The position numbers and the translations under genes were made by a program. DNA of 64,000 bases, taken from IMG/VR virus record IMGVR_UViG_2563366840_000001. One strand, written 5' to 3'. Positions 1 to 64,000 of the stretch are shown here, piece by piece; within the stretch, counting starts at the first letter, position 1, and every line of letters starts with the position of its first letter. This DNA is from a virus. Taxonomy: Duplodnaviria; Heunggongvirae; Uroviricota; Caudoviricetes. The notes beneath the pieces were generated by a model. The model worked only from the letters and a program-made list of their open reading frames with translations, was not told the origin of the DNA and did no database searches.

Positions 1-339
1 ATGGTGCAGAGACACCTCATTAGATATTACTCCATGCATATAGCAGGCAATGCAGGGGAGAGTGCCAAGAGCATTGGCGATGCGCCGTTCCTCCGCCGTT
101 GGTGTTCTCCCCTTCAAGCCACGAGATTTTATTTTTACCGCGCTTTTCCGCGTTTTGCTGGCTGGTGGGCGCTCTTTCTGTTTAGCGATACGGCGGTCGA
201 TAGTATCCCGCATTTTCTGATATTGAGATTCTCGCCAGACCGGATCAGCCAACTTCTCCCGTTGCCGAGCGATCGCTCGTTCTCTGGCTGCCTTCTGCCA
301 CTTGCGGCACTGTTCAATTTTTTGTTCGATTGTTTTCAT
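1..339 (-). CDS. ref: Ref, recombination enhancement function (HNH-type endonuclease); first 113 codons, 3' end beyond window start
   Basis: Minus-strand ATG at 337-339 gives MKTIEQKIEQCRKWQKAARERAIARQREK...CIACYMHGVISNEVSLHH; absent from ORF track because it runs off the window; sits next to cre as in P1. Confidence 0.65.
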   Translation of the reverse strand, partial: MKTIEQKIEQCRKWQKAARERAIARQREKLADPVWRESQYQKMRDTIDRRIAKQKERPPASKTRKSAVKIKSRGLKGRTPTAEERRIANALGTLPCIACYMHGVISNEVSLHH

Positions 340-345
340 ATGGTC

Positions 346-372
346 AAAAAAAAGGCGGCCTAATGGCCGCCT
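346..372 (-). terminator. GC hairpin GGCGGCC-TAAT-GGCCGCC followed by T8 on the minus strand, 6 nt upstream of the ref start codon
   Basis: Inverted repeat and T-run read directly from sequence. Confidence 0.4.
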
Positions 373-438
373 ATGATGTCAAGGAGTGAAGTAATGGCAA
401 CGTCTTCGTAGTTGGCAAAAACTGCGACTCAATTATAG

Positions 439-455
439 CAACCAATTAGAGCAAT
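439..455. promoter_or_regulatory. C1 repressor operator-like site (core ATTAGAGCAAT), Op2-like position upstream of ref
   Basis: Partial match to the 17-bp P1 C1 operator consensus ATTGCTCTAATAAATTT (reverse complement). Confidence 0.5.
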
Positions 456-586
456 TAAAGTTGTTTATTTATCGCGAATCACATTTTTTCACTTCAGTAC
501 CTGTGTGCTATACTCCTTCTTGATTGATTGGATGCGGAATACAAACCCGCTCTTTTGTGCAGCCTGGATCCTTGCCAGGCTTTTTT

Positions 587-898
587 TTATTTCATCATGG
601 AAGCTGTTAACGCTTTGGACCTTGCTGAACTGATTGAGAGGGCTTTGTCAACGTGCCCCAAAAATTCGCCAAACTCAGACATCACTTTAGCAAAACCGCG
701 CCGTGCTTCTTCCTCGGTGGCATTCATCACGAAATGTTCAGCACCACGCATACTTTTGACAGGGAACGCAACGGATATTGAATCAATATCAGGCATTCTA
801 TCGCTCAGCTTTACAGTGACAATGACGGCTGGCGACTGAATATTAGTGCTTACAGACAGCACTACATATTTTCCGTCGATGTTGAAATCCTTTCTCAT
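587..898 (-). CDS. Hypothetical 103-aa protein between cre and ref (cra-like position)
   Basis: ORF track; flanked by operator-like sites at 915-931 and 439-455. Confidence 0.45.
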   Translation of the reverse strand: MRKDFNIDGKYVVLSVSTNIQSPAVIVTVKLSDRMPDIDSISVAFPVKSMRGAEHFVMNATEEEARRGFAKVMSEFGEFLGHVDKALSISSARSKALTASMMK

Positions 899-914
899 AT
901 GTCACCATAAATAT

Positions 915-931
915 CAAAGAATTAGAGCAAT
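915..931. promoter_or_regulatory. C1 operator-like site (core ATTAGAGCAAT) between cre stop and the 103-aa gene
   Basis: Core match to C1 operator consensus. Confidence 0.45.
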
Positions 932-948
932 CATTTACGCGTTAATGG

Positions 949-1980
949 CTAATCGCCATCTTCCAGCAGGCGCACCATTGCCCCTGTTTCACTATCCAGG
1001 TTACGGATATAGTTCATGACAATATTTACGTTGGTCCAGCCACCAGCTTGCATGATCTCCGGTATTGAAACTCCGGCACGGGCCATATCTCGCGCGGCTC
1101 CGACACGGGCACTGTGTCCAGACCAGGCCAGGTACCTCTGGCCAGAGTCATCCTTAGCCCCGTAAATCAATCGGTGAGTTGCTTCAAAAATCCCTTCCAG
1201 GGCGCGAGTTGATAGCTGGCTGGTGGGTGATGGCGAGGCAACACCATTTTTTCTGACCCGGCAAAACAAGTAGTTATTCGGATCATCAGCCACACCAGAG
1301 ACAGAAATCCATCGCTCGACCAGTTTAGTTACCCCCAGGCTAAGTGCCTTCTCTACACCTGCGGTGCTAACCAGCGTTTTCGTTCTGCCAATATGGATTA
1401 ACATTCTCCCACCGTCAGTACGTGAGATATCTTTAACCCTGATCCTGGCAATTTCGGCTATACGTAACAGGGTGTTATAAGCAATCCCCAGAAATGCCAG
1501 ATTACGTATATCCTGGCAGCGATCGCTATTTTCCATGAGTGAACGAACCTGGTCGAAATCAGTGCGTTCGAACGCTAGTGCCTGTTTTGCACGTTCACCG
1601 GCATCAACGTTTTCTTTTCGGATCCGCCGCATAACCAGTGAAACAGCATTGCTGTCACTTAGTCGCGGCAGCCCGGACCGACGATGAAGCATGTTTAGCT
1701 GGCCCAAATGTTGCTGGATAGTTTTTACTGCCAGACCGCGCGCCTGAAGATATAGAAGATAATCGCGAACATCTTCAGGTTCTGCGGGAAACCATTTCCG
1801 GTTATTCAACTTGCACCATGCCGCCCATGACCGGCAAACGGACAGAAGCATTTTCCAGGTATGCTCAGAAAACGCCTGGCGATCCCTGAACATGTCCATC
1901 AGGTTCTTGCGAACCTCATCACTCGTTGCATCGACCGGCAATGCAGGCAAATTTTGGTGTACGGTCAGTAAATTGGACAT
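949..1980 (-). CDS. cre: Cre site-specific tyrosine recombinase (343 aa)
   Basis: Translation MSNLLTVHQNLPALPVDATSDEVRKNLMDMFRDRQAFSEHTWK... ends ...MVRLLEDGD; recognised as P1 Cre; loxP lies 419 bp upstream. Confidence 0.97.
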   Translation of the reverse strand: MSNLLTVHQNLPALPVDATSDEVRKNLMDMFRDRQAFSEHTWKMLLSVCRSWAAWCKLNNRKWFPAEPEDVRDYLLYLQARGLAVKTIQQHLGQLNMLHRRSGLPRLSDSNAVSLVMRRIRKENVDAGERAKQALAFERTDFDQVRSLMENSDRCQDIRNLAFLGIAYNTLLRIAEIARIRVKDISRTDGGRMLIHIGRTKTLVSTAGVEKALSLGVTKLVERWISVSGVADDPNNYLFCRVRKNGVASPSPTSQLSTRALEGIFEATHRLIYGAKDDSGQRYLAWSGHSARVGAARDMARAGVSIPEIMQAGGWTNVNIVMNYIRNLDSETGAMVRLLEDGD

Positions 1981-2398
1981 TTGACACTCAGATAATGGTT
2001 TTAAGTAAAGTGTACAGGATCGGCTCTGCCTTTACCTGTTTATGGTTCTCGTCATAGAAACGCCAACGACCGCGACTGCGTTCTATCTTTTCTTCACCGC
2101 GCGATAATGACAGTTGACAACTATCACGATCAAACCCTTTTGCCCGCCAGTAACCACGATTTTTCTCAAGCTCAAGATGAGTGGACACTTTAGCAGCTGA
2201 ATATCCCATTTTTCACCTCTGATTGATTGGTGGTGCTAAGTGCGCTACGCGAAATCTGGAGCACTAACACTGCCAACATTTCGCAGATTTTACGTAGCGC
2301 AACCTTGATCAAATGATCAAGTGATCACTATTTGACCTGGTAAGGTATTGAACTGTATGGATTTACAGGTAAATTGATCATGTTCAATAACCCTTAAG

Positions 2399-2432
2399 AT
2401 AACTTCGTATAATGTATGCTATACGAAGTTAT
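2399..2432. other. loxP recombination site (34 bp)
   Basis: ATAACTTCGTATA-ATGTATGC-TATACGAAGTTAT read directly; spacer is the reverse complement of GCATACAT, consistent with cre on the minus strand. Confidence 0.97.
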
Positions 2433-2481
2433 TAGGTCTGAAGAGGAGTTTACGTCCAGCTGCGCATAAAAATCAAGAATT

Positions 2482-2492
2482 ATTAGAGCAAT
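2482..2492. promoter_or_regulatory. C1 operator-like site (Op99-like, immC region)
   Basis: TTATTAGAGCAAT core, reverse orientation. Confidence 0.55.
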
Positions 2493-2558
2493 AAATTTTG
2501 AGAGAAAAATCCCACTCCACCAGCCAAAAACTGGATTGTTTTTCATAGTTGTTTGACA

Positions 2559-2574
2559 ATTGCTCTAATAAATT
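2559..2574. promoter_or_regulatory. C1 operator (Op99-like) overlapping a TTGACA -35-like hexamer upstream of coi/c1
   Basis: ATTGCTCTAATAAATT, 16 of 17 consensus positions, directly after TTGACA. Confidence 0.7.
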
Positions 2575-2813
2575 ATAGTTTTGCCGCCGTTACGTAATAC
2601 GACTTTGGATTCACTATTTAATGTGTCTTCAGCGTTGTAGAGCGGCTCAGAAGGAAATGAGCAAACAGGGAAACCTTATACAACGGCATTACAGCTATGC
2701 ATTGCTCATCTTACACACAGCGCAATGTTGTTAGATTACCCCAGCATGGATCATGGGTGAAACAGTAGGTCAGAGCTTCAGGCTCTGTGTTGTCAATACA
2801 GTGAGGCATAATT

Positions 2814-3023
2814 ATGGCTTTCATTCCACCAACCATCGACGACGTTAGACATTGCTCTAACGCTTTATCTGTAGACCCCGCCGAAACCGACGCTGCCCGC
2901 GCCATTGCTGAACACTACTCAAAGATATCCAATCAGGAGTACCGCATCACCCAAGACGACCTGGATGATCTCACTGACACAATCGAATATCTCATGGCCA
3001 CTAACCAGCCAGACTCACAATAA
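2814..3023 (+). CDS. coi: Coi, C1 inactivator (69 aa)
   Basis: Translation MAFIPPTIDDVRHCSNALSVDPAETDAARAIAEHYSKISNQEYRITQDDL...; immediately upstream of c1. Confidence 0.85.
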   Translation: MAFIPPTIDDVRHCSNALSVDPAETDAARAIAEHYSKISNQEYRITQDDLDDLTDTIEYLMATNQPDSQ

Positions 3024-3133
3024 ATGCACTAATAAATCTATTATTTTCGTTGGATCCTTCTATAATGGTGGCCAACAACTCCCAGTGTAATCCGCTGTGA
3101 GTTGTTGGCCATGTCAATTCTGGAGGAGGATCA

Positions 3134-3985
3134 ATGATAAATTATGTCTACGGCGAACAACTGTACCAGGAGTTCGTCAGCTTCAGGGATCTCTTTCTAA
3201 AAAAAGCTGTTGCACGCGCCCAACACGTTGATGCCGCCAGCAACGGTCGTCCTGTACGCCCGGTTGTCGTTCTACCGTTCAAAGAAACTGACAGCATTCA
3301 GGCTGAAATTGATAAATGGACTTTAATGGCGCGGGAACTGGAACAGTACCCAGACCTCAATATCCCAAAGACTATTTTATATCCAGTGCCTAACATCCTT
3401 CGCGGTGTGCGTAAGGTTACAACTTATCAGACAGAGGCTGTGAACAGCGTCAACATGACCGCTGGCCGCATTATTCATCTGATTGATAAGGACATTCGCA
3501 TCCAAAAAAGCGCGGGGATCAATGAGCACAGTGCGAAATACATAGAGAACCTGGAAGCAACAAAAGAGCTAATGAAGCAGTACCCGGAGGATGAAAAATT
3601 CCGTATGCGCGTACACGGCTTTAGCGAAACAATGCTGCGCGTCCATTACATTTCTAGTAGCCCTAACTACAATGATGGTAAATCAGTTAGTTACCATGTG
3701 CCGCTATGTGGTGTGTTTATCTGCGATGAAACTCTCCGTGATGGAATTATCATCAACGGTGAATTCGAGAAAGCAAAATTTAGCCTTTATGACTCCATAG
3801 AACCGATCATCTGCGACCGCTGGCCGCAAGCAAAAATATATCGCCTGGCAGATATTGAAAATGTAAAAAAACAAATTGCCATCACTCGCGAAGAGAAAAA
3901 GGTTAAGTCAGCCGCATCAGTTACGCGCAGTCGTAAAACCAAGAAGGGGCAGCCAGTAAACGACAACCCCGAAAGCGCGCAATAA
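3134..3985 (+). CDS. c1: C1 master repressor of lysogeny (283 aa)
   Basis: Translation MINYVYGEQLYQEFVSFRDLFLKKAVARAQHVDAAS... recognised as P1 C1. Confidence 0.95.
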   Translation: MINYVYGEQLYQEFVSFRDLFLKKAVARAQHVDAASNGRPVRPVVVLPFKETDSIQAEIDKWTLMARELEQYPDLNIPKTILYPVPNILRGVRKVTTYQTEAVNSVNMTAGRIIHLIDKDIRIQKSAGINEHSAKYIENLEATKELMKQYPEDEKFRMRVHGFSETMLRVHYISSSPNYNDGKSVSYHVPLCGVFICDETLRDGIIINGEFEKAKFSLYDSIEPIICDRWPQAKIYRLADIENVKKQIAITREEKKVKSAASVTRSRKTKKGQPVNDNPESAQ

Positions 3986-3989
3986 ATTA

Positions 3990-4016
3990 TGCCCGGCATC
4001 AACCGGGCATTCTTCC
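3990..4016. terminator. Hairpin TGCCCGG-CATCAA-CCGGGCA between convergent c1 and the antirepressor-like gene; possible bidirectional terminator
   Basis: Inverted repeat with T-rich flanks read from sequence. Confidence 0.4.
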
Positions 4017-4017
4017 A

Positions 4018-5130
4018 TTATTCAACCGCCACCGGTTTTAACAAGCCAGCATCGAGCAGTTTACGCGTCAACCACTGCTGGCCTTTACCCGTTAATTGAG
4101 GCGTCAACCGTATCTGGTAGCCATCTTCATCATCCAGCACCACTTCTTTCACCGTGAAATACCCCGCGTTGATGTACTGCTGGAACGGCACATTTTTACG
4201 TCCACCGGACGCTATCAGGATGCCGTTCTCCCGTAACCAGGCAAACAGCGCGTTTTGCTTAAGTCCAACAACCTTTGCAAAATTCCCAATCAGGATCCCT
4301 TTAGCTACTGATACCCGGTCGGCAAAATCGACCTTAGGAGCGGCGGCTACCAGCTGCTGATTTAGCTGGTGGGCTTTCTGTTCCAGAAGCTGCTTTTTTT
4401 CAGCCAGTTCGGCAGCCAGGCGTAGGGCTTCTGGTAATGTTTGGGGGATTGCAACCGGTTGCTGTTCTTTTTGCCGGAAGTAGCTGTCTTCCAGTTTTTC
4501 AAAGAATGCCCATGCTTCATTTGTGTCCACGATCTTAGACATGCGTGCCGCTCCGCGCTCGGCCCAGAGAATTACCTGACTTGTATATTTGCTAACCAAG
4601 TGACTAATAGTCACTAGCCTTTTAAATTCCTTTAATTTTGAACCAGTTAAGAGATAGTAATGCTTACCTTCTTCAAAGCGATCGGGGTTGCGAGACAAAT
4701 TTTTACGAATATTCGCTTCATCGGTCCCATACCCTTTAGCAAGAGTCTCAGTTGTCACTACACGCACTCCCAGCCATTCCAGAACGGGAATTTCATCAGA
4801 CTGATTCTGAACAACCACCAGCTCCGATTCCTGAACTGAAGGTGCATGAATTTTTTCTGATTTAACGTTAGTTGCTTTCATTCTGTGTGCCTCCTTGCGT
4901 GCTTCGGCTGCGACGGTTGCGTAATTCAGATGACCCTGTTCGAGCAGGTATTCGCGGATATCAGACAACAGAATGCGGTGAACAGCGTTCTTGTCCTTTC
5001 TCCGGTAAAGTTGTTTGGTGATCATGAAGTAGTTGGCTATAACGCCTGGTATATCCCTGGTACTGATACAGGCAGTGTGCTGTTCAATTGCCTCGATCAT
5101 CTCTTCACGGGTGACTAATGACGTTCTCAT
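4018..5130 (-). CDS. Antirepressor-like protein (Bro-N/ORF6N-like middle region plus KilA-C/ANT-like C-terminus), 370 aa
   Basis: Motifs ETLAKGYGTDEANIRKNLSRNPDRFEEGKHYYLL and VSVAKGILIGNFAKVVGLKQNALFAWLRENGIL resemble phage antirepressor domains; domain call is from memory. Confidence 0.55.
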   Translation of the reverse strand: MRTSLVTREEMIEAIEQHTACISTRDIPGVIANYFMITKQLYRRKDKNAVHRILLSDIREYLLEQGHLNYATVAAEARKEAHRMKATNVKSEKIHAPSVQESELVVVQNQSDEIPVLEWLGVRVVTTETLAKGYGTDEANIRKNLSRNPDRFEEGKHYYLLTGSKLKEFKRLVTISHLVSKYTSQVILWAERGAARMSKIVDTNEAWAFFEKLEDSYFRQKEQQPVAIPQTLPEALRLAAELAEKKQLLEQKAHQLNQQLVAAAPKVDFADRVSVAKGILIGNFAKVVGLKQNALFAWLRENGILIASGGRKNVPFQQYINAGYFTVKEVVLDDEDGYQIRLTPQLTGKGQQWLTRKLLDAGLLKPVAVE

Positions 5131-5348
5131 AGTCCCTCCTGAGCAGAAGCGTTAACAGGGAGGCACCAGTAACTGAGAGAATTGCGCGAATCAGTAGAAA
5201 AACGGGCGGAGAAAATACAGGGTGCATCAGGAAGCTGAGAGCGAGCCTCATCTTCTGTCGGTGCAATAACGAAGTGATAGTGACGTTTCTGGCAGGAGTA
5301 AAAGCGCCAGATAAATTCAGGATGAGTTGGGGTAGGGATAGTAGCCAT
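5127..5348 (-). CDS. Hypothetical 73-aa protein, translationally coupled (ATGA overlap) to the antirepressor-like gene
   Basis: Strong RBS AAAGGAGG 7 nt upstream of ATG on the minus strand; 4-nt overlap with downstream gene. Confidence 0.45.
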   Translation of the reverse strand: MATIPTPTHPEFIWRFYSCQKRHYHFVIAPTEDEARSQLPDAPCIFSARFSTDSRNSLSYWCLPVNASAQEGL

Positions 5349-5533
5349 AATGGCAGCCTCCTTTGACTAAGTTAAGGAGCTACCGCGTGAGGTTCCAATC
5401 TCAATGGCGGTAGCACTGACTGGGTTGGAACTACCGGCGTCAAAGGGAACCGGCCTGCCTTTCGGCAGCCCAGCCAGCACTACCATTGATCTCTGAGCTA
5501 AACGCTACGTATGGCCGTGCGATGGCATGACAC

Positions 5534-5555
5534 AAAAAAAGACGCTTTTGGCGTC
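5534..5555 (-). terminator. Rho-independent terminator on minus strand (GACGCC-AAAA-GGCGTC then T7), downstream of pacB
   Basis: Stem-loop plus T-run read directly. Confidence 0.55.
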
Positions 5556-5688
5556 TGTGTCGCCTTTGACATTATCCGGGGTTCCAATCCCGGCACCCGT
5601 TTTAATGAGGTGCCTGATAAGCATAAACCGAAAATGCCTCAAGGCGCAAGAGGTCAGGTTCAATGTAACATCGGTAGCTAAAAAACAC

Positions 5689-5705
5689 AATTTATTAGAG
5701 CAAAT
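5689..5705. promoter_or_regulatory. C1 operator-like site just past the pacB stop
   Basis: AATTTATTAGAGCAA matches 15 of 17 consensus positions. Confidence 0.5.
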
Positions 5706-5707
5706 GT

Positions 5708-7192
5708 TCATTCATTAAGCCATGCCAGAGCTTCATCAACCTGCGCTTCGTCTTCGACGCTAAGCACTTCATCCTGGGGAACATAATCCGCCAGCATAGC
5801 GAAACAATATGTATCCCAATGGTCTGGTGAGTGCAGGTTGAGTTTTTTCTTCATATCCTCCTTACTCATCACCTTCCATTGACCTGCGGAGTTAATCCCT
5901 ACAGGGATTTTCGACGCTTCCTCAATAGTTTCATTACCCTTATCCAGTCTCATACGACCAGATTTTACGGCCTCTGCGGCTTGAACGTTGGCATAAGCAC
6001 GTTTATCAAAGTACAGGCTCTTATCTTCACGGCTATGCATCTTTTTACCCCAGCGTATACGCTGTACGGTAATACCATAATACTCGTACATCAGATCCGC
6101 CGTTGCTTTACCCAGCCCATCACCGTCTATCGCTATGGTGATATTTGGGAATCGCTCAGGATTACATTCTGCGAAAATTTTGGCGGCAAGCTGCGTTTCT
6201 GTAACGTCTGTGTATTCCAGCATTCGATAGTTGATTACACGGCGTTTATTTCTCTGGCCGGACACCATCATGATATTGATAACGGACTTATCCCGTCCCG
6301 TACCACCAGCAACGTCCACACATGCAAGCCAGCCCCATCCTTTGGCAATCTTGACTTTCCGCCGCGTCGCACGTTCAACCTCATCACGTCCAAGAAGGAA
6401 GCCATCCTGTGATTTAGGGAATAGTCCGCGTACCTTAATCATGTACATAGGGTTATCACGCCCGCCGTACTCCGCCAGCTTCATTTTGATAAATGCTGGC
6501 GTTACCAGCGGTGATTCCTCACTGTTAAGCGTGATCGCCGTATAAACGCCATCAGGGTTACCAGGACGCTTGGCCAGTTTATGGTGAGTATCGTAGAAAT
6601 AGCCGCTTGGGCGTGTAGGCTGTGACAATAATAAGATGCGGTTATCCTGTCCGGTAAGAGCACCAGTGATGATACCGAAAGCTCTATCACTGACACCGGA
6701 GGCTTCATCGATAATATACAGAAGATGATCTGCGTGTTCACCGGCGAGAGCTTCTTCACTTCCCAGACGAAAGCCCTTCGGTACTACAGTCCATACACCT
6801 TTACCAGTAACCTCATAGAAAGCGGTTTCTGTCAGAACAAAATAATCAGCAAGCCATGGAAAACGGCTGGTGGCAGTAGCCCAGTTTATCTTGATGTACT
6901 TGAATATACCGGTCATTACCTGCTGAATTTTGTTCGCAACGATAATGGCGCGGGCACCGGGATACATGATTATGAACAACATGATCATGATAGAAGTCAT
7001 GTCTGATTTCCCGGTACCGTGACCAGACGAAACAGATGTCTTGCTACCCTGTTCCTGCACAGACTCAATAATCAGATCCTGCTGCCAGGTAGGTGTTTTG
7101 CCGAACAAAACATCAGCGGCAGCAATCCAGTCATAACGATATAGCGCCACCAGCTCGCGCCAACGTGGATCCGTTACGCAACTTCTGGCCAT
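5708..7192 (-). CDS. pacB: PacB, terminase large subunit (494 aa)
   Basis: Walker A GHGTGKS and YIIDEA motif; follows pacA with overlapping stop/start as in P1. Confidence 0.9.
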
Positions 7193-8385
7193 TAATCATC
7201 ATCCCCGTATAGCTTGCGGGTAACTTCTTCGTCTTCCTCCTCGTCTTCGTCCAGGTCTTGTTCCAGCCATGGGTCGTTTGATACACCTTCAGTATCAACA
7301 TCTCCATAACCGCCTGTATCAACGATATCGGCGATTTCTTCCCTACGCTGCTCAATCCACAATGCGGCATCGGCGCGGCGGTTGGCGGCCCGTTCTCGCG
7401 CAACTTTGTCCAGATCTTCAAGAGAAGGGCCACCGACGGCTGTTTGCCTTTCCTCATCATCGGTATTGGTCTTAGGAGCACGCAGATCGGCTTTGATTTG
7501 CTCCAGCATCAGGGGCGGAACTTTCCCACCATGCGCCTCGATGAATTCAGCTGCTTCCAGCACTGACCAGTTATTTTCACGCTTTCGTTCGTATGCCAGC
7601 TTAACAATGCCAGCTTGCCCCATAGACAAAGCGTGCTTTTCCGCCTCCCGGCTTTCTTTTCGATAGTTATTCCGGATGCTGTAAATGGTGTTGATCAGAC
7701 TGCTTATCTGCGCGGAACAGCTGTTTAGCATGCTCGCGATACGGTATTCAGGCGGAGTACCTCCATCATCGTCTTTTTGCTGATCGCGCATTTCCTGCAC
7801 CAGGCGAATACACGTATCCCTGGCGTTCTCCAGCATAAGGAGATGAGAAAGAGACTTTTCAAGAAGAGTGGTTTCCAGAACATCGGCCCCGGACCGACGC
7901 AACATAGCGCGCGCGGCCTTCCGCGCTTCAACGTTATCTATCAGGTAATCGCCAGCTTCGAATTCAAAGCGTTCACCATCATCATCCAGGGTGTCGCGTT
8001 CCAGACGATCACGTAAGGTCCGGTGGGCGCGGGTGATCACGTCATGATCATCTGAACGATCATTTATGCGCTTATTTTGGCGCTTCGCATTCTCGACTGC
8101 GGCACTGACAACGGCATTAACTCTCTGTTTTTCCGCTATTTCAGCCGCAATATGATCACCTGCATGTTGATCATTAGAGTGATCAATGATCATGCCTTTT
8201 AGTGGCTTCCTGACTGGCTTATTTGGCTTGCGGCTGTCCGCAGTCCTGGTGTCTTCTTTGAAGGCACGGAGATAACGACGTGCGGTATTAGGGTTAAGAT
8301 TAAACTCGGCGGCATACTGTGCGATGGTGTAACCACCATCTCGCGCCAGGCGAGCAAAATTCTTCTTGTGATCGTCCCAGGTCAC
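7192..8385 (-). CDS. pacA: PacA, terminase small subunit / pac-recognition protein (397 aa)
   Basis: Translation [39 protein letters not shown]...; contains the pac site. Confidence 0.9.
8035..8202. other. pac packaging site: two clusters of TGATCA hexamers (Dam sites) inside pacA
   Basis: TGATCA at about 8035, 8045, 8163, 8178, 8190, 8197 plus GATCAT at 8057; the two-cluster layout resembles P1 pac. Confidence 0.7.
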
Positions 8386-8470
8386 TTATGCTTCCTTTCG
8401 TAAAAACTCTTTTTGACGCGAGGGTAACGAAAGTCACATGTCAAAAGGCCCGGAACGGGCAAGCAATCAA

Positions 8471-8923
8471 TCAGATACGTGCGGATGTGGCATTACCGTA
8501 ATGACGGTGCTGACGGGCCACCTTATTGAAAAGTTGACGCGCCATTACCCAAGGCTGGTGCTCCCGGCGTTCCTTTTCGTCCTGCGTCATATAGAGTTCG
8601 TTCTGGAGTTTTTCATCAAACCGGCGCGGAGCGCGGCTGCGGCGAAAGAATTCAGGATTCAGAGAGTGGATCTGAAATCTACGTGGGCGTGTACTGTCAT
8701 CAATCAAAACAGACGAATACTTAGACACAGCGATAGCCTTTAAGCGCAGATAAACATCGCGCTTATCGACATCCAGATGCGGGTATTCCTTTTCAAGAAT
8801 TGCTGCGAGTTCTTTCGCTGATAGAAGAGATTTAGTGCGGATCATGTAATCCGCAATCTCGTACGATGTTATTCGTGAGTGATTTATTTCCATGAAGTGG
8901 CGTCCCTGCCAGTTAAGTAACAT
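8471..8923 (-). CDS. lpa: Lpa, late promoter activator (150 aa)
   Basis: Size and position upstream of pacA as in P1; C1 operator match immediately upstream. Confidence 0.75.
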   Translation of the reverse strand: MLLNWQGRHFMEINHSRITSYEIADYMIRTKSLLSAKELAAILEKEYPHLDVDKRDVYLRLKAIAVSKYSSVLIDDSTRPRRFQIHSLNPEFFRRSRAPRRFDEKLQNELYMTQDEKERREHQPWVMARQLFNKVARQHRHYGNATSARI

Positions 8924-8999
8924 CCTGTCACCTACTGATTAGCCCATGTCAACTAATCAACGTCGAATATAATACCATCGATTAAAGAAATAGCAATGC

Positions 9000-9010
9000 A
9001 TTAGAGCAAT
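9000..9010. promoter_or_regulatory. C1 operator-like site upstream of lpa
   Basis: ATTAGAGCAAT core about 80 bp upstream of the lpa start. Confidence 0.55.
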
Positions 9011-9011
9011 T

Positions 9012-10055
9012 TCATCTAACGCTCGACGAATGACTTGTGATAGCGCCGACTCCAAGCGCGTAATCAAAGAACAATCGTTGATGCATCGCCAGCCTACCGT
9101 GCGTCTTCTCCCAATTATCGCGGTCACGCTCAATATCACGCTGGCATGACTGGCACAGAGGAATAGCATAAATGTCATGCGCGCATAATCGACTATGACG
9201 AACGATATAAGGCGTAATGTGAGCGCCAGCTCCCGCAGCTCCACAGCCACAGCATGGACGGGAAGCCACAAAATCCATGTACTCGGGCAATTTTAGCGAT
9301 TGAAGTTTTGGTATTTTGAAATGCGCCATGCTAGGGTCGGAGTCAACATCCACAGGGCATACTTTTGCACGCATCGGCGCGGCGCGTTCTTCCATCATCT
9401 GAACATATGCTGTAGCGCGATCGTCATACGGGCGAATATCCGCCTCTTTCAGAGGTCCACTATCCTGCGGAGTAGCCTTCATCTTATTTATTGATATGCG
9501 GCAGACTTCTTCCGGCATCAGGTGCATCATGTTGCGCATGAAAGCCCACCAGCACAGCTCCTGAATACTTAAATCATGGCTATTTGAAAGGCCCATTTCC
9601 TGACGGGCGACATCCAGTATCCAGTTAACGCGATTATTGTGCAGCGTTTCTTTCAGCTCATTAAAACCACGCATCCGGTAATGGTTATCGTGATGCCAGC
9701 ACAACAACACCGCGCTATTGTCTCGTTCAGCGTGGACAATATGGTTGTCACACCAACTACGATCTGCGGCCTGGCATTGACCCTCTTTCCTACGCAACCA
9801 CGCAACCAGCGCGTCAATTCCACCAATACGGCGAAACAGTTCATCGCTGTTAAAAAACGGCTGCAACGCCTCATTTGTTGCCATGGTTTGCTCGGTAACA
9901 ACGAGGCCGTCTTCCATGTGCTCGATTAACTCACGCGGCACCGGCTCCATAATAAATTTACGGCCAGCCTCCACCAGCTTTCTGACCTCCTGATCCACTT
10001 TGAACGTGGCGAGGCCAAGCTCTTTCTGTACAAAGGGAGTAATTACGGCTTTCAC
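9012..10055 (-). CDS. pdcB: PdcB-like protein (347 aa), cysteine-rich
   Basis: Assigned by position and size between doc and lpa as in P1; function unknown. Confidence 0.55.
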
Positions 10056-10082
10056 ATCACACCTTTAATCACTGATTGGGCT

Positions 10083-10283
10083 TTATCTGCTGCCCGGCAT
10101 TCTCTGTTTAAGCACAGCCATTTCCTGACGGCATAACACAGCAATAGCGGTCCTGGCACCAATTTGCCTACCAACCAGGTATTGCTTTACCTCGCGGCGA
10201 CTCACGCCATCAAGAAGCATCTTTAACGCTTCACGGGACAACTTGTTGTATTTACGTGCCATTAATCTACTCCGCAGAACCAT
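10083..10283 (-). CDS. pdcA: PdcA-like small basic protein (66 aa)
   Basis: Assigned by position only; overlaps doc 3' end by 17 nt. Confidence 0.35.
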
Positions 10284-10647
10284 ACAATCTACGTAACGTG
10301 TCGGCGACAGAAGATACAGATATCTCGCCAGTCGCAGCGCCTACGGTAAGGTCTGCCAGTTCAGGTGAATCAAATACCTGCACCCCGTTACGGCGTAGAA
10401 ATAGCAGCGCACTGTTTAGCGCGGTACGCTTATTGGCATCATTGAATATATGCCCTCTCGCTGTAGCCACCAGGTAGGTGGCGGAGACTTCGAAAAGGTC
10501 GGTGATCTCTTCGTAGGCAACTCTGGCCTGAACTCTCCCGATAATGGCCTCTGCCCTACCCGGATCTGACATTCCCGGCAGGCCGCCGTAGCGGCTTATA
10601 TTCGCATCATGAAGCGCAATAAGTTCTTCCGGTGATATATGCCTCAT
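10267..10647 (-). CDS. doc: Doc toxin (Fic-fold kinase, death on curing), 126 aa
   Basis: Translation [39 protein letters not shown]... recognised as P1 Doc. Confidence 0.9.
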
Positions 10648-10868
10648 TATCGGTTAACCAGTTCCTTGTTGGTGGAGTCCAGAGTGTCAAACAGGGATGC
10701 AAATTCAGCATCCAGCGCCGCTTTTTTGTAGGCTTCGAAAGTAGCCTTGCTGACAATTACTGCTGGCTCACGGCCTCTGCGGGTGATTTCAACCTCTTCC
10801 CCGGCTTCAACATTGTTGAGCACTTCAGAAAGGTTGCCGCGCGCGGTACGGAAGTTAATGGATTGCAT
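10647..10868 (-). CDS. phd: Phd antitoxin (73 aa)
   Basis: [41 protein letters not shown]...; true start is the second Met of ORF 10647..10874; stop overlaps doc start. Confidence 0.9.
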
Positions 10869-10940
10869 AAACACCTCGTGTACTCGTTATGTGTACACAA
10901 TTATAAACTTCACAGGCATAAAGCACCAGCACTTTGCAGC

Positions 10941-11330
10941 TTAAATCACCGGACAATCATCAAACTCCCCACTTCGGGCATCATTGATGACATGAGTGAT
11001 CACACCAAAAACAGCATTACTGCCCGTGCATCCATCGTCATCTACTGGTAACGCCTCTTTCTTCCCGGTGCTTAAATCCTCCAGGTGCTGGCGCGGATAC
11101 TTCCTGTATCTCTTTATGCGATATTCACCCTCCATAGCGCACACAAGCAGAGAACCATCAACCGGAGTAAGCGAGGAATCAACCACCAGCAAAGCACCCT
11201 GCAATATTCCCTCACGGTGATGGCTATCAGCTGCCCGCATGAAGTAGGTTGCTGATGGATGCCTGATTAGTTGCTGATCAAGAGAAATTCGGCTTTCAAC
11301 ATAATCCGCCGCAGGAGAAGGGAAGCCCAT
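10941..11330 (-). CDS. humD: HumD, UmuD-like SOS mutagenesis protein (129 aa)
   Basis: UmuD'-like sequence; LexA box 20 bp upstream. Confidence 0.85.
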   Translation of the reverse strand: MGFPSPAADYVESRISLDQQLIRHPSATYFMRAADSHHREGILQGALLVVDSSLTPVDGSLLVCAMEGEYRIKRYRKYPRQHLEDLSTGKKEALPVDDDGCTGSNAVFGVITHVINDARSGEFDDCPVI

Positions 11331-11349
11331 AGCGTTTCCACCTCAATAA

Positions 11350-11369
11350 TACTGTTCATTTATACAGTA
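11350..11369. promoter_or_regulatory. LexA (SOS) box TACTGTTCATTTATACAGTA
   Basis: CTGT-N8-ACAG palindrome read directly, between humD and the divergent plus-strand ORFs. Confidence 0.7.
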
Positions 11370-11681
11370 TACATTAAAGAGACACCTTTGGTGCAAACGC
11401 GTTACGTACATCAACCACCGCTGATGATTTTGTGCGCTTTGCTACTATTCATCACCAACGGATCAGCGTAACCTCGTTGCCAATCAGTTAATAAGGAATT
11501 AGCTATGCCTAATCGCATTCCTCTCGATCCTGTATTGCCCAAAAATTTTGACTGCACTCCTAACGAGAAACGCTTTAAAGCTCAGCTGGACGCCTAGTGG
11601 GACCATCCATATGGGGTTACACAACCTGACGGGAAAATTGTAGTTTATTGTCTGAATGGTGGGGCGTGGGACCGTCCATCC

Positions 11682-12089
11682 GTGCTTTGTTTGGCAGATA
11701 ACTATGATGAAGCCTGTGAACTTGCCGAAAGACAGCAGGCAAGCTGGGTAAAAACACGGTCTGAACCGACATTCATGTTTTCAAAAGAACCGCCATTTAT
11801 ACTGGCGAGGATGTCGCAGCGACCGGATCATCAACAAGAAATTGTTGCTGAATTTTCCTCAAGGGATGAGATGAATCTCTTCTCATTAAAGCAGGAAGAA
11901 AGGGATCGCGTCGAAGTGTCTCCAACTCTCGACCACAACCGGATGAACCTGGCCCAGCTCGCCTGGTACAGCAAAGAATTAGAGATGTCTATTGCCCGGC
12001 TTGAAAACGAAAAAGCCGCTATCCAAGTCCAGCACGAAGTAGTTCTGAACCGGATTAGAGAAATGCAAAACGATAACAGGGGATTTTGA
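11682..12089 (+). CDS. Hypothetical protein (135 aa; start may be further downstream)
   Basis: ORF track; divergent from humD; stop overlaps start of next ORF (TGAATGG). Confidence 0.4.
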   Translation: MLCLADNYDEACELAERQQASWVKTRSEPTFMFSKEPPFILARMSQRPDHQQEIVAEFSSRDEMNLFSLKQEERDRVEVSPTLDHNRMNLAQLAWYSKELEMSIARLENEKAAIQVQHEVVLNRIREMQNDNRGF

Positions 12090-12446
12090 ATGGCTAAAAT
12101 CGAGTACCATCGCGATCGCAGTAATTACCTGGAAATATACGATCATGAATCTCTTAACGATATCAACGATGCGTTATATGAATACTGTGAAAAAACGAGC
12201 ATCACAGATGCACCTGATGCATTTGTCGAGCTGCCGGTATATCTCCGCGACATCTATGCAATACGAACACCGCCCGTATCGGTGATTCACATTGGCTATG
12301 TCCGCCTGTCCATCGAAGAAGATGAAGATCGTTATATCGTGCGCCACTATACATTGGACAGAAAAGAACTTCCTAATGAATGGAACATGAGTAATTTCTA
12401 CAACGGTGAATATGGCTTAAAATCCGCTAATAATTTACGGTCATAA
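12090..12446 (+). CDS. Hypothetical protein (118 aa)
   Basis: ORF track; coupled to upstream ORF. Confidence 0.45.
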   Translation: MAKIEYHRDRSNYLEIYDHESLNDINDALYEYCEKTSITDAPDAFVELPVYLRDIYAIRTPPVSVIHIGYVRLSIEEDEDRYIVRHYTLDRKELPNEWNMSNFYNGEYGLKSANNLRS

Positions 12447-13308
12447 TCTATACAGGCATGTATAACAACAACGAGCCTATTAGCTGTCAACAACGTTATT
12501 TCCTCAAATAAGAAAAAGCAGAAAACAAATTGTTTAAGGTCACAAATTGTGGCCTTGATGGAGGAGGGAGGCTTATTGGCTATGGCTAAAAATCAAATTA
12601 GACACTTCATGTTGCTGTAGCTCATCAAGATCCGAGGCCACAAAACCTTTTCCGAAAAACTTCACAAGTAACTCACTAGCCGCATCATTGTCACCTATTA
12701 CACGAAAGTCATACGGCAACGTCGCAAGTTGACGATGTAATCCTGCTGAGAAAGTCGAATCTAACAGCGCCCAGAATTCCCACCGCAGGATAATACTCGC
12801 CTCTTAATACTGTATATATGTTGTTACGATATGTTTTTCTGTCTCTAAAAAAAGATGTTAATAGAATGCTAACCATTGAAGGGGATAAAAATATACAATT
12901 CCAACAAACGTTATTTTTAACAATTTTTTTCTTTGCGTTGACTTTCCCGGACACCTTGTCTGACCGAAGGTGCGCGAAAGCCACTTTTTCCTTCCTGAGT
13001 TATCCACAAAGTTATGCACTTGCAAGAGGGCCATTTTCTACATATTGTGGTGGCTAACAGATGAAATGAATGTAGATTAATTGAAGATAAGGAGAAAATT
13101 TGAGATGCAATCATGACGTTAATAGATAGGGTCTGCATTACAGACCCCACCCGCATCAAGGAATTAGCCGTTCCCTGATGTTTTTCCGAAAACATGTGCC
13201 GTAAGCTCACGTTAACGACTTTCATTCACCGAATCCAACTATATAGGGGTTGGGTTTCTACGTCAACGTGAGCAAGTGCACCTTTACATTTGACAAGGAA
13301 CCACCTGA

Positions 13309-13446
13309 ATGAACGCTTTTTTTCAGTTCCTGAGTGCATTTTTAGATGCGCCTATTATTAGCCAGATTCTGGCTATTATCCTCATCATCGTTTTGATTTT
13401 GCTTTTAAGGTCAGTAAAAAATGGAATTATGCACTGGCTTACTTAA
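13309..13446 (+). CDS. Small hydrophobic protein (45 aa), candidate membrane peptide
   Basis: MNAFFQFLSAFLDAPIISQILAIILIIVLILLLRSVKNGIMHWLT; AAGGA 9 nt upstream of ATG; too short for the ORF track. Confidence 0.3.
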   Translation: MNAFFQFLSAFLDAPIISQILAIILIIVLILLLRSVKNGIMHWLT

Positions 13447-13521
13447 TGTTTCAGTGAAACATTAAAATCTCCTTGATGTGGAAACAATCATTTTCTGTAT
13501 GTGCTGGTGGGCACCTGTAGT

Positions 13522-13884
13522 TCAGCTTTCGTTGGCATTTAACTTCGTCTTTGCTTTCTCCACCAGCAACTTCCAGATGCCTATTTCATTAGCAGCCGCC
13601 TTGATGGCGGCATAAAAAGCATCTTGCTGATCGTAACGCTGGATCTGTTTTTTCAGTTTTGCCTCCACCAATTTAATTTCATTACGTGCTTTCTGAAGCC
13701 GCATCACCGCCCGGTTACGTCTGTTCTTGTATAGCGTGTTAATCTCTGACAATTGCTTTAATTTACCAGCCTGACTGCGGATTATCGCCTCCCTGGCTTC
13801 TGCCGTGCGTCTCATCTTATCTCTTAAGAGTTCACCGTTTTCGATAATTCTTTCAAGGTGTTTGATGTGATCTGCAACTCTCAT
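13522..13884 (-). CDS. Hypothetical coiled-coil protein (120 aa)
   Basis: ORF track; last gene of a minus-strand gene string. Confidence 0.5.
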   Translation of the reverse strand: MRVADHIKHLERIIENGELLRDKMRRTAEAREAIIRSQAGKLKQLSEINTLYKNRRNRAVMRLQKARNEIKLVEAKLKKQIQRYDQQDAFYAAIKAAANEIGIWKLLVEKAKTKLNANES

Positions 13885-14762
13885 ACTTCACCCTCGCTTG
13901 TATCACCAGCGTCCACCAACGACAATAAAGCCCTAGCCATCTTATGAACCAACAGTGCATCAATAATGCCAAGCGTATGCCCCGGCTTAATGTTTAATGC
14001 TGCCTCAAGATGACACCTTTCCAGACCGCTTTTCTCGGCTTGTTTATGATGATATGGCGTAATAACGTCGCCCAAAACACGGCTAATTCTTTCTCGTAAT
14101 TGCTGGGTGCCAGCACACTTGATCGCTGTATCGTGGAGACGGTTAACCAGTTCGCGATAAACATGCGGCTTAATGCGGATACGTTCACCGGTGACGCCCT
14201 TTCCTGGCGCAGGCACCGAACTATCCGGAATATCCGGATAGTTGCCAGCCAGTCTACGCAAAACAGCCTTAATTGCATCAATACGGTCATCATCAACTTT
14301 TTCTACAATATTGGAATTTAAATACTTCGAAGCCTTGCTATGCCAATCGCTGGTTTTAGGGTCTTGTCCATCCATCAAACGCCAAGCTTCAGCGATTAAC
14401 TCATAGCCAGTAACAGTGGCTTCCTGCGCATCACCAATCAGTTGTGTGATCTCTCTTTCAAGCATGCTTAGAGCGTTAGGCATTGGTTTTTCTTCCGGTA
14501 CTACTGGAACGGGGGGAGCGGCGTAGACCTCAATAATTCCATTATCAATAGGCCATTCTCCATCCTTGAGGTAGTCACTTGTGCCGTCAACTTGCTGTTC
14601 TGCAATGTGGAATGCACCTATTGGTTTTGCGTCCAGCGATGCCAGAGCAATTCGTGCCAGTTCTTCCGCTTCTTCTGCTGGCAGTACAACGTTGCTACCA
14701 GGTCCGTATGTTTCGCGCCACTGCTTGATTGTCAGTAGTCGCTCTTTGGTAATAGTGGTCAT
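13881..14762 (-). CDS. Hypothetical protein (293 aa)
   Basis: ORF track; 4-nt overlaps with both neighbours. Confidence 0.55.
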   Translation of the reverse strand: MTTITKERLLTIKQWRETYGPGSNVVLPAEEAEELARIALASLDAKPIGAFHIAEQQVDGTSDYLKDGEWPIDNGIIEVYAAPPVPVVPEEKPMPNALSMLEREITQLIGDAQEATVTGYELIAEAWRLMDGQDPKTSDWHSKASKYLNSNIVEKVDDDRIDAIKAVLRRLAGNYPDIPDSSVPAPGKGVTGERIRIKPHVYRELVNRLHDTAIKCAGTQQLRERISRVLGDVITPYHHKQAEKSGLERCHLEAALNIKPGHTLGIIDALLVHKMARALLSLVDAGDTSEGEV

Positions 14763-15274
14763 GCCGCGTTTCCTTCTTTCTTATTAACAATTACACCGTC
14801 ATATATTTCATTAAGGTGCCCTCTCAACTCCATGCGCCTTAATGCAGATAACATGTAATCGCATTCAACCTGCTTATTTCCAGTAAATGGCTTATCGTCA
14901 GGATTACCCCAACAGCAATTACCCTTGGGCCACCCATGTACTTTCCGTACTCTTCCGTTAACAACGTGAAGTAATCCCCAGCCAGGTGGTAAATCCTCAA
15001 TTGAAATAATTCCCGGCTCACTAATAAAGAATCGCCAGTCGCCCATTCCAAGAGACGGATTTTTACGAAAACGCTTTTTTCTATCTGCCAACAAGTCAGC
15101 ACGAGAACACTTCGCCTCTATCAGGCATGATGCTGAATTTCTGAATCCCATAGCATCTGGCTGTTCTCCGGTACTGGTTACAGCTATAAAGCGGTCATGA
15201 AAACAAACCTTGAACCCGTTGCGCTTAAGGAACTTGTACGCAATCTGACAGAGTTCGCGGTGTGTTAACGCCAT
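14759..15274 (-). CDS. Hypothetical protein with PD-(D/E)xK-like motif (171 aa)
   Basis: EQPDAMGF ... CLIEAKCS resembles a restriction-endonuclease-fold catalytic core; weak. Confidence 0.45.
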   Translation of the reverse strand: MALTHRELCQIAYKFLKRNGFKVCFHDRFIAVTSTGEQPDAMGFRNSASCLIEAKCSRADLLADRKKRFRKNPSLGMGDWRFFISEPGIISIEDLPPGWGLLHVVNGRVRKVHGWPKGNCCWGNPDDKPFTGNKQVECDYMLSALRRMELRGHLNEIYDGVIVNKKEGNAA

Positions 15275-15275
15275 A

Positions 15276-15965
15276 TCACTCTCCTTTGATGCGAATGCCA
15301 GCGTCAGACATCATATGCAGATACTCAACTGCATCCTGAACCCATTGACCGCCAATCCCGTAATAGCGATGCGTAATGATGTCGATAGTTACTAACGCGT
15401 CTTGTTCGATTAACTTCCGCAGAAACTCTTCCAGGTCACCAGTGCAGTGCTTGATGACAGGAGTTTTCCCAGGATGGCGAACAACAAGAAACTGATTTCC
15501 GACTTCACGGACTTCGTTGCTTTCCAGTTCTGCTATGCGCTTACTTCCATCCGCGATTACTCCCTCGTAATATTCACGCTGCTCGTTGAGTTTTGATTTT
15601 GCTGTTTCAAGCTCAACGCGCAGCTTCCCTACCGTTAGCGCAATATCCTCGTTCTCCTGGTCGCGGCGTTTGATGTATTGCTGGTTTCTTTCCCGTTCAT
15701 CCAGTAGTGCCAGCACGGTAGCTGGACTGGCTGCTGCGATGAATTCAGCATTGGCCTGCTGTTCCATTTGGAAATCTTCATCGAAACCGCTTTCTGGATG
15801 CGCTCCTTCAATTCTGCAAATGGGAATATATCCAGCAACTTCACGATGAATTAGCGCATCATCACCATCAAATCGGCTCTCTCCATATTCGAGCGACCAT
15901 ACACCACACGTTGCTTTTTCTGCCTTTTCACGCAGTGCCTGATAGTCAATTTTCATACTCGCCAT
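15276..15965 (-). CDS. Hypothetical protein, N-terminus resembles ead/Ea22-like family (229 aa)
   Basis: N-terminal YQALREKAEKATCGVWSL plus central coiled coil; family call from memory, unverified. Confidence 0.45.
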   Translation of the reverse strand: MASMKIDYQALREKAEKATCGVWSLEYGESRFDGDDALIHREVAGYIPICRIEGAHPESGFDEDFQMEQQANAEFIAAASPATVLALLDERERNQQYIKRRDQENEDIALTVGKLRVELETAKSKLNEQREYYEGVIADGSKRIAELESNEVREVGNQFLVVRHPGKTPVIKHCTGDLEEFLRKLIEQDALVTIDIITHRYYGIGGQWVQDAVEYLHMMSDAGIRIKGE

Positions 15966-16597
15966 CCTTCACAGTTGTAATCACGACATCCTTCAAAATC
16001 ATATGGGCTGTACTGCCAGGTAATTTTTCCGCAATGCGGACAATTCCAGCGCACCTTACCGCTTCGCGACTTTTTTCTTCTGTTTTGTTTTTTCAACCAG
16101 TCAGGTATGACCAAACCTGCGCCCTGAACCATTGTTCTGCGGTTAAAATTATTGATATTGAACGTCCGGCGCTTTGCTACATCGGCAATGGAAAATGGCA
16201 ACCAAACTATTCCTGGCTCGTTTTTGTTAGCGACGCTAAAGATGGTTGCTTTACTGAAGTCATCTGTTGGCAATCCACCGTGTTGAAGCCAGTAAACATC
16301 GTTGCCGTTCCAGCTACCTTTTTTGTAGGCCACATACGCAGTGCAATCTGACTCAATCAGGCTTTCTGTGGGGATGTACTGGCAATCAACGTGCCACAGA
16401 GCCATTGCATCCACGCTATCAGCGCAAACAGGCTGATCGATATCTCGTCCACAATTCCAGGCTTTTTGGGCTTCTTCCAGCGTGTAAACATGAGCGCGAT
16501 CGATATCAGAACTGTAACCATTGCCGTTATGGCAATGGAATGAGGCGTTATTACCCACAGTTTCACGCAAGCACATCATGTAAAAGCGGTTATTCAC
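15953..16597 (-). CDS. Hypothetical protein with C-terminal zinc-ribbon (214 aa)
   Basis: CPHCGK...CEGW cysteine pattern. Confidence 0.45.
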   Translation of the reverse strand: MNNRFYMMCLRETVGNNASFHCHNGNGYSSDIDRAHVYTLEEAQKAWNCGRDIDQPVCADSVDAMALWHVDCQYIPTESLIESDCTAYVAYKKGSWNGNDVYWLQHGGLPTDDFSKATIFSVANKNEPGIVWLPFSIADVAKRRTFNINNFNRRTMVQGAGLVIPDWLKKQNRRKKSRSGKVRWNCPHCGKITWQYSPYDFEGCRDYNCEGWRV

Positions 16598-16874
16598 TGG
16601 TTGCCTCCGCTTCCCACGTTTTCAGACTTTCACCACAGAACGGGCAAAATGAAACTCGAATAGGCGATTTAGAAAATTCACCAGACCGCAGCATGATCAG
16701 GTCTTGTGAATGAATTAATTCATGGTTATAGATTTTGTATTTCAGCAGACCTTTTCGCGTCGTGTATTCAGCGTCATGCTCCAGGGATTGTGCCAACGCC
16801 GCGCACGGTTCTATCTTGTTGCCATTAATTTGGCATTTTGACTCACTCACTGGTTGCCCCCTGAATACGCTCAA
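16590..16874 (-). CDS. Hypothetical small zinc-ribbon protein (94 aa)
   Basis: C...C...CPFCG pattern. Confidence 0.4.
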   Translation of the reverse strand: MSVFRGQPVSESKCQINGNKIEPCAALAQSLEHDAEYTTRKGLLKYKIYNHELIHSQDLIMLRSGEFSKSPIRVSFCPFCGESLKTWEAEATSE

Positions 16875-17424
16875 ACTCTATTACCCACACCCAAGGATTA
16901 GCGTTCCAACTATCTTCGCCATAAATTGATTTCCATAGGCTAGGGAAACCTGGGTAATGCTTATCGCCAATGAGGGTCGATTCTGTTGGTGCGCCCTCAG
17001 CCCTTGCATCGCATTCGCTGATATCGTTCAACCGCTCAACGCGAACGTTGGTAATTTCCAGAAGAATGCGCGATGCCCAGCGCGGCATGTGAATTGATGG
17101 CGTCCACTTTTCTGATACTGGTTTATTACAAACCTCGACCGGAACCCGGTGCGTTTGTTCTGTCCAGGAGTTACGCACGCTTGCGCGATAAACCAGCGTT
17201 GCGACGTCCGTCGCTTTGCCATGTACCCGGTAGGTTTCGCGAACCCAAATACGATCGCCCGGTTGACCATATGGACAATGCTTGGCAAGCAACTCTGCGG
17301 CCACTGCCCGTCCATAGAATTTTTCTTCAACAATCCTGCGAGTCTGTGTTTTATTCCCGCCAAGAATTGCCCGGACCATCTCATCGTTAAAAATCATGCC
17401 GCGCTCTTTCACTTCGCCTTTCAT
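16843..17424 (-). CDS. Hypothetical protein with ASCH-like N-terminus (193 aa)
   Basis: MIFNDEMVRAILGGNKTQTRR resembles the ASCH-domain N-terminal motif; from memory. Confidence 0.45.
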   Translation of the reverse strand: MKGEVKERGMIFNDEMVRAILGGNKTQTRRIVEEKFYGRAVAAELLAKHCPYGQPGDRIWVRETYRVHGKATDVATLVYRASVRNSWTEQTHRVPVEVCNKPVSEKWTPSIHMPRWASRILLEITNVRVERLNDISECDARAEGAPTESTLIGDKHYPGFPSLWKSIYGEDSWNANPWVWVIEFERIQGATSE

Positions 17425-17602
17425 GCATCCCCCTTACCCATGAGCGACGATGCCGCCAAAAGTGATAGAGAACAGCCAGAAATAGATCGCGGCCATAATG
17501 ATTTTGAATGCCGTGTTCATATTTTCAGCTCCTGTGATTGATTGGATACATGCCGCGCCTTGCGGCATGTTTTTATTTTCACTTTCTCTGTTTTAAAAAT
17601 CA

Positions 17603-17619
17603 ATATTTATTAGAGCAAT
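17603..17619. promoter_or_regulatory. C1 operator at the 3' end of the HAD-like gene
   Basis: ATATTTATTAGAGCAAT, 16 of 17 consensus positions. Confidence 0.6.
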
Positions 17620-18125
17620 TATTGTTGATGAAGAAGCGCGTTTTCATACTCCCTGACCATTAACGTAAGCACGCCGTGCCTCCTGAAAACACGCGCCACT
17701 TCAATCTTATCTTCCAGCGCGAACGCGATTTTACTTAGACCAATTTTCTTAAGGAGATCAATCTTTGCTGGGCCGTCATTTCTGTCATCGGTGGCAGGAC
17801 GCATAGATAGCAAAGGCTCAGCCCCATTTGTTACGTGCTTACGCAACCAAGCTCGTGTTTTATCCCTGGCTATCTCACAGCGCCCGGTTACAAACCAGAG
17901 CGTGTAAATGCTGGACAACTGGCGCACCATATCAATAACTGGAGTGATGGGAGCATCAGTGTCACAGGCAAGGTTAAACTCGTTCCAGTGCTCTGTTAAT
18001 GCACCTTTGCCAGGTGGTGGAAGTAAATGCAGCCTGTCTTCCGTTGCCTCTGATATTGTTCCATCAATATCAACTATGACGATATACGGACGTTCCTGGT
18101 GTGCGTGTTTATTGAAAATACTCAA
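17619..18125 (-). CDS. HAD-superfamily hydrolase-like protein (168 aa)
   Basis: IVIVDIDGTIS matches HAD motif I (DxDGT). Confidence 0.5.
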   Translation of the reverse strand: MSIFNKHAHQERPYIVIVDIDGTISEATEDRLHLLPPPGKGALTEHWNEFNLACDTDAPITPVIDMVRQLSSIYTLWFVTGRCEIARDKTRAWLRKHVTNGAEPLLSMRPATDDRNDGPAKIDLLKKIGLSKIAFALEDKIEVARVFRRHGVLTLMVREYENALLHQQ

Positions 18126-18197
18126 ATGCCCTCCTCATTGGACGAAAAAAATGCTGGTGGGCGCACTCCACCAGCATTAAAAGTGACACTGTAACTG

Positions 18198-30841: not shown

Positions 30842-32211
30842 TAATAATCCTCTTGCCAGTCAGCACCGGCATAGTTATCAAACCGTGAGTATTGGCCGTT
30901 AAAAGCCAATCTCACCGTGCCAATTGGGCCATTTCGTTGCTTACCGATAATTACCTCGGCAATGCCCTTCATTTCGCTATCCGGGTGATAAACTTCGTCG
31001 CGATACAGAAACATGATCAGGTCTGCGTCCTGTTCAATTGCTCCTGATTCGCGTAAATCTGAATTTACCGGTCGTTTGTCCGCGCGCTGTTCAAGCGAGC
31101 GATTAAGTTGTGACAATGCCACCACCGGTACTTGTAATTCCTTCGCCAACGCCTTCAGTGAGCGAGAAATCTCGGCAATTTCCAGCGTTCGGTTATCTTG
31201 CAGCTCGGGGACGCGCATAAGTTGCAGGTAGTCGATCATAATCATGCTCAAACCACCATTTTCTTTATAAACACGACGAGCGCGGGAACGTAGCTCTGTC
31301 GGCGTCAGGGCGCTTGAGTCATCAATAAAAATATTCTGCTTGTCCAACAGAATACCCATTGCGCCAGAAACCCGCGCCCAATCATCGTCGTTAAGTTGCC
31401 CCGTTCTAATACGAGTCTGATCAACGCGTGCAAGAGAAGCCAGTGAGCGCATCATCAGCTGGTGACTCGGCATCTCAAGGCTAAAAACCAATACGGGCTT
31501 ATCGTTACGAACTGCGGCATTTTCGACGAGATTCATCGCAAACGTGGTCTTCCCCATAGATGGGCGGGCGGCGACAATGATGAGATCGGACGGCTGAAGC
31601 CCCGCCGTCTTCTTATTGAGATCGGTAAATCCCGTATCAAGCCCCGTTACACCATCATGCGGTCGCTGAAACAACTCTTCTATGCGAGATACCGTTGCAT
31701 CGAGAATGCTGGCGATATCTTTTGGACCACTACCGCTATTTTGTCGTTTTTCAGCTATTTCAAAAACGCGGCGCTCGGCCATATCCAGCAATTCATTGCT
31801 GCCCCTGCCATCCTGCGCATATCCAGCTTCGGCTATTTCATTTGCGACGGAAATCATTTCACGAACAACCGCGCGTTCACGAACGATATCCGCATAAGCA
31901 CAAATATTTGCCGCGCTGGGCGTGTTCTTTGACATCTCCGCAAGGTACGCAAAACCACCGGCGCGTTCTAATTTACCGTTCTGTTCAAGTGCTTCAGCAA
32001 GTGTTATCAAATCAATCGGTTTGCCATGACTTAATAACCTCTCCATCTCACTGAAAATTTCACGATGAGCACTGGTATAAAAATCATCAGCAACTATACG
32101 ATCTGCAACTTCATCCCAGCGGCAGTTATCAAGCATTAAGCCACCAAGTACAGCTTGTTCTGCACTAAGGGAATTTGGCATGGATTCAAGAGGGGATGCA
32201 GACATTAGCAC
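30841..32211 (-). CDS. ban: Ban, DnaB-analog replicative helicase (456 aa)
   Basis: DnaB-family sequence (ARPSMGKTTFA Walker A) with N-terminus shorter than and diverged from E. coli DnaB, as expected for P1 Ban. Confidence 0.85.
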   Translation of the reverse strand: MLMSASPLESMPNSLSAEQAVLGGLMLDNCRWDEVADRIVADDFYTSAHREIFSEMERLLSHGKPIDLITLAEALEQNGKLERAGGFAYLAEMSKNTPSAANICAYADIVRERAVVREMISVANEIAEAGYAQDGRGSNELLDMAERRVFEIAEKRQNSGSGPKDIASILDATVSRIEELFQRPHDGVTGLDTGFTDLNKKTAGLQPSDLIIVAARPSMGKTTFAMNLVENAAVRNDKPVLVFSLEMPSHQLMMRSLASLARVDQTRIRTGQLNDDDWARVSGAMGILLDKQNIFIDDSSALTPTELRSRARRVYKENGGLSMIMIDYLQLMRVPELQDNRTLEIAEISRSLKALAKELQVPVVALSQLNRSLEQRADKRPVNSDLRESGAIEQDADLIMFLYRDEVYHPDSEMKGIAEVIIGKQRNGPIGTVRLAFNGQYSRFDNYAGADWQEDY

Positions 32212-32321
32212 TCCACCCAGGCGTGCTGAATGTCAGATATATGATTAGACTTGAGATAAATGACAGGGGATAAGTGAGATAATTATGGGAAGTACTGGGT
32301 CAACATGGGAAGAGACTGGAT

Positions 32322-32354
<33 letters not shown>

Positions 32355-32402
32355 AAGACTGGCCCGAAAAAAACAGAACTCGCACCAGCCTGATTGCAGA
32401 TA

Positions 32403-32822
32403 TTACTCCTTTTTCCCTGTATCGGCATCAGGTTCGCCATCAAACAGTTTGCCCTGCATCCGATCCAGTTCTTCTTTTCTGACCCGCTTCACCACGCTGT
32501 AAACCCACTGTAGTGAAACACCAAATTTGCGGGCCAGTTCGTGATGGTTGCGCCCGTCAAACTCCAGGAAAATTTCCCGGTCGCGCTGGCTGACCTTCCA
32601 GACCATGCCCATCGGAAAATAGACGTTTTGCCCACCCCAGACCTGCATCATGCGGTTCGCGACGGCCTGACCAATCTGGTCGGCAACTGCGGGTTCGATA
32701 TCAATAATCTCGCGGACAGTCTCAGAGGTATGCTGTGCCAGTTCCACCAACAGTTCCGGCCCTTTACTACGAAACTGATTCAGGTCGCTCATTGCTTCAC
32801 TCCCGCAGCTCTGCGCTGCCAC
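32403..32822 (-). CDS. Mor-like middle-operon transcription activator (likely start at Met 32792)
   Basis: Mor/C family pattern at C-terminus; position after GemA-like gene. Confidence 0.6.
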   Translation of the reverse strand: MAAQSCGSEAMSDLNQFRSKGPELLVELAQHTSETVREIIDIEPAVADQIGQAVANRMMQVWGGQNVYFPMGMVWKVSQRDREIFLEFDGRNHHELARKFGVSLQWVYSVVKRVRKEELDRMQGKLFDGEPDADTGKKE

Positions 32823-33217
32823 TTCTTCAGTTTCTCAATCACGCTACTTGCCTGCTCATTGCTGAGCCAGCGTAACGCGCTGATGCCGGTTTCCCGTTTA
32901 ACCCACAGCGCCAGCGCCTGCTCTGAACTGTCACGGACGATGCCTGCGGCAGCCATTTCAAGCCATAGCGCACGGATTTTCTTTGACTGCGGATGGCTGT
33001 CGAGCGGTAAGCCGGACTTGGCTTTCCCGGCAGGCTTAATGCGAAAGCCTTTCTTTTTCATTGATTCCAGCACGCGGTTTAGCTGTGGGGTATCCATCCC
33101 TTTGGTTGAGGCTTTGCCGGTCAGCCCCTGTAGCATCTGGCGGTAGGTGTCCTCATCCATCTGGAGGTCGCTGCGGGCAATATGAATGAGTTGAATAAGA
33201 CGCTGCTTAGTCATCAT
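32789..33217 (-). CDS. GemA-like protein (Mu gp16 family)
   Basis: MTKQRLIQLIHIARSDLQMDEDTYRQMLQ...; start taken at internal Met of ORF 32789..33406. Confidence 0.55.
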   Translation of the reverse strand: MMTKQRLIQLIHIARSDLQMDEDTYRQMLQGLTGKASTKGMDTPQLNRVLESMKKKGFRIKPAGKAKSGLPLDSHPQSKKIRALWLEMAAAGIVRDSSEQALALWVKRETGISALRWLSNEQASSVIEKLKKWQRRAAGVKQ

Positions 33218-33422
33218 TGCCACTCCTTTTACCTGCGCCACCGATATAGTCGACATATAAAGGAAGCGCGACAGGCCAGCACAGGAACATAACGGCCCAA
33301 CTGATCCAGTGTCCGGTACCGCTGTAACGTGAGTAAAACCCTGAACGGCGGTGCAGTTCAGCAGTACACCACCCCACGAGACCATACCAGAACAAGGCAC
33401 ATACAATTGATTCAGCCATCAT
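33207..33422 (-). CDS. Small membrane protein (71 aa)
   Basis: Two hydrophobic segments. Confidence 0.35.
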   Translation of the reverse strand: MMAESIVCALFWYGLVGWCTAELHRRSGFYSRYSGTGHWISWAVMFLCWPVALPLYVDYIGGAGKRSGNDD

Positions 33423-34108
33423 AAGCCACTCCCCAGCTTCCGCTGTTCCTGCCCGCTGACAGGCTGATGTAGACGGACGTTTTCTCCCTCTCTGTAACCG
33501 ATGTGGCGGGACATGTCCGCGTCACGGGATTTACCGGCTTTGCGGCCAGAGGTTGTTCCTGAATCAGGGTATTTTTGTTCAAGCCAGAGGTTTGCCAGCT
33601 CCCGTTCTTCGCGGGACATAGCAAATAAATGAACCTCACTACGCACGGCCAGAACCCATCCTTCGGCAAATTTGTCACCACGGCTGGTCTTGGTCGTGTT
33701 TTTGATTCTTTTATTCTGCTGTCGAATATAGTTTTTACGGGCCATGATTAACTGTCTGGCCAGTACCTCCCATGTATATGAGGCCAGTTCAACCCGGTCT
33801 TTATTACCGTAAAAGCCAACGCCGGGTTTAAAGCCGGAGTGAATAATAGACTTAACGCCAAATGCCACCTGGATAATATCCAGCAGACCCAGCATATAAC
33901 GCGGCGGATTAACGCTACCTGCAGCCCAGTAGTTACTGACGCTTTCATCAATATCACTGAGTGCGAGGTCAGCCTGGGTGATGTTATAGGCCTGCATCAG
34001 TTTCTGGGCGCGTTGCAGTGCCAGTGCCGCTTCATGGGGGTTATCGGATTTAGCCAGCGCAAGTAGCTTTTTTAACTTCTCCAGCAGCTTTTCATTATTC
34101 TGCGGCAT
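33419..34108 (-). CDS. Conserved early protein, DUF2786-like N-terminus (229 aa)
   Basis: EKLLEKLKKLLALAKSDNPHEAALALQRAQKLM motif; from memory. Confidence 0.5.
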   Translation of the reverse strand: MPQNNEKLLEKLKKLLALAKSDNPHEAALALQRAQKLMQAYNITQADLALSDIDESVSNYWAAGSVNPPRYMLGLLDIIQVAFGVKSIIHSGFKPGVGFYGNKDRVELASYTWEVLARQLIMARKNYIRQQNKRIKNTTKTSRGDKFAEGWVLAVRSEVHLFAMSREERELANLWLEQKYPDSGTTSGRKAGKSRDADMSRHIGYREGENVRLHQPVSGQEQRKLGSGL

Positions 34109-34391
34109 AAGTCACCCCCAGGCGTTCGGCAAGGCGTTCCAGCTTTTTCTGCTTATGAAAATCAATCATCAGGCCCATCCCGTTTAGGCGGAACTGTTCA
34201 ATCATGATTTCAACGTCAGCCAGTTCGCCTGCCAGATCAACTTCATTGCCCAGTCCGTTCATGTTGCGGGCAGCAGCAGCGGCCAGTTCGGCAGCTTCTT
34301 CCATCAGCTTCAGAGCCTGAGCTTCTGGGCCGAAGGTTTTGAGGGCCAGATTGTAGATCGTCGAACGGTTATATAATTTCATGCCTTTCAT
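34095..34391 (-). CDS. Hypothetical early protein (98 aa)
   Basis: ORF track. Confidence 0.45.
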   Translation of the reverse strand: MKGMKLYNRSTIYNLALKTFGPEAQALKLMEEAAELAAAAARNMNGLGNEVDLAGELADVEIMIEQFRLNGMGLMIDFHKQKKLERLAERLGVTYAAE

Positions 34392-34406
34392 CTTATCTTC
34401 CCCAAA

Positions 34407-34679
34407 TCAATGGCGTGATACGCTGATAACTTTCACGTGGCCGTCCTCAGTAATTTCCAGCTCGTACAGCGGCGGCATTTTTCTCAGGTGGTCACTGGTG
34501 GCGTGAAGAACGTAAATGGCCTGATCTAGGCCATTTGTTGCTACGATGGCGTGTGAAGCCATGCTGATTAATTTGATTAATACCTGCCGGATATGGTTGG
34601 GATTTTCACAACCACATTCACTGATATATTCCGCGACAATTTCACGGGTCCGTTTTTCGGCTTCTTTTGCAGTAATCAT
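34407..34679 (-). CDS. Hypothetical early protein (90 aa)
   Basis: ORF track. Confidence 0.45.
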   Translation of the reverse strand: MITAKEAEKRTREIVAEYISECGCENPNHIRQVLIKLISMASHAIVATNGLDQAIYVLHATSDHLRKMPPLYELEITEDGHVKVISVSRH

Positions 34680-34864
34680 TTCTTTGCCTCACAAGGGATG
34701 AATTCCATGGCCGGGACTTCGGTGTAGTAATGCTGGCTACAGTGTGGGCATACCAGCGTGATGAGGACGGCTGGTACGCGGTACTTACCGGAGGAAATGA
34801 CGCTGGCGTCGCTGAACTTCAGGGTGGTGATACCTTTCTGGCAGTTGATACATTTGATGGACAT
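34676..34864 (-). CDS. Small zinc-ribbon protein (62 aa)
   Basis: CINC ... CPHC pattern. Confidence 0.45.
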   Translation of the reverse strand: MSIKCINCQKGITTLKFSDASVISSGKYRVPAVLITLVCPHCSQHYYTEVPAMEFIPCEAKK

Positions 34865-34942
34865 GATTTATTCCTTAATGCTGTTTTCGGCGTGTAGAAG
34901 CCCACGGCACTGACGCCGAAATAAAAAGAAATTGAATTAAAA

Positions 34943-35554
34943 TTAAATGGCAGCGATATCTAACGGAATATTAATTAGCTTCCCGTGTTTATCTTTCTCC
35001 CGGAAATTAATATAGGTTTTGGACATTGCCACCTGCAGTGATTCCGATATGGCCTCCATTGCCCGGTTCCAGCGCTCGTCCTGAATCTTGACGCGGCGCA
35101 GGGAAAGAATACGTCCGGTATTAAGCTGGCCCTCTTTGTCCACCTGAAAAGCATCGCTGATGATGGCCCGCAGGTTGGCGTTCGCGCCTTCCGACCACTC
35201 GGTGACGCACTCGTCTATCAGGTCTTTGGCAATCTGCAGCTCTGGCCCGAAGGTCAGGGTTTCCTGCACGCGGATGGTGATCTGCTGAGCACCGTCGAAG
35301 CTGCTGAAGGTCACGTTGCCTTTGGCACCGCCACGCGTTCTGCCGTACTTCTCGGCCACAAGGTCAAGCCAGGCATAGCACTCGTCAAAGGCACGACGCT
35401 TGAAGTCACTGAGTTCATCGCGTTTAACCTTCGCGGCGACAACCTGTTCTTTAACGAAAGAGTCCATCGCAAGGTCATAGTCAGACACCTGGTCAACCGG
35501 CACCAGACGCCCCTTGCGGTCTTTCATGTAGTTTTCTTTATTTACTTCGCTCAT
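34943..35554 (-). CDS. Conserved Mu-like early protein (203 aa)
   Basis: ORF track; position downstream of B-like gene. Confidence 0.5.
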   Translation of the reverse strand: MSEVNKENYMKDRKGRLVPVDQVSDYDLAMDSFVKEQVVAAKVKRDELSDFKRRAFDECYAWLDLVAEKYGRTRGGAKGNVTFSSFDGAQQITIRVQETLTFGPELQIAKDLIDECVTEWSEGANANLRAIISDAFQVDKEGQLNTGRILSLRRVKIQDERWNRAMEAISESLQVAMSKTYINFREKDKHGKLINIPLDIAAI

Positions 35555-35571
35555 CTCTGTTCACCTTATGG

Positions 35572-35841
35572 TTAATGTAACGACTCTGACCAGGTAATAC
35601 GGCAGCCATGCAACTCAAAGACACCCTGACGGAAGCGCCCTGAGCCGTCATGGCCAACATGGGTATAACTCGCTTTGCCCTGCTCCAGCAGGCGGGCACA
35701 GTGCCCGTTGCGGGCGATACGGATAACCGGCTTACTGCCAGCAATCATGACGCTCTGCACGGTAGTGTTCATGGCGTTGAGCGCCATAATGGCGGACTGC
35801 ACCTTGTTCATCTGCTGGTTGATATCGGCGATGGATTTCAT
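35572..35841 (-). CDS. Hypothetical early protein (89 aa)
   Basis: ORF track. Confidence 0.4.
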   Translation of the reverse strand: MKSIADINQQMNKVQSAIMALNAMNTTVQSVMIAGSKPVIRIARNGHCARLLEQGKASYTHVGHDGSGRFRQGVFELHGCRITWSESLH

Positions 35842-35843
35842 GC

Positions 35844-37010
35844 TTAAACTCCTTTGACGACGTCGGCGTTGACCTGCGGGACCCCGATTTCAGCAGCCAG
35901 ATTCATGGCGGCTATCACCAGGTTACTGACGGCCAGCGGATACAGCAGGCTGACCATGCTTTTACGGCTACTACCCAGATTGCTCAGACGGGCGCGGATG
36001 GCTTCCACTGCGCTGGCGTCCATGATGTCGGCCAGCTGCTTACCGGCACGTTGCAGTTTGAACGTCAGAAACTCTTCGAGGCTGTTGTCCAGCGGCAGCA
36101 ATTCAACCAACTCGCAGCGCTGGACGACCTCACGGACTTCCATGTTGCGTTCGGACAGTTTGTCCGCCAGTTCAGGCTGGCCAATCAGCACGATGGACAG
36201 CAGTTTTTTGAAGCCGGACTCCAGTTCGAAGAAGCGTTTAAGGTGCTTCAGCGTCGGAATGGGAAGGCTGTGGGCCTCCTCAATCACCAGAACGTGGCTG
36301 AAACCCGCCTGACTGCTGTCCTTCAGGACTCGGTGCAACTGGCGGAAGCGGGCGTCCTGGCTGCGTTTGATACTCTCCAGCGGCGCGATGGTGCTGATGA
36401 TGGCCTCGGCGATAGCTGCCGCCTTCAGGGTTTTGCCCTTCACGTCGTTGTCTTCCATGGCGATGATGTATGGCTCGATTACAATCACCGGCGCGTTCTC
36501 GCGGTTGACGCGTTCAATCAGGTCGCGGCGCAGCGTGGATTTACCCGCACCGGACTCGCCGATAACCGCCAGAAAGCCACCATGGCGGGCGGTCTGGAAC
36601 AGCGCCTCACGCACGTAGCGGATATCCGGCGTGGTGAACACATCGTCCGCGCCCTGCATGGCTTCATCGGCGAACGGATCACGGAAAAGGCCAAACGCTT
36701 TTTTGGTTGCTGGAAATAACACCTGCTTTTTGAGTAACATGTTCTCTTCCTCACTGAGGTTGGTTTTATCGGTAGTACCCGCTGTACGGGGCGTGACAGC
36801 GCCCTGTGCAGCATCAAAACTTTTCACTGTATCAATCCCCTTACTTTCCAGATACAACGCCAGACGCTGGCGTACCTCTTCGGGGCTGGTGCGTGGCCAC
36901 TCGTTATGGTTCACAATCTGGGCCAGCGTGGCCTCGGAAACGGCGACGGCTCTTGCCACCACCGCCTGCGGGATGCGGGCCTCTTTCAGTTGTTGCTTCA
37001 GTACCAGCAT
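35844..37010 (-). CDS. Transposition ATPase, MuB-like AAA+ protein (388 aa)
   Basis: Walker A GESGAGKST; directly downstream of the transposase. Confidence 0.8.
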   Translation of the reverse strand: MLVLKQQLKEARIPQAVVARAVAVSEATLAQIVNHNEWPRTSPEEVRQRLALYLESKGIDTVKSFDAAQGAVTPRTAGTTDKTNLSEEENMLLKKQVLFPATKKAFGLFRDPFADEAMQGADDVFTTPDIRYVREALFQTARHGGFLAVIGESGAGKSTLRRDLIERVNRENAPVIVIEPYIIAMEDNDVKGKTLKAAAIAEAIISTIAPLESIKRSQDARFRQLHRVLKDSSQAGFSHVLVIEEAHSLPIPTLKHLKRFFELESGFKKLLSIVLIGQPELADKLSERNMEVREVVQRCELVELLPLDNSLEEFLTFKLQRAGKQLADIMDASAVEAIRARLSNLGSSRKSMVSLLYPLAVSNLVIAAMNLAAEIGVPQVNADVVKGV

Positions 37011-37020
37011 GCCTTCCTCC

Positions 37021-38790
37021 TCAGTTACCGTTAACGATGCTGATAACGCTGTTGCGGGCCGGAGTGGTCAGGGTAACCATCACCTCATCCAGCGCGGCTT
37101 CAGGTACGCCATCCGGGTACTGCGCCGTTAACTGGCGGTAATGTTCCGGCGTCCAGATATGGCCGTTAGCGCCAAACTTCTCGCGCAGGGCTTTCGCCGC
37201 CTCCACATGGGTCAGCGGACGCTGCTCAATACGCGGCCCGCGCACGTCTGAAGCCTGACCGCGCTTCGGCATATAGGCCGGAAGCGTGGTGTCGTCGATA
37301 TGTTTGTACGGGTCAAGTCGCCCGCCGAACGGCAGCGCCTTCGCCTTGCGTGCAGCAGCTGCATCGGTGGCGTTATCGGTGCCCGTAACCAGCTCTTCGA
37401 TTTCTTTTGCCGCCGTCTGCGCCGGGGTCTCCGGCAGGGCTTTGTAGTTTTCGCCAAATACCGCCGCGTTTTCGGCAAAGCCGAACTCGTTCTTTCTGAC
37501 CTCCTCGACCAGGAAGAACGTCTCGTGACCGTCCTCACCGGTCAGCACCACCTGCGCCACATCGCTGCGCCACGGGTTACGGGTAATCATCAGTTTTTCG
37601 CCGACCAGTACGCCCGGTACCGTCGAAACGTCAAACTCATTGCCCCGGAACGAGACGCGCAGTTTTGGTGTGACCTTACGGAGTTCCGGTGCGGCCACCG
37701 CCAGTTCGCGGCAAACCTCAACGGATGGCGCTTTTTTCAGCTGGTCAGCAGTAATCTTCAGCCAGATATCCGTGCGGGTTTTACCGTGGCGGCTGTGGAC
37801 CGCCGTGGCGTTAAAGTGGCTGCGCCATTTCACCGCCAGTGCGTTCAGTTCGTCCAGGCTATGAACCGGCTGGAATTTGAGACCCGGCTCCAGTTTACGT
37901 TCGATAATGTCACGGGCCTTTTCCACCTGCCCGGTGGCGCGGGCGTTATGCGGCTTGTGCGCTATCAGATTGATGCCCAGCGAGCGGCACATGTTTTTCG
38001 TCATGCCAGCGGTGTTCGCCGAACCGGGATCAAGGTAGAGTATTTTCGGCACGCCGTGCAGCACGTCCGCGCCGCCGCGCTCCTGCATGGCGTTGATAAG
38101 CACAGAACAGAGGTTCTCACCAGATTCCGCACCCATCACGTACTCAACGTAAATCCAGCCGCTGGTATGGTCGGTAATCTCGTAACTCCACACGCGGTCA
38201 CTGGCGATGCGGGCGATGTTGGCAGGCTTGTTCTTGTAGAACTTCGAGCTGTCCATCACCTGCAACCCTTTATGGCCGTTGCTCAGGTAGTAAAGCGTAC
38301 AAAGTGAGGCATCAATCTCCCAGACGTGATTGGGATGCAGGCTGGCCATCTCGGACGACGGGGCCGGTGCGTCAAGCTGTTCCGGGTGCAGACCATAGTT
38401 CCGCAGGGCGCGGCTGATGGTGTCCTCGGACAGCGGGAAAAACTCGCCTGTGGCCTCGTCCGTTCTGCCAGCAGTGATAAAGCCGTTTGACCGCAGGGTC
38501 TCCACCGCATCCGCGATGGAATACAGGCGCTTACCGTTCTTACGGGTGGCCTCGCGCAGCGTGGCAGATATCAGCGCGGCTTCGTCGCGGCTCAGGGCAC
38601 TGCGCCCGGCATCGGCGCGTTTTTTACGTTTGTCAGTCACTGATACCTCCTTCAGCTTGCGCAGCAGGGTGGCGCGGGAAATGCCCAGTTCGGCGCAGGC
38701 GGCATCATATATCGCACCACGCTTACCATGCCCCGCGTCACGTGCCGCGCGGGCAACATAAACCAGTCGTTCAGTCAGGGCGGCACTCAT
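37021..38790 (-). CDS. DDE transposase, rve/integrase-core type (589 aa)
   Basis: WEIDAS ... LYLDPGS ... GQVEKA candidate D,D,E triad spacing; N-terminal HTH. Confidence 0.8.
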   Translation of the reverse strand: MSAALTERLVYVARAARDAGHGKRGAIYDAACAELGISRATLLRKLKEVSVTDKRKKRADAGRSALSRDEAALISATLREATRKNGKRLYSIADAVETLRSNGFITAGRTDEATGEFFPLSEDTISRALRNYGLHPEQLDAPAPSSEMASLHPNHVWEIDASLCTLYYLSNGHKGLQVMDSSKFYKNKPANIARIASDRVWSYEITDHTSGWIYVEYVMGAESGENLCSVLINAMQERGGADVLHGVPKILYLDPGSANTAGMTKNMCRSLGINLIAHKPHNARATGQVEKARDIIERKLEPGLKFQPVHSLDELNALAVKWRSHFNATAVHSRHGKTRTDIWLKITADQLKKAPSVEVCRELAVAAPELRKVTPKLRVSFRGNEFDVSTVPGVLVGEKLMITRNPWRSDVAQVVLTGEDGHETFFLVEEVRKNEFGFAENAAVFGENYKALPETPAQTAAKEIEELVTGTDNATDAAAARKAKALPFGGRLDPYKHIDDTTLPAYMPKRGQASDVRGPRIEQRPLTHVEAAKALREKFGANGHIWTPEHYRQLTAQYPDGVPEAALDEVMVTLTTPARNSVISIVNGN

Positions 38791-38793
38791 GGG

Positions 38794-39702
38794 TTATGCC
38801 TCCTGCCCGTTAATCTCTGGCGTCGGGTCAGTCAGCCATGAAGGGGCGGCGTTGCCTGTCGGCTCGTCCGGCAGGTCAAATGTGGAGCGTAGGCTACGCG
38901 CGGTGCTTTCCAACTGGCAGACCAGACCGGCCATAAAGTCTCTGGGGGTATCAATCATATTTTCAGCACAGTATGCGCACAGGGTCTCAAAGGCGCTGGA
39001 CAGTCGAACGGCGATGGCAGATTCCGCCTCAACCGCTAACGCTGTAACTTCCGCACGCAGCTTCTTCACCTCTTCGTCAGGCTTGGGCGGCTGGATACGG
39101 GATTTCTTCTCCAGTTTTGTGGAGAGCGAGTCGATTTTTTCGTTTTTGTCGGCAAGCACGCGCTGTTGTGCTGCGTTGGTTTCGCGGGCTTCACGTAGGG
39201 CTTGACGCAATTCTCTACAGCTCATGCGGTCGACATCATCTAGTTTCAGACCCGCTACAGTGCCACCATCAGCCAGTTCAGCGAGAGATTCATCATCTTC
39301 AGTCATCAATTCAAAAAGTTTGGATTTACCCAAATGTGCCAACGTTGGCACATTTGATTTCAGTGCGGGGGATAAGTATTTAGTCGATGCTTGCATCATC
39401 CGCACAGAAGTTCGGTATGGTAAGCCCAACTCATTTTCAAGAATGTTAATAAATTCCCCGTGCGGCTCATTTTCTTTAAGAATTACAAGGCGCTTACCTG
39501 CTTCCAGCATCGCCTCAGCACTCTGTGCCATATAAAACCGTGTTTCGTGAACAATACGATCACGTTCATACGGCAGACCATCACCGAACTGCTGCATGAT
39601 TTCGAGGCGATGTTCGGTCATGGCATTAAGACTAACGTTGAGGCCATCACTCAGCGGAGCATCTTCCATTAGTTCAACTGGTTGTGATTTTGTGCGTCCC
39701 AT
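38794..39702 (-). CDS. Conserved early protein, DUF3102-like (302 aa)
   Basis: ORF track; family call from memory. Confidence 0.45.
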   Translation of the reverse strand: MGRTKSQPVELMEDAPLSDGLNVSLNAMTEHRLEIMQQFGDGLPYERDRIVHETRFYMAQSAEAMLEAGKRLVILKENEPHGEFINILENELGLPYRTSVRMMQASTKYLSPALKSNVPTLAHLGKSKLFELMTEDDESLAELADGGTVAGLKLDDVDRMSCRELRQALREARETNAAQQRVLADKNEKIDSLSTKLEKKSRIQPPKPDEEVKKLRAEVTALAVEAESAIAVRLSSAFETLCAYCAENMIDTPRDFMAGLVCQLESTARSLRSTFDLPDEPTGNAAPSWLTDPTPEINGQEA

Positions 39703-39711
39703 TTCAACTCC

Positions 39712-40017
39712 TTAGCGACTACCAGCCATAACACGCTGGTTGATTTCATTAATACGATCCTGCGCCCGCGCCATTTCGGTACTGTGCGCCATGGCGATTT
39801 GTAAGAGCTGGACTCCAGGGGCAAAACGCCCGTTATCCAGTTTCAGGGCCAGTCCTTCTTCGATAAGGGTATTGAGCGCCCGATTGATATTCGCCGGGGA
39901 CTCGCCCAGAGCTGACGCCAGCTCGCCGTTAGAAACACCGTTCAGAGCGTGACCGCGTAAAGCCTTAAGGACACGCAAAATACGGGTACCTGAGCTTGAT
40001 GTATTTGGTTTACTCAT
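39712..40017 (-). CDS. Winged-helix DNA-binding protein (101 aa)
   Basis: HTH-like segment LNGVSNGELASALGESPANINRALNTLIEEG. Confidence 0.45.
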   Translation of the reverse strand: MSKPNTSSSGTRILRVLKALRGHALNGVSNGELASALGESPANINRALNTLIEEGLALKLDNGRFAPGVQLLQIAMAHSTEMARAQDRINEINQRVMAGSR

Positions 40018-40244
40018 GACGCCTCCTTGAGGATGCCGGGGGTAACTTCTTTGCCTATTGCGACCGAAAGGTCTCGCAAAATCCGATAAGTCAAACGACC
40101 GCGTGGAAGTTCGCTTTTGCCTGCCCAGCGGCTGACAGCCTGGGTGACTGTTCGTGGCTCATAGCCCGCGTTAAGCGCGAACTGGCGCAAGCTACTGCCT
40201 CTTTCAACCAGCCGTGCCCGAACTTGTTGTTTGTTCATATGCAC
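40014..40244 (-). CDS. Ner-like DNA-binding regulator (76 aa; GTG or nearby ATG start)
   Basis: SLRQFALNAGYEPRTVTQAV resembles the Ner/Nlp HTH; divergent from repressor. Confidence 0.6.
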   Translation of the reverse strand: MHMNKQQVRARLVERGSSLRQFALNAGYEPRTVTQAVSRWAGKSELPRGRLTYRILRDLSVAIGKEVTPGILKEAS

Positions 40245-40326
40245 CGTGTTCCTGTTGGGTTATGATGTACTCTATTGGGTCTATTGTACGCACCCGAACG
40301 GGTATGTCAAATTGAGATATGTTCAA

Positions 40327-40737
40327 ATGAGTATAAAAGAGAGATTGCGCGAAGCGATGGATGCTAAGAGTCTGACAATTAAGGCATTGTCAGACTTGTC
40401 AAAAATTCCATATCGCTCACTTCAAAACTATCTGCGTGGAGAGAGAGAACCTAATGCAGAGGCTCTTGTTGCGCTAAGCACCCATTTGAACATATCAATA
40501 GATTGGCTACTTACTGGTAAAGGGGAAGCTGTTGGGGTAGAGAAAGCACAGCCAGCTAATCAGGAGCAGCATTTCAACCAGTCTGATCTGAAGTTATTGG
40601 AGCTGCTCAACCAACTGGAGCCAGAGGTGCGAAAAGAGTTGCTGCGAGGCGCTGAGGAAAAACAGCGAATGATTGATATGGAAAAACAGCTTAAGGAGCT
40701 GTCCGCAGCGTTCGAAAGATTAAAAAATACGGGTTAA
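40327..40737 (+). CDS. Prophage repressor, XRE-family HTH (136 aa from Met 40327)
   Basis: SLTIKALSDLSKIPYRSLQNYLRGEREP HTH; divergent from ner-like gene with 82-bp spacer. Confidence 0.65.
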   Translation: MSIKERLREAMDAKSLTIKALSDLSKIPYRSLQNYLRGEREPNAEALVALSTHLNISIDWLLTGKGEAVGVEKAQPANQEQHFNQSDLKLLELLNQLEPEVRKELLRGAEEKQRMIDMEKQLKELSAAFERLKNTG

Positions 40738-40772
40738 TCTGTTCCTATTAAGAACATTAGAGGTATAAGGAC

Positions 40773-41306
40773 ATGACTATGCGCAAATTATTTTTACCGT
40801 TGATATTTGTTTTATCTGGGTGTGGAGATAATACCGATCCTGCTGATACGTCCACCACAGCTAAGGAGCACGCGGTTTTTAGCGTTGAAACAGATAATCC
40901 GGTTGTAAATCGCGAATTACCGTTTATTCGCCAACAACTCCCCGGCCTGGATAAGTACGCGGACAGTTTTGAAAAAGTCGAAGTATCCGAGGATAGCGAA
41001 CGTCCGGTGACAACGGTGCAGTTTCATATTAAAGACGAAAATAATATTCCAAGTGACTACATAGCCTCTGGTCATAATTGTTATTTGTTCATATCAAATA
41101 ATGCCCACGAAGTGAAAATATCTAAATCAGCATGTCAGGCTGTTTTTTTCGATAAAACGGATGTTCCTGGTGGAGACCTGACCGTGAAACTTGATAAGGA
41201 AAAAGTTCCTATGACAGATGATGGTAAGACCCCGCGAGCAGGTTGTTTGAAAGCTTATTCACCAGAGCCAGATAATGATTATTGGACTTGTCCAAGGCAG
41301 GATTAA
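40773..41306 (+). CDS. Lipoprotein (177 aa)
   Basis: Signal peptide with lipobox LSGC; AT-rich; co-oriented with repressor. Confidence 0.65.
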   Translation: MTMRKLFLPLIFVLSGCGDNTDPADTSTTAKEHAVFSVETDNPVVNRELPFIRQQLPGLDKYADSFEKVEVSEDSERPVTTVQFHIKDENNIPSDYIASGHNCYLFISNNAHEVKISKSACQAVFFDKTDVPGGDLTVKLDKEKVPMTDDGKTPRAGCLKAYSPEPDNDYWTCPRQD

Positions 41307-41353
41307 ATGTTTAGGTGGTGCTGCAGATGCACCACCACCTTTAACTACCTCTT

Positions 41354-42148
41354 TCAAAAATTACAAATTACCAGCTCTTTCTTCGGGCTGGGTTTGCCTG
41401 TTACCTTAAGGTTGTAGCTGATATCAACCGACTGCATGTTCAGACCGTTGAATACCTGCCGCATTTCCGGGATATCGTTCACTGATATAATCATCTTCCC
41501 TTTGATCCTTCGCGCTAAATCTGCCATGTGATCATAGTTTTCCAGCCCGAACTCCACACCATAGCCTTCCGTTCCCCAGTACGGTGGGTCACAGTAGAAC
41601 AGCGTATGCGGGCGATCATATCGCTCTATGCACTGGTGCCAGTCCAGATGCTCTATCAGCGTTCTCGACAGGCGCAGGTGTGCCATCGACAGTTCTTCCT
41701 CAATACGCAGCAAATTGAAGCGCGGCGCACTGGTTGTAGAGGTACCGAATGTGTGATCGGCGACCTTGCCGCCAAATGCCTGTTTCTGCAGGTAGTAGAA
41801 CCGGGCCGCCCGCTGAATGTCGGTGAGCGTTTCTTCCGGCGTATCCTGCAACCATTTGTAAATCTGACGGCTGACCAGCGCCCATTTGAACTGGCGAATA
41901 AATTCTTCCAGATGATGCTTGACCACCCGATAGAGGTTCACCAGTTCCCCGTTGATATCGTTAATGACTTCGGTCTTGCTGGGAGTCTTTAGGAAATAGA
42001 GCGCAGCTGCCCCGCAGAACGGCTCCACATAGCAGGTATGGGCCGGAAACAATGGTAAAATATGCTTCGCCAGACGACGTTTACCGCCAATCCATGGGAC
42101 GATGGGTAAAGATTGTTCTTTCATTATCCGTAAGCCTTTTGCAATCAA
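41354..42148 (-). CDS. DNA adenine methyltransferase, Dam family (264 aa)
   Basis: Motif I EPFCGAAALYF and motif IV DPPY (YCDPPYWG); WIGGKRRL N-terminus. Confidence 0.85.
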   Translation of the reverse strand: MIAKGLRIMKEQSLPIVPWIGGKRRLAKHILPLFPAHTCYVEPFCGAAALYFLKTPSKTEVINDINGELVNLYRVVKHHLEEFIRQFKWALVSRQIYKWLQDTPEETLTDIQRAARFYYLQKQAFGGKVADHTFGTSTTSAPRFNLLRIEEELSMAHLRLSRTLIEHLDWHQCIERYDRPHTLFYCDPPYWGTEGYGVEFGLENYDHMADLARRIKGKMIISVNDIPEMRQVFNGLNMQSVDISYNLKVTGKPSPKKELVICNF

Positions 42149-42338
42149 TGAAAATATGGCAGGCTAGTCTGGTCTCGCGAGACTGACTGAACCCTGGTCG
42201 GCTCACAGTGCATACCTGTGGGTTGATGACCAGCCTGGTGTTACCGCACCGGGCTGGTCGTTCTTTCAAAGCCATCATGCGGTTCACGTCTGCATCCTCA
42301 CTATTAACGCTGTTTAAAATCCCTTTCCCCGACCATTT

Positions 42339-42722
42339 GTGATGCTGTCTCCACTACACAAGGAGACGCTCATGAAAAACCTGAAAAAATTCATTCCCCC
42401 TGTTAAAAAGCCACGTCTCAGCGGCTGGCTGCTGACCGCTGTGCTGCTGCTCGGCACCATCGGTCTGGTATCGCCCCAGCAGCTGCCGGTGGTTGTCTAC
42501 AAGCTATCACTCATCACGCTGGCGGCAGTATTGGGCTACTGGCTTGACCGTTCGCTTTTCCCCAAAGCCCGTCCCGGTCAGTACCTGAAGCATGATGACA
42601 GGCTGATGGCTGATGGTCGCTTCCCTGTCCAGACTGGCCTTCACCTGGTCTTTTCTGCTGCGCTAATCCGCCGTGCGCTGATTGTTGCTGCAGTCTGTCT
42701 GGCCGTAGCGATGGGGCTTTAA
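42339..42722 (+). CDS. Membrane protein, putative holin
   Basis: Hydrophobic segments; first gene of lysis cassette. Confidence 0.45.
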   Translation: MMLSPLHKETLMKNLKKFIPPVKKPRLSGWLLTAVLLLGTIGLVSPQQLPVVVYKLSLITLAAVLGYWLDRSLFPKARPGQYLKHDDRLMADGRFPVQTGLHLVFSAALIRRALIVAAVCLAVAMGL

Positions 42723-43459
42723 TGATGACCCTCTATATGTACTGGCCTCAGGTTGTCTGGGCCGTGCTGGTACTGCTGGGGCTGGGCATCGAACTGGCCC
42801 GCTACGGGCAGGCCCGAACGGGTAAGCACAGTTTCTGGTGGCAGCTCTTTGGTTCAGTAACGGTAGCCTGGCTGCTCTGGTGTGGCGGCTTCTTCAGTCA
42901 GGCCCGCGCTGCCCAGCCACCGCAGACCGCGCTGCAGTATCGCGACGATGTGATCCGTAATGCCCGGCTTGAATGGGGAATGTCTGCGCCGGTGGCCGAC
43001 TTCGCCGCGCAGCTGCATCAGGAAAGCGGCTGGCGACCTGATGCGGTCTCGCCGGTTGGCGCTCAGGGACTGGCGCAGTTTATGCCCACCACCGCTGACT
43101 GGATAAGTCAGCTGATGCCGGGGCTTAACAGCCGTGAACCGTTTAATCCGTCTTGGGCCATCCGGGCGCTGGTCAGCTATGACCGCTGGCTGTGGCAACG
43201 CGTCAGCGCCGTCAATGACTGCGAGCGTATGGCCATGACGCTGTCAGGCTATAACGGTGGTCTGGGCTGGGTACAGCGGGACAAACGGCTGGCCTCGCAG
43301 CAGGGGCTGGACAGCACCCGCTGGTTTGGTCATGTCGCCACGGTGAATGCCGGACGCAGCACTGCCAACTGGCGGGAGAACCGTCATTATCCGCAGCGCA
43401 TCCTGCACGAACTGGCCCCGCGTTATCTCACCTGGGGAGGCGGCAGCTGTGTGGACTAA
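42722..43459 (+). CDS. Endolysin, lytic transglycosylase (SLT domain) with N-terminal membrane anchor (245 aa)
   Basis: ESGWRPDAVSPVGAQGLAQFMP SLT catalytic motif. Confidence 0.75.
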   Translation: MMTLYMYWPQVVWAVLVLLGLGIELARYGQARTGKHSFWWQLFGSVTVAWLLWCGGFFSQARAAQPPQTALQYRDDVIRNARLEWGMSAPVADFAAQLHQESGWRPDAVSPVGAQGLAQFMPTTADWISQLMPGLNSREPFNPSWAIRALVSYDRWLWQRVSAVNDCERMAMTLSGYNGGLGWVQRDKRLASQQGLDSTRWFGHVATVNAGRSTANWRENRHYPQRILHELAPRYLTWGGGSCVD

Positions 43460-44102
43460 CCTGCTAAAAAATCTGCCGTGGCGCAGTCTGCTGCTGGCGG
43501 TGGTCATAAATGCTTTTCTGATTGGGCTTTATTACCTGGGCTACAAAAGCGGGCATGAAAACGCCACGCGCGACGGCGATAAGGCGGTCAGTGAGTTGCA
43601 GTCAGCATTCGACACGTACAAAACGGAGCAGGCAACGCTTGAGAACGCTGCGTTGCGGGCTTGGGCGAAACGGTATCAGGAACAGGTAGCCGCCGGGCAG
43701 CAGGCTGAAGCCAGTTACCTTGAGCAGATTGCTCAACTGGAGAGCCAGAACAAACAACTACAGGGGCAAATTAACGATGTCACACAGCGCTGGATTGATG
43801 AAAAAGGTAAGAGCCATCCCATTGAGTGCGTGTTTACTCGCGGTTTCGTGCGCCAGTACAACGCCGCGCTCGGATATGACAACGCATCCGTCGACACCGG
43901 TCATTCAGACGCAACTGCCGCCGCTGGCACCGGCACTGGCGCAGCGTCCGGGCAACCTGAAGCCGCTGACGCCTGGCTACGCAACTCAGGCGTCTCCCAG
44001 CGTGATGTCCTCGCCAACATCATCGACAACGCGAAGCAGTGCCGCATCTGGCGCAGCCAGATAAACGGGATGCTGGACGAACGGGAAGGATTACAGAAAT
44101 GA
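43449..44102 (+). CDS. i-spanin-like protein (start uncertain: GTG 43449 or ATG 43347)
   Basis: N-terminal TMD WRSLLLAVVINAFLIGLYYLGY then coiled coil. Confidence 0.5.
   Translation: MWTNLLKNLPWRSLLLAVVINAFLIGLYYLGYKSGHENATRDGDKAVSELQSAFDTYKTEQATLENAALRAWAKRYQEQVAAGQQAEASYLEQIAQLESQNKQLQGQINDVTQRWIDEKGKSHPIECVFTRGFVRQYNAALGYDNASVDTGHSDATAAAGTGTGAASGQPEAADAWLRNSGVSQRDVLANIIDNAKQCRIWRSQINGMLDEREGLQK
43798..44064 (+). CDS. o-spanin-like lipoprotein embedded in the +1 frame of the i-spanin gene
   Basis: MKKVRAIPLSACLLAVSC lipobox followed by proline-rich segment. Confidence 0.5.
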   Translation: MKKVRAIPLSACLLAVSCASTTPRSDMTTHPSTPVIQTQLPPLAPALAQRPGNLKPLTPGYATQASPSVMSSPTSSTTRSSAASGAAR

Positions 44103-44431
44103 CGTTGCAGGTTGAATTCTGGACGGTGGTGGGCTTTCTCATCACCTTCATGAGCTTTGTCGGCGGTATGGCCAAGTGGCTGTTCAGTAAAGCGGAGGAG
44201 CGTCAGGCGGCGCGGTTCGCCTCTCTTGAGCAGTCGCTGCAACAGTCCGCTTCCAACTGGGGCGAGCTGGAAAAAGAATTTATGCGGTTTAAGGCGGATT
44301 TACCGCTGAACTACGTCCGCCGCGAGGATTACATCCGTGGGCAGACGGTCATCGAGGCCAAGCTGGACGCACTCTACAACAAACTGGAAGTGGTACAGCA
44401 GTATCGTCATACAGGAGGTCACCATGGTTGA
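44099..44431 (+). CDS. Small membrane protein
   Basis: MTLQVEFWTVVGFLITFMSFVGG TMD. Confidence 0.4.
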   Translation: MTLQVEFWTVVGFLITFMSFVGGMAKWLFSKAEERQAARFASLEQSLQQSASNWGELEKEFMRFKADLPLNYVRREDYIRGQTVIEAKLDALYNKLEVVQQYRHTGGHHG

Positions 44432-44735
44432 TATCGCCCGCGTGCGCCGGGAATCCCTGCGCTGGAGTCTGCTGGTTGCTCTGAACAAAACCCGCCCGTA
44501 CACCGCCAGCGAGACGCTGCTGCTGGACGTGTCCCGCGCCATCTACCCGGACACCACTCCGCTGGAGCTGCGCCGTGAGCTGGATTATCTGTCCGACCGC
44601 AAGATGGTTGATCTGGAGAAAAAACCCTCCGGCGACTGGTTTGCCGACCTGACCCGCCTCGGCGTTGACCTGGTGGAATATACCGTGGAATGCGGCCCCG
44701 GTATCGCCCGCCCGGAAAAGTACTGGAGTGAATGA
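44424..44735 (+). CDS. Hypothetical protein
   Basis: AGGAGG RBS before ATG 44424. Confidence 0.4.
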   Translation: MVDIARVRRESLRWSLLVALNKTRPYTASETLLLDVSRAIYPDTTPLELRRELDYLSDRKMVDLEKKPSGDWFADLTRLGVDLVEYTVECGPGIARPEKYWSE

Positions 44736-45280
44736 TGGCCAGACGCAGCACGATAGAAAAGCTGCCGGAAGACGTGCGTCGCTGGCTTGAGCGGGCGCTG
44801 ACTGAATCCGGCTTCAGCGGGTATAACGAGCTGGAGTCCCTGCTGCGTGAGCAGGGTTATGTCATCAGCAAATCGGCTATCCATCGCTATGGCCAGAAGA
44901 TTGAGCGCCGCTATGGCGCTATCCGTGCAGCCACTGAAGCGGCCCGGATGCTGACCGAAGGTGCGGCTGACGATCAGGATGCACGTTCGGAGGCGGTGAT
45001 CGCCCTGATTCAGACCGAGCTGTTCGAGAGCATCGTCCAGCTGCAGGAAGCGGAAGAAGGCGAAGTCGACCCCAAAGAGCGCGTGGCGCTGTTGTCGAAG
45101 GTGGCAAAGAACGTGGCCACGCTGTCCCGCGCTTCCGTCAACCTCAAGAAGTTCCAGTCTGAAGTCCGGGCCAGAGCGCAGCAGGCGGCCAGCAACGCCG
45201 AGAAAATTGCCCGTAAGGGTGGACTGTCAACCGATGCGGTACAGGCGCTGCGTCGTGAAATTCTGGGGATTGCCTCATGA
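44732..45280 (+). CDS. Mu gp27-like protein, putative terminase small subunit (182 aa)
   Basis: Position immediately upstream of terminase large subunit. Confidence 0.55.
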   Translation: MMARRSTIEKLPEDVRRWLERALTESGFSGYNELESLLREQGYVISKSAIHRYGQKIERRYGAIRAATEAARMLTEGAADDQDARSEAVIALIQTELFESIVQLQEAEEGEVDPKERVALLSKVAKNVATLSRASVNLKKFQSEVRARAQQAASNAEKIARKGGLSTDAVQALRREILGIAS

Positions 45281-46800
45281 GCCAGCTTGCTCCTGTTTTG
45301 CCTGACACCTCGGCGCTGGATATCCCCGCCGTTCTGATGCCCTACCAGCAGCGCTGGGTGGCTGACACGTCTCCGCTCAAGGTGATTGAGAAGAGCCGCC
45401 GAACCGGTATCACCTGGGCTGAGGCGTCCGATGACGTGCTGACCGCAGCCTCTTCAGCCCCTGCGGGTGGGATGAACGTGTATTACATCGCCTATAACCA
45501 GGACATGACCGTCGAATATATTCAGGCGTGTGCGATGTGGGCGCGGGCATTCAACTATGCCGCCAGTGAAATCGAAGAGGGTTTCTGGGAAGAGGACGAA
45601 GACGACAAGCATATCAAGACCTACACCATCAAATTCCCTGACTCCGGCTTCCGCGTTGTCGCGCTCTCCAGCCGTCCGTCTAACCTGCGTGGCCGTCAGG
45701 GCATCATCGTTATCGACGAAGCGGCGTTCCATGAGCAACTGGACGAACTGCTGAAGGCGGCGCTGGCGATGCTTATCTGGGGCGGTAAAGTGCGCGTTAT
45801 CTCCACCCATGACGGTGACGATAACCCGTTCAATACGCTTATCGGTGATATCCGGGCCGGGCGTCAGGGGGGCAGCGTACATCGCATTACTTTTCAGGAG
45901 GCTGTGTCCCAAGGGCTGTTCCACCGCGTCTGCCTGCGTACCGGGAAAGAATGGTCGGAAGCATCCGAGCAGGCGTGGATGGCATCGGTGTACAAATTCT
46001 ACGGTGCCGGTGCATCGGAGGAGCTTGACTGTGTTCCGGCCAACGGTGGCGGAGCCTGGCTGTCCCGCGCCCTGATTGAGTCCCGTATGTCGGCTGGCAC
46101 GCCGGTGTTGCGTCTGACCTGCCCGGAGGGTTACGAGCTGAAGCCCGATGATGTCCGCTGGAGCGAGACGCAGGAGTGGCTTGATACACATCTGAAACCG
46201 TTGCTGGAGGCGCTCCCCGCTGACGCACGTTCTTTCCTGGGTCGCGACTTTGGCCGCAGCGGTGACCTGTCGGTGGACTATCCCCTGCTGCAGGAGAAGA
46301 ACCTAGTTCGCCGCGTGCCGTTCGTGCTGGAGCTGCGCAACGTGCCGTTCAAACAGCAGGAGCAAATCGCCTGGTACCTGATGGATGGCCTGCCAAACCT
46401 GATGGGCGCGGCGCTTGATGCCCGTGGTAACGGCTCTTACCTCGCCGAATACGCCATGCAGCGCTACGGCTCCAGCCGGGTTAAGCAGGTGATGCCAACT
46501 GAAAACTGGTATCGCGAGCATATGCCGCCGGTCAAGGCTGCGCTGGAAGATGGCAACCTGGTGGATTTACCGAAGGATGAAGATACGCTGGATGACCTGC
46601 GGGCCGTTCAGGTGGTAAACGGCGTTCCCCGCGTGCCGGAACAGCGCTCAAAAGCGAAGTCTGACAGTGGCAAGCGTCACGGGGATTCAGCCATCGCACT
46701 GGCGCTGGCGTACTTCGCCAGTCGTGAAATTAACAAAGGGCCGGTGAAGGCAAGCTCACGCCGTCGTCGTCAGGCGGCCCGTATGCTGGAGGATTACTGA
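45277..46800 (+). CDS. Terminase large subunit, Mu gp28-like (507 aa)
   Basis: ATPase/nuclease terminase pattern; position before portal. Confidence 0.8.
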   Translation: MSQLAPVLPDTSALDIPAVLMPYQQRWVADTSPLKVIEKSRRTGITWAEASDDVLTAASSAPAGGMNVYYIAYNQDMTVEYIQACAMWARAFNYAASEIEEGFWEEDEDDKHIKTYTIKFPDSGFRVVALSSRPSNLRGRQGIIVIDEAAFHEQLDELLKAALAMLIWGGKVRVISTHDGDDNPFNTLIGDIRAGRQGGSVHRITFQEAVSQGLFHRVCLRTGKEWSEASEQAWMASVYKFYGAGASEELDCVPANGGGAWLSRALIESRMSAGTPVLRLTCPEGYELKPDDVRWSETQEWLDTHLKPLLEALPADARSFLGRDFGRSGDLSVDYPLLQEKNLVRRVPFVLELRNVPFKQQEQIAWYLMDGLPNLMGAALDARGNGSYLAEYAMQRYGSSRVKQVMPTENWYREHMPPVKAALEDGNLVDLPKDEDTLDDLRAVQVVNGVPRVPEQRSKAKSDSGKRHGDSAIALALAYFASREINKGPVKASSRRRRQAARMLEDY

Positions 46801-48296
46801 TGGCCCGTGGACTCTGGGTTTCACCCAGTGAGTTCGTCAAATTTGCCGAACCTAATAAAACACTGACGGAGCAGATCGCCTCGCGCAGCCGCTCCATCGA
46901 CTTCTTCGGGCTGGGGATGTACCTGCCTAACCCTGACCCCATTCTGAAATCTCAGGGCCGGGATATCCGCATCTATCGCGAGCTGCGTACCGACCCGCTG
47001 GTCGGTGGCTGCATCCGCAGGCGTAAGGCGGCGGTCAAATCGCTGGAGCGCGGTCTTGAACGTGGCCATGCCCCGGCGCGGGTATTCAGCTTCATCCGGG
47101 ATATGCTCGACGATCTGGATCTGTCCCGCATCATCGGCGAGATGACCGACGCCGTTCTCTACGGGTATCAGCCCTGTGAGATCATGTGGGGACGCTCTGT
47201 TAAATCCTGGGCCATTGCCGATATCGTAGGTAAACCCCCTGAGTGGTTCCAGTTCGACAACGACAACCTGCTGCGCTTTCGCGCCAAGGACGCCGGGCTG
47301 GAAGGCGAGCCGGTACCGCTGAACAAGTTTGTGGTACCGCGTCAGGACGCGACCTACGATAACCCGTATGGCTTCCCTGACCTGTCGATGTGCTTCTGGC
47401 CCGTGACCTTCAAAAAAGGCGGCATGAAGTTCTGGGTGCGCTTTGCCGAGAAATATGGCTCACCGTGGGTTATCGGCAAGCATCCGCGCGGTACCGCTCA
47501 GGGTGAGATTGACCTGCTGCTGGATTCCATGGAGGCAATGGTGGAAGACGCGGTGGCCGCTATCCCCGACGATTCCTCCATTGAAATTAAGGAGGCCGCA
47601 GGCAAGGCCGACAGCAGCGATATTTATCAGAACCTGATAACGCTTGCCCGCAGTGAAATCTCCATCGCCCTGCTGGGGCAGAACCAGACCACCGAGGCCA
47701 ACAGTAACCGCGCCTCCGCGCAGGCCGGACTGGAGGTTACTGATGATATCCGTGACGCTGACGCTGATATCGTGGAAAGCGCGGTGAATCAGGCCATCAG
47801 GATGGCGGTATCAATGAACTTTGGCGACGTGGCCAGCCCCGTCTGGAAGATGTGGGAACAGGGAACGGTCGACGATACCCAGGCAACCCGCGACGAGAAA
47901 CTCAGCCGCTCCGGTGTGGTCTTCACCCCGCAATACTTCAAGCGTGAGTACCAGCTGCAGGACGGTGATATTGACGAGACACCACCGTCAGAACGCCAGA
48001 AGAACATGCTGCCGCTGTCATTTGCCGAAGCTATTGATGCCGATATTCAGGCACAGCAGGCCCTGGACGACGCGCTGGATATTATGATGAACGGAGGCGC
48101 GTTAAATGGCACGCTGGAACCCGTACTGGCTCCTTTGTTTAAGCGGGTTGAAGATGGCGTCAATCCGTCTGAGCTGCTGGGCGAACTGGCCGAGCTGTAC
48201 CCGCAGATGAACGCTGAAGACCTGCAGGAACGGCTGGCACGGATTATGTTTGTTGCAACTGTCTGGGGGCGTCTGCATGAGCGTGACAACGGCTGA
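46800..48296 (+). CDS. Portal protein, Mu gp29-like (498 aa)
   Basis: Size and position. Confidence 0.75.
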   Translation: MARGLWVSPSEFVKFAEPNKTLTEQIASRSRSIDFFGLGMYLPNPDPILKSQGRDIRIYRELRTDPLVGGCIRRRKAAVKSLERGLERGHAPARVFSFIRDMLDDLDLSRIIGEMTDAVLYGYQPCEIMWGRSVKSWAIADIVGKPPEWFQFDNDNLLRFRAKDAGLEGEPVPLNKFVVPRQDATYDNPYGFPDLSMCFWPVTFKKGGMKFWVRFAEKYGSPWVIGKHPRGTAQGEIDLLLDSMEAMVEDAVAAIPDDSSIEIKEAAGKADSSDIYQNLITLARSEISIALLGQNQTTEANSNRASAQAGLEVTDDIRDADADIVESAVNQAIRMAVSMNFGDVASPVWKMWEQGTVDDTQATRDEKLSRSGVVFTPQYFKREYQLQDGDIDETPPSERQKNMLPLSFAEAIDADIQAQQALDDALDIMMNGGALNGTLEPVLAPLFKRVEDGVNPSELLGELAELYPQMNAEDLQERLARIMFVATVWGRLHERDNG

Positions 48297-49098
48297 ACTG
48301 GCGTACTGCATGACGTTGCCCCCCAAACGGGCTATCAGTTACCTGAAGTCCAAAGGGTATAGCTTCACGTGGGACTGGGAGGAGATGTGGCAGGATGCCC
48401 ATGCCCGCGCCTTTACCGTCGCCAAAGTGACCCGCCTTGATATCCTGGAAGATATTCGCGGGGCACTGCAGCAGGCTGTCGATGAAGGAAAAACAGGCCG
48501 CTGGTTCCGGCAGGAGCTGGAGCCGGAGCTGCAGCGTAAGGGATGGTGGGGGCCACGTGACACCACCGACCCGGTAACGGGCGAGCCGGTCACCATCCAG
48601 CAGGGCAGCCCATGGCGTCTCGACACCATCTTTCGCACAAATATGTCCGTACTCTACAGCGCCGGTCGCTGGGCTGAGCAGATGGAGAACGTCGACGACA
48701 GGCCGTACTGGATGTATACCGGCATCAACGACAGCCATACCCGCAAGAGCCATCTGGCGCTGCATGGTCTGGTGCTGCGCTATGATGACCCGTTCTGGCA
48801 GGCGTTCTATCCGCCGAACGGCTGGCGCTGCCGTTGTGGCGTGATTGCCCTGAGCGCGGCGGATGTGCGTGCCCGTGGCCTGAAGGTGTCAGGTTCTGGC
48901 GCAGCTCTGGGATGGGAGCTGAAGCTGGTCTCAGAGAAAACCGGCGAGATGCAGAACGTCGCCACCTTCAATACCGGCACCACGAAGGTGGCTACCGACG
49001 TCGGCTGGTCTTATGCGCCGGGGGCAGCATACCGTCCCGACCTTGCCCGCTATCAGGGGACGCTTCAACCGCTGGCACAGCAGGAACTGAGAGGATAA
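48277..49098 (+). CDS. Head morphogenesis protein, Mu F-like
   Basis: Position after portal; start at ATG 48277. Confidence 0.6.
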   Translation: MSVTTAELAYCMTLPPKRAISYLKSKGYSFTWDWEEMWQDAHARAFTVAKVTRLDILEDIRGALQQAVDEGKTGRWFRQELEPELQRKGWWGPRDTTDPVTGEPVTIQQGSPWRLDTIFRTNMSVLYSAGRWAEQMENVDDRPYWMYTGINDSHTRKSHLALHGLVLRYDDPFWQAFYPPNGWRCRCGVIALSAADVRARGLKVSGSGAALGWELKLVSEKTGEMQNVATFNTGTTKVATDVGWSYAPGAAYRPDLARYQGTLQPLAQQELRG

Positions 49099-49100
49099 CG

Positions 49101-49559
49101 ATGGCTTCCGATAACCTGGTCAATGTCACCATTAACGATGAATCCCTGCGCCGGAGCCTCCGTGCGCTGGATCTTGCTGCCACAGACCTGGAACCCGCGA
49201 TGCGCAAAATCGCCGGAACCCTGCTGGCGGAAACGCAGTTTAACTTTCTCGATGAGGGGCGTCCGGGGTGGACTCCCTCGCTGGCAGCGCAGGAGCGCGA
49301 CGGGCAAACGCTGCAGGATACCGGGCGTCTGATGGGGTCGGTATCAACCGACCATGACGACCGGCAGGCAGCGGTTGGCACTAATGTCGTTTATGGGCCG
49401 ATTCACCAGTTTGGGGGTAAAACGGGGCGTAATGAGTCCGTTGAACTTCCTGCCCGTCCGTTCCTGCCGCTGACGGGGGACGGTGAGCTGCAGCCTGAAG
49501 TGGTTGTCCCTATCCTCGATACGATTGTCCGCCATCTTGAAGCAGCGGCCCGTCGCTGA
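49101..49559 (+). CDS. Virion morphogenesis protein, Mu G-like
   Basis: MASDNLVNVTINDESLRR...; start at ATG 49101 inside longer ORF. Confidence 0.5.
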   Translation: MASDNLVNVTINDESLRRSLRALDLAATDLEPAMRKIAGTLLAETQFNFLDEGRPGWTPSLAAQERDGQTLQDTGRLMGSVSTDHDDRQAAVGTNVVYGPIHQFGGKTGRNESVELPARPFLPLTGDGELQPEVVVPILDTIVRHLEAAARR

Positions 49560-49773
49560 GTTTTGTCTCTGCAGGCGGGTGATTTATCATTGCCAGCCGC
49601 TGAGGGGCTGTATTACCTTTATAAAGGCTTTACAGCCCCCGCTTTGCACCACTATTCGCCCGCAGCGTGACATTCCCCGTACTGATACCCCCGATTTTTT
49701 CTAAAGCAGATTAAAAGCGCTGCTGACGCTTTTTCCACAGACTGTCCCCGACAACGTAACGCGGGACAGCAAA

Positions 49774-50871
49774 ATGCCAGCCATTCACATTTTTAAAGCC
49801 GGTACTCATACCGATATGCACGGCACGAAATTGCCGTTCACGCAAAGCGATCTTGCCGCCTGCGTGAAAGCCTATGACCCGTCCGTCCATGAAGCACCAC
49901 TCGTTATCGGCCACCCCAAAACGGAAGACCCGGCGTGGGGCTGGGTGAAATCCCTGTCGCTTAACGGCGGCGATCTGCTGGCTGAGCCTGACCAGCTCGA
50001 CCCGCAGTTTGCCGAACTGGTGGGCAACGGGCGCTTCAAGAAGGTCTCAGCCTCGTTCTATCTCCCGGACTCACCGAACAACCCGAAGCCCGGCACGCTT
50101 TACCTGCGTCATGTCGGCTTTCTGGGGGCGCAGCCACCGTCCATTAAGGGGCTTAAGCAGGTTTCGTTTGGTGAGAAAGAAGAAGGCGTCGTGGAGTTTG
50201 CCGACTGGAGTGATATCACCAACGCCTCTTTATGGGGCCGTCTGCGCGATTTTCTGATCGCCCAGTTCGGGCTGGACGAGACCGACAAGGTGCTTCCTTC
50301 ATGGCAGGTGGACTCCCTGCGTGAAGAGGCTTACCGCGACACCGGGAAGTCTGAACCGGACTTCAGTGAACACAATCCCACCCCTCAAAAAGAGAACAGC
50401 ACCATGACTGAAGAAGAAATCAAAGCGCTTCAGGCGGAAAACACGCGTCTGAAAGCGGAAGCCACCCAGCGGGCGGAACAGGAAGCGAAGGCTAAGCAGG
50501 ACAAACTGCACGCGGACAACGTCTCCTTTGCCGAGAAGCTGGTTGGCGATGGCCGACTGGCTCCTAAAGCGAAGTCGGTTGTCGTGGCCATTCTGGACGC
50601 GGTCTCTGCAGGCGACAAGCCGGTTGAGTTTGCCGAAGGCGATATCCGCACCCCTCTGGCCACGGCGTTTAAGACGCTGCTGGACAGCACTGAGCCGGTA
50701 CTGAATTTCAGTGAGCACGCGACCAAAGACCGCGTGAACACGGAGATCAAAACGACGTCAGCAGAGTTCGCTGAAGCCGACCCGGAACGTCTGGCGCTGC
50801 ATCAGAAAGCGCTGGAACTGTCGAAAAAAGAAGGCATCAGCTACGACGCTGCTGTCTCCCGCTGCCTGTAA
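49774..50871 (+). CDS. Head protease/scaffold, Mu I-like (365 aa)
   Basis: Position before major capsid gene; coiled-coil C-terminal half. Confidence 0.6.
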   Translation: MPAIHIFKAGTHTDMHGTKLPFTQSDLAACVKAYDPSVHEAPLVIGHPKTEDPAWGWVKSLSLNGGDLLAEPDQLDPQFAELVGNGRFKKVSASFYLPDSPNNPKPGTLYLRHVGFLGAQPPSIKGLKQVSFGEKEEGVVEFADWSDITNASLWGRLRDFLIAQFGLDETDKVLPSWQVDSLREEAYRDTGKSEPDFSEHNPTPQKENSTMTEEEIKALQAENTRLKAEATQRAEQEAKAKQDKLHADNVSFAEKLVGDGRLAPKAKSVVVAILDAVSAGDKPVEFAEGDIRTPLATAFKTLLDSTEPVLNFSEHATKDRVNTEIKTTSAEFAEADPERLALHQKALELSKKEGISYDAAVSRCL

Positions 50872-50884
50872 TTAAGGAGAGAAC

Positions 50885-51838
50885 ATGTCTGACTATTTAA
50901 AGGGTAAGCGCGTTGTTGACCCGGTGCTGACCAGCATCGCTCGCGGTTATAAAAATGCCGCATTTATCGGCGAACGCATCTTCCCCATTGTCCAGACCGA
51001 TAAGGAAGGTGTGACCGTCCCGACCTTCGGTAAATCCGCCTTTGTTGAGTACGACACCGAGCGTGCCGTGGGGGCTGACAGTAACGTCCTGGTACGTGAG
51101 AAGACCGGCAAACTGGATCTGGTTCTTAACGAGCACGATCTGGCCGCGCCGGTGGACTACCGCGAGCAGGCGGAGTCGATGTTCAACGAAGAGGCCAAGG
51201 CCATTCGTCGCGTGACCAGTGGCGTCAACCTGAAGCGCGAACTGTATGCGGCCCGTCTGGCGCAGGACAAAAACGTTTACCCGGCATCGTCCGTTAAAGC
51301 ACTGGCAGCTGCTGAACGCTGGGTCGGTGGTAAAGGTGATCCAATTGGCATTATTGAAGGTGGCATTGAGGCGGTACGTAACAAAACCGGCCTGCGCCCA
51401 AACCTGATGACCATGGGGGCCAGCGTCATGTCGCTGCTGAAGTTCCACCCGGCGATTCAGGCCGCGATTGGAGCCAACGAGCGCAAGCGTATCACCATCG
51501 AAATTCTGAAAGACCTTTTCCAACTGGAAGATGTGGCGATCGGCGAGCCGGTCTCCATGGCCTCCATGAAAGACGCGCAGAACAAGGACAAAGTCCCGAC
51601 CGATATCTGGGGTGACAACCTGATGCTGCATTACGTTGGCAAACCGCAACCAGGCACCGACAGCGCCGACGAAAACGAGCCGTCATTCGGTTACACCCTG
51701 CGCCGTAAAGGGATGCCGGTGGCGGATAAATACGACGGTGTCGGCGGCAAAGTGAAGTACTGCCGTTATACCGATATCTACAAAGTCGCCGTGGTCGGTG
51801 GCGATGCCGGGTATCTCGTCACCAACATTGTGAAATAA
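50885..51838 (+). CDS. Major head subunit, Mu T-like (317 aa)
   Basis: Size and position. Confidence 0.7.
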   Translation: MSDYLKGKRVVDPVLTSIARGYKNAAFIGERIFPIVQTDKEGVTVPTFGKSAFVEYDTERAVGADSNVLVREKTGKLDLVLNEHDLAAPVDYREQAESMFNEEAKAIRRVTSGVNLKRELYAARLAQDKNVYPASSVKALAAAERWVGGKGDPIGIIEGGIEAVRNKTGLRPNLMTMGASVMSLLKFHPAIQAAIGANERKRITIEILKDLFQLEDVAIGEPVSMASMKDAQNKDKVPTDIWGDNLMLHYVGKPQPGTDSADENEPSFGYTLRRKGMPVADKYDGVGGKVKYCRYTDIYKVAVVGGDAGYLVTNIVK

Positions 51839-51848
51839 GGAGACGGTC

Positions 51849-52205
51849 ATGGGTACAACTCAACAGGTCATTCTGACCACCACCGTGACGGCCAGCGCGG
51901 CGCTGACGCAACAGCGCTTTGTCGGTGCCGATAATGGCCCCTGTCAGGCCGGTGCCGTGGCGCTCGGTGTGGCAGAGGTGGATGCTGCTGCCGGTGATGT
52001 AACGCCGGTCAACGTACTGGGTATTGTTGCCGTCGAGGCTGGTGCTGCGATTGCTAAAGGGCAGAACGTCCAGTCGGATGAGAATGCCTGCGCCGTTCCC
52101 CAGACAGCCGCATCGGGCGAGACCCCGGCGGGCATTTCTGCCGGGATTGCGCTGGATGAGGCGCTGGCCGAAGGTGACGTTATCCGTATCCTGCGCGGGG
52201 TGTGA
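51849..52205 (+). CDS. Hypothetical head-associated protein (118 aa)
   Basis: Ala/Gly/Val-rich. Confidence 0.4.
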   Translation: MGTTQQVILTTTVTASAALTQQRFVGADNGPCQAGAVALGVAEVDAAAGDVTPVNVLGIVAVEAGAAIAKGQNVQSDENACAVPQTAASGETPAGISAGIALDEALAEGDVIRILRGV

Positions 52206-52206
52206 T

Positions 52207-52653
52207 ATGTACTGCACCCTCGCGGATTTGCTTGAACAGGTTCCTGAGCGGACGCTAATCCAGCTCACCAATGAGGAGCTGGACTTCGACTCGCCCGCGA
52301 CGGTGAAAACTGAGGTGGTGGACAGCTGTATTCGCTATGCCGATGAACTGATTGATGCCCATCTGCGCGGACGCTATACCCTGCCGCTGGCGGAAATACC
52401 GACCGTTCTGCGGGACATTGCCATCACGCTGGTGCGTTACCGGCTCTACACCCGCCGCCCGGAAGGGGCTGTCCCGGATACCGTGAAGGATGACCACAAA
52501 GAGGCCCGGCGACAGCTGGAGGGGTTGCGTGACAACAAGCTGACGCTGGGGCTGCAGTCCACTCAAAAAGACGTGCCTGAGTCCGGTGAAATCCGGGCGC
52601 GGGCACGTCGCCCCACCTTTGGCGGGCGCGATGGCTTACTGGAGAAATACTGA
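52207..52653 (+). CDS. Mu gp36-like protein
   Basis: Start at ATG 52207 (MYCTLADLLEQ). Confidence 0.5.
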   Translation: MYCTLADLLEQVPERTLIQLTNEELDFDSPATVKTEVVDSCIRYADELIDAHLRGRYTLPLAEIPTVLRDIAITLVRYRLYTRRPEGAVPDTVKDDHKEARRQLEGLRDNKLTLGLQSTQKDVPESGEIRARARRPTFGGRDGLLEKY

Positions 52654-53117
52654 TGAACGTTCTGCCCGTCCTCGATGCAGTACTGACCCGGTTACGGGAG
52701 AAGCTGCCGCAGCTGCAGGTGGAGTACTTCCCGGAGAAACCGGCTGAGTATCGCCTGAATCATCCGGTTGGGGCGCTGCTGGTGAGCTATGCCGGGTCGC
52801 GCTTCGATAAGCCGAATGATATCGGTGCGGTGCTCCAGACTCAGACTATCCAGCTCTGCGTCACGGTAGTTTTCCGCCAGCTCAACGGTAAAAGAGGCGC
52901 GATTGACGTTCTGGATGCAGTCCGTCGCATCCTCGGTGGCTACACCCCGCCGAACTGCCGCCGTCGCATCTGGCTGACCCGCGAGGTGTTTATCGGTGAG
53001 GTCAAGGGGCTGTGGCAGTACGCCCTCGACTTTGCCACTGAAAGCGTCTTTATCGAAGACAGCGATTTACCGTCCGGCCCGCTGTTAACCGAAGTGAACT
53101 ATGAGGAAAGCGAGTGA
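52653..53117 (+). CDS. Mu gp37-like protein (154 aa)
   Basis: Position. Confidence 0.5.
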   Translation: MNVLPVLDAVLTRLREKLPQLQVEYFPEKPAEYRLNHPVGALLVSYAGSRFDKPNDIGAVLQTQTIQLCVTVVFRQLNGKRGAIDVLDAVRRILGGYTPPNCRRRIWLTREVFIGEVKGLWQYALDFATESVFIEDSDLPSGPLLTEVNYEESE

Positions 53118-53368
53118 TGAAAGAATACCGCTATTCCGGCCCGGCCAGCGGCGTCACGCTGTCGGACGGAACCGAAATCCTGCTCTGGCCGGGGAAGAAT
53201 GTTTCCCTGCCGGAGGAGCATGACTATGTGAAGGTACTGGTGGCGCTGAAGCATCTGACACCGGTATCTGAAGAGACTAAACCCGCCAGCACACCGGTTG
53301 TGCAGTCACCAAAGCGCAGGAACGCCGGCGACAACGATGTGAAAACGGAGGACTCCCATGGCAGCTAA
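53114..53368 (+). CDS. Hypothetical protein (84 aa)
   Basis: ORF track. Confidence 0.4.
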   Translation: MMKEYRYSGPASGVTLSDGTEILLWPGKNVSLPEEHDYVKVLVALKHLTPVSEETKPASTPVVQSPKRRNAGDNDVKTEDSHGS

Positions 53369-54785
53369 CTATCTGCATGGCGTCGAAACCATTGAGGTGG
53401 AAAACGGTGCCCGCCCGGTAAAAATGGTGAAGTCTGCCGTCATTGGCCTGATTGGTACCGCCCCGATGGGGGACGTCAATACGCTGGTGCAGTGCCTGTC
53501 TGAGAAAGATGCAGCGGCGTTTGGCAGCCAGCTCACCGGTTTTACCATTCCGCAGGCGCTGGATGCGATCTACGACCATGGGGCAGGCACCGTTCTGGTC
53601 ATTAACGTGCTTGATCCGGCTGTGCATAAAACCGCTGTGGCCGATGAAGATGTAACGTTCGACAAGGCGACGGGCAAGGCACAGCTGGCTAATCCGGTGG
53701 TCGCGCAGCTGGTACTGAAACCGGACAGCGATGGCCAGCCTTATGTGGAAGGTCAGGACTACTCGCTTGATGCACAGACCGGAGTGATTACCAACCTTGG
53801 TAAGAGCATTGCCGCAGATGCAACGGTGAAGGCCAGCTATAACTATGCTGATCCAACTAAAGTCACCCCGGCTGATATCATCGGTGCCGTTAACGCTGCG
53901 GGCAACCGTACCGGCATGAAGCTGCTTAACGACAGCTTCAACCTGTTTGGCTACTTCGCAAAAATACTGATTGCCCCGGTCTTCTGCACCCAGAACAGCG
54001 TCTCGGTTGAGCTTATCGCCATGGCTGAGAAGCTGGGCGCGGTGACCTACATCGACGCGCCGATTGGTACCACTTTTGCGCAGGCTCTGGCGGGGCGTGG
54101 CCCGGAAGGCACCATTAACTTCAACACCAGCTCCGACCGCGTCCGTCTGTGCTACCCGCACGTCAAGGTGTACGACGCGGCCACCAACAGCGAACGGCTG
54201 GAGCCGCTGAGCCAGCGTGCTGCAGGTCTGCGTGCCAAAGTCGACCTGGACAAGGGCTACTGGTGGTCGTCCTCCAACCAGGAAATTCTGGGTATCACCG
54301 GCGTGGAGCGCCAGCTGTCGGCAATGATTGACGACCCGCAGAGCGAGGTGAACCTGCTCAACGAACAGGGCATCACCACGGTCTTCAGCAGCTACGGCAG
54401 CGGCCTGCGTCTGTGGGGCAACCGTATGGCGGCATGGCCAACGGTCACCCATATGCGCAACTTTGAGAACGTTCGCCGTACCGGTGATGTGATCAACGAG
54501 TCCCTGCGTTACTTCAGCCAGCAGTACATCGACATGCCGATTACCCAGGCGCTGATTGATGCGCTGACGGAGTCGGTCAACGCCTACGGTCGCAAGCTGA
54601 TTGGCGACGGTGCGCTGCTGGGCTTCAGCTGCTGGTTTGATCCGGCCCGCAACGAAGAGACGGAGCTTGCCGCCGGTCACCTGTTGCTGAGCTACAAATA
54701 CACGCCACCACCACCGCTGGAGCGACTGACGTTTGAGACCGAGATCACCTCGGAATATCTGTTAACCCTGAAGGGGAATAGCTGA
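53358..54785 (+). CDS. Tail sheath protein (475 aa)
   Basis: Size, position before tube gene. Confidence 0.8.
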   Translation: MAANYLHGVETIEVENGARPVKMVKSAVIGLIGTAPMGDVNTLVQCLSEKDAAAFGSQLTGFTIPQALDAIYDHGAGTVLVINVLDPAVHKTAVADEDVTFDKATGKAQLANPVVAQLVLKPDSDGQPYVEGQDYSLDAQTGVITNLGKSIAADATVKASYNYADPTKVTPADIIGAVNAAGNRTGMKLLNDSFNLFGYFAKILIAPVFCTQNSVSVELIAMAEKLGAVTYIDAPIGTTFAQALAGRGPEGTINFNTSSDRVRLCYPHVKVYDAATNSERLEPLSQRAAGLRAKVDLDKGYWWSSSNQEILGITGVERQLSAMIDDPQSEVNLLNEQGITTVFSSYGSGLRLWGNRMAAWPTVTHMRNFENVRRTGDVINESLRYFSQQYIDMPITQALIDALTESVNAYGRKLIGDGALLGFSCWFDPARNEETELAAGHLLLSYKYTPPPPLERLTFETEITSEYLLTLKGNS

Positions 54786-55306
54786 TGGCAAAGATTGAGA
54801 TCAACCGCATCACGAATGCCAACATCTACCTGGATGGCGCTAACCTGCTGGGCCGGGCCGAGGAGGTCAAACTCCCGGACGTCTCCATGACCATGCAGGA
54901 GCATAAGGCGCTGGGGATGGTGGGCAAAGTGGAACTCCCGGCAGGCTTCGACAAGCTGGAGGGTGAGATCAAGTGGAACAGCTTTTACCGCGACGCGATG
55001 CTGTCTGCTGCGAACCCGTATAAGTCGCTGGCGCTGCAGTGCCGTTCCAGCGTCCAGCGCTACAGTTCGCAGGGGCTGATTGACGAAATCCCGCTGGTCA
55101 CATTCCTGACGATCATGTTCAAGAAGAACCCGCTGGGGACGTTCAAACAGCACGAGAACGCCGAGTTCTCTAGCAGCTTCACCTGCACGTACATCAAGCA
55201 GGTACTGGATGGTGAAGAGCTGCTGGAGCTGGACTATCTGGCCAACATCTTCCGAGTCGGCGGCGTTGACCAGTTGACTGACTACCGCATCAATATCGGG
55301 GGTTGA
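54785..55306 (+). CDS. Tail tube protein (173 aa)
   Basis: Size and position after sheath. Confidence 0.7.
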   Translation: MAKIEINRITNANIYLDGANLLGRAEEVKLPDVSMTMQEHKALGMVGKVELPAGFDKLEGEIKWNSFYRDAMLSAANPYKSLALQCRSSVQRYSSQGLIDEIPLVTFLTIMFKKNPLGTFKQHENAEFSSSFTCTYIKQVLDGEELLELDYLANIFRVGGVDQLTDYRINIGG

Positions 55307-55590
55307 CGGTGACCGTCGAGATTGAAGATAAAGGCGGGAACTGTGGTTCGATTGGCATGGGAAATGGTACGTGGTTTACCATCCTTGATATTCCGGGGGT
55401 GGAAAACCTTTTTAATACCCAGAAAACCAATGATCCGATTGACTGCACCCGCTCTAAAGCACGGAAGCTCGCTGACCTGATTGAGGCATGGGAGCCACCT
55501 GACCACTGGTTCACCGGCATCGGCAAATCTGAAGGAAAGGCGCTTCTTATCGCCTTCCTGCGTAACTGCAAAGGCTTTCGCACTCACTGA
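55303..55590 (+). CDS. Hypothetical protein (95 aa), possible moron
   Basis: Followed directly by an intrinsic terminator. Confidence 0.4.
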   Translation: MTVTVEIEDKGGNCGSIGMGNGTWFTILDIPGVENLFNTQKTNDPIDCTRSKARKLADLIEAWEPPDHWFTGIGKSEGKALLIAFLRNCKGFRTH

Positions 55591-55597
55591 TATCACA

Positions 55598-55620
55598 GGG
55601 GCTTCGGCCCCTTTCTTCTT
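55598..55620 (+). terminator. Intrinsic terminator GGGGC-TTCG-GCCCC plus T-rich tract
   Basis: Read directly. Confidence 0.6.
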
Positions 55621-55688
55621 AATCCCCTTTAATATCCGTCACGTCCACCTCCAGACATACTGCTCTGAACTTACACAGGAGCACGATC

Positions 55689-56003
55689 ATGTCACAGACC
55701 CAATCCGATACTTTTAAGCTGTCTTACCCCTTCACCACCGCAGCAGGCACCAGAGTTGAGCAGGTTGAACTGAAACGCCTGACGGTCAAAGACCTGAAGC
55801 AGGTGCGCAAAATCAGTAAAGACCCGGCTGACTGGGACGAACCGCTCATTGCCCGTAGCACCGGTATTCTCCCCGAAGACCTCGATAACATGGATCTTGC
55901 CGATTACATGGAGCTGCAGAAACGATTTCAGCAAGTCACTGGGCTGGGCAAGAGCGACGAAAACGCTGATGCAGGCGCAGGGGCTGCTGGCGAGGTGGTT
56001 TAG
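55689..56003 (+). CDS. Tail assembly chaperone (104 aa)
   Basis: Position between tube and tape measure. Confidence 0.55.
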   Translation: MSQTQSDTFKLSYPFTTAAGTRVEQVELKRLTVKDLKQVRKISKDPADWDEPLIARSTGILPEDLDNMDLADYMELQKRFQQVTGLGKSDENADAGAGAAGEVV

Positions 56004-56106
56004 ATTTCAGCCGGGGGAGATTGATGCCCTCGATACTGACGATCTGGAGATGTGGCTGGAGCAGGCTGAAGAGCAAATCAAAAGCGAGTTCGGCGACAAT
56101 CAGTAA
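55849..56106 (+). CDS. Overlapping ORF in +1 frame, candidate frameshift extension of the chaperone
   Basis: Overlaps chaperone 3' end by 155 nt and ends just before tape measure gene. Confidence 0.35.
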   Translation: MPVAPVFSPKTSITWILPITWSCRNDFSKSLGWARATKTLMQAQGLLARWFRFQPGEIDALDTDDLEMWLEQAEEQIKSEFGDNQ

Positions 56107-56198
56107 CGACTCATCACTTAACAGCCGCCCCTCGCGGCTGTTCTGCATGGCTCTCAGACATTTTCCTTCCGTTTTTCCGCTTTCAGAGGATAACAACC

Positions 56199-58664
56199 GT
56201 GGCCAGTGAATTTTCAGTCGGCGTCATTATTGGCGGCATTGTCGGAAGCAGCTTCCGCTCAGCCGTCAGTGGCACCCGACGCGCCCTAGATTCCCTGGGC
56301 GATACATCGCGCCGCCTGCAGGAACGCCAGAATGCCTTAACTCGTGCAACTGAACGTTATGGCCAGTTAGGCTCTTCCCGGATGCAGCGCCTCAACAGCG
56401 AACTGCTGCGGGTAAGCCGCACAATGGAGCAAATTGAACGCCAGCAGCGCCGTCTGTCAGCAGTATCAGCCACCAGTGACGCGCTGAAAGCTAACCGCAT
56501 GGCGCTCTATGGCCAGGGAGCAGAGACTTATGGTATCGCCCGAACGCTGGGCGCACCGGTCATGGCCTCTGTCAAACAATATTCATCGTTTGAATCCCAG
56601 CTACGCGATATCAGTGTCACCGGTGATCTGGATTCAAGGCAGGAACAGGCCATCGGTACTGCCATTCGTCGGGCATCCCTGCAGGTCAATCAGCTCCAGG
56701 AATCTCTGTTGAGCGGCGTTGGTCAACTGGTTGCCGATGGCATGAATCCGCAGCAGGCAGCGACCTTTGCCGGGATGCTCGGTAAAGCGGCCACGGCCAC
56801 CAAAGCAGATATGACTGACCTCGCAAAAATGACCTATGCCTTTAGCGATGCGCTGAAAATTACCGATGCCAAAGAGCTGGAGCAGGCGTTTGGGATTGCG
56901 GCAACCGGGGCCAAGCTAGGCTCGTTTGAGCTGAAGGATATGGCGAAAGCGTTACCCGGTATGGCCAAAGCCTTCGCTGCACGTGGTATTTACGGCAAAG
57001 ACGCCATAACCCAGATCGTAGCCAGTCTGGAAGTGGGTAAAGGCAGCGGCTCAGCGGAAGAGGCCGTCACCAATATGTCAAACTGGCTGGCGGCAATGGG
57101 ACGCGGAGATACCACGCAGAAATACGCTAAGGCTGGCGTGGATTACCAGGGATCAATGCAAAATTATGTAGCCCAGGGGTTCTCTCAATATGAAGCCTCC
57201 CTGATGATTGCCAACCGGTTTATCGACGGTAAAGGCAAGGCATTTGTGCAGCAATGGAAGGCGGCAGGCTCAAGAGGCGATCAGGAAGGCCAGCAGAGGC
57301 TGATGGAGTCCTTCGGACTGGCGGAAGTCTTTACCGATATCCAGACCGTGAACCATCTACTGTCTATGCGTCAGGGCTGGGATAAGTACCAATCTAACAA
57401 GCAGGAAATGAACACTCCCTCTGCAATGTCTACGCTGGACAAGGATGCAGCGAAACAAAATGATACGCTCGAAGGACGTTGGCGCAGAACGCAGATTGGG
57501 TTTAACGACTCGGCCATTAGCATCGGAGAATCATTACGTCCGGCGTTGATCCAGCTGGGGGAAACATTCATCCCCTTAATGAACAGCGTTGGAAAATGGA
57601 TTGCGGCTAATCCGCAACTCGTGAGCGGCACAATTCAAGTGATTGGCGCATTACTTGCGTTCAAGATGGCAACCATCGGCCTCAAGCTCGGGCTGAATCT
57701 CCTTATTTCACCTTTCGTCAACGTCTGGAAAAATGCCGTGCTCCTGCGGGCCAACTGGCTTCGCCTGACACTCGCGCTGGGTGAAGGCGGCAAACTTCGC
57801 TGGCTGGTGACCGGCTTCAGCGCCGTCGCCAGAGGAGCCAGAACACTGGGTGGTGTGCTGTCAGGTGGGCTGGTTCGCGGCATTATGATCGCCGGGCGTG
57901 CCGTTCTCTGGATTGGGCGGGCATTGCTGATGAATCCCATTGGTCTTGCTATCACCGCCGTCGCGGCGGCGGCTTATCTTATTTATCGTAACTGGGGGGC
58001 TGTCAGCAGTTGGTTCAAACTGCGCTGGGCTGACATTAAAGAGGCTTTTAACGGCGGTATCGTGGGGATTGGTAAACTGCTGATTAACTGGTCGCCGGTT
58101 GGTCTGCTCTATAAAGCCTTTGCGGCTGCGCTGAAATATCTCGGCGTTGATCTGCCCGCGAAGTTCACTGACTTCGGTGGCCATCTTATCGACGGGCTGA
58201 TAAACGGCATCAAAAACAAATGGGAGTCGCTCAAAACCACCGTCACAGATATGGGTGACAGTGTCGGCGGCTGGTTCAAGGAAAAGCTGGGTATCCATTC
58301 GCCGAGCCGCGTGTTTATGGGCTTTGGTGACAACATCGCGCAGGGTGCCGCTATCGGCCTGCAGCGTACCACACCACTGGCAGCGCTCGCCGGACAACGC
58401 CTGGCAACAGAGATGACTCCCGATGTTCCCCGTATCCCGTCGCCGGAAATCATGGCTGCGGGATATTCAGGTCGTGGCGCAGTTGCAACTGGCGGCGGAA
58501 CATCTGGCGGTATCCAGGTCAGCTTTAATCCTCAGTTTTTCCTCAATGGCAAAGAAACCGCAGCGCCTGCCGGACTGACCGGCGCACTGAATATGAGCCT
58601 GCATGAACTGGAGAAAATGCTGGAGCGTCTGCTGGCTCAGAAACAACGTCGGGGGTACGAATAA
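56199..58664 (+). CDS. Tail tape measure protein (821 aa)
   Basis: Length, coiled coil, hydrophobic central segment. Confidence 0.8.
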   Translation: MASEFSVGVIIGGIVGSSFRSAVSGTRRALDSLGDTSRRLQERQNALTRATERYGQLGSSRMQRLNSELLRVSRTMEQIERQQRRLSAVSATSDALKANRMALYGQGAETYGIARTLGAPVMASVKQYSSFESQLRDISVTGDLDSRQEQAIGTAIRRASLQVNQLQESLLSGVGQLVADGMNPQQAATFAGMLGKAATATKADMTDLAKMTYAFSDALKITDAKELEQAFGIAATGAKLGSFELKDMAKALPGMAKAFAARGIYGKDAITQIVASLEVGKGSGSAEEAVTNMSNWLAAMGRGDTTQKYAKAGVDYQGSMQNYVAQGFSQYEASLMIANRFIDGKGKAFVQQWKAAGSRGDQEGQQRLMESFGLAEVFTDIQTVNHLLSMRQGWDKYQSNKQEMNTPSAMSTLDKDAAKQNDTLEGRWRRTQIGFNDSAISIGESLRPALIQLGETFIPLMNSVGKWIAANPQLVSGTIQVIGALLAFKMATIGLKLGLNLLISPFVNVWKNAVLLRANWLRLTLALGEGGKLRWLVTGFSAVARGARTLGGVLSGGLVRGIMIAGRAVLWIGRALLMNPIGLAITAVAAAAYLIYRNWGAVSSWFKLRWADIKEAFNGGIVGIGKLLINWSPVGLLYKAFAAALKYLGVDLPAKFTDFGGHLIDGLINGIKNKWESLKTTVTDMGDSVGGWFKEKLGIHSPSRVFMGFGDNIAQGAAIGLQRTTPLAALAGQRLATEMTPDVPRIPSPEIMAAGYSGRGAVATGGGTSGGIQVSFNPQFFLNGKETAAPAGLTGALNMSLHELEKMLERLLAQKQRRGYE

Positions 58665-59548
58665 TGTTTGCGGTACTGGGTGATATTGAGTTTGAACTGA
58701 TTACCTACTGGGACGGCTTTGAGGCCACTTTCGGTGTCGATTATGCGGAACATGCCCGCATAGAGGGTAAGCCCGGCCTGCAGTTCGTCGGCGACAAGCT
58801 GGACGAAATCCAGATAAGCCTGGTCTTCCATCAGCATTATTGTGTGCCCGACGTGGAGCTGGCGAGACTGAGAACGGCCATGAAAGCCCATCAGGCGCTG
58901 GCACTGGTTTTCGGCAACGGTGACTATCGCGGCTGGTTTGTGATTACCGACGTGACCGCGACCAGCGAGCAGACCGACAGCACAGGCAACGTGCTGGCCG
59001 TCAATGCCACCGCATCTCTCCGGGAGTACATCGGCGACCCGAAGAACCCGCTACAGCCTCCTGCGATACGCACGCAGGTTCCCGGCGTCGGGGCGGTCTC
59101 CGGTGCCGTACCTTCTCCCTCCGGGGTGGCGCAGTACGTTCGCGACGGCGTCAACTATGCCAAACAGGCGCAGTCTGTTCTCCAGACCACCATCAGCGCC
59201 GTTCGGGTGGCGCAGAAAATGAAGGATAACCCCGCCGTCGCGCTGACCCGCGTGCCGGGGCTGATGAGCGGACTGGGCAACGTGTCCGGGGCGTTAGGCC
59301 AGAGCGTTCCGGCATTCAATGCGCTCTCTGAATCCATGCCTGATGCCATCAGTCTGGCCAGAGCCACCAGCGATGCGGCCACGTATGTACAACAGGCACA
59401 GTCTTCGCTGAGCGGCGTGGACGGCAGCAATATCGCGGCAGCGCTGGATGCCGTTTCCGGGCAGCTTAACTCCGCCAGCACCACCTTCACTCGTATGTCG
59501 CCGGGGTTAAGCACCATGGCAGCTAAAATTCTGGCGAGGAGTGTGTGA
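58664..59548 (+). CDS. DNA circularisation protein, Mu N-like (294 aa)
   Basis: Position after tape measure. Confidence 0.55.
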   Translation: MFAVLGDIEFELITYWDGFEATFGVDYAEHARIEGKPGLQFVGDKLDEIQISLVFHQHYCVPDVELARLRTAMKAHQALALVFGNGDYRGWFVITDVTATSEQTDSTGNVLAVNATASLREYIGDPKNPLQPPAIRTQVPGVGAVSGAVPSPSGVAQYVRDGVNYAKQAQSVLQTTISAVRVAQKMKDNPAVALTRVPGLMSGLGNVSGALGQSVPAFNALSESMPDAISLARATSDAATYVQQAQSSLSGVDGSNIAAALDAVSGQLNSASTTFTRMSPGLSTMAAKILARSV

Positions 59549-59760
59549 TGTTTCTTGAACATGTTACCCGTGACGGAGAGCGCTGGGACTCTCTGGCATG
59601 GCAGTACTACGGCGACCCACTGGGCTATCCCCGGATAATTGCCGCCAATCCGCACGTGGCCATTACGCCGGTGCTGCCCTCCGGGCTGTTGTTACTGATC
59701 CCGGTTATCGAGGCTGAAGAAGCCACCACAGAAGAGGATATTGCCCCATGGCTGAGATAA
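59545..59760 (+). CDS. Tail protein X-like (71 aa)
   Basis: WDSLAWQYYGD ... ANP pattern resembles P2 gpX. Confidence 0.5.
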   Translation: MMFLEHVTRDGERWDSLAWQYYGDPLGYPRIIAANPHVAITPVLPSGLLLLIPVIEAEEATTEEDIAPWLR

Positions 59761-60917
59761 ACAGCACTGCACAGGTCGCATCAGCGTTAACCGGCGTCAG
59801 CGATGTTCTGAGTCCGGTGTTCACGCTGTGGTATCTGCAGAAGAACATCACCACCGATATCGCCCCCTATGTCACCCGCGTAACCTACAGCGATAACATC
59901 AAAAGCGAGTCCGATACCATTGAGGTGGAGCTGGACGACACCGATGGCCGCTGGCTGGATAAGTGGTATCCGGGCAAGGGTGACACGCTGACGCTGAAAA
60001 TGGGTTATCAGGGCGAGAAGCTGCTGTCCTGTGGTACGTTCTCGATAGACGAGATCGAGGTGAGTTCGCCCGCGTCCGTTGTCGCTATCCGGGGCGTGAC
60101 CACGTCGGTCAACAACGCCCTGCGGACAAAATCCAGTCGTGGTTTCGAGAGCACCACGCTGGCGGCTATAGCCGGACGGATTGCCAAAAAGCATCAGCTG
60201 AAGCTGGTTGGCAGTATTGAGTCCATCAAAATTGACCGGGTGACCCAGTATGCTGAAACGGACGTGGGCTTCCTGCGTCGACTGGCCAGCGAGTATGGTT
60301 ATGCCGTGAAAGTGGTCAGCGACCAGCTGATTTTCTCTCATCTGGCCACGCTGCGCGATCAGGAGCCGGTAAAACAGTTGAAGCCACAGGATGTGGCCAG
60401 CTTTTCCCTGCGTGACACCATCAACCGCGTCTACAAATCCGCAAAGGTAAAACACCAGAAGAGCAGCGATAAAAAGCTGATCGTCTACGAAGCTGATGGC
60501 GGTACCAGCGAAAGCGACAAACAAACCAAAGGCGGTAAGGTCACCAGTGCCGACTCACTGAAGGTCAACAGCCGCGTCAGTGATCCGGACAGCGCCCGGA
60601 TTAAAGCAGATTCGGCGCTGGCCAGGCATAACGAATACCAGCAGAACGGCTCGCTGTCGCTGATGGGGACGCCTCAGTTGACTGCAGGCAACAAAATTGA
60701 ACTGGTGGGTTTTGGTCAGTTATCCGGGCCATGGCTGATAACTACTGCCCGCCATGCGTTTGACCGTAACAGCGGCTACATCACCGAACTGGAAGTGGCA
60801 CGAGGGCCGGTTACGCAGGGCAAAGCGAAGAAAGGTAAAAAGACCGGAAAAACCCAGACGCTGACCGTCTATAAACCGGACGGCAGCACGTCCACGGTAA
60901 TAAAGGAGAAAAAATAA
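59748..60917 (+). CDS. Baseplate hub / tail protein D-like (389 aa)
   Basis: Size and position. Confidence 0.6.
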   Translation: MAEINSTAQVASALTGVSDVLSPVFTLWYLQKNITTDIAPYVTRVTYSDNIKSESDTIEVELDDTDGRWLDKWYPGKGDTLTLKMGYQGEKLLSCGTFSIDEIEVSSPASVVAIRGVTTSVNNALRTKSSRGFESTTLAAIAGRIAKKHQLKLVGSIESIKIDRVTQYAETDVGFLRRLASEYGYAVKVVSDQLIFSHLATLRDQEPVKQLKPQDVASFSLRDTINRVYKSAKVKHQKSSDKKLIVYEADGGTSESDKQTKGGKVTSADSLKVNSRVSDPDSARIKADSALARHNEYQQNGSLSLMGTPQLTAGNKIELVGFGQLSGPWLITTARHAFDRNSGYITELEVARGPVTQGKAKKGKKTGKTQTLTVYKPDGSTSTVIKEKK

Positions 60918-61429
60918 TGGCAGGCGTCACCCGTCAGGTCGGTACGGTCAGCGCCGTCGATGCCGACAAGGTTCAGGCCCGCGTTCGTCTGCCTGAGTGC
61001 GATAACCTGCGCACTAACTGGCTTAACGTACTGCAGCGCAACACCCAGGATAACAAGGATTACTGGCTACCTGACGTGGGGGAGCAGGTTGAGGTGCTGC
61101 TCGATGCCAACGGCGAGGATGGTGTCATTCTGGGCGCGGTGTATTCAGACGTCGATAAGCCACCGTTCAGCGACAAAAACGTCCGGGGCACGAAATACGC
61201 GGATGGCGCAGAGTTCAGCTATAACCGCGCGACCCATACGCTGACGGTCAAAGGTGGTATCGAGCGCGTAGTAATCGAGGTTGCGGTAGGTATCAGCCTG
61301 AAGGGGAAAACCATTGATTTGACCGCTGACACCACCACGGTGAACGGCAACCTTGAAATCAACGGCAATGCCCACTCCACAGGCAGCATGCTCTCTGACG
61401 GCCAGAACTCCAATCATCACTCCCACTGA
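60917..61429 (+). CDS. Baseplate spike, gpV-like (170 aa)
   Basis: OB-fold N-terminus. Confidence 0.55.
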   Translation: MAGVTRQVGTVSAVDADKVQARVRLPECDNLRTNWLNVLQRNTQDNKDYWLPDVGEQVEVLLDANGEDGVILGAVYSDVDKPPFSDKNVRGTKYADGAEFSYNRATHTLTVKGGIERVVIEVAVGISLKGKTIDLTADTTTVNGNLEINGNAHSTGSMLSDGQNSNHHSH

Positions 61430-61483
61430 CCTTCTTAAACGCCTTTAATATCGGCGTTCCCGCACAGGGGCAATACTGCCCCC

Positions 61484-61831
61484 ATGAAAACAACTTCCGT
61501 ATTCTGGCAACCGGCCCTGCAGGCCCCTGGCGAAATCGTCCGGGGGCTGGATGATATCTGGCAGGCCATTCAAATCATCCTGCGAACTCCTCGCGGCAGC
61601 GACCCGCATCGCCCGGAGTTCGGCAGCAACCTGCATCTTTATATCGACTGGCCCATCGACCGGGCTATCCCACATGTGGTGCGCGAGTCCGTTGATGCCA
61701 TCCGGCGCTGGGAGCCTCGCTGCCAGCTTATGTCGGTTAAACCCGCCGTCGACGGTGAACATCTTACGCTCCGGGTGAGCTGGAAAGGCTCTGACGGACA
61801 GCCCCGGACTCAGGAGCTTTTATGGCGCTGA
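61484..61831 (+). CDS. Baseplate wedge protein, GPW/gp25-like (115 aa)
   Basis: Size and position. Confidence 0.55.
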   Translation: MKTTSVFWQPALQAPGEIVRGLDDIWQAIQIILRTPRGSDPHRPEFGSNLHLYIDWPIDRAIPHVVRESVDAIRRWEPRCQLMSVKPAVDGEHLTLRVSWKGSDGQPRTQELLWR

Positions 61832-62925
61832 CAGAACCCGATTTTATTGAACGCGATGCCGACAAAATCACGGCTGAAATGATTGCTCAGTACGAAGCCG
61901 CAACCGGCAAGACGCTGTACCCCGCCCAGGCTGAGCGCCTGTTGATTGACCTGTGGGCATACCGCGAAATGCTGGTCAGGGTAGCGGCGCAGGAAGCGGC
62001 CAAACAGAATCTGGTCGCCTTTGCCCGTGAGCCGATGATTGATTACCTCGGTGAACTGGTCGGTGTTTACCGCCTTGCCGCGCAGCCTGCCACCACCACT
62101 CTCCAGTTCTCCGTGGATGAGGCACTGGCCATTGATGTGCTGATTCCGGCAGGCACCCGCGTCAGCGCTTCCGACAGCATTATTTTTGCCACCGATACGG
62201 ACGTGGTGCTGAAAGCCGGATTGCTTCTGGTCAATGCCACGGCCACCTGTACCGAACCGGGAGCCGCTGGCAATGGCTGGCAACCTGCGCAGGTCAGTCA
62301 GTTGCTCGATGAGATTGATAACGTCGACCTGCAGGTGACCAATCTGATGGCAAGTTCTGGCGGTTCAGAGCAGGAAGACAATGACAGGCTCCGCGAGCGT
62401 ATCAAACTGGCCCCGGAGTCATTCACCAACGCCGGAAGCCGTATGGCATACCGCTTTCATGCCATGCAGGCCCATCCCAACATCGTCGACGTCGCTGTGC
62501 TCTCCCCGGTTCCCGGCACCGTAGAACTGTATCCGCTGCTCAGTACCGGCCTGCCGGAGGACAGCATCCTTACGCTGGTAGAGAGTTTCTGCTCGGACGA
62601 AAAAGTCAGGCCGCTCACTGACACCGTGCGGGCTAAAACACCTGTGCAGGTGGATTACGCCATTGAAGCCAACATCACTATCTATCGTGATCAGGATGCC
62701 AACTCGATAAAGGACAACGCCAACAGCGCCATACAGAACTGGGTGGCGTCCCGTACCGCCACGCTGGGGCGCGATATTGTCCCCAGTCAGATTATCAGCG
62801 TGCTGTCCGTTGCCGGAGTGTATCAGGTCGAACTGGTGACACCAGTGCTGAAGGTAGTGGCAGAAAACGAATGGGCAAACTGTACGGCGATCACTCTTAA
62901 CATGACCGGGGTGTCCGATGGCTGA
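61822..62925 (+). CDS. Baseplate J-like protein (367 aa)
   Basis: Size and position. Confidence 0.65.
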   Translation: MALTEPDFIERDADKITAEMIAQYEAATGKTLYPAQAERLLIDLWAYREMLVRVAAQEAAKQNLVAFAREPMIDYLGELVGVYRLAAQPATTTLQFSVDEALAIDVLIPAGTRVSASDSIIFATDTDVVLKAGLLLVNATATCTEPGAAGNGWQPAQVSQLLDEIDNVDLQVTNLMASSGGSEQEDNDRLRERIKLAPESFTNAGSRMAYRFHAMQAHPNIVDVAVLSPVPGTVELYPLLSTGLPEDSILTLVESFCSDEKVRPLTDTVRAKTPVQVDYAIEANITIYRDQDANSIKDNANSAIQNWVASRTATLGRDIVPSQIISVLSVAGVYQVELVTPVLKVVAENEWANCTAITLNMTGVSDG

Positions 62926-63496
62926 GCCGCTACAACTCCCGCCACCGCTTGAGGGTGATATCAGTCTCAGAACGCTGGGAAGACTCGCCGGGCGGCTGGA
63001 TAACATCGACCTGAGCGTACTGATGGTCTATCTCGTCGATATTGTCGACAGTTCCGCGCTGCCATGGCTGGGCGAGCAGTTCTCACTGTTCGGCGATGGC
63101 TGGGAGCTGGCGGAATCTGACGATGTACGCCGCATGCTTATCAAATCCGCTATCGAGCTGCACCGCTACAAAGGGACGCCGTGGTCAATCAGGGAAATTA
63201 TCCGCCGTTTCGGCTTCGGCGAAGTGGATCTGATTGAAGGCACTGGCCAGATTGGCTACGACGGCAAACACACTTACAACGGGCTTTTCGTTCATGGCGA
63301 TGCGGAAGCCTGGGCGGTATATCGCGTCATCCTTCAACAGCCCATCACTAACGATCAGGCGGCGCTGTTACGCCAGACGCTCGCTGCTTTTGCTCCGGCC
63401 CGCTGCCATCTGGCAAGCCTGGAGTATCAGTCTGTCGCCATTCGCTACAACAACACCGCCAACTATGACGGCAGCTATAACCACGGGAGCAGTTAA
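62918..63496 (+). CDS. Tail protein I-like (192 aa)
   Basis: Position between baseplate J and tail fibre. Confidence 0.55.
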   Translation: MAEPLQLPPPLEGDISLRTLGRLAGRLDNIDLSVLMVYLVDIVDSSALPWLGEQFSLFGDGWELAESDDVRRMLIKSAIELHRYKGTPWSIREIIRRFGFGEVDLIEGTGQIGYDGKHTYNGLFVHGDAEAWAVYRVILQQPITNDQAALLRQTLAAFAPARCHLASLEYQSVAIRYNNTANYDGSYNHGSS

Positions 63497-63498
63497 TT

Positions 63499-64000
63499 AT
63501 GGCAAACCTACCTGAAACACCGCAGTGGGAAGAAGGCATCTACCAGATTGAGGTCTCTGACCCCGTTCTGGGTGGGCCTGACGGAATCTCTAACCGTCAG
63601 GGTAAACAACTGGCCAGCCGCACGCTGTACCTGAAGCAACAGGTTGAAAAAGGCGGTTCTGAACTTGCGAAACACATCGCGGCAGCAGACCCGCATACCC
63701 AGTACGCACCGAAAGCCAGCCCGACATTCACCGGCACGCCAACAGCGCCTACGCCTGCAAATAGTGATAACAGCAAGAAGCTGGCGACGACAGAGTTTGT
63801 GGCCAAAGCACTTGCGGCGCTTGCTGGCAGCGCTCCTGAGACGCTGGATACGCTCAAAGAGCTGGCTGATGCCCTCGGCAACGATCCGAATTTTGCGACC
63901 ACGGTGTTGAACAAGCTGGCGGAAAAGCTGGCCAAAGACCAGCACGGCGCAGATATTCCTGACCCGGCGCTCTTTGTCAAAAACCTTGGTTTGGGAGAAG
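63499..64000 (+). CDS. Tail fibre protein, N-terminal part; continues beyond window end
   Basis: ATG at 63499 gives MANLPETPQWEEGIYQIEVSDPVLGG...; open to the window edge, so absent from ORF track. Confidence 0.6.
   Translation, partial: MANLPETPQWEEGIYQIEVSDPVLGGPDGISNRQGKQLASRTLYLKQQVEKGGSELAKHIAAADPHTQYAPKASPTFTGTPTAPTPANSDNSKKLATTEFVAKALAALAGSAPETLDTLKELADALGNDPNFATTVLNKLAEKLAKDQHGADIPDPALFVKNLGLGE

Follow-up and report, generated by a model that had tools for sequence, protein, structure and literature searches.

The region between positions 35844 and 40737 of a 64-kb viral sequence (the whole stretch of DNA analysed, referred to below as the window) very probably belongs to the early module, with its transposition and regulatory genes, and to the lysogeny switch of a transposable BcepMu-type myovirus that is present as an intact prophage. 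This prophage measures about 34.3 kb, begins at 32242 and continues past the right edge of the window. BcepMu-type transposable prophages are common in enteric bacteria, and the features of this region are ordinary for them.

Gene layout of the prophage

The early operon occupies the minus strand from 32403 to 40238, and the late genes run on the plus strand from about 42372. A Cro/CI-type repressor gene, a lipoprotein gene and a minus-strand Dam gene lie between the two blocks. This agrees with the divergent layout proposed in a preliminary description of this DNA. All ORFs named there were found where it had placed them, and all ORFs from Mor to the tail fibre are intact. Two limits were revised: the early operon, taken to start at 35844, extends much further left, through the Mor gene (32403) as far as the phage end (32242), and the most likely start codon of the repressor gene is ATG 40327, as in RefSeq copies, rather than TTG 40231. 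The features are as follows.

32242..32300, no strand: left prophage end (five copies; boundary of a P1-like match)
32403..32792, minus: Mor/C-family late-transcription activator, last gene of the early operon (Pfam Mor in identical copies; RefSeq annotation)
32789..33217, minus: GemA (gp16-family) protein (Pfam GemA)
33419..34108, minus: DUF2786/DUF7168 early protein (ORF; Pfam families in identical copies)
34943..35554, minus: DUF3164 early protein, homologue of BcepMu gp05 and B3 ORF6 (Pfam DUF3164, E 7e-80)
35572..35841, minus: 89-aa early protein (ORF; phrog_2041)
35844..37010, minus: B-like transposition ATPase, 388 aa, ExeA/Eha-family AAA+ (Pfam, phrog, BcepMu homology)
37021..38790, minus: TnpA, 589-aa rve-type DD(35)E transposase (Pfam, phrog, BLASTP, model)
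38794..39702, minus: DUF3102 protein (Pfam DUF3102; phrog_1748, E 6e-136)
39712..40017, minus: IclR-like winged-helix regulator (Pfam HTH_IclR, E 1e-6; phrog_1368, E 2e-44)
40014..40238 (alternative 40244), minus: small BcepMu gp16-type HTH protein, first early gene (phrog_8503, E 5e-35; RefSeq start)
40283..40310, minus: candidate early promoter, TTGACA-16 nt-TACAAT (11/12 match to consensus)
40327..40737, plus: Cro/CI-type HTH repressor, 136 aa (Pfam HTH_3, E 6e-11; Phage_CI_repr, E 8e-6)
40773..41306, plus: lipoprotein with signal peptide and lipobox VLSGC (ORF, motif)
41354..42124 (alternative 42148), minus: Dam-family N6-adenine DNA methyltransferase, D12 class (Pfam MethyltransfD12, E 1.2e-27)
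42372..64000, plus: late region, continuing past the window edge (collinear matches to BcepMu gp21-gp52)

Several early proteins have recognizable counterparts in BcepMu: the Mor-family protein is 53% identical to gp01 (30% to Mu Mor), GemA 47% to gp02 (36% to Mu GemA), the DUF3164 protein 44% to gp05, the DUF3102 protein 42% to gp10 and the IclR-like regulator 35% to gp12. The DUF3102 gene always lies directly upstream of a TnpA-type transposase (BcepMu gp10, B3 ORF13). The small HTH gene occupies the position that Ner has in Mu; its product scores 28.9 bits against the NCBIfam model BcepMu_gp16, which is below the cut-off of 34.

The candidate promoter sits in the 88-bp gap that separates the divergent early and repressor genes; promoter-like matches in the region are no more numerous than in shuffled sequence. 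Repeats in the switch region (40150-40400) are short and unconvincing, and no operators were assigned. The repressor is 37% identical to the N-terminus of BcepMu gp17 and has no peptidase S24 domain. The lipoprotein gene, which is low in G+C (0.42), is an accessory, moron-like gene. Dam scores 117 bits against TIGR00571, exceeding the cut-off, and because it is encoded on the minus strand it lies outside both the repressor and the late transcripts. Searching the BcepMu proteins against the window revealed no counterpart of either the lipoprotein or Dam. The late genes follow in the order holin, SLT endolysin, Rz-like protein, TerS, TerL, portal, MuF, MuG, protease and capsid, and then P2-like sheath, tube, tape measure, baseplate and the start of the tail fibre.

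Prophage ends and copies elsewhere

The left end is exact at 32242, opening 5'-TGATTAGAC (5'-TG), because five independent copies are identical as far as this position and unrelated beyond it, and a match to P1-like sequence ends at 32241. Putative transposase-binding repeats are found at nt 12-21 (GAGATAAATG) and nt 33-41 (GTGAGATAA) from the tip. All five copies have the end ...TAATCA in common, and past it each continues into a different host gene; the same phage occupies five sites outside the window, and six different insertion sites were seen. In the index of the assembly collection, the exact TnpA sequence occurs in >1,200 blocks.

The most informative copy is a prophage of E. coli AW1.7, which is 99.978% identical to the window copy over its first 31,759 bp. 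It interrupts adiA, its ends are TG..CA, and a 6-bp target duplication, GTAGCT, borders it on both sides; at its right end the same repeats stand at the same distances from the tip as at the left end. The right CA end together with the 6-bp duplication was observed in the AW1.7 copy only. The right end of the window copy is predicted to read ...GCGCATCA and to be followed by a GATATA duplication about 2.5 kb past position 64000.

That this right end lies outside the window leaves some room for a decayed, immobile prophage remnant with non-functional transposition genes. We consider such a remnant improbable, since the ORFs from Mor to the tail fibre are intact, the AW1.7 copy that matches so closely is complete (34.3 kb, with both ends and the target duplication), identical transposases occur at many different chromosomal sites, and close relatives (Phi06_2974 B, KP12, PhiKM) have phage records of their own. 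The intact ORFs and the multiple insertion sites of near-identical copies suggest instead that the intact BcepMu-type prophage is active.

The prophage lies 30-36 bp upstream of ban in P1/P7-like sequence. We regard it as likely that the window copy arose when a BcepMu-type phage genuinely transposed into the ban operon of a P1/P7-like phage-plasmid, and no record in PLSDB or among complete RefSeq E. coli genomes covers this junction.

Transposase and ATPase partner

The transposase had been described as an rve/integrase-core protein with a D,D,E arrangement rather than a MuA signature, and an HMM search bears this out. The only Pfam match of TnpA is rve (PF00665; E 2.3e-7), with a score of 31.4 bits, which is just under the gathering cut-off of 32.6; BcepMu gp09 itself scores 31.1 bits, and precomputed Pfam tables give PF00665 for the family of TnpA. 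The D,D(35)E triad typical of an rve core is present on an RNase-H fold. Its residues D160 (codon 38311-38313), D254 (38029-38031) and E290 (37921-37923) are invariant among 68 homologues with identity down to 31%, and their spacing is D-93-D-35-E, compared with D-66-D-55-E in MuA. At E<=0.01 the Pfam scan detected none of DDE_2, HTH_Tnp_Mu_1, HTH_Tnp_Mu_2 and Mu-transpos_C in TnpA, whereas all four were found in MuA by the same scan. BLASTP found no similarity between the two proteins (best E-value 3.1), and hhalign of the 68-sequence family profile against MuA returned a probability of 0.8%, confined to a 21-column HTH stretch. In contrast, TnpA is 68% identical to BcepMu gp09 end to end (residues 1-577; 581 residues aligned) and 57% identical to B3 ORF12, and it matches phrog_310 ("transposase") with E 6e-145.

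Searches of PDB with the TnpA sequence and profile returned only weak matches to retroviral integrases (E 0.003-0.1), with MuA and TnsB absent. An initial AlphaFold model built from 26 close homologues (68-100% identity) was discarded (pLDDT 58, catalytic core <50) and left out of the fold search. After two distant clades were added to the alignment, the AF2 model reached a pLDDT of 82, and it predicts with confidence a TnsB/IstA/integrase-like architecture. TnsB and IstA have the nearest folds, and alignments with TnsB, one of the best structural matches, cover 264-319 residues. The structural relatives (TnsB of Tn7 and type V-K CAST, IstA of IS21, and retroviral integrases) share 13-18% identity with TnpA, which differs from them in an insertion of about 30 residues between D1 and D2 and in an additional C-terminal helical domain (~528-575). 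The model also has a six-strand beta domain at 369-430; Mu-transpos_C (PF09299), the type of beta-barrel that follows the core in Tn7/Tn552-type TnsB transposases, was not detected in the TnpA sequence.

The product of the gene directly downstream has an N-terminal HTH, a Walker A motif (GESGAGKS, at residue 151) and a Walker B motif (VLVIEE). It matches Pfam AAA_22 (E 3e-20) and phrog_296 "DNA transposition protein" (E 5e-89), is 60% identical to BcepMu gp08 and is labelled "ExeA family protein" in RefSeq. The Pfam scan found no Phage-MuB_C in this ATPase and did find it in MuB; BLASTP between the two aligned only the P-loop, and a PDB sequence search gave only generic P-loop matches.

The nearest non-phage sequence relatives of TnpA are IS481-family transposases (~25% identity over residues 30-400 by tblastn). 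Together with the nearest folds, TnsB and IstA, this similarity could mean that the gene pair entered an unrelated prophage on a transposon resembling IS481, Tn552 or Tn7. This origin is very improbable. Both genes lie within an operon collinear with BcepMu and B3, and the score of TnpA against the NCBIfam IS481 model (NF033577; 67.6 bits, E 1e-18) is far below the cut-off of 224. The explanation is rejected because there are no internal element boundaries: the analysis located a single mobile-element boundary, which coincides with the phage end at 32242. Judged by its sequence, TnpA is a distant relative of IS481-family transposases, not a member; it is phage-encoded, whereas TnsB, IstA and the IS481 transposases come from transposons or IS elements.

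Comparison with BcepMu, B3 and Mu

The placement in the BcepMu-like branch rather than with Mu is upheld at the level of whole gene sets. Matches in the window were found for 36/50 BcepMu proteins; they extend from gp01 (Mor) to gp52 (tail fibre) and keep the order and orientation of BcepMu. Homologues of gp21-gp52, comprising the lysis cassette, Mu-like head and P2-like tail, follow BcepMu order at 26-79% identity. No tblastn match (E<=1e-3) was obtained for BcepMu gp03, 04, 06, 07, 11, 13-16, 18-20 and the gp53 acyltransferase. Only nine of the 50 Mu proteins match: GemA, Mor, C, TerL, portal, F, G, S and, weakly, gp47; Mu c, Ner, A and B have no match in the window.

Like BcepMu (NC_005882) and phiE255, the prophage has an rve-type TnpA, an ExeA/Eha-like ATPase and TG..CA ends, of which the CA end was seen in the AW1.7 copy. 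It also shares with BcepMu the DUF3102, IclR-like, gp16-like HTH, DUF3164, GemA and Mor genes opposite to the late strand, the Cro/CI-type repressor at the interface, and the lysis cassette followed by Mu-like head and P2-like tail genes. Earlier publications on BcepMu-like phages already report this layout and gene set, and RefSeq and GenBank contain near-identical prophages. Three earlier accounts (PMC2771037, PMC2628397, PMC2920897) describe a Tn552-IS1604-type rve transposase in BcepMu, whose bottom strand carries genes 1-13 and whose top strand carries genes 17-52, with the lysogeny switch where the two clusters meet, and report the same features as known in BcepMu and phiE255. The prophage differs from BcepMu in the lipoprotein and Dam methylase genes, which fill the variable slot after the repressor. 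Its complete copies also carry a Gin-like invertase and oppositely oriented tail-fibre assembly genes, whereas BcepMu is described (PMC2771037) as lacking a tail-fibre inversion system.

At the nucleotide level, megablast of the region 35844-40737 matched only Escherichia phage Phi06_2974 B (97.3% DNA identity), Klebsiella phage KP12 (clone KP12_2; 95.7%) and Escherichia phage PhiKM (88.9%), and not BcepMu. The ICTV genus criterion is about 70% genome-wide nucleotide similarity. Since there is no megablast-level identity to BcepMu, the prophage represents a different genus or species by nucleotide criteria, and by these it falls outside the genus Bcepmuvirus; GenBank places PhiKM in Bcepmuvirus.

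Pseudomonas phage B3 (Beetrevirus) has the same early order (Mor, GemA, DUF3164, B, A, DUF3102, regulator, small HTH), followed by a divergent repressor, a lipoprotein and lysis genes, but it is a siphovirus with different tail genes and a more distant sequence.

With Mu the prophage shares a transposable temperate myovirus lifestyle, homologues of Mor/C, GemA, TerL, portal, F and G, a DDE RNase-H-fold transposase with an AAA+ partner, and TG..CA ends (the CA end as seen in the AW1.7 copy). It differs in c, Ner, A and B, which have no sequence homology to those of Mu, and in its tail genes, which are P2-like rather than Mu-like. That the prophage is of the classic Mu type, with A and B proteins that have simply drifted away from MuA and MuB, is scarcely credible, given the absence of all four MuA Pfam domains and of Phage-MuB_C, the empty BLASTP and hhalign comparisons with MuA, the 93/35 rather than 66/55 DDE spacing, early and late genes on opposite strands (the same strand in Mu), a 6-bp (AW1.7 copy) rather than 5-bp duplication, and the 36 BcepMu matches against nine Mu matches.

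Discussion

By analogy with Mu, BcepMu, Tn7 and IS21, we propose the following mechanism for the BcepMu-type prophage. In the lysogen, the Cro/CI-type repressor would silence the leftward early promoter in the divergent gap. Derepression would yield a single minus-strand transcript encoding the gp16/Ner-like HTH protein, the IclR-like regulator, the DUF3102 protein, TnpA, its AAA+ partner, small proteins, GemA and Mor. The N-terminal HTH domains of TnpA would bind the paired repeats near each terminus (about 12-21 and 33-43 nt in), and the RNase-H-fold DD(35)E centre would nick at the terminal CA-3' and then join the phage ends to the target at positions staggered by 6 bp. The ExeA-family partner, as the MuB analogue, may select and present the target. 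The genome would be amplified by repeated replicative transposition, a mode assumed from the Mu/BcepMu paradigm, and Mor would activate the plus-strand genes for lysis, Mu-like head and P2-like tail.

The proper label for the region is a BcepMu-type, not Mu-type, transposable prophage, which has little import beyond annotation. The pipeline names "integrase" and "ExeA family protein" obscure the role of both transposition proteins. The catalytic triad, left end, end repeats, 6-bp duplication and TnpA model provide landmarks for a common enterobacterial phage.

If the proposed insertion near ban is genuine, one temperate phage is carried inside another, a modest curiosity for mobile-element interactions. 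The added ~34 kb, together with the ~95-100 kb of P1, should then exceed the P1 headful and trap P1 as a plasmid, while the transposable phage would gain a low-copy, partition-stabilised launch pad.

Early region and lysogeny switch

The ORF map of the 33-44 kb region shows a compact series of genes on the minus strand, which is divergent from the plus-strand gene for an HTH repressor.

Genes of the early region and switch (window positions)
35844-37010, minus strand: partner ATPase, 388 aa (ORF map; Pfam AAA_22)
37021-38790, minus strand: transposase TnpA, 589 aa (ORF map; Pfam rve)
38794-39702, minus strand: DUF3102 protein, 302 aa (ORF map; Pfam DUF3102)
39712-40017, minus strand: IclR-like HTH protein, 101 aa (ORF map; Pfam HTH_IclR)
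40014-40244, minus strand: small early ORF, 76 aa (ORF map)
40327 (start) to 40737 (end), plus strand: HTH repressor gene (Pfam HTH_3 and Phage_CI_repr)
40773-41306, plus strand: lipoprotein gene (lipobox VLSGC)
41354-42148, minus strand: Dam-type methylase gene (Pfam MethyltransfD12)
about 42.3 kb to window end, plus strand: remaining genes (ORF map)

The ORF map and Pfam matches place the transposase, ATPase, repressor, lipoprotein and methylase where the preliminary description had located them, and the layout that it proposed, with early and late genes on opposite strands and the repressor, lipoprotein and Dam in between, is evident from the ORF map. The DUF3102 protein is also encoded directly upstream of such transposases in BcepMu (gp10), B3 (ORF13) and all enterobacterial copies.

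The best sigma-70-like site within 39.9-42.5 kb, TTGACA-16-TACAAT on the minus strand (40310-40283), sits in the gap that separates the first early gene from the repressor gene, which starts at 40327; by consensus match only, it is a reasonable candidate for the early promoter. A repeat search of the switch region revealed no convincing operator repeats. The G+C content of the repressor and lipoprotein genes (window 40327-41306) is 0.445 and 0.416, respectively, versus 0.54 for early and 0.58 for late genes, which suggests horizontal exchange of this immunity and accessory slot.

The transposase and its partner ATPase

TnpA had been described as an rve-type enzyme distinct from MuA, and sequence searches agree. 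Its Pfam match is to rve (E 2.3e-7), where the score of 31.4 bits is just below the cut-off of 32.6 bits, along with a weak Fis-type HTH; BcepMu gp09 has the same rve-only pattern. An identical scan of MuA from the Mu reference record returned DDE_2, HTH_Tnp_Mu_1, HTH_Tnp_Mu_2 and Mu-transpos_C, none of which TnpA matches. TnpA does not align end to end with MuA: BLASTP detected no similarity between them (best E 3.1), and hhalign of a TnpA family profile (68 sequences) against MuA was negative. The BLASTP alignment with BcepMu gp09, on the other hand, has 68% identity over 581 residues, and in PHROGs TnpA matches phrog_310 “transposase” (E 6e-145). Residues D160, D254 and E290 are invariant in TnpA alignments down to 31% identity, giving a D-93-D-35-E spacing that differs from the D-66-D-55-E of MuA (D269/D336/E392). 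PDB sequence and profile searches matched only retroviral integrase cores, weakly (E 0.003-0.1), around D254 and E290. The top NCBIfam model is the IS481 transposase (67.6 bits, far under its cut-off), and the closest non-phage relatives in plasmids are IS481-family transposases (about 25% identity, residues 30-400), in agreement with the published “Tn552-IS1604 family” label (PMC2771037).

An initial AlphaFold model, for which the alignment was shallow, could not be used (pLDDT 58); adding two distant clades to the alignment raised pLDDT to 82. From the N-terminus, the second model comprises a pair of helical/HTH domains (residues 1-50 and 68-135), then the RNase-H-like core (about 150-345) and a beta domain of six strands (369-430); linker helices lead from there to a helical domain at the C-terminus (528-575).

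Structural comparison scores of the TnpA model
IstA: 20.8
MMTV integrase: 20.6
Tn7 TnsB: 20.5
ShCAST TnsB: 20.5
many retroviral integrases: 15-20
MuA (4fcy, 1bcm): 12.8 and 11.4

Foldseek ranked ShCAST TnsB first (E 3e-17), and MuA was absent from its top 50 matches. This ranking, with TnsB, IstA and integrases near and MuA far, shows that the contrast between rve and MuA is correct, with the qualification that MuA is a more distant branch of the same DDE superfamily.

The 388-aa ATPase, named “ExeA family protein” in RefSeq, is 60% identical to BcepMu gp08, carries the Walker A motif GESGAGKS and matches phrog_296 “DNA transposition protein” (E 5e-89). According to Pfam, it lacks the C-terminal domain of MuB, and the P-loop is the only part that the two share.

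Synteny with BcepMu, Mu and B3

In tblastn searches, 36 of the 50 BcepMu proteins matched the window. These matches keep strictly to the order and orientation of BcepMu, beginning with gp01 (Mor/C; 32421-32774) and ending with gp52 (tail fibre; 63499-63927). Only nine of 50 Mu proteins did so (GemA, Mor, C, TerL, portal, F and G, with gp47 and S weak), and Mu c, Ner, A and B had no match; the gene order is thus that of BcepMu and not of Mu. Phage B3 has the same early-module order as this prophage. The slot between repressor and holin is variable: BcepMu fills it with gp18-20, which have no counterpart in the window by tblastn, whereas this prophage has the low-G+C (0.42) lipoprotein gene and the Dam gene there.

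Prophage ends and insertion site

The entire left half of the window (1-32241) consists of P1/P7-like phage-plasmid DNA that shares 98% identity with P7, SJ46 and P1. The same identity, over the left flank 12000-32241, extends to P1-like plasmids of 90-107 kb, and the match ends at 32241. Four other contigs encoding an identical transposase are identical to the window up to ...TCTAATCA and unrelated beyond, which, as judged from this comparison, puts the left phage end at exactly 32242 (5'-TG on the plus strand). A complete copy in E. coli AW1.7 (34,303 bp) interrupts adiA and has TG...CA ends flanked by a 6-bp GTAGCT duplication. Since the 31,759 phage bases of the window are 99.978% identical to it, the right end should lie about 2.5 kb beyond the window; it is predicted to read ...GCGCGGCGCATCA at about 66,544, followed by GATATA and then by ATCGGCATACTC of the P1-like plasmid. 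In the AW1.7 copy, each end contains GATAAATG (about nt 14-21 from the tip) and GTGAGATAA (about nt 33-41), plausibly transposase-binding sites.

Complete copies end (32646-35613 in the AW1.7 locus, equivalent to about 63.5-66.5 kb and mostly beyond the window) with a tail-fibre gene, tail-fibre assembly genes in the opposite orientation and a 193-aa “recombinase family protein”. The arrangement resembles an invertible host-range segment of the Gin/Cin type, a system that is absent from BcepMu according to the literature.

The junction (32241/32242) lies 30-36 bp upstream of ban, a dnaB homologue (30841-32211, minus strand). In plasmid pd1-7_A the same site, between ban and tRNA-Ile, is uninterrupted (...CAGATATA|ATCGGC). 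No PLSDB plasmid and no complete RefSeq E. coli genome covers the junction between P1-like and prophage DNA. Of all the features, only this insertion site, in a P1/P7-like phage-plasmid and close upstream of ban, was absent from the other sequences in the collections searched. In OZ040872.1 (locus L005, 16547-21770) the identical phage directly adjoins P2-like genes for tail fibre and baseplate, which makes this the second instance of its having landed inside another prophage. A 40.5-kb E. coli “plasmid” record in PLSDB, NZ_CP132021.1, encodes a 99.7% identical transposase; as its size is near that of the phage genome, the record may represent a phage copy that was circularised or misassembled, and not a true plasmid.

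Distribution and relation to known phages

Among 5,426 complete E. coli genomes, 640 contain a related region, seven of them with at least 99% identity; Salmonella enterica has an annotated protein identical to TnpA, and near relatives occur throughout Enterobacterales. Among deposited phages, the region is 97.3% identical to Phi06_2974 B, 95.7% to KP12 and 88.9% to PhiKM, the last being classed under Bcepmuvirus in GenBank. BcepMu and phiE255 are known to have an rve-type transposase unrelated to MuA, divergent gene clusters with lysogeny genes at the interface, a P2-like tail and TG..CA ends (PMC2771037, PMC2628397, PMC2920897). The defining features of the prophage are all already published for these two phages. 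Taken with the transposase identity to gp09 and the difference in synteny, the initial observation is confirmed and its BcepMu-like interpretation supported: the element is of a known kind, effectively an already sequenced phage.

Follow-up and report, generated by a model that had tools for sequence, protein, structure and literature searches.

Among the described counterparts of the methylase studied here is M.EcoMIV (EC958_1101), an orphan D12-class enzyme of prophage Phi2 in the E. coli ST131 strain EC958, which shares 84% amino-acid identity with it. The published data on M.EcoMIV consist of its transcription level, significantly below that of dam in the EC958 lysogen, and of the absence of an assignable methylation motif, no extra motif being seen in the EC958 methylome and no known site for any homologue that shares over 65% identity with the enzyme (PMC4659465). 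Its gene, too, is placed between repressor and holin in a BcepMu-like prophage, in the same orientation and with the same upstream element, but the EC958 prophage differs by another type of repressor, a cargo slot A without the lipoprotein described below and minus-strand cargo in slot B. The Dam protein of Pseudomonas phage B3 is 65% identical to our methylase and its gene comes after a Com homologue, just 5' of which (the com gene) our RNA model weakly matches (E=0.0024 in 21 kb). The Com-Dam pair of B3, com-mom of Mu and our locus each comprise a gene for DNA modification carried by a transposable phage and subject to a special post-transcriptional control, which at our locus is a probable one; in contrast, the prophage analysed here has no Com-like zinc-finger ORF (C-x2-C...C-x2-C) anywhere, it encodes a methyltransferase and not a Mom-type modifier, and the gene is found in the middle of the genome and not at its right end. 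In MuM16-1, the methylase homologue is near the genome end. Hia5, Hin1523 and Nma1821, solitary and non-specific adenine methyltransferases with a DPPY motif in Mu-like prophages, are thought to serve broad anti-restriction; they probably form a different subfamily from the methylase here, and since its 65%-identical relative B3 ORF48 is outside the 1000 best Hia5 matches, non-specific activity is not implied for it (PMC3299994).

The other elements of the locus also have described analogues. Ltp (TP-J34), Llp (T5) and Cor (phi80/N15) are likewise small exported lipoproteins encoded by phages or prophages, the likeness with our lipoprotein being one of gene type, with no sequence or fold similarity found to these three families. 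At ~160 aa, the mature domain here exceeds Llp and Cor in size. In BcepMu, the same zone, from the repressor gp17 to the holin gp21, is full of accessory genes (gp18-gp20), the first encoding a membrane protein and overlapping the repressor stop codon; this cargo is unrelated, and neither the methylase nor the RNA element is present. Antisense RNAs on restriction-modification or plasmid genes (e.g. ctRNAs) are likewise short and structured, and their strand and location face the 5' end of the gene that they would control, but the four-helix junction of our element and its nucleotides conserved across Gamma- and Betaproteobacteria are unusual for a plain antisense RNA.

The window, i.e., the whole stretch of 64,000 nucleotides analysed, contains a BcepMu-like (Bcepmuvirus-type) transposable prophage in an E. 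coli chromosome and is 100% identical to E. coli AW1.7; the insertion splits an Orn/Lys/Arg decarboxylase gene. The gene order is shared with BcepMu, and phage PhiKM is classified in Bcepmuvirus. The early arm (Mor ... MuB-like, DDE transposase, Ner-like) runs leftward, diverging from the repressor, and on the other side the repressor is followed by lysis, head and P2-like tail genes. Behind the early promoter come the Ner-like, IclR-HTH, DUF3102, transposase and MuB-like genes of the early operon, from which the repressor gene is divergent. The region between repressor and holin is an accessory zone separating the immunity module from the late operon (Table 1), and the lipoprotein and methylase ORFs reported there in the initial annotation both exist, with the flanks it had named. 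Its methylase was the longest ORF, ending at 42148, which overshoots by 24 nt the ATG at 42124 used by the homologues and by RefSeq, and from which the protein begins MKEQSLPIVPW...

Table 1. Coordinates of the features in and around the accessory zone (positions in the window).
Feature	Position	Strand	Basis or remark
Early promoter, strong sigma-70-like (TTGACA-16-TACAAT)	40283..40310	-	Promoter scan (11/12 matches) and gene order
Prophage repressor, 136 aa, CI/Cro-type HTH	40327..40737	+	Pfam HTH_3 and Phage_CI_repr; PHROG transcriptional repressors; RefSeq start
17-bp palindrome TGTTCCTATTAAGAACA	40740..40756		Between repressor stop codon and lipoprotein ribosome-binding site
Lipoprotein, 175 aa, cargo slot A	40779..41306 (alternative start 40773)	+	ORF list, RefSeq annotation, lipobox
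GC-rich hairpin, 13-nt arms	41313..41340		Between convergent lipoprotein and methylase genes
Solitary D12-class (Dam-family) DNA N6-adenine methyltransferase, 256 aa	41354..42124	-	Pfam, TIGR, M.EcoMIV orthology
Structured RNA element, conserved	42142..42272 (core ~42159-42268)	+ (opposite methylase)	Folding, covariation
Cargo slot B, empty here, and region just 5' of holin	42273..42371	+	Comparison with relatives
Holin, first gene of the lysis/late operon	42372..42722	+	Pfam, PHROG, RefSeq
SLT endolysin	42722-43459	+	Directly after holin; Rz next

In RefSeq, which holds the identical sequence of AW1.7, the lipoprotein is annotated from 40779 (MRKLFLPLIFVLSGC...). Its N-terminus, MRKLFLPLIFV-LSGC, fits the lipobox pattern [LVI][ASTVI][GAS]C, with Cys15 in the canonical L-S-G-C, as had been claimed; the signal peptide ends at this cysteine, which is invariant in 19 homologues and predicted to be lipidated. 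A glycine follows at position +2, then a linker of ~20 residues (low-confidence) and an alpha/beta domain, in which the pair Cys101/Cys119 is conserved; a C-terminal cysteine pair is kept as well by full-length members of the family. Neither a Pfam family nor a fold match was found for this protein, and no similarity was detected with Bor, TraT or lysozyme inhibitors. The gene is on the same strand as the repressor and 41 bp from it, and scanning the interval revealed no promoter-like or terminator-like site; the arms of the palindrome located there are the same in relatives with different cargo. On the other side, where lipoprotein and methylase genes converge, relatives have a different but still hairpin-forming sequence at the site of the hairpin, which is probably a bidirectional terminator with weak T-tracts. 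The GC content confirms that the lipoprotein gene is AT-rich compared with the prophage (0.417, GC3 0.35, versus 0.546 in the early and 0.579 in the late arm); the repressor gene is likewise low (0.445), and the methylase gene stands at 0.507 (GC3 0.62).

The carriage of the two genes differs. The lipoprotein gene is found in 22 and the methylase gene in 543 of 5426 E. coli genomes. In otherwise collinear prophages, slot A is variously occupied by the lipoprotein, by an 88-aa gene on the minus strand or by an NA37 protein with a 401-aa protein, or is empty, and one of these prophages has a near-identical repressor. Lipoprotein alleles are 43% and 41% identical, versus 88-99% (given elsewhere in our analysis as 88-100%) for methylase, holin, transposase and terminase; at the DNA level the signal peptide and the upstream spacer are kept, the mature part is not. 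The family comprises 185 cluster representatives, unannotated and mostly exported proteins of ~150 aa; a lipobox-like motif occurs in 56 of 141 members. In 7 of 7 locations checked, covering three family members and including the most distant homologues checked, the gene lies just 3' of a repressor-like HTH gene in a BcepMu-like prophage. Patchy presence, alternative cargo in the slot and deviant GC make the lipoprotein an exchangeable, fast-diverging cargo behind the repressor. Since it is moreover exported and encoded 41 bp past the repressor with no intervening promoter or terminator, it fits a moron expressed in the lysogen, and it is most likely an envelope protein of the lysogen, possibly involved in superinfection exclusion. 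This last role was built on position, on analogy and on the single member, among the 141, that is fused to two Ltp superinfection-exclusion domains.

The methylase is matched by PF02086 (E=1.2e-27, 97.7 bits for a cut-off of 22) and, marginally, by TIGR00571 'dam' (117.2 bits for a cut-off of 114.85). Motif I PFCGAA (EPFCGAAALYF, near residue 45) precedes motif IV DPPY (CDPPYW, near residue 180), the order of the alpha class; in the alignment of these motifs with DpnM and EcoDam, the final Gly of motif I is replaced by Ala. In every variant examined of the enterobacterial BcepMu-like prophages, the gene has the same place and orientation, whatever the immunity type or cargo, and the protein is 67-98% identical across 80 species-level loci, an identity that, together with the covarying RNA beside the gene, indicates purifying selection. 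Always present, it is a backbone gene of the phage lineage and not a moron on the repressor side. The annotated absence of a partner nuclease is borne out: the neighbours are the lipoprotein and the holin, no nuclease-like protein was detected beside the gene here or in any cargo variant examined, and the cargo proteins of five variants gave no nuclease, restriction enzyme or restriction-modification match (Pfam, PADLOC), so that the idea of an alternative cargo gene supplying a restriction partner was dropped. A candidate Com-like ORF 5' of the methylase (68 aa, 42081-42287, minus strand) was also discarded, relatives showing all four bases at the putative start and a premature stop.

The 247 bp from methylase gene to holin contain a structured RNA element, on the strand opposite the methylase, which the initial annotation, read from the sequence alone, had missed. 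It consists of a 5' hairpin and a four-helix junction, the closing helix pairing GAGA with 3' UUUC. The folding is more stable than expected on the plus strand (z=-4.97, versus -2.28 on the minus strand), and the plus strand is the more stable in 39 of 39 variants. Double compensatory changes are seen at 37 of 40 pairs, and 88% of the alignment cells at paired positions are paired, the corresponding figures being 72% for shuffles and 37-48% for slid controls; the wide alignment used for covariation was fitted to the RNA model, which favours the structure, and independent MAFFT-based analyses agree. G.U accounts for 20.4% of the cells and A.C for 3.7%, and this excess identifies the plus strand as that of the RNA. 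The element adjoins the methylase in ~55 of the 80 species-level loci; beside members of this methylase family it recurs in phages of Mu-like, lambda-like and telomere type, and it also occurs in VP882, phiE125, TJ1, Bise, B3 and MuM16-1. The Rfam 15 covariance models gave no match at E<=1 in this region of the window, and in eight relatives their only match on the element was sub-threshold (ctRNA_pGA1 in one relative, 29.5 bits for a gathering score of 45). The name 'D12-methyl RNA motif', a possible lead for this element, was not found in our literature search. A possible -10 box (CAGGCT, 42162-42167) reads TAGGCT in most relatives; the promoter scan found no consensus sigma-70 promoter for the element, nor one for the methylase. 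The RNA is probably transcribed and probably regulates the methylase.

Three further sequence candidates were rejected. Motif CTATTAACGCTGTTTAAAA (42301-42319, slot B/pre-holin region), which is duplicated before inserted cargo genes in relatives, occurs once in the window and defines no late-promoter set; a long inverted repeat (40316-40332 / 40480-40496), which could hide the start codon of the repressor, shows no conservation among relatives; and TGTTC-N7-GAACA, considered as a repeated operator, has one copy, at or below chance expectation.

The 'Dam' (GATC) specificity of the methylase is an assumption. In a HMMER pairwise alignment, the base-contact residues K9 and R124 of EcoDam align with Pro and Ala, and the prophage has far fewer GATC sites than expected (observed/expected 0.42); either the replacements or the depletion could suggest a target different from GATC. 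Our literature search gave no functional data on methylase specificity for phiE125 and VP882. The low transcription of the M.EcoMIV gene in its lysogen may not be general, since the phi1026b homologue is moderately expressed in the lysogen, at 21,563 RPKM (PMC2920897). The conservation of the gene, its intact motifs and the low transcription of M.EcoMIV make the methylase more likely an enzyme of self-protection in the lytic cycle than an epigenetic regulator in the lysogen. Of the earlier proposal of epigenetic self-protection or regulation rather than restriction-modification, the solitary status stands and self-protection is favoured, in lytic growth; regulation in the lysogen is disfavoured by the transcription of M.EcoMIV below dam.

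The explanation that we prefer, and to which we give slightly better than an even chance, treats the region as three separate things: a lipoprotein cargo with an envelope role in the lysogen, a core methylase for self-methylation in the lytic cycle, and an opposite-strand RNA governing this methylase. In the lysogen, the lipoprotein gene would most likely share a transcript with the repressor gene; the exported product would receive its lipid at Cys15 and reach the outer membrane, the domain turned towards the periplasm, and would most likely act there, at the cell envelope, against incoming phages or have another role at the host interface. The methylase would modify the phage's own replicating DNA, leading to protection from restriction or from MutH, and would correspond in function to the modification genes that other Mu-like phages have beside Com or at the end of the genome. 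The RNA element, immediately 5' of the methylase start codon and complementary by geometry to the methylase 5' leader, would govern its expression. A wider proposal, which we hold only tentatively, is that D12-class methylase and ~110-nt RNA regulator (antisense or sensor; off in lysogens, on in lytic growth) form a mobile two-part cassette that has reached phages of Mu-like, lambda-like and linear-plasmid type in Gamma- and Betaproteobacteria, with the lipoprotein representing in parallel a new and widespread exclusion family facing the periplasm.

The initial annotation had seen in the two genes a pair of superinfection-exclusion or conversion functions expressed in the lysogen. That the lipoprotein would exclude phages while the methylase would act in the lysogen by epigenetic regulation or by 'vaccinating' the host chromosome is in agreement with their common location in the accessory zone beside the repressor, with the lysogen expression of the phi1026b homologue and with the regulatory roles known for orphan phage methylases (literature quoted in PMC5005818), but we consider it unlikely for the pair: the methylase gene is encoded on the other strand and belongs to the backbone in all variants examined, and M.EcoMIV is transcribed below dam in a lysogen whose methylome has no extra motif (PMC4659465). 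The lipoprotein half of the claim is retained as a probable reading, from placement, optional carriage, low GC and export, the methylase half is given up, and no virion or lysis role has been demonstrated for either gene. An equally doubtful alternative makes the lipoprotein a host-fitness or virulence factor (serum resistance, protection from envelope-acting toxins or lysozymes) instead of an exclusion protein. Such a role is known for prophage lipoproteins such as lambda Bor, and export, low GC, moron-like placement and carriers that include clinical, bovine and food isolates would suit it; however, the protein resembles neither Bor nor TraT nor lysozyme inhibitors and matches no Pfam family, all seven locations checked are behind a repressor-like gene, and the extreme divergence of the alleles beside conserved flanks better fits an arms race of phage versus phage.

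The RNA element could also be only an intrinsic terminator or insulator, stopping plus-strand read-through from the repressor-lipoprotein operon into the lysis genes, or a leader on the sense strand of the methylase, readings to which we grant little probability. In enterobacterial prophages, a GC-rich stem of 13-15 bp forms the last helix and is followed by GTTCTTTCA in the direction of the holin, and conservation ends directly after it, as in a terminator; the U-rich tail, however, is not free as a terminator would have it, because it pairs with the upstream GAGA in the covarying closing helix. In phiE125, VP882, MuM16-1, B3 and many betaproteobacterial loci, the neighbour ending at the element is co-directional with the methylase, which leaves no lysis operon in need of insulation. 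A cis-regulator would more commonly take the form of a structured 5' leader, but the excess of G.U over A.C argues against the sense strand. Finally, M.EcoMIV, with its poor transcription in the lysogen and no assignable motif (PMC4659465), could suggest that the methylase gene is a mere passenger, inactive or in decay; this is very improbable for a full-length ORF with motifs I and IV intact, conserved across the 80 species-level loci beside a covarying partner RNA.

Lipoprotein and methylase are ordinary kinds of phage genes. The methylase family is present in about one-tenth of complete E. coli genomes, ST131 included, and its timing and target bear on the reading of methylomes and on the escape of transposable phages from restriction. 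The lipoprotein, with its 185 representatives devoid of annotation, is a tractable candidate for a new family of exclusion proteins, and the opposite-strand RNA offers a concrete handle on the regulation of phage methylases and is a candidate addition to RNA family databases.

The window matches the E. coli AW1.7 chromosome at 100% identity and carries, from about 32400 to beyond 64000, a transposable prophage whose layout resembles that of the Burkholderia phage BcepMu; a related Escherichia phage, PhiKM, has been assigned to Bcepmuvirus. The leftward early arm comprises a Mor-family activator at the extreme left, a MuB/ExeA-like ATPase, a DDE transposase, a DUF3102 protein, an IclR-type HTH protein and a Ner-like protein. 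The CI-type repressor is read rightward, divergently from this arm, and beyond the repressor zone lie the holin, SLT endolysin, Rz, terminase, Mu-type portal and head genes, and P2-like tail genes. The insertion site is an Orn/Lys/Arg decarboxylase gene adjoining melR. Since the prophage sits in this acid-resistance-type gene and the remaining fragment is annotated in AW1.7 as a C-terminally truncated pseudogene, the decarboxylase is probably disrupted in this strain.

Among the collinear prophages compared (E. coli, Klebsiella phage KP12, Morganella, Serratia/Klebsiella and ST131), the gene frame is fixed: early arm, repressor, a first cargo position (slot A), methylase on the opposite strand, a second cargo position (slot B) and holin. 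Slot A holds the lipoprotein gene in the window and, in the relatives, an 88-aa reverse-strand gene, nothing, or the genes for an NA37 nucleoid-associated protein and a 401-aa protein; in this last variant the repressor is nearly identical to that of the window, and cargo exchange is therefore independent of immunity type. Slot B is empty in the window and is occupied in relatives by a DUF2441 protein, a 182-aa protein or two reverse-strand genes. The 182-aa protein is 2TM-effector-like, the 401-aa protein has a faint KwaA match, and none of the cargo proteins in either slot of the relatives resembles a restriction enzyme; the cargo other than the lipoprotein and the 88-aa gene could possibly serve defence or anti-defence. 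In BcepMu, three unrelated accessory genes occupy the same zone and the methylase is absent. Among 5426 complete E. coli genomes, the methylase gene was found in 543 and the lipoprotein gene in 22; the two genes differ in evolutionary status. The motif CTATTAACGCTGTTTAAAA, upstream of the holin, has a TAAAAT box and an imperfect dyad; it is found once in the window, a second copy precedes the inserted slot-B cargo in relatives, and it may serve as the lysis-operon promoter.

Features of the prophage region; positions in comparison loci (L-numbers) are local to each locus
Feature	Locus	Position	Strand
Decarboxylase fragment	window	30822-32240	
Left prophage end	window	~32240-32403	
Inverted repeat, repressor start-codon region	window	40316-40332	
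Inverted repeat, internal repressor segment	window	40480-40496	
Palindrome TGTTCCTATTAAGAACA	window	40740-40756	
Lipoprotein gene	window	40779-41306	+
Methylase gene	window	41354-42124	-
RNA element	window	42142-42272	+
CAGGCT hexamer	window	42162-42167	
Cargo slot flanking methylase	window	42273-42371	
Motif CTATTAACGCTGTTTAAAA	window	42301-42319	
Cargo slot flanking methylase	L002	4169-4735	
Cargo slot flanking methylase	L003	4330-4878	
Cargo slot flanking methylase	L004	4079-5091	
Cargo slot flanking methylase	L008	1796-4011	
Small ORF between RNA element and methylase, Curvibacter phage TJ1	L160	1329-1484	
Com homologue between RNA element and methylase, phage B3	L017	2334-2519	

The ORF analysis recovered both reading frames of the initial annotation, a lipoprotein and a methylase. 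The former encodes 175 aa from the ATG at 40779 (177 aa if started at 40773), and its N-terminus, MRKLFLPLIFVLSGC, is a textbook signal peptide followed by a lipobox whose cysteine is kept in 19 of 19 homologues; by its sequence, the product is a bacterial lipoprotein. The GC comparison agrees with the AT-richness claimed for this gene, with 41.7% (GC3 35%) against 55-58% in the prophage arms; GC is likewise low in the repressor (44.5%) and intermediate in the methylase (50.7%, GC3 62%). The gene is co-directional with the repressor and starts 41 bp beyond the latter's stop codon; the spacer between them, which is kept in relatives, showed no promoter-like or terminator-like site. This spacer includes the perfect 17-bp palindrome TGTTCCTATTAAGAACA, located after the repressor stop codon and before the ribosome-binding site of the lipoprotein gene, and its arms persist in relatives even with different downstream cargo; its single occurrence in the window rules out a repeated operator. 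A 17-nt inverted repeat links the repressor start-codon region to a segment inside the gene (16 of 17 positions complementary); the Morganella and C483 relatives do not conserve it, so it is probably lineage-specific or due to chance.

The lipoprotein is 43% identical to its Morganella counterpart and 41% to that of Serratia-type prophages, and in the same comparisons identity is 88-99% for the flanking methylase, holin, transposase, MuB-like protein and terminase. In the DNA, conservation covers the signal-peptide part of the gene and is lost in the mature part. Its close family amounts to 35 clusters among 5.8 billion, from Enterobacterales only. A profile search extended it to 185 representatives, mostly exported and of about 150 aa (median 156), which share the motifs P-G-L-(D/N)-K-Y and G-H-x-C...K-x-x-C and match the C-terminal part of phrog_10002, a family with no assigned function. 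A lipobox-like start was present in 56 of the 141 members examined, and a transmembrane helix anchors others.

We conclude that the lipoprotein is probably an envelope-located accessory protein expressed in the lysogen. Superinfection exclusion is its most likely role, with close to an even chance, and a contribution to host fitness is the main alternative. A distant family member (E=3e-27) likewise lies downstream of the repressor in another BcepMu-like prophage, and one member carries two fused Ltp domains, which in Streptococcus phage TP-J34 form the module for superinfection exclusion; being a single case among 141, this fusion is weak evidence for exclusion, and the lipoprotein matches no characterised exclusion family. 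A function in lysis or in the virion is unlikely, since most relatives do without the gene. The earlier assignment to exclusion or lysogenic conversion was right in spirit, the role itself being one that we infer.

The methylase has 256 aa from the ATG at 42124, a start common to all homologues and to the RefSeq annotation, so that the end at 42148 proposed initially lies 24 nt too far. It matches PF02086, and TIGR00571 'dam' just over the cut-off, and motifs I and IV are in place in the alignment with DpnM and EcoDam; on this profile and motif evidence it is a member of the Dam/D12 family. No nuclease adjoins it in the window, none was found in the cargo of the variants examined, and the enzyme is an orphan, as first supposed. 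Membership in a Com/Mom module was rejected because the prophage has no Com ORF, and the enzyme probably falls outside the non-specific Hia5 family, since its B3 relative, ORF48, is reported to be missing from the 1000 best hits of Hia5 (PMC3299994). The Dam of Pseudomonas phage B3, which a Com homologue precedes, is 65% identical, and the family also includes phiE125 gp27, the phi1026b homologue, the enzymes of the telomere phages VP882 and phiHAP-1 and that of the Mu-like Shewanella phage MuM16-1, where it is encoded near the genome end. WP_000783854, 84% identical and at the same place in prophage Phi2 of the ST131 strain EC958, is M.EcoMIV (EC958_1101) of Forde et al., as judged by its location, D12 class and Phi2 assignment. 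No methylation motif could be assigned to M.EcoMIV, and no recognition site was known to that study for any homologue above 65% identity (PMC4659465).

GATC specificity is only the default expectation for this enzyme; in pairwise alignment it lacks a match to K9 and R124, contact residues of EcoDam. In the prophage (32400-64000), GATC occurs 63 times against 152 expected under a Markov model (ratio 0.42), compared with a ratio of 0.83 in the host flank (1-32000), and GATC and CTAG are the only 4-bp palindromes strongly depleted. The best reading is that of a solitary protector of replicating phage DNA during lytic growth, with a function equivalent to Mom-type protection. The epigenetic role in the lysogen put forward initially is less likely for this lineage and probably wrong, given the low transcription of M.EcoMIV, significantly below that of dam in mid-log LB culture (PMC4659465). 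The phi1026b methylase gene is moderately expressed in a lysogen (PMC2920897), and regulation may therefore differ among phages.

Nine independently retrieved prophages show almost no variation over the 145 nt that separate the methylase start codon from the point of divergence among relatives, and this spacer is filled by a structured RNA element. The plus-strand fold, opposite to the methylase, has a z-score of -4.97 relative to shuffled sequence, against -2.28 for the minus strand. With an exact 22-mer of the element as query, 54 viral contigs were retrieved, giving 39-40 distinct variants when the loci already in hand are counted. The plus strand was the more stable in all 39 variants analysed (consensus fold energy -49.6 versus -29.5 kcal/mol), and double compensatory changes affect 37 of 40 pairs in 39 diverse sequences. 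Paired cells reach 88%, against 72% in shuffled alignments (0 of 500 shuffles reach 88%) and 37-48% with slid partners; G.U represents 20.4% of cells and A.C only 3.7%, and the paired share would be no more than 71% on the methylase-sense strand. The element consists of a 5' hairpin and a four-helix junction, whose closing helix joins GAGA to the 3' UUUC; the U-rich end is thus not left free as a terminator tail. A TTTnCA-like hexamer is followed, 16-18 nt further on, by a near-invariant TAGGCT (CAGGCT in the window), and the two may form a weak promoter for the putative RNA. No family of Rfam 15 matches the element.

With a covariance model built from the variants, the element was located next to the methylase gene in about 55 of 80 species-level loci, on the opposite strand in every case; these loci belong to Enterobacterales and Betaproteobacteria, and their methylases are as little as about 70% identical. 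With filters off, it was also found in VP882 (E=1e-7), phiE125 (3e-6) and TJ1 (1e-4), and in Bise, B3 (upstream of com) and MuM16-1 (2e-3 to 4e-3); the element is absent from BcepMu and from another BcepMu-like prophage, one without the methylase. In many betaproteobacterial loci, as well as in phiE125, VP882 and MuM16-1, the upstream gene is co-directional with the methylase and ends at the edge of the element, which therefore belongs to the methylase and not to the holin operon. The element and a Com-type control may coexist in some phages, since TJ1 has a small ORF, and B3 its Com, between element and methylase. By geometry, the leader of the methylase transcript would be complementary to the putative RNA, and because this leader necessarily holds the RNA's complement, antisense control or transcriptional interference would be the simplest mechanism. 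As a whole, the finding is an ordinary one, with both genes of known kinds, and the linkage between the RNA and the methylase is the part that deserves follow-up.
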